Positions 1 through 64,000 of a stretch of 64,000 nucleotides of DNA are shown here, in pieces. The DNA is from a virus (lineage: Duplodnaviria; Heunggongvirae; Uroviricota; Caudoviricetes). Every line of letters starts with the position of its first letter. Positions within the stretch are counted from its first letter, which is position 1. Both the position numbers and the translations under genes were made by a program. The DNA lies in IMG/VR virus record IMGVR_UViG_2695420475_000001; one strand, given 5' to 3'. The notes beneath the pieces are model-generated. The model made no database searches. It saw only the letters and a program-made list of their open reading frames with translations, and was not told where the DNA came from.

Positions 1-783
1 TCTTCGCCACCTCACCAACCAGCTTGGAGGCGTCATACCCACCTTCGCCATTTAGGTGAGACGTCTTGCCAGTGATGGCATTCCACCAGTCCTTGACATC
101 CTGGAGAGCCTGGTTGATTGGCGTGACCAATACACCACGGAAGATGTCAATGACCTGGTTGATCATGGAGTTGATGCCGTTAAGCACTCCCCCGAGGCCC
201 GCGATCATATCCTGCGCAAACTGGCCGGAAACGATCTTCGAAGCATCAAGCCCGGGAATCACACTGCCCGACAGCAGGCCACCGATTAGTGTGGCGAGCT
301 TCCCCACCGGGGCGAGGATCATGTCAATGAAGTCAGCCGCAGCTGCAAGCGGATTGAACGACGGCGAGTTGAAGTCAATGTGCGCGAGGAACTTCTTCAG
401 ATTGTCGAACCAGAGCTTCAGCTCAGCGATTCCGCCATCCGCGATACCGGTGATCCACTTGACGATGTCACCGAGAAGCGGAACTTCCTTGAGACTGTTG
501 AGGAATGCCTCCATTCCCTCGTCAAGATTGATATTCAACCCGGGGAACAGACGATTTACCAACGCCTCGAGGATCGCAAGAGGCAGTCCCAGCGCCGCAT
601 TCAATCCATGGAAGATCGCATCAGACGCGTTATTCAGTGAACTGGTGTTCTGAACGCGCTGCTTGAGCATCTCCTCAATGGGCCCACGCGTTCGACCAGC
701 TAGATTGCCAAGCCCCGCACCAACAACGCCACCGTCATGTCCAGATAGGTCATACCCACTCGGATCGCTGCCAGTCGGCATCG
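1..783 (-). CDS. Minor tail protein, N-terminal part; the gene continues beyond the left window edge
   Basis: Open reading frame on the minus strand from an ATG at 781-783 (preceded by an AGGAG ribosome-binding site) to the window edge with no stop. Not in the ORF track because it is incomplete. Position downstream of the tail genes. Confidence 0.45.
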
Positions 784-790
784 TCATGGG

Positions 791-1246
791 TTACTCCTTG
801 GATTTGATGTACTCAGTGAGCAGGATCAATTTCTTGATCTCGGACTCGAACTGTTTGGAGATCTTGGCGCGCTCCTCATCGGAACCAGCCGCCTTGATCT
901 TCTTGAGAAGTTCCGCATACTCGGGATGTTCTTCAGCGATATACCCAAGAACCTCTTCGGCTTTAGCCTTCAGGTCGTTGGACTTACCGAAGTCTTCTGG
1001 CTTCTCATCCACAATGTCCGCGACGGCGAACTGGCCCCCACCTACAGCCCACTTCGTGGCAAGCTCTGGGTGCCAACGCAATCCGAGTTTCCACCACAGT
1101 TCAGATGTGGGTTCCCAGGACTGAACGATCGCCATAACCTGGTTCGGATTCGCACCTGGTCGCGGATCAACCATGCCTACGCCAAGGACCCAGGCCATTC
1201 CCTTAGGGTGCTCTGGATCGGGCGGATGAACATTAACCGGAGGCAT
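791..1246 (-). CDS. Hypothetical protein in the tail-gene cluster
   Basis: 151-aa ORF collinear with the tail operon. Confidence 0.45.
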   Translation of the reverse strand: MPPVNVHPPDPEHPKGMAWVLGVGMVDPRPGANPNQVMAIVQSWEPTSELWWKLGLRWHPELATKWAVGGGQFAVADIVDEKPEDFGKSNDLKAKAEEVLGYIAEEHPEYAELLKKIKAAGSDEERAKISKQFESEIKKLILLTEYIKSKE

Positions 1247-1291
1247 CTGCTCCTACCTCTATTGTCTCACGAATTAGCCTGCAGGCCAGCA

Positions 1292-3061
1292 CTAACTAAT
1301 GAGGTGGACACCGATGTTCTGGAGGATGTCCTTGATCTTCTTAGTTAGCCGAGCGAGACGTTCACCGACCGACATTGCGGCCTTGTTCTGCCCGATCTTC
1401 ACCTGGACGCTGAGTGGCGTATTGGACGCGTTATCCCATGAAGGAATGATCTCCTCGACCTGGGAAACGAAAATTCGGTCACCGTATCCACGGCTAGTGG
1501 AACCGACACGGGAACCAATTGCGAAGTGTGCACCCGGAATAATCCACGAGTTACCCCTCAATGACAGTGTATGCGAGGTCTCAGACTTCGACGCCAGGAA
1601 ACCACCACGTAGAGCAGCCAGCGCAGACAGCGACCACGAGTTGTTCTCCGCACCCTGCTGGTACAGCTCCCAAAGGTGCACCCACCCAAGGTTCTTCGCC
1701 CGGCCAGTGTTCTTCCACTCCAACCACGCGGCGATCGTGCCAACCAGGAATGGCATGATCACGTCAGCTGCGATGGTTCCCGCCGACGAGAATCCGCCAA
1801 GTAGGAAGTATCCCAGGATATTTCCGGTGGTTTCGATGATCAAACGTGCGATGGCATCTGCTGCCGGGTTGTCACCACCAACCACCACAGACACTGCAGT
1901 GGCGGGGCTCCACGTGAGCTCGCTGGTCTCGACTGGAGACCAGCTCGAATCTCTGATGACCAACCACGGCATTTGCGCCAAGGTGGCAAGCCACCCACTC
2001 CCGTAGTACTCGTCAGGGTGGTAAGTCTCATCATCTGCGATGACTGACGCGGTGTCCTCAATGAAGCCACCGACATACTGCACCACCGAACGGACCATGC
2101 CATCTGCGATCGTTCCGCCGAGGAAGGTTCCGCCCAGGATTGGGTTGTAATAACCGCTGTCGTCAACGATCTCGAAGATCAAAGCGCCATTCGCTGGTGT
2201 TTCAACGAACAGAATGCCGTTCTCAGTCTCGCCCTCATCGGAGAAGCAGCGCCTCCACCTGATGGTCAGCTGCGCATCCTCCAAGGCGTCCGCGATCACC
2301 GAATCGATCGGGTTCATGCGGGTACCGAGGACGGTCCACAGGGACGAATCATCAAGCGGTAGTGGATTGGCCTTGATGTGACACTGCCAGTTTTCCCACT
2401 CGGTAGGCAGTAGCCCGAGCCACTGGCTGAGGTCGAATGGGTCGTCTGGCAGGTGATAGATAGGTGCCTGTACTCGAATCAGGTTGATCAGGATCATGAT
2501 CGAGCAGGCCCATTTCGCAGGGCCCAGGATGGGTAGCACCCTTGGCCACTGGAAAACCGGGATAGGCAGGGCCGGGTTCGGGGGCCCGAGAAGGAACTGG
2601 AGGAACTGGAGGTCGTCGTTAAACGTTAGTTCCATGTACGCCATGCCATCTCGCATCTTCTTGGCATGGTGATGAAGCAAGCCCGTCCAACGGAGCTTGC
2701 CGCCGAAGAAGTCGATACGGATGACAACGTTCTTGCGCGCGTGAGGATCATCAGGAATGGAGCGCATCCACTCCGAGATGTAGTGATCGAAACGCAGCTC
2801 AAGCACACCCTGAGTGGAGGTGTTCTTCTTAAACGGGAACGAGGCCTTGATAGTGTCGCGGTAATCGACACGTCCGTAGTACTCGAGGCCTGGCGATCCG
2901 TCTTCCTTGTTGCGCCAGAAGGAGATCACCGGCTTTGCCATGCGAAGCCACATCAGCTCCTGGCGATATGCCTCGACAGACTCATTGATGCCCGAGATCT
3001 CCTCGAGCGTCCTTAGGCTCATACAGCCCCCACCGGTCGGCTCCAGGGGCGCGAGTACCAC
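1292..3061 (-). CDS. Minor tail protein (Tal-like, 589 aa)
   Basis: Large Gly-rich ORF two genes downstream of the tape measure, collinear with it. Confidence 0.6.
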   Translation of the reverse strand: MVLAPLEPTGGGCMSLRTLEEISGINESVEAYRQELMWLRMAKPVISFWRNKEDGSPGLEYYGRVDYRDTIKASFPFKKNTSTQGVLELRFDHYISEWMRSIPDDPHARKNVVIRIDFFGGKLRWTGLLHHHAKKMRDGMAYMELTFNDDLQFLQFLLGPPNPALPIPVFQWPRVLPILGPAKWACSIMILINLIRVQAPIYHLPDDPFDLSQWLGLLPTEWENWQCHIKANPLPLDDSSLWTVLGTRMNPIDSVIADALEDAQLTIRWRRCFSDEGETENGILFVETPANGALIFEIVDDSGYYNPILGGTFLGGTIADGMVRSVVQYVGGFIEDTASVIADDETYHPDEYYGSGWLATLAQMPWLVIRDSSWSPVETSELTWSPATAVSVVVGGDNPAADAIARLIIETTGNILGYFLLGGFSSAGTIAADVIMPFLVGTIAAWLEWKNTGRAKNLGWVHLWELYQQGAENNSWSLSALAALRGGFLASKSETSHTLSLRGNSWIIPGAHFAIGSRVGSTSRGYGDRIFVSQVEEIIPSWDNASNTPLSVQVKIGQNKAAMSVGERLARLTKKIKDILQNIGVHLIS

Positions 3062-3933
3062 TTAGGCACCTCGAGCTGGAGGCGATAGCCACCAACGGCG
3101 TCCTTCACCTGAACCGGGAGGCGGCTATAAGTCCCGCCAGCAATCGGGTACAGAAGATCCTTACCCTTCCAAAGTCCCTGAAGATGAATACGGTTGGCTG
3201 CCATCAGGGTTTGCACTCGCGGGTCTGAGTTCGCAACACAGCCAGCGCCCTTGGGCAGGTACGGGAGTTCGACGGTTCTACCCGAGTCCTGGATGCCTCG
3301 CCCATACTCTTCGTTGCCAAAGGAGAAGTCGGGCAGACGCCAGCGCGCCTGGTCGGTGAGAGTCCACCTTGGCCAGACGGGAACGTCACAGTCCACATCA
3401 AGCTTGAAAGTGGTTCGACCACTGGCGGTGTCGCCGTCCCACTCGTAGAAGTCCGAGGGCCCCACAAAGAACGGCAACTCAGCGGCAACAGTCATCACGA
3501 CGGTGCTGCAGGCATACAGCGCGGGGTCCTTGCCCTCCCAGGGACCGTCTTCGTATGCGCGGGGTTCTTCGAGAAGACGAACCCTCAAATCGCGGTAGCC
3601 ATCCGAGGTGGTGAAGCGAATGGTCGCTTCCTTCACGTAGTCAAACGCGAACCGCCACTTGGAGTCGACTGTGCGCCAAACCTCAGGGTCTCCCCCGTCA
3701 TCAAAGATGTTGACGGTGAATACGACGTCCCTACGCTCCCATCGGAAGTCAACGAACGTCTGTCCGTACGCACCCGGAAGCCACATCGACTTGACCGGGG
3801 CATCGATCATCCCCTTGAGCTTGGGCATGAGCTCCACGCCCTGCTCACCCTTACCGGGCCCGGAGATACAGAAGTACTCTCCGTGCACGCCGAAGATCTC
3901 AATCTTCGCGGTGTAATCGATTGTGTCCATCAC
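3019..3933 (-). CDS. Minor tail protein (distal-tail-like, 304 aa)
   Basis: First ORF downstream of the tape measure. Confidence 0.55.
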   Translation of the reverse strand: MMDTIDYTAKIEIFGVHGEYFCISGPGKGEQGVELMPKLKGMIDAPVKSMWLPGAYGQTFVDFRWERRDVVFTVNIFDDGGDPEVWRTVDSKWRFAFDYVKEATIRFTTSDGYRDLRVRLLEEPRAYEDGPWEGKDPALYACSTVVMTVAAELPFFVGPSDFYEWDGDTASGRTTFKLDVDCDVPVWPRWTLTDQARWRLPDFSFGNEEYGRGIQDSGRTVELPYLPKGAGCVANSDPRVQTLMAANRIHLQGLWKGKDLLYPIAGGTYSRLPVQVKDAVGGYRLQLEVPKWYSRPWSRPVGAV

Positions 3934-3978
3934 AAGTTTCCGTAGAATGGAAATGAAATACGCAGCCGCAGTGCGTGT

Positions 3979-6900
3979 TTAGCCGTACTTGGAGATGTAA
4001 GGCATTGCCGCCTGCGCGTCCGAGGTCGCCTGAACCCTCTTGAATTCATCAAGGTTCGTGACGTGGTACTGACGGTTGTCATTCACCAACTTCGGAACGC
4101 CGGTCTGCTGCGGCTGACGAGAAGGCAGCATTGGGATACCCGAGGCAGACTGAGTGGATCCACCAGTGGCGGTACCAACCAATAGCGACGACAGGATGTT
4201 CACGGCACCAGAGATGGCCTGGCCACCCATCTGGAAACCGGCCTGAATCCCCTGCCCTGCAGCTCCACCAGCGCCAGGCGCGGCGGTGTTGATACCCATA
4301 GAGGCAGCCATCGCGGCTAGGCCACCAATGGCTCCTGCAGCGCCCTTGATCGCACCCGAGACACTGGGGTTGTTGTGCTCCTGCGAGGTAGGTGCAGCAC
4401 CCAGGGTCGCGCGCATGTCTGGCTGATCGGTAGGAGATGCGCCAGGCTGTGCGCCTGGATCACCCGCCTGTGGACCGGCACCCATAGCGGCACCAGCACC
4501 ACCAACCTCAGTCAATGCGTCATTGACCTGGGGAAGAGCGCCAGGGTTAGGGGCGGGAGCAGTCGCCCCCGGCCCCGGCGCACCTCCGGTCGAAGGGACC
4601 GCACCAGCTGCGCCAATAGATGGCACCTGAACAGCGGGTGCAGGCTGCTGCTCGGGCTGATCTAGGTCTAGCGGTCCAGGGGTCTGGCCACCGGCTCCAG
4701 GAGTAGGAGGAGGCGGAATGAAGAGCGGGAATCCACCGTCAGCGAATCCCTTGGCGACATTGCGTGGAACCTTCTTGCTGTTGAGCGCATCGAACAGCGC
4801 GGGCCCATAGAATTGAGTCGCGTCCCCGCTGGTGCGATACTCACCAGTCGACAGCCATGCCAAGTCGTTGGCCCAGCCACCATCGGCAAAACCGACACCG
4901 CGCCCGATCTGGTTTGGCGATCCGTCCTTGTTAACGCCCCATCGCTTGATGGTGTAGTTGATGGCAGCGGCGATCTGGGATACCGGGTCGTTGATACTTC
5001 CCGACCCAATGTTTTCGACCTTGTAGGAGTCGAAAGTGGTTGGCAGGAAGTTGAATAGACCCTGGACGGTTTGCCTTCCACCCTTGCCGTCAGTGTCGTT
5101 TGGGTTGATCGAGAACGGATCACCCTTCGACTCAGTCCAGATCTGCTCCTCAAGGGGCTTCTGCCACAAGGAGGGATCCACGCCCATTGCCGCACAGATC
5201 TGTGCGATGAGCGCTCCATAGCGCGCGTGGATCTGCTCCTTCGTGGTCGACTGTCCGAGACCACTCGTAGGAGCCCCGCCCTTGCCCGAGCTGTATGCAC
5301 TCGGATCGAATGACATCCCGTTGGCCGCTAGCTTCTGCTGCAGCTGAGGGCTCAAGCCTGCGACACCGCTTGAGTAGTCAGACATCGCCTGGTCGGCCAC
5401 ATCAGCGCCCGCGTTGGATCCGTTGGATCCATTGAGTGCGCTCATGAATTTGTCGAGCGGATTGGAATTCTTCTTAGGCTCGTCGCTCAGGTAGTAGTTG
5501 CCGATCTGCTGGGCTGCCTGGACATACGACAAGTCAAGGCCGAAGATTCCAGCCAGCGCCTGCAGACCGACCTGGCCGACCTGCTTTGCGATCGATACCG
5601 GCTGAATGTTGTCAGGCAGAGTCTTCAATGCTGCCAATAGGTTTGGTGTACCCGATCCACCGCCCTGCTGGTAGATGTTAGGCAGCATCGCCCGGCCACC
5701 AGGCAATGGGATAGACCAGCTCTGACGGGTGTGGACGTGGTCGGTATGTCCACCCCAGTCGTCGCGGTAGTAGTCCTCAATCGACTGGTTAGCGCCACGA
5801 TCACCTGGATCAACGCCAATCTTGGTTCCGTCACGCGGATCCATGAAGATGACCTGCTCCATACCGGGAACAGACTTCACGTACTCCGCGAAAGCACGAA
5901 GGTTCTCGGGAGGACCAGTCCAGTCGATACCCTTGTTCAGGCCACTCTTTTCCTGGTGCCCCGGATAAGTGGATGCCTTCAGTCCGAAGGCCGAACCGAG
6001 CTGGTTGACCCAGTCAGGGAACTTAACTCCCTGACCGCCGAAGCCTTCGCTATTGGATCCGACGGCAATGCCGTATGGCTCGCGGATATCAGGCACCCCG
6101 CCACCCAGTGCAATGTCCGCACCCGGGATGCTGAAATCAGCTCCAGGGCCTGGTGTTACAGGCGTATCGCCAAGATGAGGGGCTGGCTTACCGATCGAAG
6201 GTGCTGCACCACCAGGGTTTAGCGTCTGCTTCGGGCCAATCGGAGGAAGATCGGGCGCAGGAGTAGGACGTGGTGGAGGTGCAGGAAGCGGCGCAGGAAC
6301 AGGCGCAGGCGCTGGAGCGGGTGCTGCTGGCTCGGGCATGAATCCAGGCGCGACAGCGGGCATTGGCGCGATACCCCCACCACCGCCAATGGGGCCGATA
6401 GGGCTCGGCACCGGCATAGGAGGCTGCTGTGGGATATCGAACGGGAATCCGCCGCCGAAGTGGCGAGGAATCCTCTTGTTGTTCAGGTCGTCAAATAGCT
6501 TGACGCCGTAGTAACTAACGGCATCGGCATTGGTAATGTGCTCGTATGGCGAGACGCGAACTAGGTTCATGTCATCGCGCGGGCCACCGATTCCCCGAAC
6601 GAGACCGCCGTCCTTGAACTTCTGGACATCTAGAAGCTGAGCAGTGGCATCAGCAGTCAGGTGAGTCTCGTACTGACCGTCGCGGACCTTGGTGGTCGTA
6701 CCGATCGTCTCATCAACGTTCGGATCACGGTCGGTGGTGATGACACCGCTACCGTCCTGACCGATCGCAATGTGCGAGGAGTCATTCAGCCCACCGAAGG
6801 GCCCGAAGATCGCAGCACCACGGCCACCAGGCTTGAAGCGACCCTGTCCATTAGATGCCTCGTTGACCTGGCGCTTGTCCGCACCATGCTGGCCAAGTGA

Positions 6901-9729
6901 GCTCGGGATGTCGCTAAGACCGATCAGCGGGGCCGCGAGATCGATGGTCCCAGTGGACTTCAGTACCGAGGTGAAATCGTGCGGGATAGCTCCAGTGGCC
7001 TGTCCAGCAGAAATGCGAGGCGTGTTAACAGCGGCAGGCATCCATGGAAAGATGTTGTGGCTCTGGAGAATATCGTTGTATGCCTTGTCGACCTTCTCCT
7101 TAGCCTTCTGGTCACCACGCAGACCGGCCACGAAAGTGTCAAGGTCAATGCCGCGCTCGTTCCACAGGTCGGCGTCACCACGCCAGACCTCGCTCGAACC
7201 GATAATCGACTTCAGCTGCTCCTGGCCAGCGCCAAGGAGCTGACTGCGCTGTGCGTCGTTACCAGGGAGCATCGCCGCAAGAAGCTGTGCATCGCTCTGA
7301 ACCAAGTTGGAGCGACGAGCATCCTCAAAGAGGTTCCTATCCCCCAGGCCGGGGATGGCGTACTTCTGGGCGCTCTTGGCGGTCTCGGTTACACCCTGCG
7401 CGTTGAGGTTGCCAGTGACGTCGTCAATAGCACCCTTCAGGCCATCGAGGGCAACCCTCTGCCTATCAGCGTCTTCGGCAGCCTTGCGGTGAGACTCTCC
7501 GAGCTTGTCAATGGCAATGATCGCGCCGCCTACGGCAGCGGTGAGTGCCAGCGGTCCGAACAGGGCCCCGGCGAGCGCACCAACACGGGTGAGCATCGAA
7601 GCCCTACCGGCCCCGCCGATCTTCTCCCCCGCACGCGTGGCAGCATCACCAACATCGTTGATGCCCTTGCGGGCGTTGCCTGCCGCAGTAGTAGTCGCGG
7701 TGAGCTTAGGTTCGACCTCCTTAACCTTGCGACCGAAAGCGTCGTACCGGTTGCCCGCGCGGTCGACAGCTTCACCGAAGCGCAGGGCCTCCTCACGCGC
7801 CTGACGGCTAGAAAGACCAGGAAGCTCCTCGCCCTTGGCGACACGGAGGTTGCGCGCGGTCGCCTGAACGCCAGGGATGTTGCGAGTTCCCTCGAAACGT
7901 GCAGCGGCCTCAACAACCTTGTTGTAGTTCTTCCAGGCCCCAGTGAGCCCCTCAAGAATGGGCTTGACCGTGCGGTAGGTCAGATAGACCTTCAGCAGCG
8001 TGGAGAGCGCATGAGTGTGCTGCTCAATCCACCTCGCGGAGCTGATGAATACGCCGAGGGCTCCAAGCATCGCTGCCGACCACTCGCGCGCAGCCTCTAC
8101 CGCATCACCGATACCACCCTTGACACGCTTCAACGCATCCCAGAGGCGATCAATGAAGTCGCGAGCCTCACCGAAGTACTTCGCCAACATGTTCTGGCCA
8201 CGTGTGGACTTCAGGAAGTCGTCAAGTTTCTTCGTTCCATCGGCCAACGAGGAGATGAATCCGCCCTTATGACCGGAAGCCTTGTCGAAGGCAGCGGCCA
8301 CCGACGAGACGATCCCACCGATGTTCAACAGGGAGTTGCCAAGATCACCGATGGCCTTCAGGCCTGAGTCAATCCAGCGGTCGAGCGAACCGTCAGTGGA
8401 AACTCGCTTGGTGAACCGATCGAAGCGGTCGAAGACCGAGGAGAACGCATTACCAATACGTGGCAGGAAGTCCGAGGACTCCTTGGTCAACCGGGTGAAG
8501 CCACTGATCAGTGGGTCCATTCCCCGGGCCATGTTGCGCCAGAAGATGTCAGTGTTGCCGAAGATCGCGGACATCAATCCCTGGTTGGCGTTGCCGCCGA
8601 CAGAGGACAGCGCGCTCCTTAGGGCAGCGTTGATTCCGCTTGCGGTGCGACGGATTCCGATGGACAGTCCCGGCAAGGCCTTCTGGCCTAGCTCCGTAAT
8701 CGCTACGTCGAGGCCCTCGCTAAGCGCGTCCTGAGAGCTCTGCTGAAGTTCATGCCATGCACCCGATAGCCCATGGACTGCCTCAACGGTCTTGCGCATA
8801 TTCGGCGACAGCTGGCCGAGCGCCTTATCTACCTCTGAGATCTTCGAGGCGCTGAGAGCCTCTGTGTTCTTCGCAATCTGGTCGAGGGCATCAAGTACCC
8901 GATCCGCGCCTTCTACGCCCTGAGCGTTCGCGTCAGCGGCATCCTGCGCAGTCCTCTGCGCCCTGGTCTGGACCTCCTGTAGGTGATCCAGTGCCTGAAG
9001 GTACGAAAGCTGGTCACGCTTCAACTCAGTGAGCGAACGCTGACCACCCTCACGAATACGGTCAGCAGCCTCCTGCACGGACAGAACGGCATCGGCCACA
9101 TTCAAGGACGAACGACGGTTCTCCGCGTTCAGGTCCTGAATCTCGCGGATAGTGTCGCGAACAGCCATGCGATACGAGCGATACGAGCTCTCCACATTGC
9201 GGTTCGCAGTGGCGATCTCACGCGCACGAGTCGTTGCGTCCTTGGAGTCTGCCGAGTAGGCCTTGAAAGCAGCGCCAACACCATTGAGTCCAACGGCAAG
9301 TGCGCCAACCGATGCCAGTGCACCGCCAAGTAGGCCAGGAAGAGCAAAGGCGCTCTTAGCCAACGCGTCTAGGCCCGACGTTGCGCTACCAGCCGCATAC
9401 GCGAGAGCCGGTAGGGCGTCGAGCCCAATTACCTTGATATTTAGGCGAAGTGCCTTAGAAAGAGAGTTCCGCTTGAAGATGTGCTCAACCTGCGAAAGGT
9501 CGCGTCGGAACGTCTGAAGATCTGCCCGGACGGGGATCGAAACCGCATTCAGTTCCTGGCGCTGACGCCAAGCCTGTACTTCTGCTTCGGCCTTGCCGAG
9601 CTGCGGGTCAAATTCGATCTTGATGTGATCGAACTTCATTGCGTTAAGGCGGCGATCCGCCTCAGTCTTGAACCCACGCAGAGTAGGGACAATGCGGATT
9701 GCGGCCTCACCCACTAGGGTGGCAGCCAT
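3979..9729 (-). CDS. Tail tape measure protein (1916 aa)
   Basis: Very long ORF with coiled-coil/Ala-rich N-terminal part, Gly/Pro-rich linkers and an internally duplicated motif. Lies between the chaperones and the minor tail genes. Confidence 0.9.
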   Translation of the reverse strand: MAATLVGEAAIRIVPTLRGFKTEADRRLNAMKFDHIKIEFDPQLGKAEAEVQAWRQRQELNAVSIPVRADLQTFRRDLSQVEHIFKRNSLSKALRLNIKVIGLDALPALAYAAGSATSGLDALAKSAFALPGLLGGALASVGALAVGLNGVGAAFKAYSADSKDATTRAREIATANRNVESSYRSYRMAVRDTIREIQDLNAENRRSSLNVADAVLSVQEAADRIREGGQRSLTELKRDQLSYLQALDHLQEVQTRAQRTAQDAADANAQGVEGADRVLDALDQIAKNTEALSASKISEVDKALGQLSPNMRKTVEAVHGLSGAWHELQQSSQDALSEGLDVAITELGQKALPGLSIGIRRTASGINAALRSALSSVGGNANQGLMSAIFGNTDIFWRNMARGMDPLISGFTRLTKESSDFLPRIGNAFSSVFDRFDRFTKRVSTDGSLDRWIDSGLKAIGDLGNSLLNIGGIVSSVAAAFDKASGHKGGFISSLADGTKKLDDFLKSTRGQNMLAKYFGEARDFIDRLWDALKRVKGGIGDAVEAAREWSAAMLGALGVFISSARWIEQHTHALSTLLKVYLTYRTVKPILEGLTGAWKNYNKVVEAAARFEGTRNIPGVQATARNLRVAKGEELPGLSSRQAREEALRFGEAVDRAGNRYDAFGRKVKEVEPKLTATTTAAGNARKGINDVGDAATRAGEKIGGAGRASMLTRVGALAGALFGPLALTAAVGGAIIAIDKLGESHRKAAEDADRQRVALDGLKGAIDDVTGNLNAQGVTETAKSAQKYAIPGLGDRNLFEDARRSNLVQSDAQLLAAMLPGNDAQRSQLLGAGQEQLKSIIGSSEVWRGDADLWNERGIDLDTFVAGLRGDQKAKEKVDKAYNDILQSHNIFPWMPAAVNTPRISAGQATGAIPHDFTSVLKSTGTIDLAAPLIGLSDIPSSLGQHGADKRQVNEASNGQGRFKPGGRGAAIFGPFGGLNDSSHIAIGQDGSGVITTDRDPNVDETIGTTTKVRDGQYETHLTADATAQLLDVQKFKDGGLVRGIGGPRDDMNLVRVSPYEHITNADAVSYYGVKLFDDLNNKRIPRHFGGGFPFDIPQQPPMPVPSPIGPIGGGGGIAPMPAVAPGFMPEPAAPAPAPAPVPAPLPAPPPRPTPAPDLPPIGPKQTLNPGGAAPSIGKPAPHLGDTPVTPGPGADFSIPGADIALGGGVPDIREPYGIAVGSNSEGFGGQGVKFPDWVNQLGSAFGLKASTYPGHQEKSGLNKGIDWTGPPENLRAFAEYVKSVPGMEQVIFMDPRDGTKIGVDPGDRGANQSIEDYYRDDWGGHTDHVHTRQSWSIPLPGGRAMLPNIYQQGGGSGTPNLLAALKTLPDNIQPVSIAKQVGQVGLQALAGIFGLDLSYVQAAQQIGNYYLSDEPKKNSNPLDKFMSALNGSNGSNAGADVADQAMSDYSSGVAGLSPQLQQKLAANGMSFDPSAYSSGKGGAPTSGLGQSTTKEQIHARYGALIAQICAAMGVDPSLWQKPLEEQIWTESKGDPFSINPNDTDGKGGRQTVQGLFNFLPTTFDSYKVENIGSGSINDPVSQIAAAINYTIKRWGVNKDGSPNQIGRGVGFADGGWANDLAWLSTGEYRTSGDATQFYGPALFDALNSKKVPRNVAKGFADGGFPLFIPPPPTPGAGGQTPGPLDLDQPEQQPAPAVQVPSIGAAGAVPSTGGAPGPGATAPAPNPGALPQVNDALTEVGGAGAAMGAGPQAGDPGAQPGASPTDQPDMRATLGAAPTSQEHNNPSVSGAIKGAAGAIGGLAAMAASMGINTAAPGAGGAAGQGIQAGFQMGGQAISGAVNILSSLLVGTATGGSTQSASGIPMLPSRQPQQTGVPKLVNDNRQYHVTNLDEFKRVQATSDAQAAMPYISKYG

Positions 9730-9742
9730 TTAGTCTCCTGGA

Positions 9743-10033
9743 CTATTGACGCTGTGTCCGTTCGCGATTGCGCTGCTGCGCGCGCTCGACAGCGTTCTTG
9801 GTTTTGATCAACTTCCGCTGGAGACGCAATTCGAGGCCCGGGATGACAGGACCCGGCAAGGACTTACCGATCTGCACCTCAACGAGGCGCTTCAGCCACG
9901 CGATATCTTCGGTGTGCCCGAAGATGCGTACCTTGTTGGGACCGTCATCGCTGTCCTTACGAGACCCCATCCATTCGATAGTTTCCGGGTCGTTGAGAAC
10001 AGCCTCATTGGTCAGAGTGCCCTGGATATTCAT
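9743..10033 (-). CDS. Tail assembly chaperone, downstream frame (T-like extension expressed by -1 frameshift)
   Basis: ORF in the -1 frame relative to the upstream chaperone, between the major tail and the tape measure. The open frame probably extends upstream of the first Met. Confidence 0.55.
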   Translation of the reverse strand: MNIQGTLTNEAVLNDPETIEWMGSRKDSDDGPNKVRIFGHTEDIAWLKRLVEVQIGKSLPGPVIPGLELRLQRKLIKTKNAVERAQQRNRERTQRQ

Positions 10034-10191
10034 CAGGGTGTCAAAGAATCCGAGTAGCTCATCAATGGGCCGCTTGCGTCGCCATCGGCCATCGCCAACC
10101 GGCTCCCACTGAAAGTACTCGTATGCAGAGAAATGAAGAAGGTGCTGGCAATCCCAGCAGATCGCTGACCAGTAACGGTCAACGATCGTGA

Positions 10192-10482
10192 TTAGTCTTT
10201 TAGGCCCTCATCACCCGGCGCTCCGAAGAAGTGGCGCAGGTAGAGGGTGTTGAAGTTCTCCCACACGTGCTTTGGCAGCGGGTCGAACAGCTCGTGGACG
10301 GCGTCGTACAGATCACCGAACAAGGCGCGCTCACCGGCCTCAATCGTTGGGGCGGAACGCCACGCGTTCACCTGCGCCTGAGTTGGCTCAAGGAACTTTA
10401 GTCCCTGGAACTCCAGCGGAGGGATCGCATTTTCAGTCTGAAGCTTCTCCCAGACTGAATCGGTGTTTTTTGCAGTAGCCAC
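10192..10482 (-). CDS. Tail assembly chaperone (G-like)
   Basis: 96-aa acidic ORF directly downstream of the major tail gene. Confidence 0.6.
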   Translation of the reverse strand: MATAKNTDSVWEKLQTENAIPPLEFQGLKFLEPTQAQVNAWRSAPTIEAGERALFGDLYDAVHELFDPLPKHVWENFNTLYLRHFFGAPGDEGLKD

Positions 10483-10576
10483 TTGATCTGCTCCTATCGA
10501 AAGTGGTTGTTACAGAGGTAATCCCCAGCCCCGCAGCGCTGCCGCAGGGCCGGGGAAAGTCATTGAATTGCCAGGA

Positions 10577-11470
10577 TTAGCTGACGGTGATACTCACCGT
10601 CGAGGTCTTGCCCTGGTAGGTCGCGGTAATAGTTGCGCTACCGGTTGCGACACCAGTGACCTTGCCGTGCTTATCAACCGACGCCTTGGTAGGTGCCGAG
10701 CTGGTGTACTTGGCGATCGGGGTGTAGTTGATCCCGTTATCACCGGTCACGGTGATCTGCGAGTTGGCAGCCACGGCCACAGTCGCAGTCGAAGGAGTCG
10801 CAGTGATCGAAGCGATCGGAGCCACGAAGCCGGTCTTATCAACCAGGCGTAGCCAGCCAGGTCCGCACCAACCCTGAAGGACCGAGAAGCCCATTTCCTT
10901 GTCGCGGAAGGCCTGGAACGTCATCTTGTAGGTGACTGCTCCATCGTCCTTGCTGTCCTGGTTGTCGACCTTCACCAGCTTGGTACGCGGCATGATGTAG
11001 TAGGCGAAGAGGTCCTCACCGTTCACGTCATCGCTGGCCACCAGGTAGGCGCGGTAGAAGATGTTGCGCGGCAGCGTGGGAGCCTTCAGGGTCACACCAC
11101 CACCGGGCGAAACCTCGAGGTTGGTGCTGTCGAAGACAGTTCCCCAGAACTTCTCCAGCACAACCTTCTTGGTCTCAAGGAACTCGGCCTCGAACTGGAC
11201 CGTGCGCTTGGAGATGATGGTGCGCGCAGGCTCCGCGTCACCGTAGGACTCGATGTCAGTCGAATCGATGTTGTGGGTGATCGAGACACCGGCCTTCTTC
11301 TCGATCATGCCTGCAGACTCGGCGGTCGCGGGCACGTCAAGGTCGCCGGTAACTAGATCCTCGAGAGTCGCGACAGCGGGGTTATCCATGTCATCGAACA
11401 GGATCGCGAAGTGCATGTTTGCACGGATGAGATCGTTGTTCGCGTCGCGAATGGTCTCAAAATCAGCCAT
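10577..11470 (-). CDS. Major tail subunit with C-terminal Ig-like (Big_2) domain
   Basis: 297-aa ORF. The C-terminus (...ATGSATITATYQGKTSTVSITVS) is Ig-like. Position between connectors and chaperones. Confidence 0.7.
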   Translation of the reverse strand: MADFETIRDANNDLIRANMHFAILFDDMDNPAVATLEDLVTGDLDVPATAESAGMIEKKAGVSITHNIDSTDIESYGDAEPARTIISKRTVQFEAEFLETKKVVLEKFWGTVFDSTNLEVSPGGGVTLKAPTLPRNIFYRAYLVASDDVNGEDLFAYYIMPRTKLVKVDNQDSKDDGAVTYKMTFQAFRDKEMGFSVLQGWCGPGWLRLVDKTGFVAPIASITATPSTATVAVAANSQITVTGDNGINYTPIAKYTSSAPTKASVDKHGKVTGVATGSATITATYQGKTSTVSITVS

Positions 11471-11488
11471 GAGCTAGAGATGTCCTTG

Positions 11489-11998
11489 TTAGGGAAGCGA
11501 TTTGATGATCTGCCGGTACTTCGGCAGCCCTTCGGGCTCGCGGAGCGAGATCTTGAAGGAGATGGGGATGAACTTCTCGTCCACGTACTCCTCAGGTACG
11601 AGCTGTGGACCGAGCCACTCCTCCGACTTGCGGATCGTGGTTGTATCGCCATCTGGCAGGGTGATCGGAAGTCCCGTCACCACTTCGTCATCCATCATTC
11701 GACGGACGAAACGGATTAGTTTCCAAGACTCTTTGCGAGTCGGCGTAATAGCGGCGATCTGGATCACTGCTTGATCCGTGCGAAGTGAGGGATCAAACCG
11801 TCCAGGCTGTCGCCATACCCGCAGAGTGGGCTGCGTACCACCAACTTCCTCACCTGGAGAAAGGCTGTACCAACCTGGCGGAAGCCAAGTGCATACCTTG
11901 ACCCTGTCTCCAAGGAGCCGCGAAAGGTAGCTCATAACAAGCACTTCCGCGTCGGTATCATCGTCCTCGTACCAGTCGGGAAGTTCCAACATGGTCAT
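11489..11998 (-). CDS. Head-tail connector / tail terminator-like protein
   Basis: 169-aa ORF in the connector block by synteny. Confidence 0.45.
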   Translation of the reverse strand: MTMLELPDWYEDDDTDAEVLVMSYLSRLLGDRVKVCTWLPPGWYSLSPGEEVGGTQPTLRVWRQPGRFDPSLRTDQAVIQIAAITPTRKESWKLIRFVRRMMDDEVVTGLPITLPDGDTTTIRKSEEWLGPQLVPEEYVDEKFIPISFKISLREPEGLPKYRQIIKSLP

Positions 11999-12417
11999 AG
12001 AGGCGGCAATTCTGCGTAGAGGGCTGAGCGAAGCGCTCCCGAACCCTGGTAAATGGATCCGTGCTGGCCCTGAGATGGGTTCTTACGGCCCATCTCATCT
12101 GCGAGTGCGTATCGCACTCCAACAGTGATTTGGCCAACCCAGCGATCGGTCTTGTATCCACCGATGAACACTTCGGCAGAAACCGCACCGGCCATAGCGC
12201 CCGGGTGACGGTCGCTCTGCTGCTTGGGTCGAGCCTCAAGGCTGGTCACGTAATTGACTGCGACCTTGGCGGTGTACTCGCCAGTTAGCGCATGAAGTCG
12301 TGTCCCTACAAGGATTTGCGCGAGAGCCGGGTTCGGATCCTTGTAAAAGTAGGCAAGCCCACCCTCGGCGTGACGTTCGAGCGGATAGCCCTTGTCAGCG
12401 TCAGTTGATGGTGGCAT
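11995..12417 (-). CDS. Head-tail connector protein
   Basis: Synteny; overlapping start/stop with neighbours. Confidence 0.45.
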   Translation of the reverse strand: MPPSTDADKGYPLERHAEGGLAYFYKDPNPALAQILVGTRLHALTGEYTAKVAVNYVTSLEARPKQQSDRHPGAMAGAVSAEVFIGGYKTDRWVGQITVGVRYALADEMGRKNPSQGQHGSIYQGSGALRSALYAELPPL

Positions 12418-12808
12418 CTACGGTTACCCAGTGATATTCAGGTGGAGTACCGGTCATCAACTGGGGGTAGTCCCACATGCCAGTCGAAGTGACTTTGTAC
12501 TTCACTTCATTGATGACTAGACGGTCACCGAACTTCACCTTGATGGCGTTCTTGTTCGGGATCCCAATCTGACCAGTGGTATTCGAGGACTCTTGGCGAT
12601 CCATTGAGGAAAACGGAGCCTGTCCACCCATGATCAATCCGTAGATGGTTCCGACACACCCAACGCCACCTTCGAGGCGAATAACGTTGCCGTGCTCGTC
12701 AATCGGATCTCCGTGCTCATCACGGCTATGTACTGCCCGGTAGACCTTCGCTGACAGCGAGCCGCGCCGAATCACAGATGCTCGCTCTCCATCCACCCCG
12801 GATCCCAA
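12401..12808 (-). CDS. Head-tail connector protein
   Basis: Synteny. Confidence 0.45.
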   Translation of the reverse strand: MGSGVDGERASVIRRGSLSAKVYRAVHSRDEHGDPIDEHGNVIRLEGGVGCVGTIYGLIMGGQAPFSSMDRQESSNTTGQIGIPNKNAIKVKFGDRLVINEVKYKVTSTGMWDYPQLMTGTPPEYHWVTVDATIN

Positions 12809-13251
12809 GGGTTGAAATAAGGAAGTGGCTTGTCGAAACCGAGGATTCGCACGTAGCCGAGAACCATGTCCATGTCATCTCGACAAGTCCCCTGCACCCA
12901 GAGCTGTCCGCTAGGGCGGTACTTCTGCAGAAAGGCCTTCTCAGCGTCTGTAAAGAACCCGTTCGGGTATGCGAGACGGTCGTACGAGGCAGACTCGGGG
13001 CCCTTGACCTCGTAGGTGACGTGGCGGGGGTTTTCGAACTCCCTGCGCGCAGCTGCGGCGACAATGCCGCGAACTGTCACAGAAACCGTGTCACGATCCG
13101 GCCAGAGCTTGCCCGAGATCATTCGAGCCCACCCGGAGGCCACGCGGAGGATGAACCTCGCACGGGCCTTGTCGTCGTTATCGAAGACGACGCCCATCCA
13201 GGTGGCTAGCTCATCTGCGGTGGCAAGCTGGTCGGGAAAATCGTCGGCCAT
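12772..13251 (-). CDS. Head-tail adaptor protein
   Basis: Directly downstream of the major capsid gene. Confidence 0.45.
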   Translation of the reverse strand: MADDFPDQLATADELATWMGVVFDNDDKARARFILRVASGWARMISGKLWPDRDTVSVTVRGIVAAAARREFENPRHVTYEVKGPESASYDRLAYPNGFFTDAEKAFLQKYRPSGQLWVQGTCRDDMDMVLGYVRILGFDKPLPYFNPWDPGWMESEHL

Positions 13252-13263
13252 CTTGCCTCCCGA

Positions 13264-14406
13264 TCAGGCGACAGTGATGGTGTAGTTGTCCGTAACCGAA
13301 CCGATAGTCGCGGTGATCTTGGCGGTACCTGCTGCCACACCAGTCACGACGCCGTTCGCGTCAACGGTCGCCTTGGCAGGGGTGTCCGAGACCCAAGTGA
13401 CCATCGAGTCACCGGCACGGTTGTCCAGGTTGGAATCAACCAACGACAGCGCGCGAGTCGCACCTACAGCCACGTCGCCCTTGTTGCCGATGGCAACCGA
13501 CGTTGCGGCGAGCTGGATGCGAGCTGCGCGGACAAACCCAGGATCGGGATCAACCACGGCCTTGTATCCGGCCCAGGTGTCGACCAACGAACGGTCAGTA
13601 GTGATCTGCGAGTCGTAGTCGCCCAGCCAGCGCAGGCCAATTCCATTATCGGAACCAACAGTCGACACAGCGACGTTGTTGGAGAACGGCTTACCAGGTG
13701 CGCGGGTAACCAGCACGAAGGCAGTTGGGTGGAACAGGAACGCCGCACCGTGAGGGATGGTGTCCACCACAACCACGTCATATCCGGCCAGACGACCGAT
13801 ACGGGCGTTGGTCAGGCGGTCAGCACCAGCCTGTCCTGCCGAGTCGTAGCGCACGAAACGGTCATCAAGAAGCAGGGCCTCTTCGACAGCCGATCCGACA
13901 AGAAGGACGCGTCCCTCACGGGGAACGAAAGCGTCATTAAGCTGACGACGGGCGTGGATCACCGCGTTGTAGATCGCATCCACGGCAGCGGTGTGCACCT
14001 GCTGGTACGGAGCGTCAACAATGGTGGTCGCGACACCGGCCTCGAGCTTCTCGCTAACAGAGCGAACCTGACGCGGAAGAACATCCACAGCGAAGCTGCG
14101 AACGTCAAGCTCGCGCTCCTCATCGGTCAGAGCGATCAGGTTGTACACCACGTCGTTCAGACGGACGTCGACCGAGGTCTCAGTCAGGTCGCTGACCTGC
14201 ATAAGACGGTCCTGCCCAGTCGCGCGAAGCTTGCGCGTGTGAGCGATGGTTGGCTGCGGGATGCGGATGGTGATGGTGTCGTTGTACTTGCCACCGAAGT
14301 CACCAAGGCCGTCCTTCCACACAAAGTGTGGGAGAACAAGATCCGACTGCAGCATGCCGAGGATCGTGTTAATGATCACGGTCGGCTTCAGGAATGCGTT
14401 AGCCAT
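13264..14406 (-). CDS. Major capsid protein (HK97-like) with C-terminal Ig-like domain
   Basis: 380-aa ORF after the scaffold gene. The C-terminal Big_2-like segment (...TAKITATIGSVTDNYTITVA) mirrors the one on the major tail. Confidence 0.75.
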   Translation of the reverse strand: MANAFLKPTVIINTILGMLQSDLVLPHFVWKDGLGDFGGKYNDTITIRIPQPTIAHTRKLRATGQDRLMQVSDLTETSVDVRLNDVVYNLIALTDEERELDVRSFAVDVLPRQVRSVSEKLEAGVATTIVDAPYQQVHTAAVDAIYNAVIHARRQLNDAFVPREGRVLLVGSAVEEALLLDDRFVRYDSAGQAGADRLTNARIGRLAGYDVVVVDTIPHGAAFLFHPTAFVLVTRAPGKPFSNNVAVSTVGSDNGIGLRWLGDYDSQITTDRSLVDTWAGYKAVVDPDPGFVRAARIQLAATSVAIGNKGDVAVGATRALSLVDSNLDNRAGDSMVTWVSDTPAKATVDANGVVTGVAAGTAKITATIGSVTDNYTITVA

Positions 14407-14443
14407 AAGCTACGAAATGTCCTTGGATTAAAGGGAAACCGGG

Positions 14444-15190
14444 TTAGCGTCGAGTGGTGAGCCCACCGCGCTCGCGGTCCTGCTTGATCTGATCGAGGAT
14501 CGATGCGGTCATCGCCTCGTCCGAGTCCTCACTGGACCCGCCTCCACCACTCTGACCCTTACGAGGTCCATCGCCCTGTGGCGCAGTATCTTTCGGAGCC
14601 TTCTGCGCAGGCGTCTTCTTGGTGTTTGACCCGCCCTCACTCAGGACGTCGAGTAGTTCTTGTGCGTCGGCACGCATCGCATCTTCGTCATCTCCCGTGA
14701 TACGGGAGGCGAATCGGACTGGAAGTCCAATCTCTTCGGCGATCTCACGCGCGAGATTGTTGCGATCGGTAGATGCTTTGAATTCGCGGAGCTGCTGAAG
14801 CTCATTTGCCAGAGTGGCCTTTTCAGCCTCCCAACGCTGCGCGTCGGTCTGACCGGCTGCCTCAAACTGCTTGAGGCGCTCTACCTCTGCCTTTAGTGTA
14901 TCACGCTCAGCGGTAAGGGGATCGAGCTTGTTCTTACGATCACGCGCGAGGCGGTCAGTGACCAGCTTGTTTCCCCACTCGGTAGCGGCTTCCTTGCTCT
15001 CGAAGCTCCACCAGTTGTTTGCCGCAGGAGGGGTGATATCCGCTCCGTCATTGCCCGAATCGTCGCCTGCCCCAGCGTCATTCCCAGCATCCTCGGACCC
15101 GCCCATGATGGGCCAGATAGGGCCGCGCGAGGTGAAACCAATAGCCTGAAGGCCGGTGGTTGGGTGAATGGGCATCAGTGATTCGCTCAC
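14444..15190 (-). CDS. Scaffolding protein
   Basis: 248-aa acidic coiled-coil protein between the MuF-like and capsid genes. Confidence 0.6.
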   Translation of the reverse strand: MSESLMPIHPTTGLQAIGFTSRGPIWPIMGGSEDAGNDAGAGDDSGNDGADITPPAANNWWSFESKEAATEWGNKLVTDRLARDRKNKLDPLTAERDTLKAEVERLKQFEAAGQTDAQRWEAEKATLANELQQLREFKASTDRNNLAREIAEEIGLPVRFASRITGDDEDAMRADAQELLDVLSEGGSNTKKTPAQKAPKDTAPQGDGPRKGQSGGGGSSEDSDEAMTASILDQIKQDRERGGLTTRR

Positions 15191-15241
15191 TGCATTCTCT
15201 TCTCTCCGAACCGTTTTCGGTCGTTCGTGAAACCGTCCTGG

Positions 15242-16363
15242 CTACGCAGCCAGTTGCGAAAGGCGCGTGTTCGCCCACTCCACCTGGGGAGAATTACGGC
15301 TGAATCCTGCGCCGAGGAGAGCTCGCGATCGGCTCTCAAGTTCTTTGCGCACCTTGCCTAGATCGGGTGTGGTGCGCTTGAAAGGGGTGTACTGCTCGCG
15401 GAACTTCGCGGCCTGATCTTTGTTTGATAGCCAGTACCATTCGCGGGAAACCTTGTCCCACTGATCGAAATAGAACTGAGCCTCTTCGTCGCGGATCGCT
15501 TCGTGCTTCTGTCCGAACGACTTCTCGCGCGCATAGACCGGACGCAATTGGCAGCGGCAGTGGTTGTGCACCTTGGCGACATTCGAGAAGCCTTCGGGCA
15601 ACTCTGGTCCATCCTTCGGTGCGATGAAGTCCTGGTCTCCCTTGGTTAGGGATCCATTCCAAGGATTAGCTCGGCCACCCTTGAACGAACTCTTTCGGAA
15701 AACCGCTCCCCTACTTGCCAATAGGGCGCAGAACCAACAGGGGTTGCCATCGGTCACGCGTGCATAGCCGATGATCTTGCGATCGGTGTACACCACGTTG
15801 CCCGTGACATTCCGGCCACCGTTCATCGCCTGGCGGATCGCGGCACCCGAAGAGTTAGACAACCCGCTGTACATCAGATCCTCTTGAGGACCCGGCATCG
15901 AAGCTTTGATCTCGTAGTTGCCGTTGATCACCAGCGATGTGGCGACATCCTTTTCAGGAAAGGGATCGAACTCAACCAGGGGCTGATGTTCCAGTGCCAC
16001 GGAAGGGATAAGGCTGTCCGAGAAGCGCAATGGCGAGATGTTGCTTGGAACCTCTACGACTGGCACATCCATAGGCAGGAAGTCCTCAGTCGACAGTGTT
16101 GCGTTGCGAACGTCACTCGCGAATACAGCTGCGGCCCTCTGAGACTGCAGGTAGGCGGTCTTCACTAGCGGGAGCGCTGAGCTCACCCAGAGAGGCGTGG
16201 TCCTGTCGAGCTCATCGAATCGCTGAATCATCCAAATTGGGTAGAGCTTCAAAGCCAGCCCTGCCGCGATGGCGTCCTGGTCCTCGCTGTGCTTCAGCGT
16301 GCGATAGGCGATGTATGCCTCAAGGGCCTTCAGTCCACTCCCCTGCTCCTGGGGCGCGGTCAC
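15242..16363 (-). CDS. MuF-like minor head / head-morphogenesis protein
   Basis: 373-aa ORF immediately after the portal; C-terminal Cys/His cluster. Confidence 0.5.
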   Translation of the reverse strand: MTAPQEQGSGLKALEAYIAYRTLKHSEDQDAIAAGLALKLYPIWMIQRFDELDRTTPLWVSSALPLVKTAYLQSQRAAAVFASDVRNATLSTEDFLPMDVPVVEVPSNISPLRFSDSLIPSVALEHQPLVEFDPFPEKDVATSLVINGNYEIKASMPGPQEDLMYSGLSNSSGAAIRQAMNGGRNVTGNVVYTDRKIIGYARVTDGNPCWFCALLASRGAVFRKSSFKGGRANPWNGSLTKGDQDFIAPKDGPELPEGFSNVAKVHNHCRCQLRPVYAREKSFGQKHEAIRDEEAQFYFDQWDKVSREWYWLSNKDQAAKFREQYTPFKRTTPDLGKVRKELESRSRALLGAGFSRNSPQVEWANTRLSQLAA

Positions 16364-18003
16364 TTAGTGGCCATTCCCCGCGAGACGCCGGTCTTGTTGT
16401 TCAGCGGCCTCTGGTTGGTGGGGTTGTTGGGCCCACCGCCACCCGGGCCACCTGGATTCGGCGCTGCCGGTGGAGGCTCTGGCTTGCCGGTCTTCGAGTC
16501 AACGCCTACCGAAGTGGTGGTTACACCCACAACCTCGCGCAAGTACGTGGTGAGCGGATCGTCATCAAGAGCCTTCTTCTCCCAGGCCTCGACCTCGGTC
16601 TGCTCAACACCAGGGATGCGGTGCCATGCGGCGATCTTCGGAACTCCGAGCTGCGAGCAGATCTTGCCCCACGCGTCAGCGAACTGAGCCAGCGAGCGAA
16701 CCTCGACGTCCTGCCAGTGGACGCGTGCAAAGAAGTCAGATGCATCCTCCTCGCGGCCCTCAATCAGGGCGGCAAGACGGAGCACCTGGGCGTGCGACTC
16801 ACCCATGACGGTCTGCTTCTCGAACAGACGCTGGTAGGTCTGCTTACGAGCACCATCGAGTGCGTCAGCAGCCACATTCACGACCTGGCCGAGCAGGTTG
16901 GGTGGCAGCTGCATGACTGCCGCGAAAGTCTCTAGATCAGCCTTGTAGGCGGCAATAAAGCCGTCCATTGAGGTCTCATCAAGGGTGCCAAACCGGGCCT
17001 GCGCCTCCGAGGAGATGAGGATATCCTCGTGCCCAATGCGAATCTTGGTCTCTTCGACCTCATCCGAGGTATCTGGCTGTTCTAGACCAGTAGCCCAACG
17101 AACCTTGAAGCTGTTGAAGTGCTGAACCAAGAGGCGGTCGAACACCGTCTTGTCAATGCGGGCCGCGAGATCAATAACCGACTCCACATCACCCCAGCAG
17201 CGACCACGCAGGTCGATCTGGTTGACGTAGCGGACGAACGGTGGCGTGCCGTACTTGGTGTTCTCAAGCGTCCCTGCGCCGAACTTGCCCTTATCGAAAG
17301 TCAATGGGATGAAGTCACCATTGGGAAGCCACCAGCGGTACTTGCCCTTCTGAGGAAGCTTCTCCAGAACGAACTGGGGGTACTCGTCAGCGTATGGATC
17401 GTCGTAAAGAGCGAAGCAATCCATAGGGTCGACGGCGCGCATGATCGCCATGACCTTGCTGGTCTCATCAACACCCTCGGTGACGCGAACGTAGGCGTAT
17501 CCGTAGGTCATCACAGCGCGGTTCAGGGAGATCTGCTGCGCGGTCATCTTGTTGCGAACCCAGGACTTCCATCCCTCAGAGTTCTCCGTCTCGCCTTCCT
17601 TGCGATAACCGTCAACGATCATCTGCTGGGCGAAGGTGGAGATCATCACCGGGATCCATGGAGTGCGAGCCATCCGCTGTAGCACCGCGCGCTCAGTGTT
17701 GCGCTTCAGTGGCCGTACAGACGGCTGCTTACCAGCACCCCAGGATTCAAGGTGGGCAAGTCGGCCACGCTCGAGCTCGAATGCGGGAAACACCTTCTTG
17801 GTGATGAAGGTTTCCAGCGCCTTGCCCGACAGTGAGGGATCTGGAAGATCAACTGGCGCAGGGCAGAATTCGGGCGCGTAAACGTCTGACTGGTAGTAGA
17901 CGTCGCTCTGGTAGACGCTCACCAAAGTCCTCCCCCACGAGGCTTGCCCTCGTAGTGCTTCTTTTCGACAATCGCCTTGGAACGCAGCATGTTCAGTCCC
18001 CAC
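16360..18003 (-). CDS. Portal protein
   Basis: 547-aa ORF directly downstream of the terminase large subunit. Confidence 0.8.
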   Translation of the reverse strand: MGTEHAAFQGDCRKEALRGQASWGRTLVSVYQSDVYYQSDVYAPEFCPAPVDLPDPSLSGKALETFITKKVFPAFELERGRLAHLESWGAGKQPSVRPLKRNTERAVLQRMARTPWIPVMISTFAQQMIVDGYRKEGETENSEGWKSWVRNKMTAQQISLNRAVMTYGYAYVRVTEGVDETSKVMAIMRAVDPMDCFALYDDPYADEYPQFVLEKLPQKGKYRWWLPNGDFIPLTFDKGKFGAGTLENTKYGTPPFVRYVNQIDLRGRCWGDVESVIDLAARIDKTVFDRLLVQHFNSFKVRWATGLEQPDTSDEVEETKIRIGHEDILISSEAQARFGTLDETSMDGFIAAYKADLETFAAVMQLPPNLLGQVVNVAADALDGARKQTYQRLFEKQTVMGESHAQVLRLAALIEGREEDASDFFARVHWQDVEVRSLAQFADAWGKICSQLGVPKIAAWHRIPGVEQTEVEAWEKKALDDDPLTTYLREVVGVTTTSVGVDSKTGKPEPPPAAPNPGGPGGGGPNNPTNQRPLNNKTGVSRGMATK

Positions 18004-19439
18004 AGGGCGTAGGAGATGGCGCAGACTCCGGTGATGTCGACAGTGGTATCGGCCCGGGACCAGCCCCAGCCGTTGTATTCGCCCTCGTCAATGGCGTTGC
18101 TGACTTTGCCGCCGAGGTTGTATTTGCGGGCCCCGGCCAAGCCGACAGTGATCGTGGGATCACCAAGATGGATAAGGGAGCCATCCTCAACCGAGTCATA
18201 GAAGAACCCAGTCGCGGCAATAATCTCCTTAGTGCCGAACGGAATTACTTCGATGCCAAGGGCTTCAAGCTCAGGAATCAGCGCACCCGCGCGTGCTCCC
18301 GACTGAATGCAAACAGCAAGTGGCGTAGGCGAATTCTTCGCCTTGTAGATCTGATCAATCGCCTCAACACACCAGGAGATGCCGCGCTCGCTCGACTCGA
18401 CCTCAACCTGCTTCTTGCCGTCAGCCGTGTAGCCAGCCAGGCCGATAGTGGCATTGGAGCGATCCGGTGCGGCGTCAACAGCAAGGACGATGCGTGAGGT
18501 GATCTTGGAGACACCAAGCTCGGAATGCTCAGAATGAACGAAACCGGCACAGCGGCAACGAGACTTCCAGAGCTCGGCATCGATAGGAGACTTGATCGAG
18601 TTGTCGTGCCACAGACCGAGACGCTCACGGGCGAACTTCTTGTCGTCCATCGAGCCGCGCTCAACGTTCGCAATCCACTCCTCGGTGAGGCGGATTCCCA
18701 ACGCGGGGTTCGACTTGTACCACTGCTCGATGTCATCGAGCTTGCAGCCAGCGTCCGCACACCATTCGAACAGTGCGATACGCGGATGATGGTCCATACC
18801 ACGCTCACGAGCCTTAATAAGGACCGCTGAGTCCTCGTTGCCCGTAGAGGAGGTGTAGATAACCTGGGGATTTTTACGCGCCGACAATGCGGGGATCAAC
18901 GCCGCGACCATATCGGGATCGAGGTCGTATGCCTCATCCAGCACAACTAGATCGCCCGAGAAGCCTCGACCCTGGCCGGTGCCGCGAGCCTTATAGAGCA
19001 GGCGCGCACCGTTATTCAGGATGATGCCAACCTTGCCGTTGGCGGAAGGCTTCGATCGAACGTACTTATCGAGAGCAGGACAGCCCTCAATGATGTCCAC
19101 CATGCGCAGGTACGACTCGTAGGCCGTATCGAAGAGGTGGGCGGTGTGGATGATCAGGCGTGTTCCGAATAGGAACAGGTGGACGATCTCCAACGCTTCG
19201 GTGATCGCCGTCTTGCCATTTTGTCGGGGAATGAGCAGAACCGCTTCTAGCGCAGCCCATTTGCGATCCTCGCGTTCGCCTAGAAGGTCACGAAGGATCA
19301 ACTGCTGCCACGGATCCAAGTGGTATCCAATAGCGTTCAGGAATGCGATAGCTTTGTCGCCGCGTGATCGGACATACTCTGGAACCCAGTAGTTGGGTGG
19401 AATCTGATCACCAATGCGGACTTCACCAGTTGCAACCAC
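17919..19439 (-). CDS. Terminase large subunit
   Basis: 506 aa with ATPase Walker B-like motif (LVVLDEAYDLDPD) and nuclease C-terminal part. Confidence 0.9.
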   Translation of the reverse strand: MVATGEVRIGDQIPPNYWVPEYVRSRGDKAIAFLNAIGYHLDPWQQLILRDLLGEREDRKWAALEAVLLIPRQNGKTAITEALEIVHLFLFGTRLIIHTAHLFDTAYESYLRMVDIIEGCPALDKYVRSKPSANGKVGIILNNGARLLYKARGTGQGRGFSGDLVVLDEAYDLDPDMVAALIPALSARKNPQVIYTSSTGNEDSAVLIKARERGMDHHPRIALFEWCADAGCKLDDIEQWYKSNPALGIRLTEEWIANVERGSMDDKKFARERLGLWHDNSIKSPIDAELWKSRCRCAGFVHSEHSELGVSKITSRIVLAVDAAPDRSNATIGLAGYTADGKKQVEVESSERGISWCVEAIDQIYKAKNSPTPLAVCIQSGARAGALIPELEALGIEVIPFGTKEIIAATGFFYDSVEDGSLIHLGDPTITVGLAGARKYNLGGKVSNAIDEGEYNGWGWSRADTTVDITGVCAISYALWGLNMLRSKAIVEKKHYEGKPRGGGLW

Positions 19440-19468
19440 TGAGGGCCCAACCGTCCTTGTCTACATAC

Positions 19469-19957
19469 TCAGTCCGGTAAAGCGAACTCCGCCATCATCT
19501 TTGCGATGGGGTCGTCAACTTCTCCCGAATTAGCCTCGGAATTTCCGAGTTTCAGTTGCGCCAACAGCTGACGCAGAGCGAGCCGCTGCTGGCGGATCTC
19601 ACCCAGAAGGGGATTCACAACGATCTTGATTTCAACAGCGTCAGGCGCTGTGTATTCAGCATCCTCAGCTAGACGGATCCACTCCGACGAGCCTGAAGCC
19701 AATGCCCCACTGAGTCGTTCAATGATGTCAGCGGTACGGCATGCCTCACCGAGAAGGACGTATCCGGCTGGATCCAGTGTTGACCCTGCAGTAACGCCGT
19801 CCCATAGATGCTTACCCCAGTCCTTGAGCCCCTTGGGCTGCTGTGGTTCGGGCATCGCGAATCTTCCTGTACCAGGACCAATGCGCGTCCTGTGCGTATT
19901 CCCAGGCCTTGATGTAGGTCCGCAAGCGATAGTTGGGCTGACGGTTTCCGTCCGCAC
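19469..19957 (-). CDS. Terminase small subunit candidate
   Basis: Immediately upstream of the large terminase. The real start is probably the internal Met near 19855 (MPEPQQPKG...). Confidence 0.35.
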   Translation of the reverse strand: MRTETVSPTIACGPTSRPGNTHRTRIGPGTGRFAMPEPQQPKGLKDWGKHLWDGVTAGSTLDPAGYVLLGEACRTADIIERLSGALASGSSEWIRLAEDAEYTAPDAVEIKIVVNPLLGEIRQQRLALRQLLAQLKLGNSEANSGEVDDPIAKMMAEFALPD

Positions 19958-20105
19958 AAAGTGCTGCGTCCTGCGCCTGTAGGTCGAGGTAGTGGTTTAG
20001 CTCGGCTACGTCGTTTCGGATGAGTGCACGAACATCTTCAAGCGTCAGGTCGCTCCACAAAGGCTTTGTTGCCTTGTCATCGAAGCTAATTGACGGAGCG
20101 ATCAC
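19812..20105 (-). CDS. Hypothetical protein, first gene of the leftward structural operon
   Basis: 97-aa ORF; divergent intergenic region at 20106-20177. Confidence 0.35.
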   Translation of the reverse strand: MIAPSISFDDKATKPLWSDLTLEDVRALIRNDVAELNHYLDLQAQDAALCADGNRQPNYRLRTYIKAWEYAQDAHWSWYRKIRDARTTAAQGAQGLG

Positions 20106-20177
20106 CAGCTGTACCTCCTGTTACAAGTGTATCAGCAAACTCCATAGGTAAGCCTTCATCTACCCACATGAACCACT

Positions 20178-20423
20178 TTGGCGTTCATATGCTTTAAGCA
20201 CACGAAGGAAGGGATTGAGATGTTGAAGCCCGTGAAACGGCTCAGGAAGCGCCACCGCAAGTACATCTGGGTGGACCGCGAAGGCACAGTGTGGGTGTAC
20301 CTGAAGTCCGAGAGGAATTGGTGCACGCTCACCTGGGTTGATGGCTTCCCAGAGCTTCTGGCCACCATTGACGATGACGGCTGGCCAGACGGTCCGTTCT
20401 ACCCTGTGCCGGTGTTCTCATGA
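20178..20423 (+). CDS. Hypothetical small protein
   Basis: ORF; start of the rightward small-gene cluster. Confidence 0.35.
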   Translation: MAFICFKHTKEGIEMLKPVKRLRKRHRKYIWVDREGTVWVYLKSERNWCTLTWVDGFPELLATIDDDGWPDGPFYPVPVFS

Positions 20424-20650
20424 GCGCGCAAGTGCATCTTCTTGTCAAGTTTGAGAACGGTAAACCCTCTCTGGGGCTTGGCAATTCTGGCAACAGTCGT
20501 TCATACACAAAAAAGGGCGTAGCCAAGAACTACGCCGAATCTGCTGGAGGAGATATCCGTATTCTTACGGTGACTATCCCCGATGAAGGTGTGGTTGGTG
20601 AGGGCTTGTGGCCCGAGCTCCTCCCCCGAGTGGCGGTGAGCTGGTCATGA
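20420..20650 (+). CDS. Hypothetical small protein
   Basis: ORF with stop/start overlap to the preceding ORF (20178..20423). Confidence 0.35.
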   Translation: MSAQVHLLVKFENGKPSLGLGNSGNSRSYTKKGVAKNYAESAGGDIRILTVTIPDEGVVGEGLWPELLPRVAVSWS

Positions 20651-20916
20651 CCAGCACTGTTGTCCATTCAGACCAGCCGGTACCGCCATTCGGTTGGGAG
20701 TGGCGCGTTACCTGTGCAGGGCCGCATTTACTGGATGTGGCCCTGATGGACAGCGAAGAAGTTGTCCTCAGGAAAGAGGTCGATATCCGCATGGTGCAAA
20801 CCGAAGATGAGCTCCTGGACCTTGTGCACGGCAGGATGGCCCTAATGCGCTCAGAGGCAATCGCAGCATGCTCCATGTCCCACTGGCTCAAGAAGAACTG
20901 GGGAATCGAATGCTGA
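20608..20916 (+). CDS. Hypothetical protein (probable start 20647)
   Basis: ATGA overlap with the upstream stop. Confidence 0.4.
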   Translation: MARAPPPSGGELVMTSTVVHSDQPVPPFGWEWRVTCAGPHLLDVALMDSEEVVLRKEVDIRMVQTEDELLDLVHGRMALMRSEAIAACSMSHWLKKNWGIEC

Positions 20917-30480: not shown

Positions 30481-30620
30481 AACGTATTGGTTAGGTGTCC
30501 TAGACCTACATACAGCCCGCTGTACATCGGTCAAAGACATCTAACCCATACGGGCCGCAATGCGCGTATGTGGTTCTCCCCGTGCGCGTTTGGTGGTCCT
30601 AACGGGCTGACCAGCATCGA

Positions 30621-30851
30621 TTGGGTGGCTGGTCAACTCTCACACGGAGAAGGGATACAGCAATGAGCAACGTACTACTCGCGTCAGCGCCGAGTATCGA
30701 GCAGATCCAAGACTGTGCGCGTCGGTACTTATGCGACCGGCAAGCCACAGTGACCGATGAACTCCAGCTACTACGCGGCGACGGCACCCCGGTGAGCAGT
30801 ATTGCGATCGTTCCTAAGGGCAAGCGGTATCGAATGGAATCTGTTCGATGA
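30621..30851 (+). CDS. Hypothetical protein (start 30663 after the conserved start-associated sequence)
   Basis: ATG preceded by CACACGGAGAAGGGATACAGCA. Confidence 0.45.
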   Translation: MGGWSTLTRRRDTAMSNVLLASAPSIEQIQDCARRYLCDRQATVTDELQLLRGDGTPVSSIAIVPKGKRYRMESVR

Positions 30852-31051
30852 ACCCGCAACTGTTCATAGCAGCATTCGCACTCGCCTATCCCCTAGCTCT
30901 TATGGGCTCACTAGGGGTAGAGAAATTCATGCACGCAATAGACGTGTATTGGCATATCAGTGACCGGATGGAATAGGCAGGATGGACAGCGGTCTTTTTC
31001 GCGGCCCGTTGTCCGTCTGGTGTATTTCACCAACACACGGAAGGGAACAAG

Positions 31052-31417
31052 ATGACGCTAGCCGCTTACCGCGCGACACGCGAGGAATACACGTTGGCAG
31101 ACCGACAAGCACTCGGCCAAACCATCGCAACTGACACGCCTTCTGGACCAATACAGCTTGTCCACGGGCGATATCTAGCAAGTGAAGCGTTAGCCGAGTA
31201 TGACGCGCTTAACAATGAATCTGATGAGGTTTGGCGAACTGTATCACCATTCCGAAGTGATTATGACGAGATTCAAGATTGTCTAAGGGAAGACTATGTC
31301 GAGATCTGCGAAAACCTTGCCTACTCAATTCACAAATGGCTAGGTGATTGTGAGCAGGAAGCTAAGAACCGCGACCGTGCAATATGCCGCGCAGCTGAAC
31401 TAGCGATGTACGACTAA
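31052..31417 (+). CDS. Hypothetical protein
   Basis: ATG preceded by ACACGGAAGGGAACAAG and an upstream conserved hairpin element. Confidence 0.5.
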   Translation: MTLAAYRATREEYTLADRQALGQTIATDTPSGPIQLVHGRYLASEALAEYDALNNESDEVWRTVSPFRSDYDEIQDCLREDYVEICENLAYSIHKWLGDCEQEAKNRDRAICRAAELAMYD

Positions 31418-31589
31418 TCCCCTACTACATACCAAGGAAGTTAGTTATGAGCCTACGAATCATAGTGCCAGAAGAGGACGAGCATCTGCTTAAAAATAAA
31501 GACTTTCTGGATGGCCTGAAGGAACTACTGCTATCCATAGGGGTCACTCACGCGTCGCTATTTGACTACACATACCAAGGATAGAAACA

Positions 31590-31787
31590 ATGGCATTCAA
31601 GATAGGTGACAGCGCGATTCTAAAAGAGACTGGGGAACGCGTTGTCATAGAGGACAGATACCAGTTTGGCGATGAAACTCACTACCAATTCGGGCATGCT
31701 GACGGTAACTACGGCTCGGCCAATGAAGGCGATTTAGAACATACCAGCCGCGTCAGGCGTGCTTGGGAAAAAGTTAGCAAGCACTAA
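31590..31787 (+). CDS. Hypothetical protein
   Basis: ORF with an upstream AAGGA ribosome-binding site. Confidence 0.4.
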   Translation: MAFKIGDSAILKETGERVVIEDRYQFGDETHYQFGHADGNYGSANEGDLEHTSRVRRAWEKVSKH

Positions 31788-31856
31788 CCCATACCAACTA
31801 ATAGAGAGGCACGTGAACTCATTGCGTGACTCACGGAAGTAATTCCGTGGGTTGCG

Positions 31857-32435
31857 TTGTGTGCTCACGACACACAATCAAACACATGGGAAGGGATACA
31901 AATGGAATTCACAGAGGTTTCCAACGACGATGGTGTGATCACTATCGAAGTATCAGGACGTGGATTTAGCGGTACTGCGAGGGTGAGTATCGGCACCGGA
32001 ACATGGCCGCTATATCACATTGAGGATTGCGTGGCACCGTACGTCGATATCAAGTTCGCCGCTGGTGTGACTATCAACGGCAAAGGATACGACGCATGGC
32101 GCTGTAACTCATCATTCCATCCATACGCGCACGGGCAGAACCTGCGGGAAGTACTCACCGACAAGGGCGTACAGGTACTGCCATACATGGCTAGCGCTGG
32201 CGGATATCACCGAGAGCTGACTGACAGTGCACGAACCAAGCTGCGTGAGCTTGCAACGGTGGTGGCCGATAAGTACCTGACGACCGAAGCGTCCAAGGCG
32301 GCAATCGTTCGATCCGCCCAACACAAGGTAGTCGACGCCATCACTGCGAAAGAAAGGGCTGAGGCTGAGGTAGTTGCGCGCGTTGACGAACTAGACAGCG
32401 CGCGTGCATATCTCGCACAAATGGAACAACTCTAA
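31857..32435 (+). CDS. Hypothetical protein (probable start 31902)
   Basis: ATG preceded by ACACATGGGAAGGGATACAA. Confidence 0.5.
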   Translation: MCAHDTQSNTWEGIQMEFTEVSNDDGVITIEVSGRGFSGTARVSIGTGTWPLYHIEDCVAPYVDIKFAAGVTINGKGYDAWRCNSSFHPYAHGQNLREVLTDKGVQVLPYMASAGGYHRELTDSARTKLRELATVVADKYLTTEASKAAIVRSAQHKVVDAITAKERAEAEVVARVDELDSARAYLAQMEQL

Positions 32436-32471
32436 GCGTATTGCTCGCTTCAGTCGGGCGCGGTTCTAACC

Positions 32472-33569
32472 GTGTCCGGTTGTGGCAATCAATCACGGGA
32501 TTGCCTACACACGGAAGGGATACAAACTATGTCTGCTGAAATCGACAACGCAAACGGTGTCTACATGTACACCGACTCCCGTAATGATGCCTGGCATCAG
32601 CTGGGACAGCAGGTCGGTCGCACTATGACAGCTGAGGAGGTTCTCAGTGCGTCGCACCTAGCTGGTTGGGACGTACGGAAGATGCCTATCAACATCCCGC
32701 AAAACCCAATCATCAATATGGATGGGGTTACTACTCCACCTGCGATCGTCGTGCCCGACAGGTATGCAACAGTACGAACCAACCCGATTACCAAGGAGAT
32801 TGACTACCTCGGGATTGTTGGCGATCGGTATGAGCCGGTGCAGAACGAGGCATCATGCGATCTGTTGAACGCCATTGTGGACGAGTCGGGTGCTCACTTC
32901 GAGACAGCCGGTGCGCTCTACAACGGTCGCCAAACGTTCGTAACCATGAAGCTACCCAAGGTGATGGATATCGCTGGTGCGAACGGTGTCACCGACCGTA
33001 CCGAGTGGTATCTAGCATCGCTCAACAGTCACGACGGCTCAAGTTCGGTGCGGGTGATCTTGACGGGTGTACGCATCGTGTGCGCCAATACCCAGCAGTG
33101 GGCGTTGAAGAGTGCACGATCATCATTCTCTGTGCGCCACACCAAGAATGCTAAGGCGAACATTGCCGAAGCGCGGCGGCTGTTAGGTATCACCTGGCAG
33201 TCCATCGACAGTGTGGACGCCGAGTTCCGGCGCATGGCTGAGGCTGAGATGTCTGTCATCGAAGCTGAGGAGTTTGTTCGTAAGCTGCTCAAGGCTGACG
33301 ATGTTGAGCCAGGTACGGCTGCGGCCACTCGTCGTGACAATGTCGCCAACAGCGTTCTCGATCTGTTCACCTCGTCGGAAACCATTACGCCGGTTCGGGG
33401 TACGCGCTACGCGTTGTACAACGCATTCACTGAGTATCAGGACCACTACGCAGCTGTTCGTGGAGCTGGTGGCCGGGATGCGGATGCGCGCGCACTGCGC
33501 ACCATTCGCGACGCCGAGAGTGAAACCTCACTCAAGGCGCGTGCGTTCCGTGGCCTACGGCTGGTCTAA
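32472..33569 (+). CDS. Phage/plasmid-related protein (DUF932-like, speculative); probable start 32529
   Basis: ATG preceded by ACACACGGAAGGGATACAAACT. Protein of about 345 aa with LASLNSHDGSSSVRVILTGVRIVCANTQ segment. Confidence 0.5.
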   Translation: MSGCGNQSRDCLHTEGIQTMSAEIDNANGVYMYTDSRNDAWHQLGQQVGRTMTAEEVLSASHLAGWDVRKMPINIPQNPIINMDGVTTPPAIVVPDRYATVRTNPITKEIDYLGIVGDRYEPVQNEASCDLLNAIVDESGAHFETAGALYNGRQTFVTMKLPKVMDIAGANGVTDRTEWYLASLNSHDGSSSVRVILTGVRIVCANTQQWALKSARSSFSVRHTKNAKANIAEARRLLGITWQSIDSVDAEFRRMAEAEMSVIEAEEFVRKLLKADDVEPGTAAATRRDNVANSVLDLFTSSETITPVRGTRYALYNAFTEYQDHYAAVRGAGGRDADARALRTIRDAESETSLKARAFRGLRLV

Positions 33570-33734
33570 CGGAAATGCATATAGATACGGGATGGGTGGT
33601 CGCGTGGTTTATCTGCGTGGCCATCTATCTAATCCAGTACAGGAGAGCTAAATAGGGAGGGTGGGACGCGAAGGGGTGCAAGCCTTTTCGCGGTCCGCCT
33701 GCTGTATTTAGCAGCACACACGGAAGGGATACCA

Positions 33735-33977
33735 ATGACAACTATCGCGGCACGCCCGTTGAACGTGATCGCAGACGAGATTAAAAGGGATTGGATTAAA
33801 CCGTTTTACGGCGCTGTCCCCTACTTGGATGCCATGGCGGCGCTCGGTGATATCGATGAGCGTTACGGGTGTGACTCTGCCGAGTTCATCGTTCTAGGCT
33901 TCCTGGCCAACTCTGGCAGCTGGCGCGGTCAGGTGGCTCGCCGGATCAAGAAGGAACTGACAGACATCCTGGGCTGA
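33735..33977 (+). CDS. Hypothetical protein
   Basis: ATG preceded by the hairpin plus CACACGGAAGGGATACCA motif. Confidence 0.5.
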   Translation: MTTIAARPLNVIADEIKRDWIKPFYGAVPYLDAMAALGDIDERYGCDSAEFIVLGFLANSGSWRGQVARRIKKELTDILG

Positions 33978-34034
33978 ACAGGGAGCTGTCGTACGTCTGC
34001 TGTATTCAGGCAGCAATACACGGAAGGGGTACGA

Positions 34035-34241
34035 ATGCATACATCCAGCATTCTGGGGACCAAGGGTGAGGGCGTCATGTGGCAGGGTCCTGGCCGACTG
34101 AAGTATGACGAGGCCTATAAGGAAGCCTCTGACCACGCTCTTTACTGGTTTGGCCGGAAGAGCGGTGAGGTGTCTGTGGACGAAACTAAGATCATCCACA
34201 ACGGGGTTCACGTTGCAAACATCCTGGTAGAGAGGGTCTGA
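34035..34241 (+). CDS. Hypothetical protein
   Basis: ATG preceded by the hairpin plus ATACACGGAAGGGGTACGA motif. Confidence 0.5.
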   Translation: MHTSSILGTKGEGVMWQGPGRLKYDEAYKEASDHALYWFGRKSGEVSVDETKIIHNGVHVANILVERV

Positions 34242-34376
34242 GGTGGTGGAAAAGGGCGCCAAAGCGCACCTAGTCAATCTGGCTGACGAGTACAGGCCCA
34301 CCATGGATGGTGAGGTGCTTCATTCATGGGCCAAGGAGGTCGTCACGGCGATTAGAGAGAGTGATAAGGGGGCGCA

Positions 34377-34592
34377 ATGATTCTCGCGGCCCTCCTCATC
34401 ACTGCTGGAATCATCATTCCTCCAAGCACTCCCGACTGTGCACGATTCGATGTGTGTAAGTACCAGCCGGGATATAACGGTCCCCTCATGCCCACCTGGA
34501 ACACACCAGGAACGTATGGGGGCTGGACAACCAATCAAGTCTTGTGCGACCCGGTCACGTACCAGTGTCGGCAAGTAGTACCAGGGAGTTGA
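34377..34592 (+). CDS. Small membrane/secreted Cys-containing protein
   Basis: Hydrophobic N-terminus MILAALLITAGIIIP. Confidence 0.4.
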   Translation: MILAALLITAGIIIPPSTPDCARFDVCKYQPGYNGPLMPTWNTPGTYGGWTTNQVLCDPVTYQCRQVVPGS

Positions 34593-34680
34593 CCATGACT
34601 CGGTATTGCATCACGTGCGAGCGTGAACGGGAAATGACTGTCGAGAACGGCGAACAGTACTGCTCGGTAGGGCACCGGCA

Positions 34681-34866
34681 ATGACTGACATCAATGCAGT
34701 AATAGAACGGCTAGAGAAGGCCGATAAAGAGTTACAGGGGCTAGTTGCAATACAGGAGGACCGGGTTCGTCACGGTCGGGGTGGTGCGCTAGAGGAACGA
34801 ACTCGACTCGCCGGAAAAATCGAAGGCGTACGTCTAGCCCTCTCATACCTAAGAGAAGAACAATGA
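34681..34866 (+). CDS. Hypothetical small protein
   Basis: ORF. Confidence 0.35.
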   Translation: MTDINAVIERLEKADKELQGLVAIQEDRVRHGRGGALEERTRLAGKIEGVRLALSYLREEQ

Positions 34867-35142
34867 GCACCGAAACCTACGACTTTGATGTCATCTGGGA
34901 CAGCCTGGAGAAATGCTCTTACTGTGGCTATCCGACGCCGTGCACTTGCGAGACATCACTATGACCGGGCGTGAGCGTATAGAACAAGCAGCCAAAGAAA
35001 ACGGGTGGAACAGCACCGCAGAGAGCGTAAAAACGTCTCTGTACTGGACAGAATACGCACGCCTATGGATTCGGTACACACCTACCGGTTCAATCCAATG
35101 GGTTGAAGGCACAGAGAATACGCCGTTCAGGAATCGTCTTAA

Positions 35143-35367
35143 GTGCGGGGTTGGTCAGGTTATCTCCTACCTACAGCAATACAAGGACACGCTATGAAAA
35201 TCAGCGACCAAATAGACGCGCTGACGTTCCCGGACGCGATAGAACTCAGATACAACGCTCCGGGTTGTTCCGCCTGGATTGCACTCACGTCAGATCAGGC
35301 GCAAGCCTTACTTGAATGGCTGCCCGGAGCTATCGCCACGACACAGCAACACAAGGAGAATCATTGA
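35143..35367 (+). CDS. Hypothetical protein (probable start 35194)
   Basis: ORF. Confidence 0.35.
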   Translation: MRGWSGYLLPTAIQGHAMKISDQIDALTFPDAIELRYNAPGCSAWIALTSDQAQALLEWLPGAIATTQQHKENH

Positions 35368-35579
35368 CACAGCAATACCGCATCACGCTAAAGATGGAAG
35401 ACGGACTCACGAATGAAGCTGAGGGGGAAGACCTTCCGCAGCTCGTCACCACCACCAACGCACTCGCGGCAGAACATGGCGGCGAAGACGTTCACGACTA
35501 CTTAGACGAGAACGGATCAATCATCTATACACGCAAGGGTAAGACAATCGGACGGGCTGACGTAACGCCGGTCATCTAA
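35316..35579 (+). CDS. Hypothetical acidic protein
   Basis: ORF. Confidence 0.35.
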   Translation: MAARSYRHDTATQGESLTQQYRITLKMEDGLTNEAEGEDLPQLVTTTNALAAEHGGEDVHDYLDENGSIIYTRKGKTIGRADVTPVI

Positions 35580-35651
35580 CACATCTGAATACGGAGGAGC
35601 CGCAGCGGGAGTCATTCTCGTTGCGGCTCTGCTGTTTTCAGCACACAGGGC

Positions 35652-36170
35652 ATGGGACTCACGAACCCATGCCCTTTTTCTATGCCCAGAGGAAGGGAAC
35701 GCATGTTATTGGAAGGTTGGACGTCAACACCGGTTGAATACGAACGCCTCACTCGCGCTGAGGTAGTCGAGCACGAGCGCTACTGGGCCGAGATGGTTCT
35801 CAAGGCGCGAAGCCTACGGCGCAAGTATGACCGCGCGGTATGGCTGAAGGACATAAAACGGGCTGAGAGCCTCGCAGAGGCCCTGAGATCCCTTGGCCCA
35901 TCCATGTTGTACGCCCACGGACGTTGGGAGCGTCACGGGCGCTGGAACCGGTACTACCAAGTACGTGGTGGCGCTGTACACACCACGCTGACATGCCGGT
36001 GCATCAACGGGGAGACGGTACTAAACCCGCTCCCCCAATTCGCTGGTAGGTCAAGGAAGTTCATCGCAGATCGGTACAAGCTGTGCCGACACTGCGGAGA
36101 TACCCACACGGGCGACATTCCTGCTGATCGAGCTTATCGGTCGTTCAAAGCCTACCTGCTCATTACCTAA
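35652..36170 (+). CDS. Hypothetical Cys/His-rich protein (probable start 35703)
   Basis: ATG preceded by GAGGAAGGGAACGC and an upstream hairpin element. Confidence 0.45.
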   Translation: MGLTNPCPFSMPRGRERMLLEGWTSTPVEYERLTRAEVVEHERYWAEMVLKARSLRRKYDRAVWLKDIKRAESLAEALRSLGPSMLYAHGRWERHGRWNRYYQVRGGAVHTTLTCRCINGETVLNPLPQFAGRSRKFIADRYKLCRHCGDTHTGDIPADRAYRSFKAYLLIT

Positions 36171-36316
36171 AACGCGGCCTGACCTGCATTAAGTGGGTCG
36201 GGTTTACGTTCTGAATACACGAAGGAAGGGATACCCAAAATGTTCGAAGAGGAAGAGATCGATTACGGCCCCGAGTGGTGGGGTGACTACCTCCAGGAGT
36301 CAGGGAGGTTGGCCCA

Positions 36317-36511
36317 GTGAAGTGCTCAATCAGCTACTGCTGGGAGGACTCCGTGTCCAAAGAGATGTGCGCACACCGCTACCAGCAGAACTACAAGCGG
36401 GACACGCGAGGCGATCGACGCAACCGGTCACGGCTCGCTAAGCGCTTGGAGGCTAAGGGTTTCAAGGTCTCTCAGGAGTACCTGGAGCAGCGATTGGCTG
36501 GCCTACGGTGA
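36317..36511 (+). CDS. Small Cys-rich protein
   Basis: ORF. Confidence 0.35.
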   Translation: MKCSISYCWEDSVSKEMCAHRYQQNYKRDTRGDRRNRSRLAKRLEAKGFKVSQEYLEQRLAGLR

Positions 36512-36783
36512 GCGCGCCAGTCACTCGGGATATGCGCTACTGGTACGAGCTTGGTAGACACACGCTCCTTCCCGGGACAGAGGTGTCCATTAGGGGCAAG
36601 ACTGGCCGGTTTCGGTTCCAGTACTGGCGACACACCAGCTCTGGCATGGATGAACTCACGTTCGTCGGTGGGCCGCTACATGGACAGGGAGAGCGTTACG
36701 TCTCGGTCTACCCCGATCGTGTTACACGGGTACATCGAATCAACAAGACACTGACCAACATTCAGAAGGAGAAGCGCAAGTGA
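36508..36783 (+). CDS. Hypothetical protein
   Basis: ORF. Confidence 0.4.
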   Translation: MSAPVTRDMRYWYELGRHTLLPGTEVSIRGKTGRFRFQYWRHTSSGMDELTFVGGPLHGQGERYVSVYPDRVTRVHRINKTLTNIQKEKRK

Positions 36784-36943
36784 GCGCCACAGTACTGGAG
36801 GCGCGGTGGCTCACGAAAGGCCACTACCTACCCGTGTATGCGGAATCGGTGGCTGAGGTGGTTCAGCTGGAGGACTTTGTCGTCGTGACGTTCGCCAGCG
36901 ACCTACCAGTGAAGGTCTTCCACGAAACCGACAAGGTCGAGGT

Positions 36944-37144
36944 GTGGGAATGAGGTACTGCCCCACTCCCGACAAGAAGTCATATGTCAACAAAGGTGTA
37001 GCACTTCGAGCGGTTACCAGGATCCGCAAGAACAGTAGGACGAGGCACAACAAGAAGCGCTACATACCGGTGGAGCCGTACGTCTGTTCGTGCGGCGAAT
37101 ACCACCTTTGCACCGCAGACAAAGCGAAGTTCAAACGCAAGTAG
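36944..37144 (+). CDS. Small zinc-ribbon-like basic protein
   Basis: C..C....C..C pattern with K/R-rich sequence; last gene before the terminator. Confidence 0.4.
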   Translation: MGMRYCPTPDKKSYVNKGVALRAVTRIRKNSRTRHNKKRYIPVEPYVCSCGEYHLCTADKAKFKRK

Positions 37145-37150
37145 AGAAGA

Positions 37151-37184
37151 GGGTCAGCCCACATGGGTTGGCCCTTTTCTTTTA
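37151..37184 (+). terminator. Rho-independent terminator candidate ending the rightward operon
   Basis: GC-rich imperfect hairpin GGGTCAGCCC-ACAT-GGGTTGGCCC followed by TTTTCTTTT. Confidence 0.5.
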
Positions 37185-37250
37185 CCCAGATCGTTAGCAG
37201 CCCTAACCAAAACTACCCACCCAATCATTCAGTCTCCTGCGGTATCATCT

Positions 37251-38651
37251 GTGACTATGCGAGCTGCCGTCTACCTGCGCCAATCAATGGATAGAGAAGG
37301 TGACGGACTAGCCGTCGAACGTCAGCGCGAAGACTGCCTGAGGATCTGCCGTGAGCGCGGCTGGGAACCCACCCAGTACGTCGACAACGACACTAGCGCC
37401 AGCAAGGGCCGTCGACCGTCGTATGAGCGCATGCTCGCTGATATACGCAGTGGTCGCATTGATGCCGTAGTGGTGTGGGATCTTGACCGCCTGCATCGTC
37501 AGCCCAAGGAGCTCGAGCAGTTCATTGAGCTGGCCGACGAGAAGCGGCTAGCACTGGCCACCGTAGGCGGGGACGCTGACCTCTCCACCGATAACGGTCG
37601 GCTGTTCGCGCGCATCAAAGGCGCGGTGGCTAGGGCTGAGGTAGAGCGGAAGTCGGCAAGGCAGAAGCGCGCATTTCTCCAGATGGCCCAATCTGGTAAA
37701 GGCTGGGGCCCGCGCGCATTCGGATACAACGGTGACCATGACAAGCCGAAGATCATCCTCAAGGAGGCTGAGGCCCTGAGGCGTGGCTACAAGATGCTCC
37801 TGTCGGGCGAAACCCTCTATTCAGTTGCAAAACACTGGAATGACGCTGGCCTAAAGACTCCACGGGGGAACCTGTTCAACGGCACCACGGTACGCCGGAT
37901 ACTTCAGAACCCACGCTACGCAGCCGTTCGTACATACCACGATGAAGTTGTAGGCGAAGGTAAATGGCCCGCGATCATTGACGAGACCACCTGGCAGGCT
38001 GTGAATGCCCTCCTTAGCGACCCATCACGCCATCAGCCGCGCCAGGTTCGCAAGTACGTCCTCGGCGGCCTACTCACCTGCAGCGAGTGTGGCCACAAGA
38101 TGTCTGTGGGCGTACAGCACCGGAAAGAGGGGAATGTCCCCATCTACCGGTGCAAGCATGTCAGCTGCGGCAAGGTCACCCGACGTGTTGAGCGCATGGA
38201 TGAATGGGTGAGGGAAATTGTCCTGCGCAGGATGTCGAGTCGGCATTGGGTTCCCGGGAATCAGGACAACCGGGAAAGGGCCCTCCAGCTACGGGAAGAG
38301 TTGGACACAATCAAGCAGCGAATGGACTCCCTCGCAATCGATTTCGCTGACGGAGAACTCACCGCAAGCCAGATGCGTATCGCTAATGAGCGCATGCAGG
38401 CGAAGCTGGATGACGTTGAGGACAAGCTGCGTCGAACCAATGTGCGGCCACTCCCCGATGGGATTCTCACCGCGAAGGACCGTGGCAAGTTTTACGACGA
38501 CCAGATGTCTCTGGATGCGAAACGAGCCCTCATCGAGGCCTTATGCAACTCGATCGTCGTGCATCCCCTCAACCTCAAGGGCCGCAGTGCTTCCCAGGCT
38601 CCGCTCGGGCATAACATCGATGTCCACTGGCACAAGCCCAGTAATGGCTGA
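37251..38651 (+). CDS. int: Large serine recombinase (serine integrase)
   Basis: N-terminal resolvase catalytic domain (AAVYLRQSMD...), recombinase domain and zinc ribbon (CSECGHKM...CKHVSCGK) with coiled-coil. Confidence 0.9.
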   Translation: MTMRAAVYLRQSMDREGDGLAVERQREDCLRICRERGWEPTQYVDNDTSASKGRRPSYERMLADIRSGRIDAVVVWDLDRLHRQPKELEQFIELADEKRLALATVGGDADLSTDNGRLFARIKGAVARAEVERKSARQKRAFLQMAQSGKGWGPRAFGYNGDHDKPKIILKEAEALRRGYKMLLSGETLYSVAKHWNDAGLKTPRGNLFNGTTVRRILQNPRYAAVRTYHDEVVGEGKWPAIIDETTWQAVNALLSDPSRHQPRQVRKYVLGGLLTCSECGHKMSVGVQHRKEGNVPIYRCKHVSCGKVTRRVERMDEWVREIVLRRMSSRHWVPGNQDNRERALQLREELDTIKQRMDSLAIDFADGELTASQMRIANERMQAKLDDVEDKLRRTNVRPLPDGILTAKDRGKFYDDQMSLDAKRALIEALCNSIVVHPLNLKGRSASQAPLGHNIDVHWHKPSNG

Positions 38652-38734
38652 GATCCGCGACAGCTGCGACTGAGTGAGTGGCGGTGCGTCGCCCAGGATC
38701 CTGGCGAAGATCGCCTCGTCTTCGTCTGACCAGA

Positions 38735-39454
38735 TCATCGGGGTAATGCCCCATCCACTCGCTTCATGTCCTCCAATTCCTGAATGATCTCCATGATCCG
38801 ATCAAGCGCCACGGGCTTGTACTCCCACGCGTCAAGACCGACGTGAATCTGATTGATACGTGCTGGTTTGTTGCGCAGCGCAGCACCACGCCGCTTGGCC
38901 TCCCGGCCACCGATACTCAGCTTCTCCGGGCTATGCGTGTGGCCATGCAAGATGTAATGCCCATAATCAGGCAGACGCCACTCGGGATAGCGATCCTCAT
39001 CCGTGTGGTCGCCCGTGTACGGGAAGTGAGACAGCATCGCGGTTGTATGGCCATCTCTCAAGGGAATTCGAACTTTCGCGGCCAACTGAACACACTCGAA
39101 TGGTGCAGGCCTGTCGGGTTGATCCTGGCCAAGATAGATGGGCAACCACTTATGCGAGTCGCGGTGCAAAGGATGTGTGCCACAATGATTTCCCGGAATA
39201 CCACGCTTGCGGCCAGGGCGAGCACGCAGCCAATCCAGGGCCCTCAATTGCGCTGTCTTGGTGCCGGACGAAATGTCACCCAACACCCACACTACATCGT
39301 CAGGCGCAACCATGCTGTCCCAGTTACGGGCCAGCTGCGCGTCATGAGAGTCGATCTCCGCGCCTACGTAACGTGGTAGCACCCATCCGCGAGTGCGTTC
39401 CCTGGCCACCTTCTCGTGGCCGATATGTGGGTCAGATGTAAACCAGATATTCAT
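38735..39454 (-). CDS. Calcineurin-like metallophosphoesterase
   Basis: Motifs DPHIGH, GDISSG, GNHCG and GHTH. Confidence 0.75.
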   Translation of the reverse strand: MNIWFTSDPHIGHEKVARERTRGWVLPRYVGAEIDSHDAQLARNWDSMVAPDDVVWVLGDISSGTKTAQLRALDWLRARPGRKRGIPGNHCGTHPLHRDSHKWLPIYLGQDQPDRPAPFECVQLAAKVRIPLRDGHTTAMLSHFPYTGDHTDEDRYPEWRLPDYGHYILHGHTHSPEKLSIGGREAKRRGAALRNKPARINQIHVGLDAWEYKPVALDRIMEIIQELEDMKRVDGALPR

Positions 39455-40053
39455 TCGTTCTCACGGCCCTCACTTGAGGAGGCTGCCAATGCCCTGTAGA
39501 CCGTCGCCCGGCTCACCCCAAACGCCATCGCAATGGAGGTCGCTGATTCTCCGTTGACATGGAGGCGCTTGATCGCCGCAACTTCTGCAGAACCAAGGGC
39601 CCTCGGTCGACCAATATGTAAGCCTCCACCCCTACGTGCTTGACGAGGCCTACCACGGCGTTCGCTGTCGGGCCGACCTACTATGTTGTATTTCGGGTTT
39701 TCCGTCCGAATGGCGTCTAACTCAGCCTCAAGTAGAGCCGAGCGACTCGGGAACTGCTCCATTGTCGTTGATGCCACCTCGCGCCACCAACGCTTCTGGC
39801 GTGCGTGGCTATTCAGGCGCCCTCCTGGATTACAAGTCACACCAACGTAGAGAAGCTCGCCTTGTTCTGACCACATGCGATACAGGACATTCAGCGCTTC
39901 CTCCCCACCAGTTGGTGAGCAGTCTTGCGGAAGCGACTCCTCGATCTTCGCCAACACTTCAGTCAAAGTTGACAGGAGATTCCGAGCTTCATTCATGGAG
40001 CGCCCTATGTCACTAAGCGCGACAGTGGACCTAGAATGGGCTTCATCGCTCAC
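39451..40053 (-). CDS. GIY-YIG nuclease with C-terminal helix-turn-helix
   Basis: GELLYVGVT...R..H...ENPKYN motif; C-terminal resolvase-type HTH (SIAMAFGVSRATVYRAL). Confidence 0.6.
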   Translation of the reverse strand: MSDEAHSRSTVALSDIGRSMNEARNLLSTLTEVLAKIEESLPQDCSPTGGEEALNVLYRMWSEQGELLYVGVTCNPGGRLNSHARQKRWWREVASTTMEQFPSRSALLEAELDAIRTENPKYNIVGRPDSERRGRPRQARRGGGLHIGRPRALGSAEVAAIKRLHVNGESATSIAMAFGVSRATVYRALAASSSEGRENE

Positions 40054-40799
40054 CAGCCGAACTCCTTCGGTACATAGACTTGGTTCTGCGGTCGGATAAA
40101 GTCCGAATCCGCTGGCGGTTGGTCAGATTCTGTGATGCGGATCAGTAGACGCCAACCACGCTCAGTAGCCTGTGACGCCTGGTGGATGTTCCACCAATCC
40201 CATGAGTGCCAAATACCCTCTTGCGCAACCAGTTTCCGCAGAGTTGTGCAACCATCAATCCGGCGAGTTAATTCTGAGTAGAGCTGTTCGTCTTCGTCGT
40301 GCTCAATCGGCAGGTACAGTAATCCATCAATGAACACAGTTGGGCAGTCGTTTCCAACGTGCAGCGTGTGGTAACGCGGGTAATAGCCCTCAAGGGAACG
40401 GTAATTCTGCAGCGGAAGGGACGGCGTGCCCCAATTCGCTGGGGTCACGGTCTCGTCTGCAGCGCTGTAGCGCGGCACACCATCGGTATGCCACCCGGGA
40501 ATCGCAGGCCACCAACCAGGCATCAGCATAGAGACCTTAGTGTCCACGAAGATGTGCTTGTGGTCCCCCACAATTGGGGCTGACTGCAGGAGTCCGCGCA
40601 AGAGTGGACCTCCATAGAGCACAGCATTCGACAGGCTCGCGCGGCGCAGGTTCGGTGTCCCCTCGATTAGCGCGTGGTCGGATTCCGCTCTGGGCCCGAT
40701 CACCACAGGGTTGCGGTTAAACCAGTAGGCGGTCATAGCAGCTTCAGCTCCCCAGTAATCGGCGCGAGTTCGTCGGCGGTCGCTGGACCAATGGCACAA
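40050..40799 (-). CDS. Hypothetical protein, possible 2OG-Fe(II) oxygenase-like fold; probable start 40736
   Basis: HxD (WHTDG) and a downstream His. ATGA overlap with the Pth2 stop if the start is at 40736. Confidence 0.35.
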   Translation of the reverse strand: MCHWSSDRRRTRADYWGAEAAMTAYWFNRNPVVIGPRAESDHALIEGTPNLRRASLSNAVLYGGPLLRGLLQSAPIVGDHKHIFVDTKVSMLMPGWWPAIPGWHTDGVPRYSAADETVTPANWGTPSLPLQNYRSLEGYYPRYHTLHVGNDCPTVFIDGLLYLPIEHDEDEQLYSELTRRIDGCTTLRKLVAQEGIWHSWDWWNIHQASQATERGWRLLIRITESDQPPADSDFIRPQNQVYVPKEFGW

Positions 40800-41086
40800 C
40801 AGGTAGTTGTGAGCACGCCGTGGAACTCAGTCAATCCGTTGTCAGTAATCAATGAATTCGGGATTCCGGCCTTAACTGCCTTATCCCACAGCTCAATCAG
40901 CGCATCTTCGCTATCGACACGTACACATACCTTGGTGAAACTCCCCTGCAGCCACTCTTCAACGCGCGGATCCGAGAGGTATTCGAGCGTCGCAGCCAGC
41001 GATGCATGTGCGCCCTGTGCGACCATCTTGCCTGCACGCATACCAAGGTCTTTACGCATGACGATCATTTGCTTCAGCTCACTCAT
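40733..41086 (-). CDS. pth2: Peptidyl-tRNA hydrolase, PTH2 family
   Basis: 117 aa; MIVMRKDLGMRAGKMVAQGAHAS... typical Pth2 core. Confidence 0.7.
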   Translation of the reverse strand: MSELKQMIVMRKDLGMRAGKMVAQGAHASLAATLEYLSDPRVEEWLQGSFTKVCVRVDSEDALIELWDKAVKAGIPNSLITDNGLTEFHGVLTTTCCAIGPATADELAPITGELKLL

Positions 41087-41215
41087 CGCCGTTCACCTCC
41101 CCCATGATCTGAGCCCCGTCATACACGGTCACCGGGTCGTAGTCGCATGCCGAATCGCGGTATCCCTTCCCTGGGATTACCGGGTACTTCTCGAACCAGA
41201 ACCCCTCACCGGGCA

Positions 41216-42454
41216 CTAGGTTCCCTTCACATTCAGCACCTGGCGAAGCTCCGTGACAACCTCAACCAGAGGGGCGGCGTCACTCATCACGACGTCTATT
41301 GGCTTGTAGCAGGAAGGGATCTCGTCAATCCATTCCTCGCCGTGGCGGTACTCGATGCCTTGCATCTGGTCGGCCAGGTCTTCAAGGGTGAAGAGTTCCT
41401 TCGCCTTGGTGCGAGAGAATCGCCTCCCGGCACCGTGCGGTGCAGAGAACAGGCCATCCTTGTTGCCCCGACCCCGGACCACATAGGAGCGTGTCCCCAT
41501 CGAGCCAGGGATAAGTCCCAGCTTCCCCTCTGACGCATCGATAGCGCCCTTCCGGGTCAGCCATACCTTCCGCCCATCGATCTCAGTCTCAACCGTGTAG
41601 TTGTGGTGACAGTTCACGCGGTCGATCTCGACGCGCTGCGTTTGCACTCCAAGCCAATTCGCGAACACCTGGACGTAGCGGTCCATCATCTCGGCACGGT
41701 TCTCGTAGGCGAACTTTTGTGCCCACTGCAGATCCTTGATATAGCGATCGAACTCAGCGGTCCCCTCAGTGAGGTAAGCAAGATCCCGATTCGGCAAACG
41801 AAATTGAGGAGCGGCCTCGCCTGAGCACTTCTGTAGGTACTCATAGCGCGCAACGGCTACCTTAATGTGGCGCTGAGCGATCTTGTTGCCCACGCCCCTA
41901 CTTCCCGAGTGCAGGAACAGCCACACAGTATCTTCCAGGTCGACACACAGCTCGATGAAATGGTTACCGCCACCAAGTGAGCCCAACTGCTCCATCCACT
42001 TCGGGGAGTGAGACAGGTCTACATCCAGCTCGTTCTGAAGCCGGATGAGGCCCTCAATCCGATTACGTGTGAACGGGAACCGCTTAGTGTCCGAGTTATA
42101 GTTGCCTGGCGACAACGGGATTGCACCCTCGATGGCCACGCGCAAATCGGGCAGGCGGGGCATATCAGCCAACAGGGCGTCATCCATGATGTTGGCCCAC
42201 TCGTAGCGGGTCTTCACCGCGATCATGCCGCAGCCGATGTCCACGCCAACAGCGGCAGGAATCACAGCCCCCACGGTGGGGATGACCGTTCCAACAGCTG
42301 AACCCTTGCCACTGTGCGCATCAGGCATCAGCGCCATGTGCGGGTAGATGAACGGCAGCGAGGCCGTCTCCTTAGCCTGATCGATCGTCGTGTAGTCGAT
42401 CTCTGAGGCGAACGAGATGATGTTGTCACCAATGCGCTGGCTCAATTCCTTCAT
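41216..42454 (-). CDS. rtcB: RNA-splicing ligase RtcB
   Basis: 412 aa with conserved RtcB His/Cys metal-ligand motifs (DAHSGKGS, HNH, GAGR). Confidence 0.9.
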   Translation of the reverse strand: MKELSQRIGDNIISFASEIDYTTIDQAKETASLPFIYPHMALMPDAHSGKGSAVGTVIPTVGAVIPAAVGVDIGCGMIAVKTRYEWANIMDDALLADMPRLPDLRVAIEGAIPLSPGNYNSDTKRFPFTRNRIEGLIRLQNELDVDLSHSPKWMEQLGSLGGGNHFIELCVDLEDTVWLFLHSGSRGVGNKIAQRHIKVAVARYEYLQKCSGEAAPQFRLPNRDLAYLTEGTAEFDRYIKDLQWAQKFAYENRAEMMDRYVQVFANWLGVQTQRVEIDRVNCHHNYTVETEIDGRKVWLTRKGAIDASEGKLGLIPGSMGTRSYVVRGRGNKDGLFSAPHGAGRRFSRTKAKELFTLEDLADQMQGIEYRHGEEWIDEIPSCYKPIDVVMSDAAPLVEVVTELRQVLNVKGT

Positions 42455-42493
42455 ATACCAATGCTATTGAGCAATTCGGGGTTCATGTGGGTA

Positions 42494-42524
42494 CGAAAAA
42501 AGCCCCCAGCTTTCGCTGAGGGCT
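42494..42524 (-). terminator. Hairpin plus U-run (minus-strand sense) between the prfH-like gene and rtcB
   Basis: GCCCTCAGC-GAAA-GCTGGGGGC followed by TTTTTT in minus sense; immediately followed by the ACCCACATGAAC motif. Confidence 0.45.
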
Positions 42525-42608
42525 CTTCGAGTAGTCCATGCGGGAACCAAACCCGCACCAACACCTTGAGAGGGTGGTGTGCTCTCACTACACCAATGGA
42601 CCTTAGGG

Positions 42609-42947
42609 CTATTGCTCAACCCAATTGCCGGATTCACGAACCTCTGTCTTGAGGTTAACCGGCCACATATCACGCTCCACTTGGGCGCGTTGTAGGTCTT
42701 CGCGACCGACCTGACGCTTCACCCATAGTTGGAACTTCGGTGAGTTCGCCATTCGCCTGAACGCAGACTGCTTGTTCTGCAGCTGGCTACGCTCCTCGCG
42801 TGACTCACCCACTGCGCCAGACGGCTCATGCGTGATGCGCACACCCGTTTCGCGCTTGTTCTGGTTTTGACCGCCTTTGCCCCCAGATCGGAATGTGTCC
42901 ACACGACAATCCGAGAGGGTGACAGACAGTACCCGTTCTCTACTCAC
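42609..42947 (-). CDS. GGQ-domain peptide-release-factor-like protein (PrfH/ArfB-like)
   Basis: DTFRSGGKGGQNQNKRETGVRITHEPSG matches the class-I release-factor GGQ catalytic loop; 112 aa; adjacent to rtcB. Confidence 0.7.
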   Translation of the reverse strand: MSRERVLSVTLSDCRVDTFRSGGKGGQNQNKRETGVRITHEPSGAVGESREERSQLQNKQSAFRRMANSPKFQLWVKRQVGREDLQRAQVERDMWPVNLKTEVRESGNWVEQ

Positions 42948-43021
42948 GTCAAGTCGACCGGATTTGAACCGGCGTCCCCCGCCGTGACAGGGCGGTGCTT
43001 TAGACCTCTAAGCTACGACTC
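42948..43021 (-). tRNA. tRNA-Asp (anticodon GTC)
   Basis: Manually folded cloverleaf; anticodon stem CCGCC/GGCGG, T-loop TTCAAAT. Confidence 0.75.
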
Positions 43022-43129
43022 GAAAGAACGTTTGCCCCCAGTGGTTTTCGAGGCCACCGGGGCAGGTACGAACAACCTGAGCCAACTTTCTGGGAATCAA
43101 ACCCTGGAGCTGCTTGGCCAAAACTCCCG

Positions 43130-43201
43130 TGGAGAAACGGGGAATCGAACCCCGGACTCTGGTGTGCAAAACCAGTGCTTTACCAACTAAGCTATGTCCC
43201 C
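43130..43201 (-). tRNA. tRNA-Ala (anticodon TGC) with G3:U70
   Basis: Cloverleaf; acceptor GGGGACA/TTTCTCC including the G3·U70 Ala identity pair. Confidence 0.7.
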
Positions 43202-43227
43202 ATATTGGCCCGGAAAGGACGTTGTTA

Positions 43228-43656
43228 ATGAAGCTCAACCGCATTACAGAACTCGTAGCCAACACGACCGGCTTCGACGGCCTATCACTCCAGATCATTA
43301 AGCACGTGGATGCCGTCGAGATCTTGGACTCTGGTGTCCTCAGAGTTATCTCACGCTCAGTCCACGATGACGCTACTTGCGAAGACAGCCTCTACCTAGC
43401 ACCGGGCGAATGGAAGTCGTTCGCTCGTAGGGGCACGACAGTAGTGATCGAGTCCGAGGACCAGGTCTTTGACTTTGAGATGGGCCTCTCGACCGAAGAA
43501 TGCGTCAACTTCATCGCCGCCTATTTCGAGCGAGCGGACGGTTACGCTCCAGGCAATGCGCGCGACCTCGCCCGCGAGATAGTCTACAACCAACCGGTTG
43601 GTGTTGTGTACGGTTCCAACCACGTCAAGTTTAGGTTCGTTTCAAGCCCGAACTAG
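43228..43656 (+). CDS. Hypothetical protein embedded in the tRNA array (opposite strand)
   Basis: In-frame Met within ORF 43114..43656, preceded by GGAAAGGA. Confidence 0.35.
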   Translation: MKLNRITELVANTTGFDGLSLQIIKHVDAVEILDSGVLRVISRSVHDDATCEDSLYLAPGEWKSFARRGTTVVIESEDQVFDFEMGLSTEECVNFIAAYFERADGYAPGNARDLAREIVYNQPVGVVYGSNHVKFRFVSSPN

Positions 43657-43680
43657 TCGCCCAGGATCAAATTACTCGCG

Positions 43681-43754
43681 AGCCGCATCGAGGCCTCGAA
43701 CCCCGTACCTCTTCGTTACTAAGGAAGCGCTCTAACCTGGTGAGCTAATGCGGC
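43681..43754 (-). tRNA. tRNA-Thr-like (anticodon AGT, unusual A34)
   Basis: Cloverleaf closely resembling bacterial tRNA-Thr; anticodon loop TTAGTAA. Confidence 0.55.
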
Positions 43755-43758
43755 AAAG

Positions 43759-43829
43759 TACCTTGCGAGAGAATTGAACTCCCATCCTCGGGGTGTAAAC
43801 CCGGTGCCCTTCCGTTGGACGAGCAAGGC
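43759..43829 (-). tRNA. tRNA-Val (anticodon TAC)
   Basis: Cloverleaf; loop TTTACAC. Confidence 0.7.
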
Positions 43830-43954
43830 ATATTGAGCTTTTGGTTGAGGGTGCCAATGCTGCAGCGAGAGGTCCCTGGCGGATGCTCTATCCGCGCACA
43901 AACCTCCGGCGACAACCGAAGTCTCCACCGTAGGGTCGCCCATCCCAAGGCGTC

Positions 43955-44029
43955 GAACGAGTGACCAGATTCGAACTGGCACGACCTGTTTGGAAGACAG
44001 GGATGCTAAACCGTTAAACATCACACTCG
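43955..44029 (-). tRNA. tRNA-Gly (anticodon TCC)
   Basis: Cloverleaf; loop CTTCCAA, T-loop TTCGAAT. Confidence 0.7.
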
Positions 44030-44077
44030 CTTGAGTATGCAGATCGTAGGCTTCAAGGGTACGAAATGCGTACTGTT

Positions 44078-44148
44078 GCACGACCGACAGGAGTTGAACC
44101 TGCTTCCACGCGGCTTAGGAGGCCGTTGGTCTGTCCGAGTTACAGTCG
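44078..44148 (-). tRNA. tRNA-Arg (anticodon CCT), poorly formed D-arm
   Basis: Acceptor, anticodon and T arms fold; the D-arm is weak. Confidence 0.5.
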
Positions 44149-44155
44149 TAAGTTG

Positions 44156-44227
44156 GTAAGCCCGCAGTGAGTTGAACACTGGTTTCCGCCTTATCAGAGC
44201 GGTGTCCTAACCATTGGACGACGAGCT
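44156..44227 (-). tRNA. tRNA-Ile (anticodon GAT)
   Basis: Cloverleaf; loop CTGATAA. Confidence 0.7.
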
Positions 44228-44228
44228 A

Positions 44229-44301
44229 GTGGGTCTTACAGGGCTCGAACCTGTGTCCCCGGATTAAGAGTCCGGTGCTAATGCCATCTCAGCTAAAAAC
44301 C
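44229..44301 (-). tRNA. tRNA-Lys (anticodon CTT)
   Basis: Cloverleaf; loop CTCTTAA. Confidence 0.75.
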
Positions 44302-44314
44302 CGAGTTTTTGTGA

Positions 44315-44386
44315 GTCCACCCGGCAGGACTCGAACCTGCGTCTATGGATTAAAAGTCCACAGCTAAACCATCTCAGCTACGGGAG
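44315..44386 (-). tRNA. tRNA-Lys (anticodon TTT)
   Basis: Cloverleaf; loop CTTTTAA. Confidence 0.75.
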
Positions 44387-44957
44387 GGTACGTGACCTGG
44401 GGGTCGAACCCAGACTTTGCAGGGTTTGAGCCTGCTGCTTCTTCCTGATTGAGCGAGTCACGCTTGCTTTTCATATAATCTCTGTGCCGCTTCGCATTGC
44501 CCGCGCGACAGATTTCGCACCGGCACCCGTTCTGGTACGCCTTACGCTCGCCACAAATCGCCGGACCAATTTTGTATGGTCCGCGAACGGTGCCGCCGCG
44601 TCGAGCCGCATTCCGGGCGTCACTCCACACTCGCTGAGCCTCTTGACATACGCTGCACAAGCACTTGGCCTTTGACCATGCATACGTCGAGCCATGGGTG
44701 ATTCCCGTGTTTTCGACCGCTGTTTTGACTCGATGATGCTCACGACAAAGCAGCTGACACTTCTCAATCTCCGCGAGATGCAAGGGATTCTTGAGATTCA
44801 GGCATTTACCCGGCTCGAAACTCTTGGTTGCCGGGTCGATGTGGTCTATCTCTAAATCGTCTTCGGTACCACACTCCACACACTTACCACCCAGATAGGC
44901 AACGACTTCGGCTCGCTTACGGTGGTAGTACGCGATCTGATATTCAGCATTAGACAT
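44364..44957 (-). CDS. HNH homing endonuclease
   Basis: GKCVECGTEDDLEIDHIDP...N...LLCREHH motif. The 3' end overlaps two tRNA genes. Confidence 0.7.
   Translation of the reverse strand: MSNAEYQIAYYHRKRAEVVAYLGGKCVECGTEDDLEIDHIDPATKSFEPGKCLNLKNPLHLAEIEKCQLLCREHHRVKTAVENTGITHGSTYAWSKAKCLCSVCQEAQRVWSDARNAARRGGTVRGPYKIGPAICGERKAYQNGCRCEICRAGNAKRHRDYMKSKRDSLNQEEAAGSNPAKSGFDPQVTYPPVAEMV
44388..44462 (-). tRNA. Type-I tRNA with Leu anticodon CAA (atypical: short variable arm)
   Basis: Perfect anticodon stem GCAGG/CCTGC, loop CTCAAAC; 5-nt variable loop; D-arm paralogous to the 45004..45077 tRNA. Confidence 0.55.
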
Positions 44958-45003
44958 TATATTCTATTGTCCCACCGCATATTTCGATCATGTGGGTGAT
45001 ACG

Positions 45004-45077
45004 TAGCCCCGGAGTGATTCGAACACTCACTTGCTGGTTTCTAAGACCAGTGCTTCTGCCAGTTGAGCGACGGAGCC
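45004..45077 (-). tRNA. Type-I tRNA with Leu anticodon TAG (atypical: short variable arm)
   Basis: Anticodon stem CTGGT/ACCAG, loop CTTAGAA, canonical T-arm GAGTG-TTCGAAT-CACTC. Confidence 0.55.
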
Positions 45078-45134
45078 ATTGTGCCGATATTGCCGCGTCG
45101 GCTTTACGGTGACTCCTACTCACCGAGCGCGTCG

Positions 45135-45206
45135 AGACGAAGGCCGGGATCGAACCGGCGTGGGTCAGGGTTGCAGCCTGCCAGCTAGCCACTCACTCAC
45201 TTCGCC
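45135..45206 (-). tRNA. tRNA-Cys (anticodon GCA)
   Basis: Cloverleaf; loop CTGCAAC; 3-bp D-stem. Confidence 0.55.
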
Positions 45207-45216
45207 TTAAGCCGCT

Positions 45217-45381
45217 ATTCTGCAGCGGGTGCTGCCTTCTTCGCCGGGGCCTTCTTGGCTACCGGCTTCTCTTCCACTGCGTAGTGGAAGTCCTCAAGGG
45301 CATCCATACGGTCAATCAGGTCGTTTACCGCCTTGACGATGTCGATATGGGCGATGCCCGTGCGCAGCTTGTCAGTCATTG
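45217..45381 (-). CDS. Small basic protein with Lys/Ala/Pro-rich tail (54 aa)
   Basis: MTDKLRTGIAHIDIVKAVNDLIDRMDALEDFHYAVEEKPVAKKAPAKKAAPAAE; not in the ORF track because it is under 60 aa. Confidence 0.3.
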
Positions 45382-45929
45382 GTCGCCTCTGCTAGTCGTT
45401 TTCTGTAGTCGCGCTTACGATTTCTTGCTGCTAACCGACAGAGGCCGCAGCGGCACCCCCATCGGTCATACATTGTGCTTGTCCCATGGCGGGTTGGCCG
45501 CGTGCCATGCGTGAGCGGCATTTGGGCTGTGGTCTTGTCGCGATGACACCTCTTACAGAGGGGTTGACACTTCCTCAGCTCTGCCTGGAGTCGCGGCTCG
45601 GCCCAACTCCATATTCGGTGTGATGATTTCTCCATCGGATCGATGTGGTCGATCTCGAGTTGCCCAGTCGCACCGCAACTCACACACTTTCTGCCCTCAA
45701 AGTACCTAGCACGCCTTGCGGACTGCCGCAGTCGTTCGTATTCTCGTCGGCGGACAGGATCTTTGATTGGCATGTAACCCCTGTTTATATTGGGGTGACC
45801 GGACGGTACTGACCCGTCATCCTCGCGGTCACATCGCGAGATTCTCAACCTTTGAACTACGGTCACAGCCCCGTTGACAGGATTCGAACCTGCATGCGTT
45901 GCGCCTTCGTAAGGCGGTGGGCGCTCCAT
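45372..45929 (-). CDS. HNH homing endonuclease (probable start 45773)
   Basis: KCVSCGATGQLEIDHIDP...CKRCH motif. The N-terminal extension of the ORF would overlap tRNA-His, so the true start is likely at the MPIKDP Met. Confidence 0.7.
   Translation of the reverse strand: MERPPPYEGATHAGSNPVNGAVTVVQRLRISRCDREDDGSVPSGHPNINRGYMPIKDPVRRREYERLRQSARRARYFEGRKCVSCGATGQLEIDHIDPMEKSSHRIWSWAEPRLQAELRKCQPLCKRCHRDKTTAQMPLTHGTRPTRHGTSTMYDRWGCRCGLCRLAARNRKRDYRKRLAEATND
45794..45866 (-). tRNA. tRNA-His (anticodon GTG) with non-canonical T-loop
   Basis: Good acceptor, D, 6-bp anticodon and T stems; T-loop GTCAGTA lacks the TTC consensus. Confidence 0.55.
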
Positions 45930-45943
45930 TGCCCAACAACGGG
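45869..45943 (-). tRNA. tRNA-Arg (anticodon ACG)
   Basis: Cloverleaf; loop TTACGAA; D-stem GGGC/GCCC. Confidence 0.65.
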
Positions 45944-46080
45944 AGCAGGCGGTTTAACGTGGAGTGCCCAGCACGGAGCAGTTTTTCGTGATGTCTCAAC
46001 ACGGATGGTTCTTCCAGTTGTGAACCAACAACATTCATGGGCCAGTTTCTACCTCAGCCGTGTACTGGCAACCCTCGTCC

Positions 46081-46155
46081 GTGGCGGGTACCGGATTTGA
46101 ACCGGTGGTCTCAAGGTTATGAGCCTTGCGAGATGGCCGAGCTTCTCTAACCCGC
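46081..46155 (-). tRNA. tRNA-Met (anticodon CAT)
   Basis: Cloverleaf; loop CTCATAA; A1·C72 mismatch. Confidence 0.7.
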
Positions 46156-46281
46156 TATGTATGGTGACTCATTCCGACAGGACAGTTCGTCGCCTACCGT
46201 ATCCGCGCGAGTCAACGCGACCTTTTACGTGGAGTGCCCAGCTTTTCACCAGTAGCTGTGGAACCTGGTTTCCCTTACACG

Positions 46282-46355
46282 CCGACTCTCCCCGAATCGA
46301 ACGGGGGCGCACCGGGCTTCAACCGGTCGCTCTTACCTAACTGAGCTAAGAGTCG
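46282..46355 (-). tRNA. tRNA-Phe (anticodon GAA)
   Basis: Cloverleaf; D-arm GCTC/GAGC, loop TTGAAGC. Confidence 0.8.
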
Positions 46356-46648
46356 ATTGTTAGAGGCTGAGAGTACACCCGCTATCGAGAACCTTTCGCA
46401 GCATTATGGATTCGCTGCTTCTCCAGGCCATCCCTGACCTAGTTCTCACGCCTGGTCCGTTACCGTGAACCACTCGTTATGCCGAAAGCTACTCTGCGGC
46501 TTTCCCTTCGCGATGAGATGGCCGTCTCACTGCTGCAGTACTTGCCTACAAACCGCACTCACCTTGCGGGACTATTGTGCGGCCCAGATTCCCGAGGGTC
46601 TGGGATTAAGGCGCTTTTGCTCCTCGGCAGGGGAAGGACTTTTGCTTT

Positions 46649-46721
46649 TTATTGACGACGGGACTTGAACCCGCACATCCAGTTTCCAATAACTGGTGAC
46701 CTACCGTTGGTCTACGTCATT
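46649..46721 (-). tRNA. tRNA-Pro (anticodon TGG), copy 1
   Basis: Cloverleaf; D-stem GACC/GGTC, loop ATTGGAA. Confidence 0.55.
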
Positions 46722-47175
46722 CTCACAGCGGAGAATGATTTGACTAGAGACGTGCTTCCCCATGAAGTTCCGAACCCTTTTGGGGCACAGAATGCTTCAC
46801 GCCTCTCGTGCTTTCGCCTGGCGGGGCTAATTACACTCTCTCTCAACCGCATTGCGAGCCGTCGCCCGACGCGAGATCGATCATGGAACACGCCCTTGCT
46901 TGCGAGGCTCAGACTCAGTTCCTTCCGTTCCACAGGGCGCTTGTTCGATAGCCTTTTCACACGCACGTACGTGATGGTGTCCTCAGCACTTTGCCGTTGG
47001 ACGGGGCGTAACTCGCAACCTGGCAGCCATCACTGACTGCTCAAGGATTGGATTGCATGGATTGCCCTTGCGGGTGGTGGGTTGTCACCCCACCTTTCAC
47101 CACCTTGCGGTGGCTTATGGGCCATGCCCCGAATGTCTTAACTATATCTCCCACAACAGAGTTCGTGTGGGTGAG

Positions 47176-47258
47176 CGGAGAGGCAGGTATTCGAAACCTA
47201 CTGCGAACAGCGCTCCGGTTAGCAACCGGGCCTAGTCACCTAACTAGTTGCGCTCTCC
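47176..47258 (-). tRNA. tRNA-Ser (anticodon GCT), class II with long variable arm
   Basis: Loop TTGCTAA, variable stem GCG/CGC, T-loop TTCGAAT. Confidence 0.6.
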
Positions 47259-47338
47259 AAAATCCACCCCTTCGGCGTCGACACTGGACTCGACGCACCT
47301 GTATTCACTCTTAGCCATGGCCAGGCGGGTGGAGAACG

Positions 47339-47423
47339 AGGAAGGTAGAGGAATCGAACCCCCGAGTTTTCAGGCTCGCCCCGGTATTCGACGCCGGTTG
47401 CCGACCATTCAGCGGTGCCTTCC
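47339..47423 (-). tRNA. tRNA-Ser (anticodon CGA), class II
   Basis: Loop GTCGAAT in stem CCGG/CCGG; variable arm CGAG-loop-CTCG. Confidence 0.55.
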
Positions 47424-47503
47424 ATATGCCCCATTTTGATAACGCAACTGGAGCGGCTGCGGGCAGTCAACTCATGGCAGGTACCTACCGGTTGACTCAA
47501 AAG

Positions 47504-47576
47504 CTGATGACCCTGGATTCGAACCAAGACCTACGTGGTTCAGAGCCACGTGTGCTGCCGGTTACACCAATCATCA
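47504..47576 (-). tRNA. tRNA-Gln (anticodon CTG)
   Basis: Cloverleaf; loop CTCTGAA. Confidence 0.75.
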
Positions 47577-47640
47577 ATGCTGAGACTGGCCTTGCGGGCG
47601 GGGGAACGTTTCTGCTTGCCGCAAGCCTTCAGTTCGTTCC

Positions 47641-47717
47641 ACACCAGTCTCATTGTCTCGCCGTCAGGAGTCGAACCTGCACACCCGAAGGAGCAGATTT
47701 ACAGTCTGCGTTGATCG
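47641..47717 (-). tRNA. tRNA-Tyr (anticodon GTA)
   Basis: Anticodon arm GCAGACTGTAAATCTGC identical to E. coli tRNA-Tyr; variable arm with TTCG tetraloop; D-arm weak. Confidence 0.55.
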
Positions 47718-47769
47718 CCTATTCGCGACGAGATTGGAGCCAGTGCTCGGCTTCTCGCCGATTCGCATG

Positions 47770-47842
47770 CACACACTGACATGGCTGGCTTGGAAGGATT
47801 CGAACCTACACCTCGCGAGTTAACAGCTCGCTGCTCTACCAA
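47770..47842 (-). tRNA. tRNA-Asn (anticodon GTT)
   Basis: Cloverleaf; loop CTGTTAA. Confidence 0.7.
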
Positions 47843-47932
47843 TTGAGCTACAGGCCAAGAGCGAGGGTGGCCAGTGTCAGCGCGCTTTCTGACCTGTGCG
47901 ACCCTCTTGCCCGTCCTGCTTAGAGATGAGAC

Positions 47933-47971
47933 GGAGCCGAAAACACCCGTACGGTCATCATACGTGATGAC
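47933..47971 (-). terminator. Perfect 7-bp hairpin (GTCATCA-TACG-TGATGAC) with a downstream U-run on the minus strand, directly after tRNA-Pro
   Basis: Inverted repeat followed in minus sense by CGTACGGGTGTTTTCGG. Confidence 0.35.
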
Positions 47972-47976
47972 CAACG

Positions 47977-48051
47977 TCTGCCAGGCGCGATTTGAACACG
48001 CGATCTCCTGGACCCAAACCAGGCGGGATGGCCAAACTTCCCTACAAGCAG
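47977..48051 (-). tRNA. tRNA-Pro (anticodon TGG), copy 2
   Basis: Cloverleaf; loop TTTGGGT. Confidence 0.75.
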
Positions 48052-48742
48052 ATGATGGACGACACGGCCCAGGTACGGCACCTCAGGTCGGATCCTTTTT
48101 ATCGGAACCTACTGCGGGATTACCCTGCCATCCATATGGCCACCGGCATCCCGATGGCCGCGCGGAGATGTCTCTCCACATTCCCCGTACGACCGACGCT
48201 TTCCTGGAGCTACCTGTACTTGCGCATGTGGTCTGACAGCCGGGGCCACACTGACTAACGAGGATGTTCTCCCTTTGCACTACCGGCAGCCTACGCCGCC
48301 AGTCGGGGCTCGAACCCGAATCTTCCTCTCGTGGAGCTGCCCGGAATTGAACCGGGATGTTACGTGACTTGTCACAGTCTTCTACGTGCGTAGTCCACCG
48401 ATTGGGTCGGTTGGGGTGGACGCCTGTCCGAATCGAGACCTCAGACTCTCGACCGATCTTCCAGCACAGTTTGTCGCCTGAGAGCTGGTCATTGCGAGTT
48501 CCCCGTATTCGCGACGGTGGATTGGTAAACGGAACGGGTAAACCGTTGTACCCCACCGGACTACGCAGCTAGGGCGTAGTCGGACTGAGCAGAAGCTGCA
48601 GTTATTGTGGTTGCACTGTTACGGGCGTTGCGGGCCCGGCACGCTTCTCAGTAAGTTGACACGCAATCGAATACCTGTCAGCCCCATTAAAGTATCTATA
48701 TCTCTATGGAGTTTTCAAATGTCATGCCACACAGAGGCATTG

Positions 48743-48813
48743 CACGGGCGGAGAGAATCGAACTCCCACTAACGGGTTTGGAATCCGTTGTCCTACCTTT
48801 GGACCACGCCCAT
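48743..48813 (-). tRNA. tRNA-Trp (anticodon CCA)
   Basis: Cloverleaf similar to bacterial tRNA-Trp; loop TTCCAAA. Confidence 0.7.
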
Positions 48814-48885
48814 ATCACCGGAATTTCCGGAACCGGTAACCGGTGTGAACTAAGTCTACGACCCACCCACATGAACCTCTAGCGA

Positions 48886-48924
48886 ATAAAAACGGGCCCC
48901 GATCCACTGAGGAACCGGGGCCCA
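48886..48924 (-). terminator. Rho-independent terminator (minus strand)
   Basis: 8-bp GC stem GGGCCCCG...CGGGGCCC followed by TTTTTATT in minus sense. Confidence 0.6.
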
Positions 48925-48945
48925 ACGTCGAGAAAGCCTACGCTT

Positions 48946-49122
48946 ACTGCTTGGTTGGGAAGGTTCCGTCATCAGCCGGAATGGTTCCGTTCCACCATCC
49001 GTGAGCCTTCGCCTGTGACCACTTGTCGCGGTCAGCCGACCCATAGATGGCCTCGACTACCTGCGAGCGGAACAGGTCAGCCTGTGGGGTTCCCGCTACG
49101 GGCTTGTTGTTCTGATTCGCCA
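48946..49122 (-). CDS. Small hypothetical protein (58 aa)
   Basis: MANQNNKPVAGTPQADLFRSQ...; below the ORF-track cutoff; followed by the terminator. Confidence 0.3.
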
Positions 49123-49201
49123 TGTGGTGAGTCCTTGCTTGAAAGTCTTTGATGCACAGCAGCTGTGCTTACATCTATATTCTAGCACGCGTTTGCTGTG
49201 A

Positions 49202-49564
49202 CTATTCCCGCCAGTTCCTTGACGTGGGATGTTTGACCTTCTTCTTCGCCTTCCCGCCTCGGCGCTGATTGCAAACCAGGTGGCAGGGAACGAGATTCGA
49301 AACGTCGTAGCAGAGTGGGTCATCCCAGGCGAGATCTTTCACAGGGATGATGTGGTCTACGGTCGCGCTCATCGGGTCAGGCCATTTGAGGCTCAGGTCA
49401 ATGAACTCGTGGCACTGATCGCAGATCTGGCTGGCACGTAAAACCCGGGCCTTGGCCTTTTCGAACCTAACCCCTGTTCGCCCCAGAGAGCGGGGGCCTT
49501 TCGTTGAGCTGGTGGGCAAGTAGATAGTCCTTTGCGCGCGTGAGCATTTCGACAGAGTCGTCAA
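49202..49564 (-). CDS. HNH endonuclease
   Basis: CDQCHEFI...VDHIIPV...CHLVCNQRRGG motif. Confidence 0.65.
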   Translation of the reverse strand: MTTLSKCSRAQRTIYLPTSSTKGPRSLGRTGVRFEKAKARVLRASQICDQCHEFIDLSLKWPDPMSATVDHIIPVKDLAWDDPLCYDVSNLVPCHLVCNQRRGGKAKKKVKHPTSRNWRE

Positions 49565-49991
49565 ACAGTCCTAGCGCCGTGTTGCAGGTCTTGCATAGAA
49601 GGCCACGAATACATGTACCGCAGCTCTTGTTTTCTGCACAGCAGTCGTGATCATGGTCAACACAGATTTTCCCGTCCAGCAGCTCGTTGGCGCATATTGC
49701 GCATCGACCGCCCTGGTGAGATCTCATCTGCGTGAGGTCGTCTGGTGTTAGTCCAAATCGATAGAAGTAGGCGCGAACCCGCATGCACTTCTTACAGTGA
49801 GTTCGACGCTGACGCCCGTTATGGCCGTGATTGCCATAGAACTCAGAAACTGGCAAATGTTGCTTGCACCAGTTACACCGCCGCACCTCTGATGCATCTG
49901 TCCCTGAACTCATTATCCCACTAATCTGACCGAACTCACAGCGGCAGACCGGCCCATCCCTCAAGACGCACCAGACGGCGCTCAAGTTCAT
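49467..49991 (-). CDS. Endonuclease VII-like HNH nuclease (probable start 49913)
   Basis: CAICANELLDGKICVDHDHDCCAENKSCGTCIRGLLCKTCN motif; paralog of 28541..29257. Confidence 0.7.
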   Translation of the reverse strand: MNLSAVWCVLRDGPVCRCEFGQISGIMSSGTDASEVRRCNWCKQHLPVSEFYGNHGHNGRQRRTHCKKCMRVRAYFYRFGLTPDDLTQMRSHQGGRCAICANELLDGKICVDHDHDCCAENKSCGTCIRGLLCKTCNTALGLFDDSVEMLTRAKDYLLAHQLNERPPLSGANRG

Positions 49992-50271
49992 CCAGGCGCG
50001 CGTTCTGGGCCTTGTCCGTATCGTCGGTCATCATGCGGAAACCTGCCTCATACAGCGCCTCTGCGGCCTTCTGGGCTCCACCCTCGTTCGGATAGACGTC
50101 AGTCCAGTCGTAGAAGCGTCCATTGACGCGGGCCTTTGCATGCTGCTTGATGAGCGCGGTCATCAAGCTGACGTCGGACACGTCCCCACCTACTTGGTGG
50201 GGACGGTCGGCATGACCGGTGTCGGCCAGCAGAGGAGCGCAAGGCCCTTGTCCTTGGCGATGTCCAGGCAC
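49936..50271 (-). CDS. Hypothetical protein (probable start 50163)
   Basis: ORF. Confidence 0.35.
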   Translation of the reverse strand: MPGHRQGQGPCAPLLADTGHADRPHQVGGDVSDVSLMTALIKQHAKARVNGRFYDWTDVYPNEGGAQKAAEALYEAGFRMMTDDTDKAQNARLDELERRLVRLEGWAGLPL

Positions 50272-51050
50272 TTGGAGACCAGCACGTTGGGGTCGCGAGA
50301 TACGGAGCTCGACAGAATCTCATTTGCGCGGGCCTGGGCCTCGGCAGTCTTCTGGTCCTGCAGGGCCACCGAGGTGGCAGCGCGGGACTGGTTGATTTGA
50401 TTGATCTTCTGTTCGGTGCCCTCGTCGTAGTCGATCGTCGGGACAGCTACGTCCAAGATTTCGACTTGGGTGCCCACCTTGCTTGCAAGGATTTTGCGGG
50501 CCTGCTCCGACAGCTCTGGCAGTGGAGACTGGTCGAGATTCTTCGGGGCCAAAGGGTCGAACGTTGCGAACACCTCGTTCAATGCAACCTGCAGGTTTCG
50601 GGTGACCAGGTTGGTTCGAACGTTGTCGAATGTCTTGTACTGGACGAATAGCTCTGGCGTGGCTTCCTGCTTAATCTGCCAACGAACTGACACATCCGCG
50701 TCTGCAGTGGAAGAGTTACCTAGACGAACCTTGATGCGATTGTCACCCTTGTGCTGGTCGATCTGGATCGCCCCGTCCATCTCAGTGACGTTCGCCCACG
50801 GGGCCTTGAAGTGCAAGCCGTTGGACAGCGTTGAGCCATTCGGTCGCCCGAACGTGGTCTCGATACCAATCTGTCGAGTACCAACGGTGGTTATCGAAGC
50901 GAAGATACCGAAGATCAACGCGAATACACCGGCACCGGCAGCGGTGAGGAGTGGGATGTATCGATCTTTGCGGGGCGCGATCGGAGTTGCAATAACGGCA
51001 ATTCCGGCAACGATGAGCAGGATCAGGGTGATCCACATTGTGGGCGGCAT
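50190..51050 (-). CDS. SPFH/band-7 (prohibitin/HflK-like) membrane protein
   Basis: N-terminal TM helix, SPFH core and a C-terminal Ala/Gln-rich coiled-coil (AEAQARANE). Confidence 0.7.
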   Translation of the reverse strand: MPPTMWITLILLIVAGIAVIATPIAPRKDRYIPLLTAAGAGVFALIFGIFASITTVGTRQIGIETTFGRPNGSTLSNGLHFKAPWANVTEMDGAIQIDQHKGDNRIKVRLGNSSTADADVSVRWQIKQEATPELFVQYKTFDNVRTNLVTRNLQVALNEVFATFDPLAPKNLDQSPLPELSEQARKILASKVGTQVEILDVAVPTIDYDEGTEQKINQINQSRAATSVALQDQKTAEAQARANEILSSSVSRDPNVLVSKCLDIAKDKGLALLCWPTPVMPTVPTK

Positions 51051-51154
51051 AGACGGCTCCTAGATTTCGGTGGTGAGTAATTCGGCTACGGTCACGGGGC
51101 GCTCAGACCCACGTCTGAAGTGAAATAGCCTGTAGTAGAGGTAGATGAGCTGCT

Positions 51155-51667
51155 TCACGCGACGTTTCCGAACAGGCGCTCCATCACGTTGTCGGTGGAG
51201 GCCCGGAACTCGGCAAGGTTCTTCGAGTGGTTGTCCACATCGCCTGGCTGAGTGCTGAGACGTGAACGCCACTCGAGGTTGTCGGCGTCGCAGTTTTGTG
51301 GATCACCGTCAATGTGGTGGACACGCCACTTCTGCACTTCACGTTGATCAGCTCGGTTGTACGGCACGCCATGGAATGCAGAAGCGACTAGGGTGTCTAC
51401 CCGTAAGAGCAGACTCCAACTCGCAGTACGCCCGGATCCACGATGAATCGACACGTATAGATGGTCATCAGCTGGTCGGTTCTTACTGGCGTTCCGGCCA
51501 ATTCGCCGCGACAGGTAGTAGCCGTTGTAGTTGCGTTTCCATGTCGTGCCGTCTTTGCGGGTGAATTCCCGGGTGAACGGCAATGATCTGACAATACCTG
51601 TGTTGGACACTTCATACCGCTGGTCCAGGAAAGGGATCGGCTTCCAGATCAGCTCAGGTGTCTCCAT
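51155..51667 (-). CDS. HNH homing endonuclease
   Basis: VHHIDGDPQNCDADNLEW motif. Confidence 0.7.
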   Translation of the reverse strand: METPELIWKPIPFLDQRYEVSNTGIVRSLPFTREFTRKDGTTWKRNYNGYYLSRRIGRNASKNRPADDHLYVSIHRGSGRTASWSLLLRVDTLVASAFHGVPYNRADQREVQKWRVHHIDGDPQNCDADNLEWRSRLSTQPGDVDNHSKNLAEFRASTDNVMERLFGNVA

Positions 51668-51882
51668 TAGCGCCCCTCCTCGGCCCAGTAAGCCTCCATC
51701 ACTTTCGTGACGGCCTTGTACCAGTCAGGACGTCCGCTCAGTTCGCCGTCAATGGCATCGAAATAGACCTCGCCCGTTGCAGTTTCTTCGATCTCGCCGT
51801 CCAGATGCTGGCGGTCAAGCTCGCTGATGAGAACCTCTTCGAGCTGGCGGATAAGCACTGTGTCATCGGGGCGCAGGCTCAC
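51667..51882 (-). CDS. Hypothetical acidic protein
   Basis: ORF. Confidence 0.35.
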   Translation of the reverse strand: MSLRPDDTVLIRQLEEVLISELDRQHLDGEIEETATGEVYFDAIDGELSGRPDWYKAVTKVMEAYWAEEGR

Positions 51883-52095
51883 CTAGATCTGCTCCAGGGC
51901 CTGGATTACCTCATCTGGAAATACGCCAGATTCCTTGACCGCCGCGATGAAAGAGTTTGTGAGGGCTATGAGCCCCGCAGCGGTGCCCAGCCATGCGAAG
52001 AACTCGCCTACCTGATCGATGGGAATGCCGTTGAAACCAATGTCAACGGTGTCGTTGCTGTTGATATTGAAAGTGTTTTCGATTTGGTTCTTCAT
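51883..52095 (-). CDS. Hypothetical protein (track ORF 51883..52413 trimmed to the Met at 52095 with an AGGAA ribosome-binding site)
   Basis: Avoids overlap with the exonuclease gene. Confidence 0.35.
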   Translation of the reverse strand: MKNQIENTFNINSNDTVDIGFNGIPIDQVGEFFAWLGTAAGLIALTNSFIAAVKESGVFPDEVIQALEQI

Positions 52096-52097
52096 AG

Positions 52098-52904
52098 TCA
52101 GATTCCTGTCACGTTGGTGGATGCAATGCAATGGGTGTCTTTCAGCCACTTGCCGCAGTCCTGGCACTGGAAGCGCGTGTAAACACGAGTGGCGTTCTTT
52201 CGAGTGCCCTGCTTGGTGATGTGCGTGGAATTGCAATTTGGACAATGCATCTCGCCGTCCTCGGTCCACAACCCGAGGTTCATGCCACGCAGCCACGGAC
52301 GGGTGTCGTAGTAGAGCTCCACCGTCTGATCGACGTCGCGCATGTTGTAGCTCTTCATTGACCGACGAGCACGGCGTAGCACATCGCCCTGGCCGAAGCG
52401 CAGTGTGCGCCAAAGGCCATTCTCAGTGTTCTCCTTGCCCTCCATCGCCTTTGCCTTTGCGACGTAGCGCATTGACTTGGCGTATGGGTTGAAGTTTCGC
52501 GAGATTTCCTTCATGAGGTCAATGTCCACATGAGGAGCTGGCGGCGTTAGGTCGTAATACCAGAACGCAGTATTGAGGTGCTTGACGTCGAAGTTCTTGC
52601 TGTTGTACCCAACGACGTAGTCCGCTGCCGACAGGAGGTCCCAAGCCTGCTCCACCATGTTCTGATGTCCACCACCCGGGGTGTGAGACTGGTTGTCCTG
52701 CGGTAGGTTCCCATCCCATTCGGCAACGAACTTGGTCTTGTGGTCGGGGTCGTCAATCCACCGGTAGGCGAAGCAGATGGTGCGAGGAGGCTCGATAACG
52801 CGTTCGGGGGCGATCCAACTGCCGTACTGCTTGCCTTCCCACACCCCGTCAACCAGAGCCGACTGGCGCTCGATATCGATTGCCAGGATCTTCGCATCCG
52901 TCAT
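52098..52904 (-). CDS. DEDDy 3'-5' exonuclease (DnaQ-like) with C-terminal zinc ribbon
   Basis: Exo I LAIDIE, Exo II YNSKNFD, Exo III YNMRD; CPNC...CQDC. Confidence 0.8.
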   Translation of the reverse strand: MTDAKILAIDIERQSALVDGVWEGKQYGSWIAPERVIEPPRTICFAYRWIDDPDHKTKFVAEWDGNLPQDNQSHTPGGGHQNMVEQAWDLLSAADYVVGYNSKNFDVKHLNTAFWYYDLTPPAPHVDIDLMKEISRNFNPYAKSMRYVAKAKAMEGKENTENGLWRTLRFGQGDVLRRARRSMKSYNMRDVDQTVELYYDTRPWLRGMNLGLWTEDGEMHCPNCNSTHITKQGTRKNATRVYTRFQCQDCGKWLKDTHCIASTNVTGI

Positions 52905-52917
52905 ATGTCTGCCTATC

Positions 52918-53151
52918 TCAGTTCTGGAACTGTTCTTCGAGCTTCGCGGTGGTGAGCTTGTCCCAATGGGCGATGAATTCTTCTGTCATGACATGCAATT
53001 GCTCACCGGACACGAGAAAGGCATGTGGCTCACCGCTCTTATGGGTAAGCACCTGAATGAAGATGTTCTCAGTGACCCGGATGGTCACGCCCATGTCTGT
53101 CTCAATGGCTTCGAGCTGACCGAGATGCTCGAACTCGCCCGTAGCGCTCAC
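52918..53151 (-). CDS. Hypothetical protein
   Basis: ORF. Confidence 0.35.
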   Translation of the reverse strand: MSATGEFEHLGQLEAIETDMGVTIRVTENIFIQVLTHKSGEPHAFLVSGEQLHVMTEEFIAHWDKLTTAKLEEQFQN

Positions 53152-53417
53152 TCGGGGGCCGCGAAGCAGTCGAGGGTCGTACCAGCGAGAAAGGCCTCGA
53201 ACAGCATGTTAGCCATCTCGCCGCGCTCTTCTACGCTCTGCACCCAAACGCTCTTTGGAGGCGCTACGAGTGTGTCGGGGCCTGCGACGATTAGGAGGTA
53301 GCGCCCATCCTCCAGTGCGACAGTGAGGTGTCCGTTGGAGTAGTGGAATGGGAGCCGCGTCCCAGGTGTTTTCAAAGTTTCCATGTGTCCCAGTCTATTT
53401 CGGTAAAATGGGATCAT
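53148..53417 (-). CDS. Hypothetical protein; start placed at the ATG inside the conserved ACCCACATGATC motif
   Basis: The track ORF 53148..53546 contains the in-frame motif-associated ATG at 53415-53417. Confidence 0.4.
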   Translation of the reverse strand: MIPFYRNRLGHMETLKTPGTRLPFHYSNGHLTVALEDGRYLLIVAGPDTLVAPPKSVWVQSVEERGEMANMLFEAFLAGTTLDCFAAPE

Positions 53418-53425
53418 GTGGGTAG

Positions 53426-53647
53426 TTATTTTCGACCGAAACCCGTGTACGGATCGACCTTCTCGCTCAGGTAGTTCAGGAGATGGAGCCCCGTAATAGC
53501 CACGGCGGCATGACAAATAGCCCAACCAAGACGAGAGCTCAGCCACCTATCAAACTGGTGACTGAGCTTCTCATCTTCGGGCGCAAAGTATTCAACGGCG
53601 GCGATATACGCCACCAGGCCGATCCAGCCCTTTTCGGAGTAGCGCAT
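53426..53647 (-). CDS. Small membrane protein
   Basis: Hydrophobic segments. Confidence 0.35.
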   Translation of the reverse strand: MRYSEKGWIGLVAYIAAVEYFAPEDEKLSHQFDRWLSSRLGWAICHAAVAITGLHLLNYLSEKVDPYTGFGRK

Positions 53648-54018
53648 TAGTCGCGGAACTTCTCCAACCCCTTCGGGCCCTTGAAGCGATCATCGAACTC
53701 GGGGAAGTTCTTGCGGAAGTACATCAATGCCAGGGCATGGAAGATCACGGCAGTGAGGTGCTCAAGGCCGGTCCCACCCTCGCCGTTGTCAAACTCTTCG
53801 CCATTCCACCACGCCATAGCGTGACGCATCATGGCGTCGTACGACTTGGACCACTCATAGCCCTTGGCCCAGTTATGGTCTGAGTACTTCTTCGCGCCCT
53901 TGCCGTACAGCTCCGCAACCTCTAGGAGCTCGCGCACCGGCAGTAGGGACATGCGGACATCGTTGCCCGCCTTCTGCCCTCCCGTGGAGGAGGTGGTCAT
54001 CACTTCCCCGGCACTCAC
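53647..54018 (-). CDS. Hypothetical protein
   Basis: ORF. Confidence 0.4.
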   Translation of the reverse strand: MSAGEVMTTSSTGGQKAGNDVRMSLLPVRELLEVAELYGKGAKKYSDHNWAKGYEWSKSYDAMMRHAMAWWNGEEFDNGEGGTGLEHLTAVIFHALALMYFRKNFPEFDDRFKGPKGLEKFRD

Positions 54019-54212
54019 GCGCCAAGCTCCCTTGCTGCTTCGTTCAGAAAATCGTTGGCCCGGTCGTGGATCCCACGCAGGACGTCCTCGTCAACCTCGA
54101 TAAGTTCATCGCGCTCATACACAGAGCTGAACTCGATTCCGTCTTCGAGGTGTTCGATTGCGATCCGGCGCGCGACCTCAGTGATCGCTTCTGGGGTCAC
54201 TTCTTCACCCAC
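54015..54212 (-). CDS. Hypothetical acidic protein
   Basis: ORF. Confidence 0.35.
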   Translation of the reverse strand: MGEEVTPEAITEVARRIAIEHLEDGIEFSSVYERDELIEVDEDVLRGIHDRANDFLNEAARELGA

Positions 54213-54625
54213 ACTGTGATGGTCTTCTCCTGTGAGACAACCTCTTCAGTGGGTCCGTCGTAGTAGCCACCATTGAAGGAGGCATACCACCCATCACGAC
54301 GGAAGTAGCGAACCTCGCCATTATCGTCGGTAATCTTGAAGACAAACCAGTACTGGTCGCCTTGACCTTCGCCTCCGAAGGTGTCCTCAAGCTCGATACG
54401 CCCGAAGCCTTCGAAGTACTTGTGATCAATCTCCGACTCGGGGATCGGAACGAATTTGCGGGTGTCCGGGTTCCACCGCTCCTTTCTTACCCTGATGTAT
54501 TCCTCAAACTCATGCCAGCCGGTGATGTGCTCTGTCTTAGGCTCGGTCTCTTTGTACGGAATGTAGGTCACATCCCAGCCGGTATCCTGTACCAGCTCTT
54601 CGATATCCTCGACGGTGTAGCTCAC
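54197..54625 (-). CDS. MSYT-family protein, paralog 1 of 3
   Basis: Shares the GGEG.GD.W.VFK.T...G..RYFRR.G.YASF.GG.YDGPT.EV core with the next two genes. Confidence 0.5.
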   Translation of the reverse strand: MSYTVEDIEELVQDTGWDVTYIPYKETEPKTEHITGWHEFEEYIRVRKERWNPDTRKFVPIPESEIDHKYFEGFGRIELEDTFGGEGQGDQYWFVFKITDDNGEVRYFRRDGWYASFNGGYYDGPTEEVVSQEKTITVWVKK

Positions 54626-54957
54626 TTGATCTCCTCATATACGTTCATAAGCTTCTGCGTGACCCTTACTTCCCTTGTAGGGCCGTCATAGTCGCCGCCC
54701 ACGAAGGATGCGTAGTAGCCGCTGCGTCGGAAGTACCGCTCAGTCCCTTCAAGGCCGGTGACCTTGAAGACCATCCAAAGGTCTTCACCCTTTCCTTCGC
54801 CGCCGTACTGATCGATAAAGGCCGCTCGCCCGATACCAGGGATGACTACCTCTTCATCCCCGTACTCGAGCAGGTCTTCGAACTCGAACCAGCTACCGGA
54901 CCACTCGTTTTCTTCGTCTTCGATCGCCTTGTTGAGTGCCTTGATTGTGTAGCTCAT
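54622..54957 (-). CDS. MSYT-family protein, paralog 2 of 3
   Basis: Same conserved core; starts MSYTI. Confidence 0.5.
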   Translation of the reverse strand: MSYTIKALNKAIEDEENEWSGSWFEFEDLLEYGDEEVVIPGIGRAAFIDQYGGEGKGEDLWMVFKVTGLEGTERYFRRSGYYASFVGGDYDGPTREVRVTQKLMNVYEEIK

Positions 54958-55289
54958 CAGATAGACCTCCAGTCAGCCTTCTTTACGTGCGCGGCCTCTA
55001 CCTCGAATGTGTCTCCACCCCAGTGGATTCCGTCATAGGAAGTGGCATAACCACTGTGCTTGAAATGGCGAATGCCCGAGAAACTTCTCACCTCGAAAAC
55101 GAAGTACACCTGTGTACTCACGCCCTGTTCCTTCTCTGGGGTGTGGGCCTCAACAAGGGTGGCTATGCCGATGCCCGGAAGACCTACAGAGGCACCCATC
55201 TGCAGAAGGTTGTAGAGCCCTTCCCAGGCGATCCCGGGTGCTACGAAGGTCGTAGCGAGATCGGTGATGTCGTCAACGGTGTAACTCAT
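54957..55289 (-). CDS. MSYT-family protein, paralog 3 of 3 (more diverged)
   Basis: Starts MSYTV; conserved FKHSGYATSYDG...GDT.EV. Confidence 0.45.
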   Translation of the reverse strand: MSYTVDDITDLATTFVAPGIAWEGLYNLLQMGASVGLPGIGIATLVEAHTPEKEQGVSTQVYFVFEVRSFSGIRHFKHSGYATSYDGIHWGGDTFEVEAAHVKKADWRSI

Positions 55290-56092
55290 ACGGTTTCCAA
55301 TCGCTTCAGAAAGTGGCTGTTGTCTTTGTGCCGCTGCACGTAATCGAGATCCGGTTTACGGAACTCGTCAAAGTGGCTGACGATGAACTGAGCACTCCTC
55401 CCCTTCGTCAGGGAGGTGATTGTGCGGCGCAGGGCCCACTGGTATGCCGCACCCGGTGAGTACTTGTAGTCGTTGGGGATCACCAACCGCTCCAGTGCGG
55501 TCACGTAGATCTCCTCGCGGAACATCTGCACAATGCGCTCGTGAGGTATTGCCCAGACCTTCGCCATGTCCATCTGGACCGTCTTGCCGTTCTTCAGGCA
55601 CTCGTCATAGATGGGCTTCCCGGGCGTGTAGGCCACGGAGTGGTGGATGGAGTCATGGTCGTAGATGCGCTTCACCGCGTCGGTGAAGAACTCATCGGAC
55701 TCCTGGGTGAGATCCACCTGCTTCTTGCCATGGAGGTCTTCCCACACCTTGTAGAGCACGTCATGCCATTCGGGGATGAGCTTGGCTCCCCTGCGCTTGA
55801 GGTCAAGCAGGTCGGCCATGTGCTTACCCCAGGAGTTGTTCTTCAGCTCCCAGTAGGCGTGCGAGTGCTTGATTGTGTACAGCTGATCTGGGCTTGCGAA
55901 TACGGACGTCTTGTCCGTCAACTCCAGAATCTCGTACAGCCGGGGGTCCCAGAATGCGTCCCCTCGGATAGAGGGGTCCGCGAGCGAGGTGTTTGGCTCG
56001 TTCGTGAAGAGGTCCACGTCCTTCGGTTCCCGCCAGTCGGGAAACCAGTGCTTCGCGGCTACCGAGCCGACGATGAGCGTGGTCAAATCCAT
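55286..56092 (-). CDS. Hypothetical protein, possible nucleotidyltransferase-fold (GS...DVDLF)
   Basis: N-terminal VGSVAAKH...PKDVDLF resembles the pol-beta-type NTase signature; weak. Confidence 0.3.
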   Translation of the reverse strand: MDLTTLIVGSVAAKHWFPDWREPKDVDLFTNEPNTSLADPSIRGDAFWDPRLYEILELTDKTSVFASPDQLYTIKHSHAYWELKNNSWGKHMADLLDLKRRGAKLIPEWHDVLYKVWEDLHGKKQVDLTQESDEFFTDAVKRIYDHDSIHHSVAYTPGKPIYDECLKNGKTVQMDMAKVWAIPHERIVQMFREEIYVTALERLVIPNDYKYSPGAAYQWALRRTITSLTKGRSAQFIVSHFDEFRKPDLDYVQRHKDNSHFLKRLETV

Positions 56093-56273
56093 GCCTTCTG
56101 TCGGCGGATGCGGTGGATGCGACGGCGAACGCGCGACCGCTTCGGGTTGTACTCCCCCCGTCCCACGGCGAGGCTGCGCTTCAGTGCACGGCCCGGGATT
56201 CGGGACCAGCGCTCGCGGGCTGCGTCTGAGTCGGCGGGAACCATCGGGTTCTCGTCAGCCATGTGGTCTTCGG

Positions 56274-56492
56274 TCATCGCCCACGCCTCGCGTTGTTGAC
56301 GTCGACGTTGATCGACCAGGCAACACCCATGCCCAGCAAGAACTCAACCACCCACGCTGCAATCACTTCCGGGGCTTCAAGATCACCAGCAATCGCCACC
56401 GAGGTGATCAGTGCGGTGATGAATAGGAAGGTGCGCAAACTCATTTCTCTCCACATCCGTTGTGATTGATGAACTTTCGCCAGTGCTTCCAA
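56274..56492 (-). CDS. Small membrane protein
   Basis: Two hydrophobic helices. Confidence 0.35.
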   Translation of the reverse strand: MEALAKVHQSQRMWREMSLRTFLFITALITSVAIAGDLEAPEVIAAWVVEFLLGMGVAWSINVDVNNARRGR

Positions 56493-56899
56493 CCGTTTGG
56501 ACAGTGGAAACCCCAGTCACGAGTCACGCGGCCAGTGATGATCAGGGTGGTGGCTGGCTTCTCGTACCACCGGTCGTGTTCGAAGCTCCATATCGGCAGA
56601 GGCACCAGCTCCACACGATGGGCCACGGTCGCTCGCCGGAACGCGATACTCGGGGCCTTTCGCAGGTTCCGTGATCCGTCCGTGCGATGCTCCCAGTAGG
56701 AGCCCTTCAATAGAATCGACACAAACCACCAGGGATGGTCGTGAAGTGCGCGATCGTCATCCGACCCGAGGAACTTGTGAAGGTAGATGTTGAAGCGCTT
56801 ATTGCGCGGAATGACGTGCCACCGCAATAGGTATGGGGTCCCATCCTGGCGGTTGAGAGTGATGTCAGGAGCCCTCATGCGCGGAGTTCCTCCAAACAC
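56441..56899 (-). CDS. Hypothetical protein
   Basis: 152-aa ORF. Confidence 0.4.
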   Translation of the reverse strand: MFGGTPRMRAPDITLNRQDGTPYLLRWHVIPRNKRFNIYLHKFLGSDDDRALHDHPWWFVSILLKGSYWEHRTDGSRNLRKAPSIAFRRATVAHRVELVPLPIWSFEHDRWYEKPATTLIITGRVTRDWGFHCPNGWKHWRKFINHNGCGEK

Positions 56900-57165
56900 T
56901 GATTGGCGATTGCTTGAACCCGAGCAAGAGGATCCACCGGCAACGAACCGATGGCACCGTGACGGTGCCTAACCCCATATGTTTCGAAGCGGATATCTGA
57001 CAAGGCACTTCTTGCTTTGTCTAGTCGGCTAGACAAAAGGTGGATCGTAGTCTGCTGTGTCGCAATGATTTCCGCCATCGTCTGAATGCTGCCATTCAGC
57101 GATGCCGTTGCGCCCCAGTCGTTTCCATCCATGGAAATAATCGTATCGACGGGATTCGGGTTCAT
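56875..57165 (-). CDS. Hypothetical protein; start ATG embedded in the ACCCACATGAACC motif
   Basis: MNPNPVD... begins at the motif. Confidence 0.45.
   Translation of the reverse strand: MNPNPVDTIISMDGNDWGATASLNGSIQTMAEIIATQQTTIHLLSSRLDKARSALSDIRFETYGVRHRHGAIGSLPVDPLARVQAIANQCLEELRA

Positions 57166-64000: not shown

Follow-up and report, generated by a model that had tools for sequence, protein, structure and literature searches.

Eight genes between attP and the integrase gene (int) of the phage DNA analyzed here (the window, 64,000 nt) are each headed by a leader in which a hairpin is followed by a conserved motif that contains a Shine-Dalgarno (SD) sequence and lies directly before the ATG. 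The sequence and position of these elements, their complementarity to rRNA, RNA-type covariation and strand asymmetry, and the synteny breakpoints at the motif were all directly observed. We favor, with a probability of about 0.6, the explanation that motif and hairpin together form an RNA-level translation-initiation leader for each gene cassette, acting in the mRNA and not in DNA. The finding is an instance of a published feature and not a new kind of system: matched to CR3/CR4 by their published description, the repeats appear to be the Cluster MabI versions of the Cluster M conserved repeats with stem-loops.

The window is the excised form of a Cluster MabI/Cluster M-like Mycobacterium abscessus phage. 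Its identity is 94-97% with MabI prophages and about 75% with Rey and Reindeer; it carries 22 tRNA genes plus a tmRNA and has attP (about 30514) 6.7 kb apart from the serine integrase gene (37251). With these identities, the tRNA and tmRNA genes and the distant attP, it has a Cluster M architecture; this phage is related to Cluster M (PMC8092301, PMC9934374). The attP-to-integrase block (about 30514 to 37251) reads as a long multi-gene message, in which genes within a cassette overlap stop to start and the first gene of each cassette is preceded by a leader of 57-165 nt. Every such leader harbors the motif (8/8 of the operon leaders of at least 57 nt), which is missing from the overlapping or near-abutting junctions (gaps ≤5 nt); the 29-nt gap before 31447 holds a different repeat.

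A sequence-only reading of this region had proposed a repeated motif before these starts, and ACACGGAAGGGATAC-like copies were indeed found at all eight sites (30641-36234), all on the plus strand between attP and int (Table 1). Searching with the 15-mer at up to three mismatches yielded nine matches against 1.42 expected, a count reached in 0 of 100 shuffles. The gap between the last base of the 15-mer and the ATG, previously given as 3-6 nt, measured 2-5 nt across the eight operon sites. A genome-wide scan, also suggested earlier, was run with a 22-nt weight matrix whose eight training sites score 16.9-26.4 bits; over the 64 kb and both strands, the only other sites above 15 bits were 20197-20218 (+) and 41159-41180 (−). 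The former precedes the first gene of a plus-strand block diverging from the terminase and structural genes, and the latter has no start codon downstream. The form of copy 1 is precisely that found in Rey and Bricole, which belong to Cluster M. In the viral contig collection, 2-4 copies of the exact 15-mer occur only in MabI-like UViGs (five of about 78-80 kb and one 28-kb contig), and single copies elsewhere; among bacterial genome contigs, almost only single chance matches in unrelated bacteria were retrieved, which is uninformative.

Table 1. Motif copies and leader hairpins in the window (all scores in bits)
Feature	Position	Strand	Distance to ATG, score or basis
Ninth motif copy AGCACACGAAGGAAGGGATTGA, outside the interval first noted	20197..20218	+	1 nt before ATG 20220; 15.9 bits
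Leader hairpin GACCAGC...GCTGGTC, first gene after attP	30608..30635	+	fold
Motif copy 1 CACACGGAGAAGGGATAC, GA insertion, Rey-type	30641..30658	+	4 nt before ATG 30663; 23.8 bits
Long imperfect RNA hairpin	30966..31031	+	fold; covariance-model match 56.9 bits
Alternative small hairpin TGGTG/CACCA	31018-31032	+	compensatory GGC/CTGGTG/CACCA class
Motif copy 2 ACACACGGAAGGGAACA	31033..31049	+	2 nt before ATG 31052; 24.6 bits
Leader hairpins including TTGTGTG-CTCACGA-CACACAA (31857-31877)	31812..31877	+	fold
Motif copy 3 ACACATGGGAAGGGATAC	31882..31899	+	2 nt before ATG 31902; 22.0 bits
Two leader hairpins (32455-32478, 32484-32505)	32455..32505	+	fold
Motif copy 4, exact ACACGGAAGGGATAC	32509..32523	+	5 nt before ATG 32529; 26.4 bits
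Long imperfect RNA hairpin	33647..33712	+	fold z-score −5.5; covariance-model match 64.1 bits
Alternative small hairpin TGCTG/CAGCA	33700-33716	+	
Motif copy 5, exact ACACGGAAGGGATAC	33718..33732	+	2 nt before ATG 33735; 26.3 bits
Degenerate hairpin element	33974..34015	+	covariance-model match 35.0 bits
Motif copy 6 ACACGGAAGGGGTAC	34018..34032	+	2 nt before ATG 34035; 21.9 bits
Long hairpin	35585..35641	+	fold z-score −6.3; covariance-model match 46.3 bits
Small hairpin TGCTG-TTTT-CAGCA, overlapping the long hairpin 35585-35641	35630-35643	+	
Canonical intrinsic-terminator-like hairpin and T-run	35648..35679	+	sequence, fold
Motif copy 7, degenerate AGAGGAAGGGAAC	35688..35700	+	2 nt before ATG 35703; 16.9 bits
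Leader hairpin, CTGACCTGC... module	36171..36210	+	fold
Motif copy 8 ATACACGAAGGAAGGGATAC	36215..36234	+	5 nt before ATG 36240; 24.8 bits

Within the motif, GGAAGGGA forms a duplex of about −10 kcal/mol with the 3′-terminal 8 nt of 16S rRNA, and the spacing of this SD to the ATG is normal. Conservation extends past the rRNA-pairing stretch into ACAC and TAC flanks that lack pairing to the 16S tail, which bears out the earlier view that the motif is more conserved than an SD alone. Other genes of the same operon display equally strong SD pairing without the flanks; the motif is thus not required for a good SD as such. In the comparison with prophiGD54-2, motif regions are 95-100% identical (copy 5, 100%) versus 60% identity at third codon positions. 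Duplication of gene 5′ ends was ruled out as the origin of the copies, since the downstream proteins are unrelated (best non-self blastp E-value, 0.33) and similarity ends at the ATG; the motif copies therefore stand independently at unrelated genes, as the sequence-only reading had supposed.

All eight operon leaders contain a stable hairpin, and for five of these the fold z-score reaches −3 to −6. A long hairpin (57-66 nt) accompanies only about half of the motif copies; different hairpins are found at the remainder. The ~35-nt upstream element with an inverted repeat that had been described before is conserved, but it is actually the 3′ half of the 57-66-nt imperfect hairpin. Likewise, what had passed for a partial copy at 35620-35660 comprises a complete hairpin, an inserted terminator and the degenerate motif. 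This terminator-like insertion separates the long hairpin 35585-35641 from the SD of copy 7, and the leader of Rey gene 155 has the same layout as 35585-35700 (hairpin, terminator-like insert, SD). An intrinsic-terminator scan returned 6 sites against 6.4 expected, with 35648-35679 as the only fit among the leader hairpins. The long hairpins are followed by CAGCACACAC and not by a U-run, so most of them are not terminators. Rfam covariance models produced no match at E ≤ 1 over 29500-39000.

Relatives of the window provided further counterparts. The 30608-30635 module recurs upstream of prophi86-1 gene 163 and prophiGD54-2 genes 150 and 156; prophiGD54-2 gene 154 has a compensatory TTGCGTA/TACGCAA version of the 31857-31877 hairpin with an identical loop, and the 33647-33712 hairpin shows compensatory changes with respect to the same prophage. 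The degenerate element occurs in its full version at prophiGD54-2 gene 148, by comparison with which the inner stem of the window copy (33974-34010) lacks its 5′ half; the small hairpin of the window copy (33998-34015) is intact. Upstream stop codons map to the 5′ arms: the TAG (30974-30976) of a small ORF lies inside that of the 30966-31031 hairpin, and a TGA (33975-33977) occupies arm positions 2-4 of the degenerate element. Among 25 elements of Rey and Bricole, 14 have the upstream stop codon at these same arm positions and 23 have it within −13 to +6 nt.

A single covariance model (R1) retrieved 120 copies from loci of MabI and Cluster M, prophiT49-2 and Reindeer being analyzed with covariance-model tools alone. 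In the basal 17 bp of the hairpin, 86.6% of cells are paired versus 69.2% in shuffles, 13/17 pairs show double changes (a slid-partner control gave 41-50% paired), and 110 distinct hairpin copies reach 93.4% paired versus 67.9% in shuffles; paralogous and orthologous copies, which are not independent, enter into these covariation counts, and the A2 alignment is one that had been fitted to the model. Loop sequences vary with pairing maintained; G·U pairs are invariant at positions 9 and 12, as is an A/G mismatch at position 11. A hairpin of single-stranded DNA could likewise be stabilized by G·T pairs. The sense fold is more stable than the antisense one in 51/51 hairpins, with a difference of −12.1 kcal in leaders versus −0.45 kcal in coding controls (p = 3e-5). 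The alternative small hairpin is present in 50 of 67 distinct copies versus 21.7 in permutations (maximum 31), with classes of copies matched three ways. The predicted probability of an unpaired SD averages 0.77 with the hairpin versus 0.44 without its 5′ arm, with wide scatter. With its compensatory changes and G·U pairs, the upstream element behaves as a strand-specific RNA structure and not as a fixed protein-binding palindrome.

In a translation-initiation leader of this kind, the CA-rich 5′ flank and the TAC 3′ flank would probably constitute an unstructured standby or recognition site, and the purine-rich, GGAGG-like 5′ arm of the hairpin would tie up the CU-rich, anti-SD-like 3′ arm, so that the true SD stays single-stranded. 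The long hairpin often starts at the stop codon of the preceding ORF, and the small hairpin formed from its 3′ arm would be mutually exclusive with it. Combined, these features may provide each cassette with a self-contained, context-independent start signal, perhaps one that can be switched or is linked to RNA processing or to termination upstream; we infer the effect on translation, the switching and any trans-acting factor. Since many genes are preceded by the same 20 nt, these would also act as junctions for cassette exchange. Our literature search found neither expression or translation data nor lytic-growth RNA-seq for Cluster M or MabI.

A more elaborate, tentative and rather improbable version is a two-state RNA device linking the start of a cassette to termination of the previous ORF. 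With the stop codon at 5′-arm positions 2-4, a ribosome that terminates would open precisely the conserved 17-bp base. The 3′ arm, once released, would refold into the covarying small hairpin, and the ribosome or its 30S subunit would pass over what is left of the stem to the SD ~10 nt further on; alternatively, a phage factor could set the state. Such a device would be the bacterial equivalent of reinitiation or shunting across a hairpin and, if true, a new class of phage translational regulator common to Cluster M and MabI.

The early region of phage T7 has intercistronic RNase III hairpins in a polycistronic early message, and the hairpins described here are similarly long, imperfect, interrupted by internal loops and placed intergenically just upstream of the next ribosome-binding site; without sequence relationship and in a mycobacterial host, this is a layout analogy only. 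It is unlikely that our hairpins are primarily RNA processing or stability sites, cut (e.g., by RNase III) or blocking exonucleases, which would release stable single-cassette mRNAs whose new 5′ ends fold into the small hairpin as in T7, with a secondary effect on translation. Their 20-30-bp stems with small symmetric internal loops, sense-strand-specific and covarying, the lack of U-runs after most of them and the placement of the small hairpin to cap a processed 5′ end do suit such a role, but the conserved ACAC...TAC around the SD and the fixed ATG distance are left unexplained and cleavage is hypothetical; besides, processing is compatible with a translation-initiation leader, not exclusive of it. 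We consider it quite unlikely that the repeats are kept mainly as recombination junctions, short identical stretches at cassette boundaries through which related phages would swap genes, with the copies homogenized by gene conversion and their SD content incidental. Homology with prophi86-1 stops at 31046, inside copy 2, and at 31904, i.e., at the ATG, and picks up again at 32508, beside copy 4, so that all these breaks lie inside or at the motif; moreover, a 700-bp cassette insertion in prophiGD54-2 is motif-flanked and the consensus is lineage-specific. However, selection for working joints would also leave surviving breakpoints at the motif, whereas recombination alone accounts neither for the ATG-relative placement, single orientation and RNA-type covariation nor for 100% motif conservation where silent sites are 60% identical.

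The sequence-only reading had offered either a promoter/operator or translational control; the translational alternative fits the SD and its normal spacing, whereas the other finds no support in a sigma-70 −35/−10 scan (3 sites versus 5.6 expected, no enrichment). A DNA site to which a phage repressor or sigma-like factor would bind to switch the whole block on or off, be it an operator, a 'stoperator'-like sequence or a phage-specific promoter part, would match the many copies in one orientation within one transcription block, the lineage-specific consensus and the fact that the MabI phage repressor is unidentified (PMC8092301). We nevertheless deem it very unlikely: the 13-bp asymmetric Cluster A stoperator consensus GGTGGMTGTCAAG is at chance level in the window (3 matches versus 3.26 expected), and the reading is weakened because a protein site in duplex DNA would impose neither loop variation with pairing kept, nor invariant G·U, nor a favored sense strand. 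A leaderless-mRNA promoter was discarded on inspection, the hexamer at −12 to −7 before the ATG being GAAGGG and not TANNNT. Integron attC-like sites, suggested by a small-ORF array with imperfect hairpins, were also rejected, as there is no tyrosine integron integrase, breakpoints occur at the motif/ATG and not in the hairpin, and the hairpin is tied to the SD. That the motif is just a strong SD, with extra similarity from chance or recent copying, is scarcely credible; its GGAAGGGA core is an SD, but the nine matches against 1.4 expected, the unrelated downstream genes, the flanks conserved across Rey, Bricole, Reindeer and MabI, and the full identity of motif regions where neutral sites are 60% identical all speak against it.

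The Cluster M conserved repeats are reportedly due to Pope et al. 2014 (J Virol 88:2461). They are described in a later source as CR3/CR4 repeats with upstream stem-loops between right-end, integrase-proximal genes (PMC7953290); the papers we found do not quote the CR3/CR4 consensus strings. Common to both systems are a genome of ~80 kb with a tRNA array and tmRNA, a serine integrase and a distant attP, intergenic repeats in the int-proximal right-end block, all on the gene strand, and a stem-loop of the same hairpin family directly upstream of the repeat. In Rey, Bricole and Reindeer, too, the leftward genes at the right end are preceded by the motif and upstream hairpins, with the ACACGG(AG)AAGGGA core, as CACACGGAGAAGGGAA, directly before the ATG. 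Differences concern the host, here M. abscessus, and the sequence: MabI has ACACGG-AAGGGATAC versus CACACGGAGAAGGGAA in the M. smegmatis phages, and the lineage consensus is GGAAGGGATAC in MabI versus GGAGAAGGGAA in M1/M2. Lineage-specific consensus could reflect homogenization of copies rather than function.

Start-associated sequences of Cluster K phages (SAS/ESAS) have the 13-nt consensus GGGATAGGAGCCC (PMC3203893) and, like the repeats here, a function that is so far putative (PMC12699233). The earlier impression of a reminiscent but different element holds: both are 13-15-nt repeats directly upstream of non-structural gene starts that include the SD and conserved positions without possible 16S rRNA pairing, yet GGGATAGGAGCCC with up to two mismatches gave 2 matches in the window versus 1.64 expected, both of them away from start codons. 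Relative to the GGGATA-like part, the SD is on the 5′ side in our motif and on the 3′ side in the Cluster K sequences. ESAS are 17-bp imperfect inverted repeats with a variable spacer at about half of the sites, and 17-bp basal arms occur here at 4/8 sites, a resemblance of architecture; here, the inter-arm spacer is a variable 10-16-bp stem, which results in one long hairpin.

Start-associated repeats of mycobacteriophages (Cluster K SAS/ESAS, Cluster M CRs) have been known for more than a decade with a putative function. Our analysis extends the Cluster M type to prophages of the pathogen M. abscessus and offers a testable structure, namely a wobble-pair RNA hairpin, a competing small hairpin, a stop at the hairpin base and breakpoints at the motif. 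Were these portable, context-independent starts, they would offer a useful component to those who engineer mycobacteria and phages. In close relatives, the cassettes headed by the repeats carry ArdA-like anti-restriction, endonuclease and glycosylase genes. In M. abscessus, they include DUF932 proteins, one of them encoded by the gene at ATG 32529. ATG 36240 opens a 26-aa ORF only, which is coupled by a GTGA overlap to the gene at 36317 and has a counterpart annotated as gene 151 in prophiT49-2.

The repeat lies in the right-end gene block of a group of Mycobacterium abscessus prophages. Window positions 30514-36600 are 83-97% identical to the right end of prophi86-1 (MW584160), prophiT49-2 (OQ417962) and prophiGD54-2 (MW584202), and the structural and replication genes share ~75% identity with the Cluster M phages Rey and Reindeer. 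The left end of the prophi86-1 and prophiT49-2 records, out to record position 1, corresponds to positions 5601-30518, and the two record ends meet in the window at ~30514-30518, with a 5-bp overlap (CAGCC). Both prophage ends are thus joined here, and the window therefore represents the excised, phage form with attP intact. A distance of 6.7 kb separates this attP from the serine integrase gene (37251-38651). The site lies within a divergent intergenic region, with the first motif-bearing gene ~145 nt downstream. Since the window is reversed with respect to the deposited records, the operon described as rightward in the sequence-only reading corresponds to their leftward right-end block.

All eight copies of the motif reported from the sequence were found, preceding ATGs 30663, 31052, 31902, 32529, 33735, 34035, 35703 and 36240. 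A genome-wide scan with the 15-mer (up to three mismatches) returned 9 matches against 1.42 expected, a count reached in 0 of 100 shuffles. Both strands of the 64 kb were also scanned with a 22-nt weight matrix made from the eight sites, which themselves score 16.9-26.4 bits. Beyond these, scores above 15 bits occurred only at 41159-41180 (-), which has no start codon after it, and at an additional copy (table) whose ATG opens the + strand block diverging from the terminase genes. The 15-mer ends 2-5 nt before the ATG, rather than the 3-6 nt originally noted. It is present in 8/8 operon leaders of at least 57 nt and absent at the overlapping (ATGA or GTGA) or few-base-gap junctions of the operon. 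The copies are indeed independent rather than derived from a single duplication of a gene start: the nine proteins encoded downstream share no relationship (best non-self blastp E = 0.33 in a nine-sequence database), and just one of them exceeds a curated Pfam cut-off (DUF932; 32529-33569, E = 3e-56).

The mycobacterial 16S rRNA 3' end reads ...GAUCACCUCCUUUCU. Its predicted duplex with the motif is confined to GGAAGGGA, a stretch 6-9 nt from the ATG that anneals to the terminal 8 nt (~-10 kcal/mol), and several motif-less genes of the same operon have similar pairing energies. As the rRNA duplex takes in only this Shine-Dalgarno (SD) core, and motif-less genes come close to it in energy, something else must account for the conserved ACAC and TAC flanks. 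The same argument, conservation outside rRNA pairing, was made for the Cluster K start-associated sequences (SAS) by Pope et al. 2011 (PMC3203893). Compared with prophiGD54-2, identity is 95-100% over the 20-23 nt motif regions, against 60% at third codon positions in the neighbouring DUF932 gene.

The small inverted repeat CTGCTGTATTTAGCAGCA noted upstream of some copies is present, but it forms one arm, the 3' one, of an imperfect hairpin of 57-66 nt (table). In this hairpin, a 5-8 bp basal stem is separated by a 1x1 mismatch, a further 2-4 bp and an A/G mismatch from a variable stem of 10-16 bp, and the same shape recurs in Rey, in the Cluster M phage Bricole and in relatives from MabI, the Cluster M-like cluster of M. 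abscessus phages. In a MAFFT alignment of 18 hairpin copies, with both 17-nt arms in register, 86.6% of arm cells are paired vs 69.2% in shuffles (0/500 reach the observed value). Changes on both sides affect 13 of the 17 basal pairs, and sliding the partner by 1-3 columns lowers pairing to 41-50%. G·U pairs at positions 9 and 12 and the A/G mismatch at position 11 occur in 18/18 copies. A covariance model derived from this alignment identified 120 copies across 13 loci, each on the same strand as the right-end gene that follows it; in the window it recovered every proposed site and the copy at 20220, besides one marginal match. Among the 110 distinct rows of the model-fitted alignment, pairing was 93.4% vs 67.9% in shuffles. 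Further, the sense strand folded better than the antisense strand in 51/51 hairpins; in a fairer comparison, the sense-minus-antisense difference was -12.1 kcal/mol for entire 100-nt leaders vs -0.45 kcal/mol for 99 coding segments (p = 3e-5). Covariation, wobble pairs and strand bias together argue for folding of the mRNA, or at minimum of a single strand, rather than for a protein site on duplex DNA.

Coordinates of the mapped features in the window
Feature	Position	Strand	Details
Additional motif copy	20197-20218	+	1 nt before ATG 20220
Long imperfect hairpin	30966-31031		folds
Long imperfect hairpin	33647-33712		folds
Hairpin copy minus part of inner stem	33974-34010		folds
Long imperfect hairpin	35585-35641		folds
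Textbook intrinsic terminator	35648-35679		GGGCATGGG-loop-CCCATGCCC-TTTTT; inside operon, between long hairpin and SD of gene 35703
tRNA array and tmRNA	42531-48813	-	22 tRNA genes; tmRNA tag AASAQSDYALAA

An alternative partner for arm positions 12'-8' (TGCTG) is the CAGCA immediately downstream; the resulting small hairpin and the base of the long hairpin are mutually exclusive. The small hairpin covaries in three-way classes (GGG/CTGCTG/CAGCA, GGC/CTGGTG/CACCA and GGT/CTGGTC/GACC), and at least 4 bp of it are present in 50 of 67 distinct copies vs 21.7 in permutations (maximum 31 in 1000). These classes go back to no more than a handful of independent events. Of the two arms of the long hairpin, the 5' one is rich in purines and resembles an SD (GGAGG), and the 3' one is rich in C and U and resembles an anti-SD. 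When the leaders were folded by partition function, the mean unpaired probability of the true SD was 0.77 with the full hairpin vs 0.44 without the 5' arm. In Rey and Bricole, the upstream annotated stop codon occupies arm positions 2-4 in 14/25 elements and falls within -13 to +6 nt in 23/25, a closeness partly expected where the element fills the entire intergenic space; the offsets in the window are +1, +6, -8 and -81. The precision of the register in Rey and Bricole points to the stop codon as a component of the element. The conserved 5' arm CTGAATAGGGAGG (e.g. 33974-33985 and 35585-35596) carries stop codons in two frames (TGA at 2-4, TAG at 6-8), followed by a perfect SD-like GGAGG buried in the stem.

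An element of this kind is already known: the Cluster M family of conserved repeats and stem-loops, of which this is the M. abscessus (MabI) representative. The Cluster M repeats are reported in PMC7953290, which cites Pope et al. 2014 (J Virol 88:2461). In Rey, CACACGGAGAAGGGA(A) stands 5-7 nt ahead of the ATG of genes 173, 171, 170, 169, 167, 165 and 163, with looser versions upstream of genes 162, 160, 158, 157 and 154. The pattern holds for Bricole too, where genes 161 and 160 bear the window-type ACACGGAAGGGA, and the first window copy (30641-30658) has the exact Rey form. The consensus is lineage-specific, ACACGGAAGGGATAC in MabI vs CACACGGAGAAGGGAA in Rey, Bricole and Reindeer, and in IMG/VR the exact multi-copy 15-mer occurs in MabI-like contigs only (five of ~78-80 kb, one of 28 kb). 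As anticipated, the motif differs from the Cluster K SAS, whose consensus appears in the window at chance level only. The Cluster A stoperator consensus likewise does not exceed chance there, and in 29500-39000 no Rfam family matched at E <= 1.

Across MabI relatives, the motif precedes orthologous and non-orthologous genes alike. Homology to prophi86-1 stops at 31046 and 31904 and restarts at 32508, all three points lying in the motif or at an ATG; the leader at 31785-31904 is common to both, and the gene behind it is different (ArdA-like in prophi86-1). An extra 700-bp cassette in prophiGD54-2 has the motif on both flanks. The cargo looks anti-restriction-like: the window cassette at 32529-33569 encodes the DUF932 protein, and equivalent slots in close relatives (L001 gene 164, L002 gene 166 and prophiGD54-2 gene 151) hold ArdA-like anti-restriction, endonuclease and N-glycosylase/DNA lyase genes.

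The best-supported reading is that of a putative mRNA leader module for the first ORF of each cassette. Such a leader would give this ORF its own strong, exposed ribosome-binding site, which the upstream hairpin would insulate and may switch or couple, and the repeated sequence would double as a recombination junction. The underlying observation stands well above chance, and the start-associated, translational interpretation advanced earlier is reasonable. The other proposal made there, a repeated promoter or operator, finds little support: -35/-10 sequences are not enriched, and pairing is kept while loops vary. A role in RNA processing is possible, as is one in recombination only, both being partly compatible with the leader module. 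For the analogous Cluster K elements, function is still described as needing verification (PMC12699233).

Other features accompany these leaders. The different repeat CTACA(CA)TACCAAGGA lies at 31424-31446 and 31567-31589, before the short-gap small genes starting at ATG 31447 and 31590, and also upstream of prophi86-1 gene 165. Given the intrinsic terminator ahead of it, gene 35703 either needs its own promoter or is transcribed by read-through; this terminator layout is shared by the leader of Rey gene 155. The loop CTCACGA(A) occurs at 31864-31870 and 35657-35665 and in the prophiGD54-2 gene 154 and Rey gene 155 leaders, on stems unrelated in sequence (TTGTGTG/CACACAA, TTGCGTA/TACGCAA and GGGCATGGG/CCCATGCCC), a recurrence that suggests a candidate loop-specific recognition motif. 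A CTGACC(A/T)GCATCGATTGGGT-type hairpin module is found at 30608-30635 and 36171-36210 and in the Rey gene 154 and Bricole gene 137 leaders. It sits directly 3' of a strong T-run terminator in Rey, Bricole and prophiGD54-2 gene 156 (TTTTTTGTGCTCTGACC in Rey 154 and prophiGD54-2 156), and may be a promoter-associated repeat, perhaps another Cluster M conserved repeat. The motif at 36215-36234 serves a 26-aa ORF (36240-36320 region) that ends in a GTGA overlap with the start codon of a 64-aa gene. This gene is annotated in prophiT49-2 as 'arginine repressor protein', and the arrangement looks like that of a leader peptide. Within the tRNA array, one call (46650-46721) shows an anomalous 'anticodon' of two bases, its amino acid being left unassigned.

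Follow-up and report, generated by a model that had tools for sequence, protein, structure and literature searches.

A probable translation-support region around the tRNA array of a temperate Mycobacterium abscessus phage

Background

Why should a temperate phage keep, within about 8.8 kb, a tRNA array, a tmRNA, a GOLLD RNA, a mini release factor (mini-RF), the RNA ligase RtcB and the peptidyl-tRNA hydrolase Pth2, and do these genes work as one unit? A sequence-only reading had proposed that Pth2, RtcB and a PrfH- or ArfB-like GGQ protein form, together with the tRNAs, a counter-defence module undescribed for a temperate actinophage. Phage origin and the large tRNA array were read correctly: the 64-kb window (the whole stretch of DNA that was analysed) belongs to a phage of cluster MabI/cluster M that is 96% identical in nucleotide sequence to prophiT49-2, and the phage carrying the block is a temperate M. 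abscessus phage. Novelty did not hold up, as GenBank records of prophiT49-2, prophi86-1 and prophiGD54-2 already carry names for genes of the block (in prophiT49-2, for all three proteins and the tmRNA), and cluster M tRNAs, tmRNA and RtcB were reportedly described by Pope et al. in 2014. Dedrick et al. 2021 (PMC8092301) had also reported the array, tmRNA and release factor for the same phage cluster, assigned them to the early lytic block and interpreted them as “translational reprogramming” during lytic growth. The block itself exists, yet annotation and description of it were already available for its phage group, which makes it an ordinary finding with some details unannotated; the features that had been missed in the array are the tmRNA, a full-length GOLLD RNA with a tRNA-like insert, two HNH homing endonucleases and a tRNA-Ser(CGA)-like gene.

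Results

Within 42531-48813, ARAGORN recovered a tmRNA, 21 ordinary tRNAs and one tRNA-like element whose anticodon loop is abnormal (Table 1); every one of them is encoded on the minus strand, and the rest of the 64 kb yielded no tRNA or tmRNA. All of the ordinary tRNAs but tRNA-Tyr (20/21) also scored above the Rfam gathering score, and the earlier count of about 24 is fair, since all tRNA-shaped elements total 24. The array extends over 6.3 kb from tRNA-Trp to tRNA-Glu and supplies isotypes for 19 amino acids, or for all 20 if the tRNA-Ser-like gene is active. The hairpin just upstream of it has a predicted folding energy of -25 kcal/mol (z=-3.96).

Table 1. Features of the translation block and its immediate neighbours
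Feature	Coordinates	Strand	Evidence or remark
2OG-Fe(II)-oxygenase-like protein, 228 aa	40050-40736	-	phrog_1843 E=2e-71
Pth2 peptidyl-tRNA hydrolase (archaeal/eukaryotic type), 117 aa	40733-41086	-	PF01981 E=8e-32, full length
RtcB RNA 3′-phosphate/5′-OH ligase, 412 aa	41216-42454	-	PF01139 E=5e-107, profile positions 1-426 of 426
Intrinsic-terminator-like hairpin + U6	42496-42523	-	after tRNA-Glu, 41 nt before RtcB start
tRNA-Glu(CTC)	42531-42602	-	ARAGORN; Rfam 53.7 bits
Mini release factor, 112 aa	42609-42947	-	PF00472 E=1e-18, residues 8-69 only (GGQ domain)
tRNA-Asp(GTC)	42948-43022	-	ARAGORN, Rfam
tRNA-Ala(TGC)	43129-43201	-	ARAGORN, Rfam
Orphan 141-aa ORF inserted in array	43231-43656	+	ORF call
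tRNA-Thr(AGT)	43680-43754	-	ARAGORN, Rfam; first of seven in 43680-44463
tRNA-Val(TAC)	43758-43829	-	ARAGORN, Rfam
tRNA-Gly(TCC)	43955-44030	-	ARAGORN, Rfam
tRNA-Ile(GAT)	44154-44228	-	ARAGORN, Rfam
tRNA-Lys(CTT)	44229-44302	-	ARAGORN, Rfam
tRNA-Lys(TTT)	44315-44387	-	ARAGORN, Rfam
HNH homing-endonuclease ORF	44364-44957	-	phrog_4234 E=6.5e-32
tRNA-Leu(CAA)	44387-44463	-	ARAGORN, Rfam
tRNA-Leu(TAG)	45003-45077	-	ARAGORN, Rfam
tRNA-Cys(GCA)	45134-45206	-	ARAGORN, Rfam
Conserved 54-aa small ORF, Lys/Ala-rich tail	45215-45379	-	same-size ORF at same place in L001, L002, L004
Second HNH endonuclease, 133 aa from internal Met	45372-45773	-	PF01844; phrog_4234 E=1e-41, full length
tRNA-His(GTG)	45791-45866	-	ARAGORN, Rfam
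tRNA-Arg(ACG)	45868-45943	-	ARAGORN, Rfam
tRNA-Met(CAT)	46081-46156	-	ARAGORN, Rfam
tRNA-Phe(GAA)	46281-46355	-	ARAGORN, Rfam
GOLLD RNA	46364-47136 (5′ limit probable)	-	RF02032 on 46364-46807, 197.6 bits vs gathering score 150
Class II tRNA-Ser(CGA)-like gene, long variable arm, unannotated	~47340-47423	-	tRNA-Sec model, 25.3 bits (weak)
tRNA-Gln(CTG)	47503-47576	-	ARAGORN, Rfam
tRNA-Tyr(GTA)	47655-47732	-	ARAGORN only
tRNA-Asn(GTT)	47782-47857	-	ARAGORN, Rfam
tRNA-Pro(TGG)	47976-48051	-	ARAGORN, Rfam
tmRNA, tag peptide AASAQSDYALAA	48331-48685	-	ARAGORN; RF00023 80.7 bits vs gathering score 47
tRNA-Trp(CCA), first array gene	48742-48813	-	ARAGORN, Rfam
Strong terminator-like hairpin + U-run, just upstream of array	48893-48924	-	13 pairs, 9 G-C

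No structured RNA of the window falls outside the translation block. The GOLLD match is full-length (RF02032 model positions 1-416 of 416), and GOLLD is present in 6/6 cluster M/MabI loci tested; over the 330 nt upstream of the Rfam match, conservation with Bongo, Nanosmite and GD54-2 is 70-75%, and the 5′ domain probably reaches ~47136. Inside it lies a tRNA-like insert (46650-46721) with an anticodon loop of 6 or 8 nt. The tRNA-Ser-like gene is identical in T49-2 and 74-89% conserved in 86-1, GD54-2, Rey and Bongo; in a cloverleaf alignment of the window with the latter four phages, pairing holds in 98.3% of cells and compensatory changes occur in 6 pairs, while 0/500 shuffles were as good and slid controls reached 38-62%. 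This covariation-supported gene may fill the only isotype missing from the array.

Several protein-coding insertions interrupt the tRNAs. The first HNH ORF, the 3′ end of which overruns tRNA-Leu(CAA) and tRNA-Lys(TTT), is inserted in comparison with the closest relatives and is missing at the same position in L001, L002 and L004. The orphan 141-aa ORF, absent from prophiT49-2, prophi86-1 and prophiGD54-2, had no match in Pfam (tested as a longer 180-aa ORF), NCBIfam, PHROGs or PADLOC, and only 3 homologues, all of 142 aa, were found among 5.8 billion proteins.

The ORFs of Pth2, RtcB and the GGQ protein were found on the minus strand exactly where the sequence-only reading had placed them, but of the three only the GGQ gene is not downstream of the array: it sits within it, between tRNA-Asp and tRNA-Glu. 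Pth2 is what it was taken for, scoring 96 bits with TIGR00283 (cut-off 82) and aligning end to end with the solved Pth2 structure 2zv3 (E=8e-23). So is RtcB, in which the motifs DIGCG (D72, C75), GGGNHF (N164, H165), HSGSRG (H182), CHHN (H284) and PHGAGR (H340) are all intact and align with their counterparts in P. horikoshii RtcB; it differs, however, from the PrfH-linked RtcB2 type (TIGR03073, 141 bits vs cut-off 272). The neighbouring phrog_1843 gene shares 4 nt at its start with the Pth2 stop, and its product, 100% identical to the 228-aa protein P0121, had no match in Pfam, NCBIfam or PADLOC. The HxD...H oxygenase-like character suggested for it agrees with the residues invariant in its alignment (H87, D89, H127, H189, R200 and R204) and with its predicted fold (AF2 pLDDT 92), for which the Foldseek matches, weak as they are (best E=7e-4, TM 0.3-0.43), are almost all 2OG oxygenases.

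The 112-aa GGQ protein is indeed a release-factor domain and not an unrelated fold, but it is neither PrfH-like nor ArfB-like, as had been suggested. It consists of the GGQ domain (RF domain 3) followed by a family-specific C-terminal helix and beta-hairpin, matches phrog_3122 over its full length (E=4e-60), and keeps G25, G26, Q27, D13, C14, W75 and W109 invariant across 52 homologues. In its fold model (AF2 pLDDT 88) the best Foldseek matches are RF2/RF1 domain 3, with PrfH lower, at rank 37. The N-terminal recognition domain of PrfH is entirely absent, and the ORF has no room upstream, where tRNA-Asp starts at the adjoining base and an in-frame stop is present; the GTG start abuts tRNA-Asp (0 nt), and tRNA-Glu is 6 nt away. 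In an unrelated metagenomic phage array, the mini-RF ORF is likewise 0 nt from the upstream tRNA. The profile scores reach 54 bits for PrfH (cut-off 167; 55 bits in a second search) and 24 bits for ArfB (cut-off 100), so that PrfH is the closest of the known short stop-codon-independent GGQ factors, but below the full-length RF1/RF2 scores. The tail is close to neutral in charge and has a predicted fold, whereas that of ArfB is basic. The missing domain, sub-cut-off scores and non-ArfB tail count against both identities; no decoding domain, basic tail or recognisable ribosome-targeting element was seen in the protein.

We then compared the arrangement with that in other phages. The order Trp-tmRNA-Asn...Asp-Glu-(terminator)-RtcB is kept from MabI to the cluster M phages Rey, Nanosmite and Bongo, which have RtcB at the same position and no mini-RF there. 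The hairpin before RtcB (-24.2 kcal/mol, z=-5.07; 0/200 shuffles fold as well), not listed by a consensus scanner, recurs with its U-run at the same place in these three phages with a different stem sequence in each, and this conserved terminator lies between the mini-RF and RtcB genes. Mini-RF occurs in 270 phage records, mostly without RtcB or far from any RtcB; about 200 of its carriers are cluster C phages, in which it sits amid replication genes with RtcB not nearby, and none of them is among the RtcB matches. RtcB, in turn, occurs in 629 phage records, most without mini-RF. The proposed RtcB-GGQ pair therefore does not stand. Even phages 88-96% identical differ in gene content: prophiGD54-2 lacks Pth2, and a DprA-like gene is present in some and missing from others.

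Discussion

Were RtcB and the GGQ protein a phage RtcB2-PrfH system, they would release the peptide from ribosomes with 16S rRNA cut at the decoding centre and then religate the rRNA. In MabI phages the two domain types do lie less than 160 nt apart, and PrfH is the nearest short factor, though behind RF1/RF2 both in profile scores and in Foldseek rank. However, the domain by which PrfH senses damaged ribosomes (PMC9304027) is missing with no upstream extension possible, the PrfH and RtcB2 models both stay below cut-off, a terminator separates the genes, and the two families are mostly found in different phages. As a family assignment this explanation is largely refuted, and we regard it as highly improbable. 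With a GC content of 57% in the window and roughly 64% in M. abscessus, simple adaptation to codon usage accounts for some of the tRNAs, and codons ending in A or U are served by many in the array (Thr AGT, Val TAC, Gly TCC, Ala TGC, Pro TGG, Leu TAG and CAA, Lys TTT). It is unlikely, however, that the whole region merely tunes the phage to a higher-GC host and boosts late protein synthesis, with RtcB, Pth2 and mini-RF as housekeeping helpers unconnected with nucleases or defence, even if Dedrick et al. 2021 (PMC8092301) mention translational reprogramming only. The array also includes tRNAs for the commonest phage codons (Glu CTC, Lys CTT, Gln CTG, Asp, Phe, Asn), G/C-ending ones that the host should decode well, as expected of a set that replaces the host pool and does not only fill in for rare codons; a ligase specific for cyclic-phosphate/5′-OH breaks is pointless unless RNA is cut; and codon compensation was judged a poor fit in cluster C1 mycobacteriophages (PMC10264068).

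Somewhat less likely still is the absence of any functional unit, the array being a hot-spot where homing endonucleases and recombination deposited unrelated accessory genes, so that Pth2, mini-RF, the oxygenase-like gene and the orphan ORF are accidental neighbours. Such turnover is evident in the varying content of close relatives, in the two HNH genes, of a kind known to accompany mycobacterial tRNA arrays (PMC9569102), and the plus-strand orphan, all unique to the window, in the loss of tRNA-Glu(TTC), and in protein families that differ from one another in distribution (629, 270 and 40 phage records, the first two for RtcB and mini-RF). Yet chance insertion gives no reason to expect that every accessory protein of recognisable function acts on the ribosome or on tRNA. 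The place of RtcB at the array end is conserved across cluster M, and in two unrelated arrays mini-RF has tRNAs on either side.

We therefore favour, as moderately likely, a translation-support region of independently acting genes that would sustain phage protein synthesis in lytic growth when host tRNAs or ribosomes are scarce or damaged. Bracketed by terminator hairpins, the array would give one precursor transcript, to be cut by host tRNA-processing enzymes; judging from its anatomy, the products would be the tRNAs, the tmRNA, the GOLLD RNA and a mini-RF mRNA, essentially leaderless because the start codon abuts the tRNA-Asp 3′ end. Phage tRNAs would replace or top up the host pool, and the tmRNA would free stalled ribosomes, as might mini-RF, whose catalytic-domain homology suggests that its GGQ loop hydrolyses peptidyl-tRNA without stop-codon reading; the absence of a recognisable ribosome-targeting element counts against this step and makes its substrate no more than putative. 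By homology, Pth2 would recycle dropped-off peptidyl-tRNA, and RtcB, with its catalytic residues intact, would reseal tRNA or rRNA cut by metal-independent ribonucleases that leave 2′,3′-cyclic phosphate and 5′-OH ends. Joint action is not required, because Pth2, mini-RF and RtcB assort independently: the parts are neighbours in a loosely assembled kit, not an obligate machine.

The best-known mycobacterial tRNases, the PIN-domain VapC, leave 5′-phosphate and 3′-OH ends not joinable by RtcB, and this end chemistry counts against the RtcB repair step. A counter-defence role of the block would be plausible and is not new to the literature, a role against host tRNases having been proposed for mycobacteriophage tRNAs (PMC10264068). 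Another published parallel is found in bacterial long tRNA arrays, whose regulation under translational stress is shared with rtcB and an HNH gene (PMC8421152).

Relationship to known phage regions

The minus-strand block carrying the tRNA array and the RtcB, Pth2 and GGQ-protein genes closely duplicates regions of cluster M and MabI phages for which sequences, annotation and published discussion already exist. At the nucleotide level it is 96% identical to prophiT49-2, 91% to prophi86-1 and 88% to prophiGD54-2, all members of cluster MabI, and displays patchy identity of 75-80% to the cluster M phages Rey, MrMagoo, Bongo and PegLeg. Nucleotide similarity, combined with synteny of the array with Rey, Bongo and Nanosmite, places the phage in the cluster M/MabI group. 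The window is mostly 95-96% identical to prophiT49-2 and prophi86-1, and the remainder outside the block matches the same phages. The matches suggest that the left and right arms of the related prophages are joined near position ~30500, so that the window seems to represent the excised or virion (attP) form of the phage, not an integrated prophage; positions 15001-30518 correspond to positions 1-15913 of prophi86-1 in reverse.

The sequence-only reading placed the Pth2, RtcB and GGQ ORFs on the minus strand at exactly the right coordinates and gave them the right names at the level of domains. Its view that such a unit was undescribed for a temperate actinophage is wrong, as the region is annotated in GenBank and published for cluster M/MabI phages. 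The M. abscessus prophages prophiGD54-2, prophi86-1 and prophiT49-2 were described by Dedrick et al. 2021 (PMC8092301). GenBank records of the MabI phages use the names “RtcB-like RNA ligase”, “RF-1 peptide chain release factor” and “peptidyl tRNA hydrolase”, and include a tmRNA with the same tag as that of the window. The tRNA sets, tmRNA and RtcB of the cluster M phages Bongo, PegLeg and Rey were reportedly covered by Pope et al. in 2014.

Features of the block and its surroundings, and locus coordinates of the tRNA-Ser(CGA)-like counterparts
Feature	Position	Strand	Remarks
Serine integrase	37251-38651		
Calcineurin-like phosphoesterase	38735-39454	-	annotated as MRE11-like in relatives
GIY-YIG nuclease fused to resolvase-type HTH	39451-40053	-	downstream of oxygenase-like gene
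Oxygenase-like gene	40050-40736	-	phrog_1843; most likely ORF, 228 aa, identical to database homologue P0121
Pth2	40733-41086	-	
RtcB	41216-42454	-	
Terminator-like hairpin and U-run	42496-42523	-	directly 3′ of tRNA-Glu, 41 nt before RtcB
Mini-RF (GGQ protein)	42609-42947	-	112 aa
Orphan ORF	43231-43656	+	141 aa, between tRNA-Ala and tRNA-Thr
HNH homing-endonuclease gene	44364-44957	-	phrog_4234
tRNA-Leu	44387-44463	-	
tRNA-Leu	45003-45077	-	
HNH homing-endonuclease gene	45372-45773	-	phrog_4234, related to the other HNH gene
GOLLD RNA (RF02032)	46364-46807	-	197.6 bits vs gathering score 150; model 1-416/416
tRNA-like insert “tRNA-???(tg)” in GOLLD linker	46650-46721	-	ARAGORN element
Class II tRNA-Ser(CGA)-like gene, long variable arm	~47340-47423	-	tRNA-Sec model 25.3 bits, weak
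tRNA-Tyr	47655-47732	-	
tmRNA	48331-48685	-	ARAGORN; RF00023 80.7 bits vs gathering score 47
Strong terminator-like hairpin	48893-48924	-	precedes tRNA-Trp
tRNA-Ser(CGA)-like counterparts in relatives	L001 10952-11057; L004 10092-10184; L002 9115-9200; L005 8621-8703; L007 6998-7066		L001, L002 and L004 are the prophiT49-2, prophi86-1 and prophiGD54-2 loci as a set

The RNA array

The proposed array of tRNA genes was borne out: between 42531 and 48813, ARAGORN finds 21 ordinary tRNAs, a tmRNA and one tRNA-like element whose anticodon loop is abnormal, all on the minus strand. It detects no tRNA or tmRNA elsewhere in the 64-kb window, and no Rfam family matches the window outside the block. Twenty of the 21 tRNAs score at or above the Rfam gathering score, the other being tRNA-Tyr, an ARAGORN call whose variable hairpin is short and D arm atypical, and which gives no match to the Rfam tRNA model. 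Both tRNA-Leu genes are of class I size (75-77 nt), with a 5-nt variable loop and without the long variable arm usual in bacterial tRNA-Leu; the same tRNA-Leu and tRNA-Tyr forms are kept in Rey, Bongo and prophiT49-2. The tmRNA possesses the tRNA-like domain and a tag frame, read by ARAGORN as AASAQSDYALAA*. The order Trp-tmRNA-Asn...Asp-Glu, with RtcB just beyond, is preserved in the MabI prophages, Rey, Nanosmite and Bongo. The ARAGORN set includes tRNAs for the commonest codons of the phage, according to a codon-usage table that comes from a crude GC3-filtered ORF set and permits a qualitative reading only.

Terminator-like hairpins are present at both ends of the array. The one preceding RtcB (dG -24.2 kcal/mol, z=-5.07) was not listed by the consensus scanner; Rey, Nanosmite and Bongo each have a hairpin and U-run at the equivalent position before RtcB, with stems that differ in sequence. 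Because it is bracketed in this manner, the array, including the GGQ-protein gene, looks like one transcription unit that may be expressed as a single precursor, and RtcB, Pth2 and the oxygenase-like gene look like the next one. A scan for sigma-70-type promoters yielded no enrichment over shuffles and was uninformative.

The seemingly empty stretch between tRNA-Gln and the GOLLD RNA harbors a tRNA-Ser(CGA)-like gene, which is identical in prophiT49-2 and 74-89% conserved in prophi86-1, prophiGD54-2, Rey and Bongo. When the window is compared with the last four of these, 98.3% of the cells in the cloverleaf are paired, with 6 compensatory pairs; none of 500 shuffles reached this value, and slid controls gave 38-62%. 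The anticodon loop reads CGA, specifying serine, the sole isotype otherwise missing from the array. In none of the six relatives does ARAGORN report the gene or GenBank annotate it; in Rey it underlies a “hypothetical protein” CDS. Its structure has some oddities, with 3 nt between the acceptor and D stems and a 4-bp T stem, to which U73 and a C7-A66 mismatch are added in the window.

GOLLD RNA was found in all six cluster M/MabI loci examined (prophiT49-2, prophi86-1, prophiGD54-2, Rey, Bongo and Nanosmite), and is unannotated in the GenBank records of each. In the window the match exceeds the gathering score and spans the full Rfam model. Upstream of it, to ~47136, ~330 nt show 70-75% conservation with Bongo, Nanosmite and prophiGD54-2, which fits the 5′ domain of GOLLD, described as less conserved; the entire RNA is thus probably ~770 nt in length. 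The tRNA-like insert in its linker has an anticodon loop of 6 or 8 nt (UAUUGGAA). In the homologous insert of Rey, annotated as tRNA-Ser although no long variable arm is present, this loop is of the normal 7 nt and the anticodon is GGA; GOLLD in Bongo and Nanosmite has no insert. Occurrence of GOLLD in mycobacterial and phage tRNA arrays is said to have been noted by Morgado in 2020, a study cited by Behra et al. The latter authors described GOLLD and HNH genes in mycobacterial tRNA arrays, with a pseudo-tRNA inside GOLLD (PMC6582537, PMC9569102). A 14-mer GOLLD cage, as well as tRNAs in the GOLLD linker, have also been described (PMC12286853), the cage being known only for GOLLD env-38.

Insertions and flanking genes

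Both HNH genes sit between tRNAs, at places where the closest relatives have none, and the one at 44364-44957 runs through tRNA-Leu(CAA) into tRNA-Lys(TTT). These two inserted genes are evidence of ongoing homing-endonuclease traffic in the array. The plus-strand orphan ORF has no family or defence match in NCBIfam, PHROGs or PADLOC, and only three homologues among 5.8 billion proteins (57-99% identity, all 142 aa); its site in prophiT49-2 is a 1-nt gap, and tRNA-Glu(TTC) is located there on the other side of tRNA-Ala. At the position of the GIY-YIG gene, relatives carry unrelated hypothetical genes. Searches of all block proteins with PADLOC produced no defence or anti-defence match except a trivial GIY-YIG similarity.

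The start of the oxygenase-like gene overlaps the Pth2 stop by 4 nt. Its product has no Pfam, NCBIfam or PADLOC match; in 41 homologues H87, D89, H127, H189, R200 and R204 are invariant, and the HxD...H iron-binding triad is present. Foldseek matches of its structural model (pLDDT 92) are nearly all 2OG-Fe(II) oxygenases, including ColD, GriE, proline hydroxylases and EctD, and are weak (best E=7e-4, TM 0.3-0.43). Of the earlier description of this neighbour as HxD...H oxygenase-like, the motif stands as invariant, and the label is reasonable but unproven; we refer to the product as a putative 2OG-Fe(II) oxygenase-like protein.

The mini release factor

The GGQ protein, hereafter mini-RF, belongs to family phrog_3122 (E=4e-60). 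A PF00472 match confined to residues 8-69 (E=1e-18, 67.7 bits against a cut-off of 35), an invariant GGQ and best fold matches to RF2/RF1 identify it as carrying domain 3, the GGQ catalytic domain, of class I release factors. Domains 1 and 2/4 of RF1/RF2 are absent, as the prfA and prfB models match only at positions ~209-282 with 62-69 bits, against cut-offs of 370-423 (prfB, 68.9 bits, positions 223-282). [quoted passage not shown] The curated PrfH model TIGR03072 gives 54.1 bits against a cut-off of 166.65, aligned over profile positions 105-179 of 200, and the ArfB model NF006718 gives 24.5 bits against 100, over residues 6-40 only; PDB chains of ArfB yield 24 bits. In the AlphaFold model (pLDDT 88), a long helix (70-93) and a beta-hairpin (102-111) come after the GGQ domain, which forms a three-stranded sheet with a helix. 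This tail, residues 68-112, is predicted at pLDDT 76-93 and is near neutral, with 8 K/R vs 7 D/E. In the Foldseek ranking, domain 3 of RF2/RF1 comes first (E=9e-6), PrfH 37th and mtRF-R 43rd, and ArfB does not appear among the top 50.

The expectation that the protein would model as a relative of release factors was correct; the label “PrfH/ArfB-like” under which it had been introduced does not hold. PrfH is ruled out by the curated score, the missing N-terminal domain and the fold ranking, and ArfB by the curated score, the near-neutral folded tail and the fold ranking. The mini-RF, which is neither PrfH nor ArfB, consists of a release-factor domain 3 and an appendage specific to its family, and is unable to read stop codons.

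The family is common in metagenomes, and a word-index search returned 1542 relatives, the best 120 of which are all 97-142 aa in length. Among 52 diverse homologues (108-142 aa), conservation extends along the whole length, including the C-terminal 44 residues, with D13, C14, G23, G25, G26, Q27, W75 and W109 invariant. We also considered whether the Trp of the C-terminal MWP motif corresponds to the switch-loop Trp of RF2. One search aligned the family profile to RF2 residues 237-330. The idea is unsupported: the hhalign alignment with Salmonella RF2 ends at residue 68, and the C-terminal 69 residues alone found no release factor in PDB.

The start of the mini-RF gene abuts the 3′ end of a tRNA, with 0 nt between it and tRNA-Asp (42947/42948); in L010, an unrelated metagenomic phage contig, tRNA-Gln ends at 8000 and the mini-RF ATG is at 8001. 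In both cases tRNA-Glu(CTC) follows, 6 nt past the stop in the window and overlapping the last 15 nt of the gene in L010, and from this recurrence the mini-RF and tRNA-Glu may perhaps constitute a mobile cassette. Since any ribosome-binding site would have to lie within the tRNA at such a junction, we infer that the mini-RF mRNA is essentially leaderless and is released by tRNA 3′ processing. Mycobacteria translate leaderless mRNAs well.

RtcB and Pth2

RtcB is full-length, its residues 26-411 covering positions 1-426 of the 426 in PF01139 (E=4.6e-107). All five active-site motifs align with P. horikoshii RtcB (4dwr/1uc2), at D72/C75, N164/H165, H182, H284 and H340, so that its catalytic residues, on which the earlier reading hinged, are intact; H340 is presumed to be the guanylylated histidine. 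In the P. horikoshii enzyme, we take the metal- and GTP-binding and guanylylated residues to be D95, C98, N202, H203, H234, H329 and H404. A score of 141.5 bits against the TIGR03073 cut-off of 271.8 rules out the PrfH-associated RtcB2 subtype. Nor do the genes form a two-gene operon with prfH: the neighbour is not PrfH, and tRNA-Glu and the terminator hairpin lie between them. The RtcB-PrfH pairing put forward by the sequence-only reading thus fails on both protein scores and on the intervening terminator. [quoted passage not shown] 2022, PMC9304027).

Pth2 matches PF01981 over its full length (E=8e-32, 110 bits vs 23), passes TIGR00283 (96.3 bits vs 82), is below the cut-off of NF003314 (109 bits vs 126), and aligns end to end with the solved archaeal Pth2 2zv3.

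Distribution and linkage of the parts

RtcB homologues occur in 629 phage records, including mycobacteriophages of clusters K and M and Gordonia phages. The mini-RF is found in 270 phage records, 208 of them from mycobacteriophages and most from the cluster C myoviruses of ~155 kb, whose records likewise label it an RF-1 protein. No cluster C phage of 150-160 kb occurred in a spread sample of 60 of the 629 RtcB-bearing records, indicating that RtcB is missing from the phages that chiefly carry the mini-RF. Fewer phage records, 40, contain Pth2, among them those of Myrna, Baka, WXIN and several jumbo phages.

Among the MabI phages, Rey, Nanosmite and Bongo, a mini-RF gene flanked by tRNA-Asp and tRNA-Glu is confined to MabI, prophiGD54-2 lacks Pth2, and a DprA-like gene, small membrane proteins and phosphatases vary between loci. 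In the cluster C phage Wally the mini-RF is flanked by DnaE and RecA, and the 18 kb examined contain neither tRNA nor RtcB; Wally and three metagenomic phage contigs (~85 kb) alike have no RtcB or Pth2 gene within 8-9 kb of their mini-RF. Phage WXIN encodes mini-RF as well as Pth2, and the annotation within 16 kb of its Pth2 gene lists no RtcB, mini-RF or tRNA. These cases rule out an obligate linkage of RtcB, mini-RF and Pth2. In L010, the mini-RF is embedded in a tRNA array with no RtcB within 8 kb, and a PF09414-type RNA ligase gene (positions 1-332), which precedes the first tRNA of that array by ~5.6 kb, is possibly a functional analogue.

Possible function

We lean, with modest confidence, towards the view that the block serves, during lytic growth, as a loose assembly of parts for maintaining translation, GOLLD among them. 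Its tRNAs, for all or nearly all amino acids, would replace or supplement the host pool; tmRNA and a codon-blind mini-RF would free stalled ribosomes; Pth2 would recycle dropped peptidyl-tRNA; and RtcB would reseal RNAs cut to 2′,3′-cyclic-phosphate/5′-OH ends. What the sequence data establish are the identities of the parts, their intact catalytic motifs, and their conserved anatomy and distribution; expression from a single precursor, the leaderless mRNA, the substrates of the mini-RF and RtcB, and any tie to host defence are inferred. That the commonest codons are also served by the tRNA set is consistent with a depleted pool being replaced, as was proposed for cluster C1 phages (PMC10264068). 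The set also recalls cyanobacteria, in which long tRNA arrays, an HNH gene and rtcB are co-regulated under translational stress (PMC8421152).

The GC content of the phage (57%) makes some codon adaptation likely and counts against a reading centred on defence, as does the fact that PIN-type VapC toxins, the best-studied mycobacterial tRNases, leave ends that RtcB cannot join. As the explanation for the block, plain codon or capacity adaptation appears unlikely to us, and we give slightly less credence still to an accidental neighbourhood at a homing-endonuclease hot-spot. Ribosome repair of the RtcB-PrfH type, suggested by the proximity of an RtcB-family ligase to a GGQ protein, is highly improbable, given the outcome of the family-level comparisons. 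A further proposal, in our opinion rather doubtful, is that phrog_3122 (~110-140 aa) might represent a new class of stand-alone peptidyl-tRNA release or rescue factors distinct from ArfB, PrfH and mtRF-R. It would find its target by its own C-terminal helix and hairpin, would in some phages be made from a leaderless mRNA derived from a tRNA precursor, and would act together with phage tRNAs, tmRNA and perhaps a GOLLD cage against ribosome stalling caused by host tRNA cutting.

As a discovery, the block matters little, and the RtcB-PrfH analogy does not survive testing. The annotation of this phage group gains a tRNA-Ser-like gene completing the isotype set, GOLLD, the bracketing terminators, and the zero-gap tRNA/mini-RF junction. 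We know of no experimentally shown role in infection for phage mini-RF, phage Pth2, phage RtcB or GOLLD. The roles of the phage mini-RF family and of GOLLD retain a modest interest, for which the locus offers a convenient experimental handle: its parts occur together in genetically tractable mycobacteriophages, some of them of therapeutic interest for M. abscessus, and its value in this respect is increased by the richness of mycobacterial hosts in tRNA- and rRNA-cleaving toxins.

Comparison with known systems

The window shares with the tRNA/tmRNA/RtcB region of cluster M/MabI phages the order Trp-tmRNA-Asn...Asp-Glu-RtcB and GOLLD at the same place, and with the MabI prophages also the RF-1 and Pth2 genes. 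Unlike its relatives, it has two extra HNH genes and the orphan plus-strand ORF, and in comparison with prophiT49-2 it is missing tRNA-Glu(TTC) and gene 140; these differences are only local. Its GOLLD resembles those known from other arrays (Weinberg 2009; Morgado 2020; Behra 2019; Kretsch 2025) in being full-length, with a tRNA-like linker insert and HNH genes nearby, and nothing substantive sets it apart from them.

The mini-RF is most similar to domain 3 of RF1/RF2 in sequence and fold, with 33% identity over the GGQ domain. Unlike RF1/RF2, it is devoid of domains 1, 2 and 4, and hence of the PxT/SPF tripeptide motifs, and its C-terminal 44 residues have no detectable similarity to RF2. 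With ArfB (YaeJ), ICT1 and mtRF-R (C12orf65) it shares small size (112 aa vs 115-166 aa), a GGQ domain only and, presumably, codon-independent hydrolysis. In contrast to ArfB, which it matches over ~25 residues (24 bits), it has a near-neutral tail, predicted as helix and beta-hairpin with invariant Trp residues, as opposed to a basic mRNA-channel tail.

Like bacterial RtcB2-PrfH, the block has an RtcB-family ligase near a short GGQ protein without stop-codon-reading motifs; it differs in having no PrfH N-terminal domain, an RtcB outside the RtcB2 subtype, a terminator between the genes, and parts that are not co-inherited across phages. It is also comparable to T4 Pnkp/Rnl1, which act on PrrC-cut tRNA-Lys, and to the cyanobacterial arrays, in that an RNA ligase is coupled, through genetics or through regulation, to tRNA supply in a stress or defence setting. 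Unlike T4 Pnkp/Rnl1, however, RtcB joins 3′-phosphate and 5′-OH ends directly, dispensing with the kinase/phosphatase step.

Follow-up and report, generated by a model that had tools for sequence, protein, structure and literature searches.

Genome and tRNA array

The window, meaning the whole 64-kb stretch of DNA that was analysed, is a mycobacteriophage genome of the M. abscessus MabI prophage type. Over the aligned parts, prophage prophiT49-2 is 96% identical to the window and prophi86-1 is about 93-97% identical. In the region surrounding the locus, both are 93-96% identical over aligned parts, and the Cluster M phages Rey, Bongo, and PegLeg are more distant kin. The Cluster MabI prophage prophiT49-2 has been described as carrying 24 tRNAs and a tmRNA in a Cluster M-like organisation (PMC9934374). 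Compared with the prophage records, the window sequence is circularly permuted and hence has no host flank; a search for host flanking DNA in the window found none, and the sequence is phage throughout. The tRNA genes discussed below are as follows.

42531..48813, minus strand: tRNA array, 22 tRNAs and a tmRNA (ARAGORN), to which Rfam adds a GOLLD RNA
44389..44463, minus strand: tRNA-Leu(CAA), class I (ARAGORN, 44387-44463; Rfam tRNA, 47.2 bits)
45004..45077, minus strand: tRNA-Leu(UAG), class I (ARAGORN, 45003-45077; Rfam tRNA, 54.5 bits)
47338-47423: tRNA-Ser(cga), long-armed (ARAGORN, relaxed thresholds only)
47655-47732, minus strand: tRNA-Tyr, with a shortened variable arm of 11-13 nt

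The array is a near-complete isotype set with roughly one tRNA per amino acid, and its only leucine members are tRNA-Leu(CAA) and tRNA-Leu(UAG). Annotations of prophiT49-2, prophi86-1, Rey, and Bongo also include this array. In the window it adjoins the genes for an RtcB ligase and an RF-1-domain protein, as it does in Cluster M phages. An initial annotation of this DNA had set the two leucine tRNAs against long-armed Ser and Tyr tRNAs of the array. This holds for tRNA-Tyr with its arm of 11-13 nt, and is less secure for tRNA-Ser(cga), which is only a relaxed-threshold call and matches the Rfam tRNA-Sec model below threshold (25.3 bits, E 0.13). The leucine codons of the 81 window ORFs consist of CUN (85.8%), UUG (12.8%), and UUA (1.4%). 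On the assumption that U34 decodes all four CUN codons, the UAG and CAA tRNAs would cover 98.6% of the phage leucine codons.

Structure of the two leucine tRNAs

Both genes encode clean class I cloverleafs, as the initial annotation had described. The cloverleaf is the minimum-energy fold in ViennaRNA and is drawn likewise by ARAGORN, and both Rfam scores lie well above the gathering score of 29 of the general tRNA model. The stems comprise 7 bp in the acceptor, a perfect 5 bp in the anticodon and T arms, and 3 bp in the D arm. The leucine anticodons CAA and UAG are confirmed by ARAGORN, and so is the 5-nt variable loop, which is AAAGU in tRNA-Leu(CAA) and CAAGU in tRNA-Leu(UAG). Thus neither tRNA has the long variable arm (a stem-loop of more than 10 nt) that marks class II tRNA-Leu. 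The invariant residues U8, A14, G18G19, U33, U54U55C56, and A58 are present in both, together with a G1·U72 wobble and A73. CCA is not encoded in tRNA-Leu(UAG). The stems contain no mismatch except G·U and the scores range from 47 to 80 bits, which is not the picture of a pseudogene.

The D arms are near-identical, again in agreement with the initial annotation, and share the frame UC-GCU-C-AA...AGA-AGC-A with a D stem GCU/AGC and an unpaired C13·A22. The D arm is GCU-C-AACUGGCAG-A-AGC in tRNA-Leu(UAG), with the D loop AACUGGCAG. In tRNA-Leu(CAA) it is GCU-C-AAUCAGGAAG-A-AGC, with the D loop AAUCAGGAAG being one base longer. The earlier description of the pair as paralogous is only weakly borne out. 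The D arms are alike, but overall identity between the two is 69%, no closer than the 72-84% found with unrelated family members, and a recent duplication was rejected on this ground.

Both window alleles have C9 and U12-A23 in place of the A9 and C12-G23 of the family consensus. This combination occurs in 2 of the 40 family members in the alignment, and a second scan of IMG/VR found it in 14 other tRNAs, all with leucine anticodons. It is a recurrent compensated sub-type and probably reflects a covarying 9/12-23 triple. The shared variant is not evidence of recent paralogy, because the overall identity is 69%. The anticodon loop of tRNA-Leu(CAA) is CUCAAAC and that of the M. asiaticum host gene is UUCAAAA, the two differing at positions 32 and 38. 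Evasion of anticodon nucleases by phage tRNAs through anticodon-loop changes has been described for phage T5. For the window tRNAs, escape from host nucleases need not be invoked to account for the structure.

Leucine identity

A covariance model was built from 39 family members with the window sequences excluded. It gives 79.7 bits to the UAG tRNA and 67.7 bits to the CAA tRNA, against 53.0 for the best non-leucine tRNA of the array (Asn) and 14-48 for the rest. The isotype check by covariance model, which the initial annotation had proposed, therefore favours leucine. By established identity rules, only LeuRS, SerRS, and AlaRS ignore the anticodon, and SerRS requires a long arm. The AlaRS mark G3·U70 is absent from both window tRNAs.

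Leucine identity in E. coli depends on A73 together with U8-A14, A15-U48, G18-U55, and G19-C56 (PMC2377443, the results text of which prints 'G19-U56'). In Aquifex tRNA-Leu, deletion of the variable arm mainly lowers affinity (PMC2377443). The full LeuRS identity set of that study is present in both window tRNAs, including U48 at the end of the variable loop, which gives the A15-U48 Levitt pair.

The D-arm layout of the window tRNAs is that of class II leucine tRNAs from phages, for example GCG-G-AAUUGGUAU-A-CGC in Enterococcus phage EFDG1 and GCG-R-AA..GGCAG-A-CGC in many IMG/VR arrays. Compared with the phage class II leucine D arms that were retrieved, only positions 9 and 13 differ. Canonical class II tRNA-Leu of the E. 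coli type resembles the window tRNAs in A73, U8-A14, A15-U48, the position of G18G19, the 3-bp D stem, the D loop AAxxGGxAGA, and independence from the anticodon. In contrast, the class I form lacks the long arm, has A or C rather than G at position 9, and has C rather than G or A at position 13.

A class I tRNA-Leu family

The extent of this tRNA type was explored with the anticodon-free search pattern CCAAN{1,3}GGCAGAGN{29}GTTCRA, which combines a leucine-type D arm with class I spacing to the T loop. The pattern was searched in IMG/VR and in GTDB contigs representing one genome per species, and the taxonomic proportions are not quantitative. Among the matches listed, the anticodon called by ARAGORN is a leucine anticodon in 126/126 pattern-bearing tRNAs from IMG/VR and in 119/119 from GTDB. 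All 245 listed tRNAs together comprise taa (132), tag (47), caa (45), cag (12), gag (6), and aag (3). The 126 listed from IMG/VR comprise UAA (69), UAG (29), CAA (18), CAG (5), GAG (3), and AAG (2), and the viral and chromosomal anticodon spectra are similar among the matches listed. A tRNA body that occurs with exactly the six leucine anticodons, spread over two codon boxes, and with no others would be difficult to account for without leucine identity. Moreover, A73 and U48, both of which lie outside the search pattern, are invariant in 239/239 parsed members. On 40 diverse members, RNAalifold recovers the class I cloverleaf, and compensatory changes are seen in 19 of its 20 pairs. The window leucine tRNAs thus belong to a large covarying family that has leucine anticodons only. 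Its marks include a variable loop of 4-5 nt with U48 and a D loop of the form A14 A15 (1-3 nt) G18 G19 N A R, and both window tRNAs show them. In the literature searched, class I tRNA-Leu of phages or Actinobacteria is nowhere explicitly described, and the tRNAscan-SE 2.0 and identity-element papers are silent on it.

Members in phages

Sibling prophages and Cluster M genomes have 75-76-nt tRNA-Leu genes annotated at the same array position. In a blastn search with the UAG allele, the alignments run without gaps through the variable region, and the matches are annotated tRNA-Leu genes of Gordonia phage Phendrix, Streptomyces phage Dennebes, Vibrio phage KVP40 and its relatives, Lactobacillus phage LP65, and Enterococcus phage EFDG1. 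The matched genes are 73-78 nt long, and the Ser and Tyr tRNA genes of the same genomes are 83-90 nt. Identity to the UAG allele is 84% in Phendrix and 80-81% in Dennebes and KVP40, and the allele is nearer to Phendrix than to the sibling prophages. The corresponding blastn search with the CAA allele gave no match in the phage collection. Class I tRNA-Leu genes also occur in Bxz1-like LRRHood (three genes) and in a Felix-O1-like coliphage (two genes). The tRNA-Ser in the array of this coliphage keeps its long arm. The tRNA-Leu genes known from E. coli are long-armed.

The class I members in phage arrays, including those of the Cluster M phages Rey and Bongo, the MabI prophages, and Felixounavirus, share the architecture and invariants of the window tRNAs. 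Their arrays likewise comprise several isotypes, and the Ser and Tyr tRNAs there keep long arms. The window differs from its siblings prophiT49-2 and prophi86-1 in having other alleles of both leucine tRNAs, which flank an HNH gene. The tRNA-Leu(UAG) of phage T5 differs from the short-arm window gene in being class II and 85 nt long. Among the matches listed, G1·U72 is found in 53% of IMG/VR members against 11% of lone chromosomal members. Its use as a leucine-specific phage mark was rejected, since viral Glu, Val, Ile, and Arg tRNAs often have it too; it is a general trait of phage tRNAs.

Members in host chromosomes

The GTDB genomes among the matches listed are overwhelmingly Actinomycetota. 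They include Mycobacterium asiaticum and three other Mycobacterium genomes, Nocardia, Rhodococcus, Gordonia, Tsukamurella, and Corynebacterium, and also Arthrobacter, Amycolatopsis, Micromonospora, Bifidobacterium, and a 1.46-Mb acI genome. The pattern-bearing tRNA stands alone, with no other tRNA in 8 kb of chromosomal contig, at 98 of the 120 GTDB loci listed. The class I UAA and CAA genes of Mycobacteriales are almost identical across genera. The tRNA-Leu(CAA) of M. asiaticum has a response-regulator/ANTAR (PdtaR-like) gene and a thiolase-like gene as neighbours, the former of which is kept in Rhodococcus loci. The UAA-type gene is syntenic across Nocardia and Rhodococcus. The chromosomal members listed from Mycobacteriales have UAA or CAA anticodons, plus one lone CAG in a Nocardia. 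No UAG class I tRNA-Leu was found among them, and the phage UAG isoacceptor is thus without a class I counterpart among the listed chromosomal matches of this order.

The attP cores of Cluster J phages match positions 32-75 of the CAA tRNA with 100% identity. This agrees with a 44-bp core that is common with the tRNA-Leu-CAA gene of M. smegmatis (PMC10865867). Such a core, spanning anticodon loop and 3' end in 44 bases, leaves no space for a long arm. In M. tuberculosis, only 'several' leucine tRNAs are long-armed, three by the authors' count (PMC7450476). Judging by Mycobacterium species other than M. abscessus and by adjacent genera, class I tRNA-Leu serves the UUR codons in the host genus, and the LeuRS of the genus would then have to charge such tRNAs.

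Several features are common to the window genes and to the chromosomal UAA and CAA leucine tRNAs of Actinomycetota, Mycobacteriales among them. They are 74-75 nt long without CCA and have a 5-nt variable loop ending in U48, a 3-bp D stem, C13·A22, a D loop of the form AA-(1-3 nt)-GGCAG, A73, a leucine anticodon, and a canonical T loop. In contrast to the G1·U72, C9, and U12-A23 of the window alleles, the host genes have G1-C72 (88% of the lone chromosomal members listed), A9, and C12-G23. The presence of this form as the normal chromosomal UAA/CAA tRNA-Leu across Mycobacteriales and other Actinomycetota leaves without support the earlier premise that a short-arm tRNA-Leu is anomalous in bacteria. 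The form is frequent in phage tRNA arrays as well.

The HNH endonuclease and its cassette

The two leucine tRNA genes flank an endonuclease gene, and the three genes form a unit that differs from the corresponding site of close relatives.

44364..44957, minus strand: HNH endonuclease ORF, 197 aa (phrog_4234, E 6.5e-32, residues 3-119)
44364..45077, minus strand: cassette tRNA-Leu(UAG) - HNH - tRNA-Leu(CAA) (three-way alignment with prophiT49-2 and prophi86-1)

The HNH ORF has no in-frame stop ahead of tRNA-Leu(CAA), and its last ~32 codons cross tRNA-Leu(CAA) into tRNA-Lys(UUU). The sibling prophages have tRNA-Leu(UAG), tRNA-Leu(CAA), and one or more small ORFs at the cassette site, and the HNH gene is absent there. 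In the three-way alignment, identity is 100% through tRNA-Cys and the following spacer and breaks abruptly, exactly at the 5' end of tRNA-Leu(UAG). What is new in the window is that the alleles of both tRNAs lie on an HNH-linked cassette. A megablast search of 44300-45011 against the phage collection found no near-identical match. A second paralog is located at 45372-45776.

With an ORF between tRNA genes, presence or absence in close relatives, and a sharp breakpoint, the layout is that of a homing-endonuclease cassette. The six relatives of the HNH protein that were found adjoin tRNA genes of mixed isotypes (Asn, Phe, Ile, and Leu), and a specific tie of this HNH family to tRNA-Leu is therefore unsupported. 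The gene for the homing endonuclease SegB lies within the tRNA gene cluster of phage T4, as PMC2330249 reports. The annotated tRNA region of phage T5 contains HNH genes that overlap tRNA genes or adjoin them. As with T4 segB and T5 hegA-E, the window has an endonuclease gene nested in a phage tRNA cluster, and as in the T4/T5 pattern the gene overlaps tRNA genes, is variably present among relatives, and has had its flanks replaced along with it. However, SegB belongs to the GIY-YIG family and the window endonuclease to the HNH family. By analogy, the window cassette would fit the known homing endonucleases nested in phage tRNA clusters.

Proposed explanation and alternatives

Judged from sequence, both genes are very probably functional class I leucine tRNAs with a short variable arm and real substrates of LeuRS. 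The host LeuRS would already charge this architecture routinely, reading neither the anticodon nor the arm. tRNA-Leu(UAG) would read the CUN box and tRNA-Leu(CAA) would read UUG. The pair would form part of a near-complete phage tRNA set that is used when host tRNAs are limiting or damaged. The two alleles probably arrived as a cassette around the HNH gene, sharing the compensated D-arm variant. Among the options of the initial annotation, that of unusual leucine isoacceptors was thus the right choice.

It is unlikely that the short arm is kept in phages, and especially in the UAG isoacceptor, as a poorer substrate for host tRNA toxins that recognise the long arm. In vitro, the M. tuberculosis toxin MenT3 modifies the four tRNA-Ser species with long arms and, weakly, one tRNA-Leu with a long arm. 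The authors name the long arm as a possible determinant, but also state that the arm cannot be the sole one (PMC7450476). An action of MenT toxins on phage tRNAs has been suggested (PMC10435456). The neighbouring RtcB ligase and RF-1-domain genes, and the absence of a UAG anticodon from the chromosomal class I members listed from Mycobacteriales, are in line with such a role. However, hosts use the same architecture, which makes an arms-race explanation unneeded. Moreover, the viral and chromosomal anticodon spectra are alike, and the tRNA-Ser and tRNA-Tyr of the same phages retain long arms. Toxin evasion would add to the main explanation, since the tRNA would still be a normal leucine tRNA. 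A decoy, mischarged, or non-aminoacylated tRNA-like RNA, or a pseudogene, is by comparison very improbable. The missing long arm and the CCA that is not encoded could be read in this way, but the stems are intact, every invariant of the 239-member family is present, and the family-model scores of 79.7 and 67.7 bits are high. In addition, the family anticodons among the matches listed are exactly the six leucine types, and neither sequence has the G3·U70 of AlaRS. SerRS needs the long arm, and the remaining synthetases read the anticodon. Nothing was found in support of the mischarged or decoy role considered in the initial annotation.

The cassette invites a further reading, in which the HNH enzyme would cut class I tRNA-Leu genes at their conserved D-arm DNA, the C9/U12-A23 alleles are protected from cleavage, and homing drives allele replacement. 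This is doubtful. The sharp break at the 5' end of tRNA-Leu(UAG), the presence or absence of the HNH gene among 96%-identical relatives, and the same rare compensated change in both flanking alleles (2/40) would all suit it. An HNH gene of Enterococcus phage EFDG1 overlaps a class I tRNA-Leu(TAG), and the T5 HNH genes that overlap or abut tRNAs and SegB in the T4 tRNA cluster (PMC2330249) offer further parallels. Against it, C9/U12-A23 also occurs in the 14 other IMG/VR tRNA-Leu genes, and only one of these 14 loci (L271) has an HNH relative detected by phmmer, which abuts tRNA-Phe. The six HNH relatives adjoin Asn, Phe, Ile, and Leu tRNAs rather than leucine tRNAs specifically, and a co-change of 9/12-23 is also expected from a conserved base triple. 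A combined scenario is likewise improbable. In it, phage arrays would favour short-arm tRNA-Leu, swapped between phages on endonuclease-linked cassettes, as the loss of the arm, together with features such as G1·U72, would take away a handle for host tRNA-directed toxins and keep LeuRS recognition. The D-arm C9/U12-A23 would double as immunity to the HNH enzyme.

Implications

Both genes most likely belong, as ordinary members, to a class I tRNA-Leu lineage that is widespread, occurring in the host genus and in many phages. According to published work, bacterial LeuRS recognises A73 and the D/T-loop core and not the arm, and the lineage fits this view. Current understanding is unchanged by these findings, and a short descriptive note on the lineage might help. 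For the window, both genes can be annotated as ordinary tRNA-Leu. More generally, a short-arm leucine tRNA is no warning sign in Actinomycetota or phages, because a large and well-conserved class I lineage exists, and a leucine anticodon without a long arm should not be taken as the sign of a pseudogene, a decoy, or a recoding tRNA.

Orientation of the window
The window (1-64000) is a circular permutation relative to the prophage records. When compared to the sibling prophage prophiT49-2, window 1-24.8 kb corresponds to 30.7-5.0 kb and window 40-52 kb to 68.6-57.1 kb. Given this permutation, the window crosses the attP junction, at around 29-30 kb, and holds no host DNA.

Weak and unusual tRNAs
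Three tRNAs or tRNA candidates of the array have uncommon features:
44079-44149, minus strand: sub-threshold tRNA, anticodon CCU (Arg), Rfam 28.9 bits against a gathering threshold of 29
47338-47423, minus strand: weak, long-armed tRNA-Ser(cga), called by ARAGORN at relaxed thresholds only
47655-47732, minus strand: tRNA-Tyr(gta), only 78 nt
In the CCU candidate, the 7-bp acceptor stem is good and the D arm is aberrant. ARAGORN does not report it with either default or relaxed settings, and it may be a 23rd tRNA. The tRNA-Ser(cga) has a 2-bp D stem, mismatches, and U as the discriminator; it is possibly a degenerate Ser tRNA or an unusual one. A 2-bp D stem is also present in tRNA-Tyr(gta), along with a very short variable arm that consists of about 3 bp and a UUCG loop; the tRNA-Tyr annotated in prophiT49-2 and in the more distantly related Cluster M phages Rey and Bongo has the same form.

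In phage Rey, an annotated tRNA-Ser with anticodon GGA (9628-9699, minus strand) comprises only 72-74 nt and lacks the long arm. This arm is thought to be required by bacterial SerRS, in contrast to Leu, and the armless Rey tRNA-Ser(GGA) is therefore a more real oddity than the short-arm tRNA-Leu genes of the window.

Across the IMG/VR loci listed in the anticodon-free short-arm tRNA-Leu search (L011-L130), the acceptor stem is often topped by a G1·U72 wobble in the viral tRNAs of five isotypes: Glu (67%), Leu (41%), Val (38%), Ile (31%), and Arg (26%). The frequency is near zero in the Ala, Asn, Asp, Cys, Phe, Pro, Ser, and Thr tRNAs. The wobble is concentrated in substrates of class I synthetases.

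GOLLD RNA
The array contains a full-length GOLLD RNA enclosing a tRNA-like element:
46364-46807, minus strand: GOLLD RNA, Rfam RF02032, 197.6 bits, E 3.6e-55
46650-46721, minus strand: ARAGORN tRNA-?(Gln|Pro), 6-nt anticodon loop
In the sibling prophage prophi86-1, a tRNA-Gln(ttg) is annotated at what appears to be the matching array position.

RtcB, RF-1-domain and HNH genes
Protein-coding genes flank or interrupt the array:
41216-42454, minus strand: RtcB RNA ligase, Pfam 359 bits
42609-42947, minus strand: RF-1-domain (GGQ) protein, 112 aa
45372-45776 (ORF to 45929), minus strand: second HNH endonuclease, phrog_4234, E 1.2e-41, Pfam HNH 25.2 bits
RtcB and RF-1-domain genes are likewise placed in Cluster M phages. 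The two genes suggest functions in tRNA repair and ribosome rescue.

The second HNH gene lies between tRNA-Cys and tRNA-His and belongs to the same PHROG as the first. In contrast, prophiT49-2 lacks an HNH gene at this site and has one between tRNA-Phe and tRNA-Met; the array slots of HNH genes therefore vary among near-identical phages.

The first HNH ORF, between the tRNA-Leu genes, has no in-frame stop ahead of tRNA-Leu(CAA). The tRNA-Leu(CAA) gene constitutes its final ~32 codons, and the ORF stop falls inside tRNA-Lys(UUU); this end of the ORF covers 44364-44463, minus strand. The phage with this potentially non-stop mRNA encodes its own tmRNA, in addition to the RF-1-domain protein. Excision of tRNA-Leu(CAA) from the transcript would leave the HNH mRNA non-stop.
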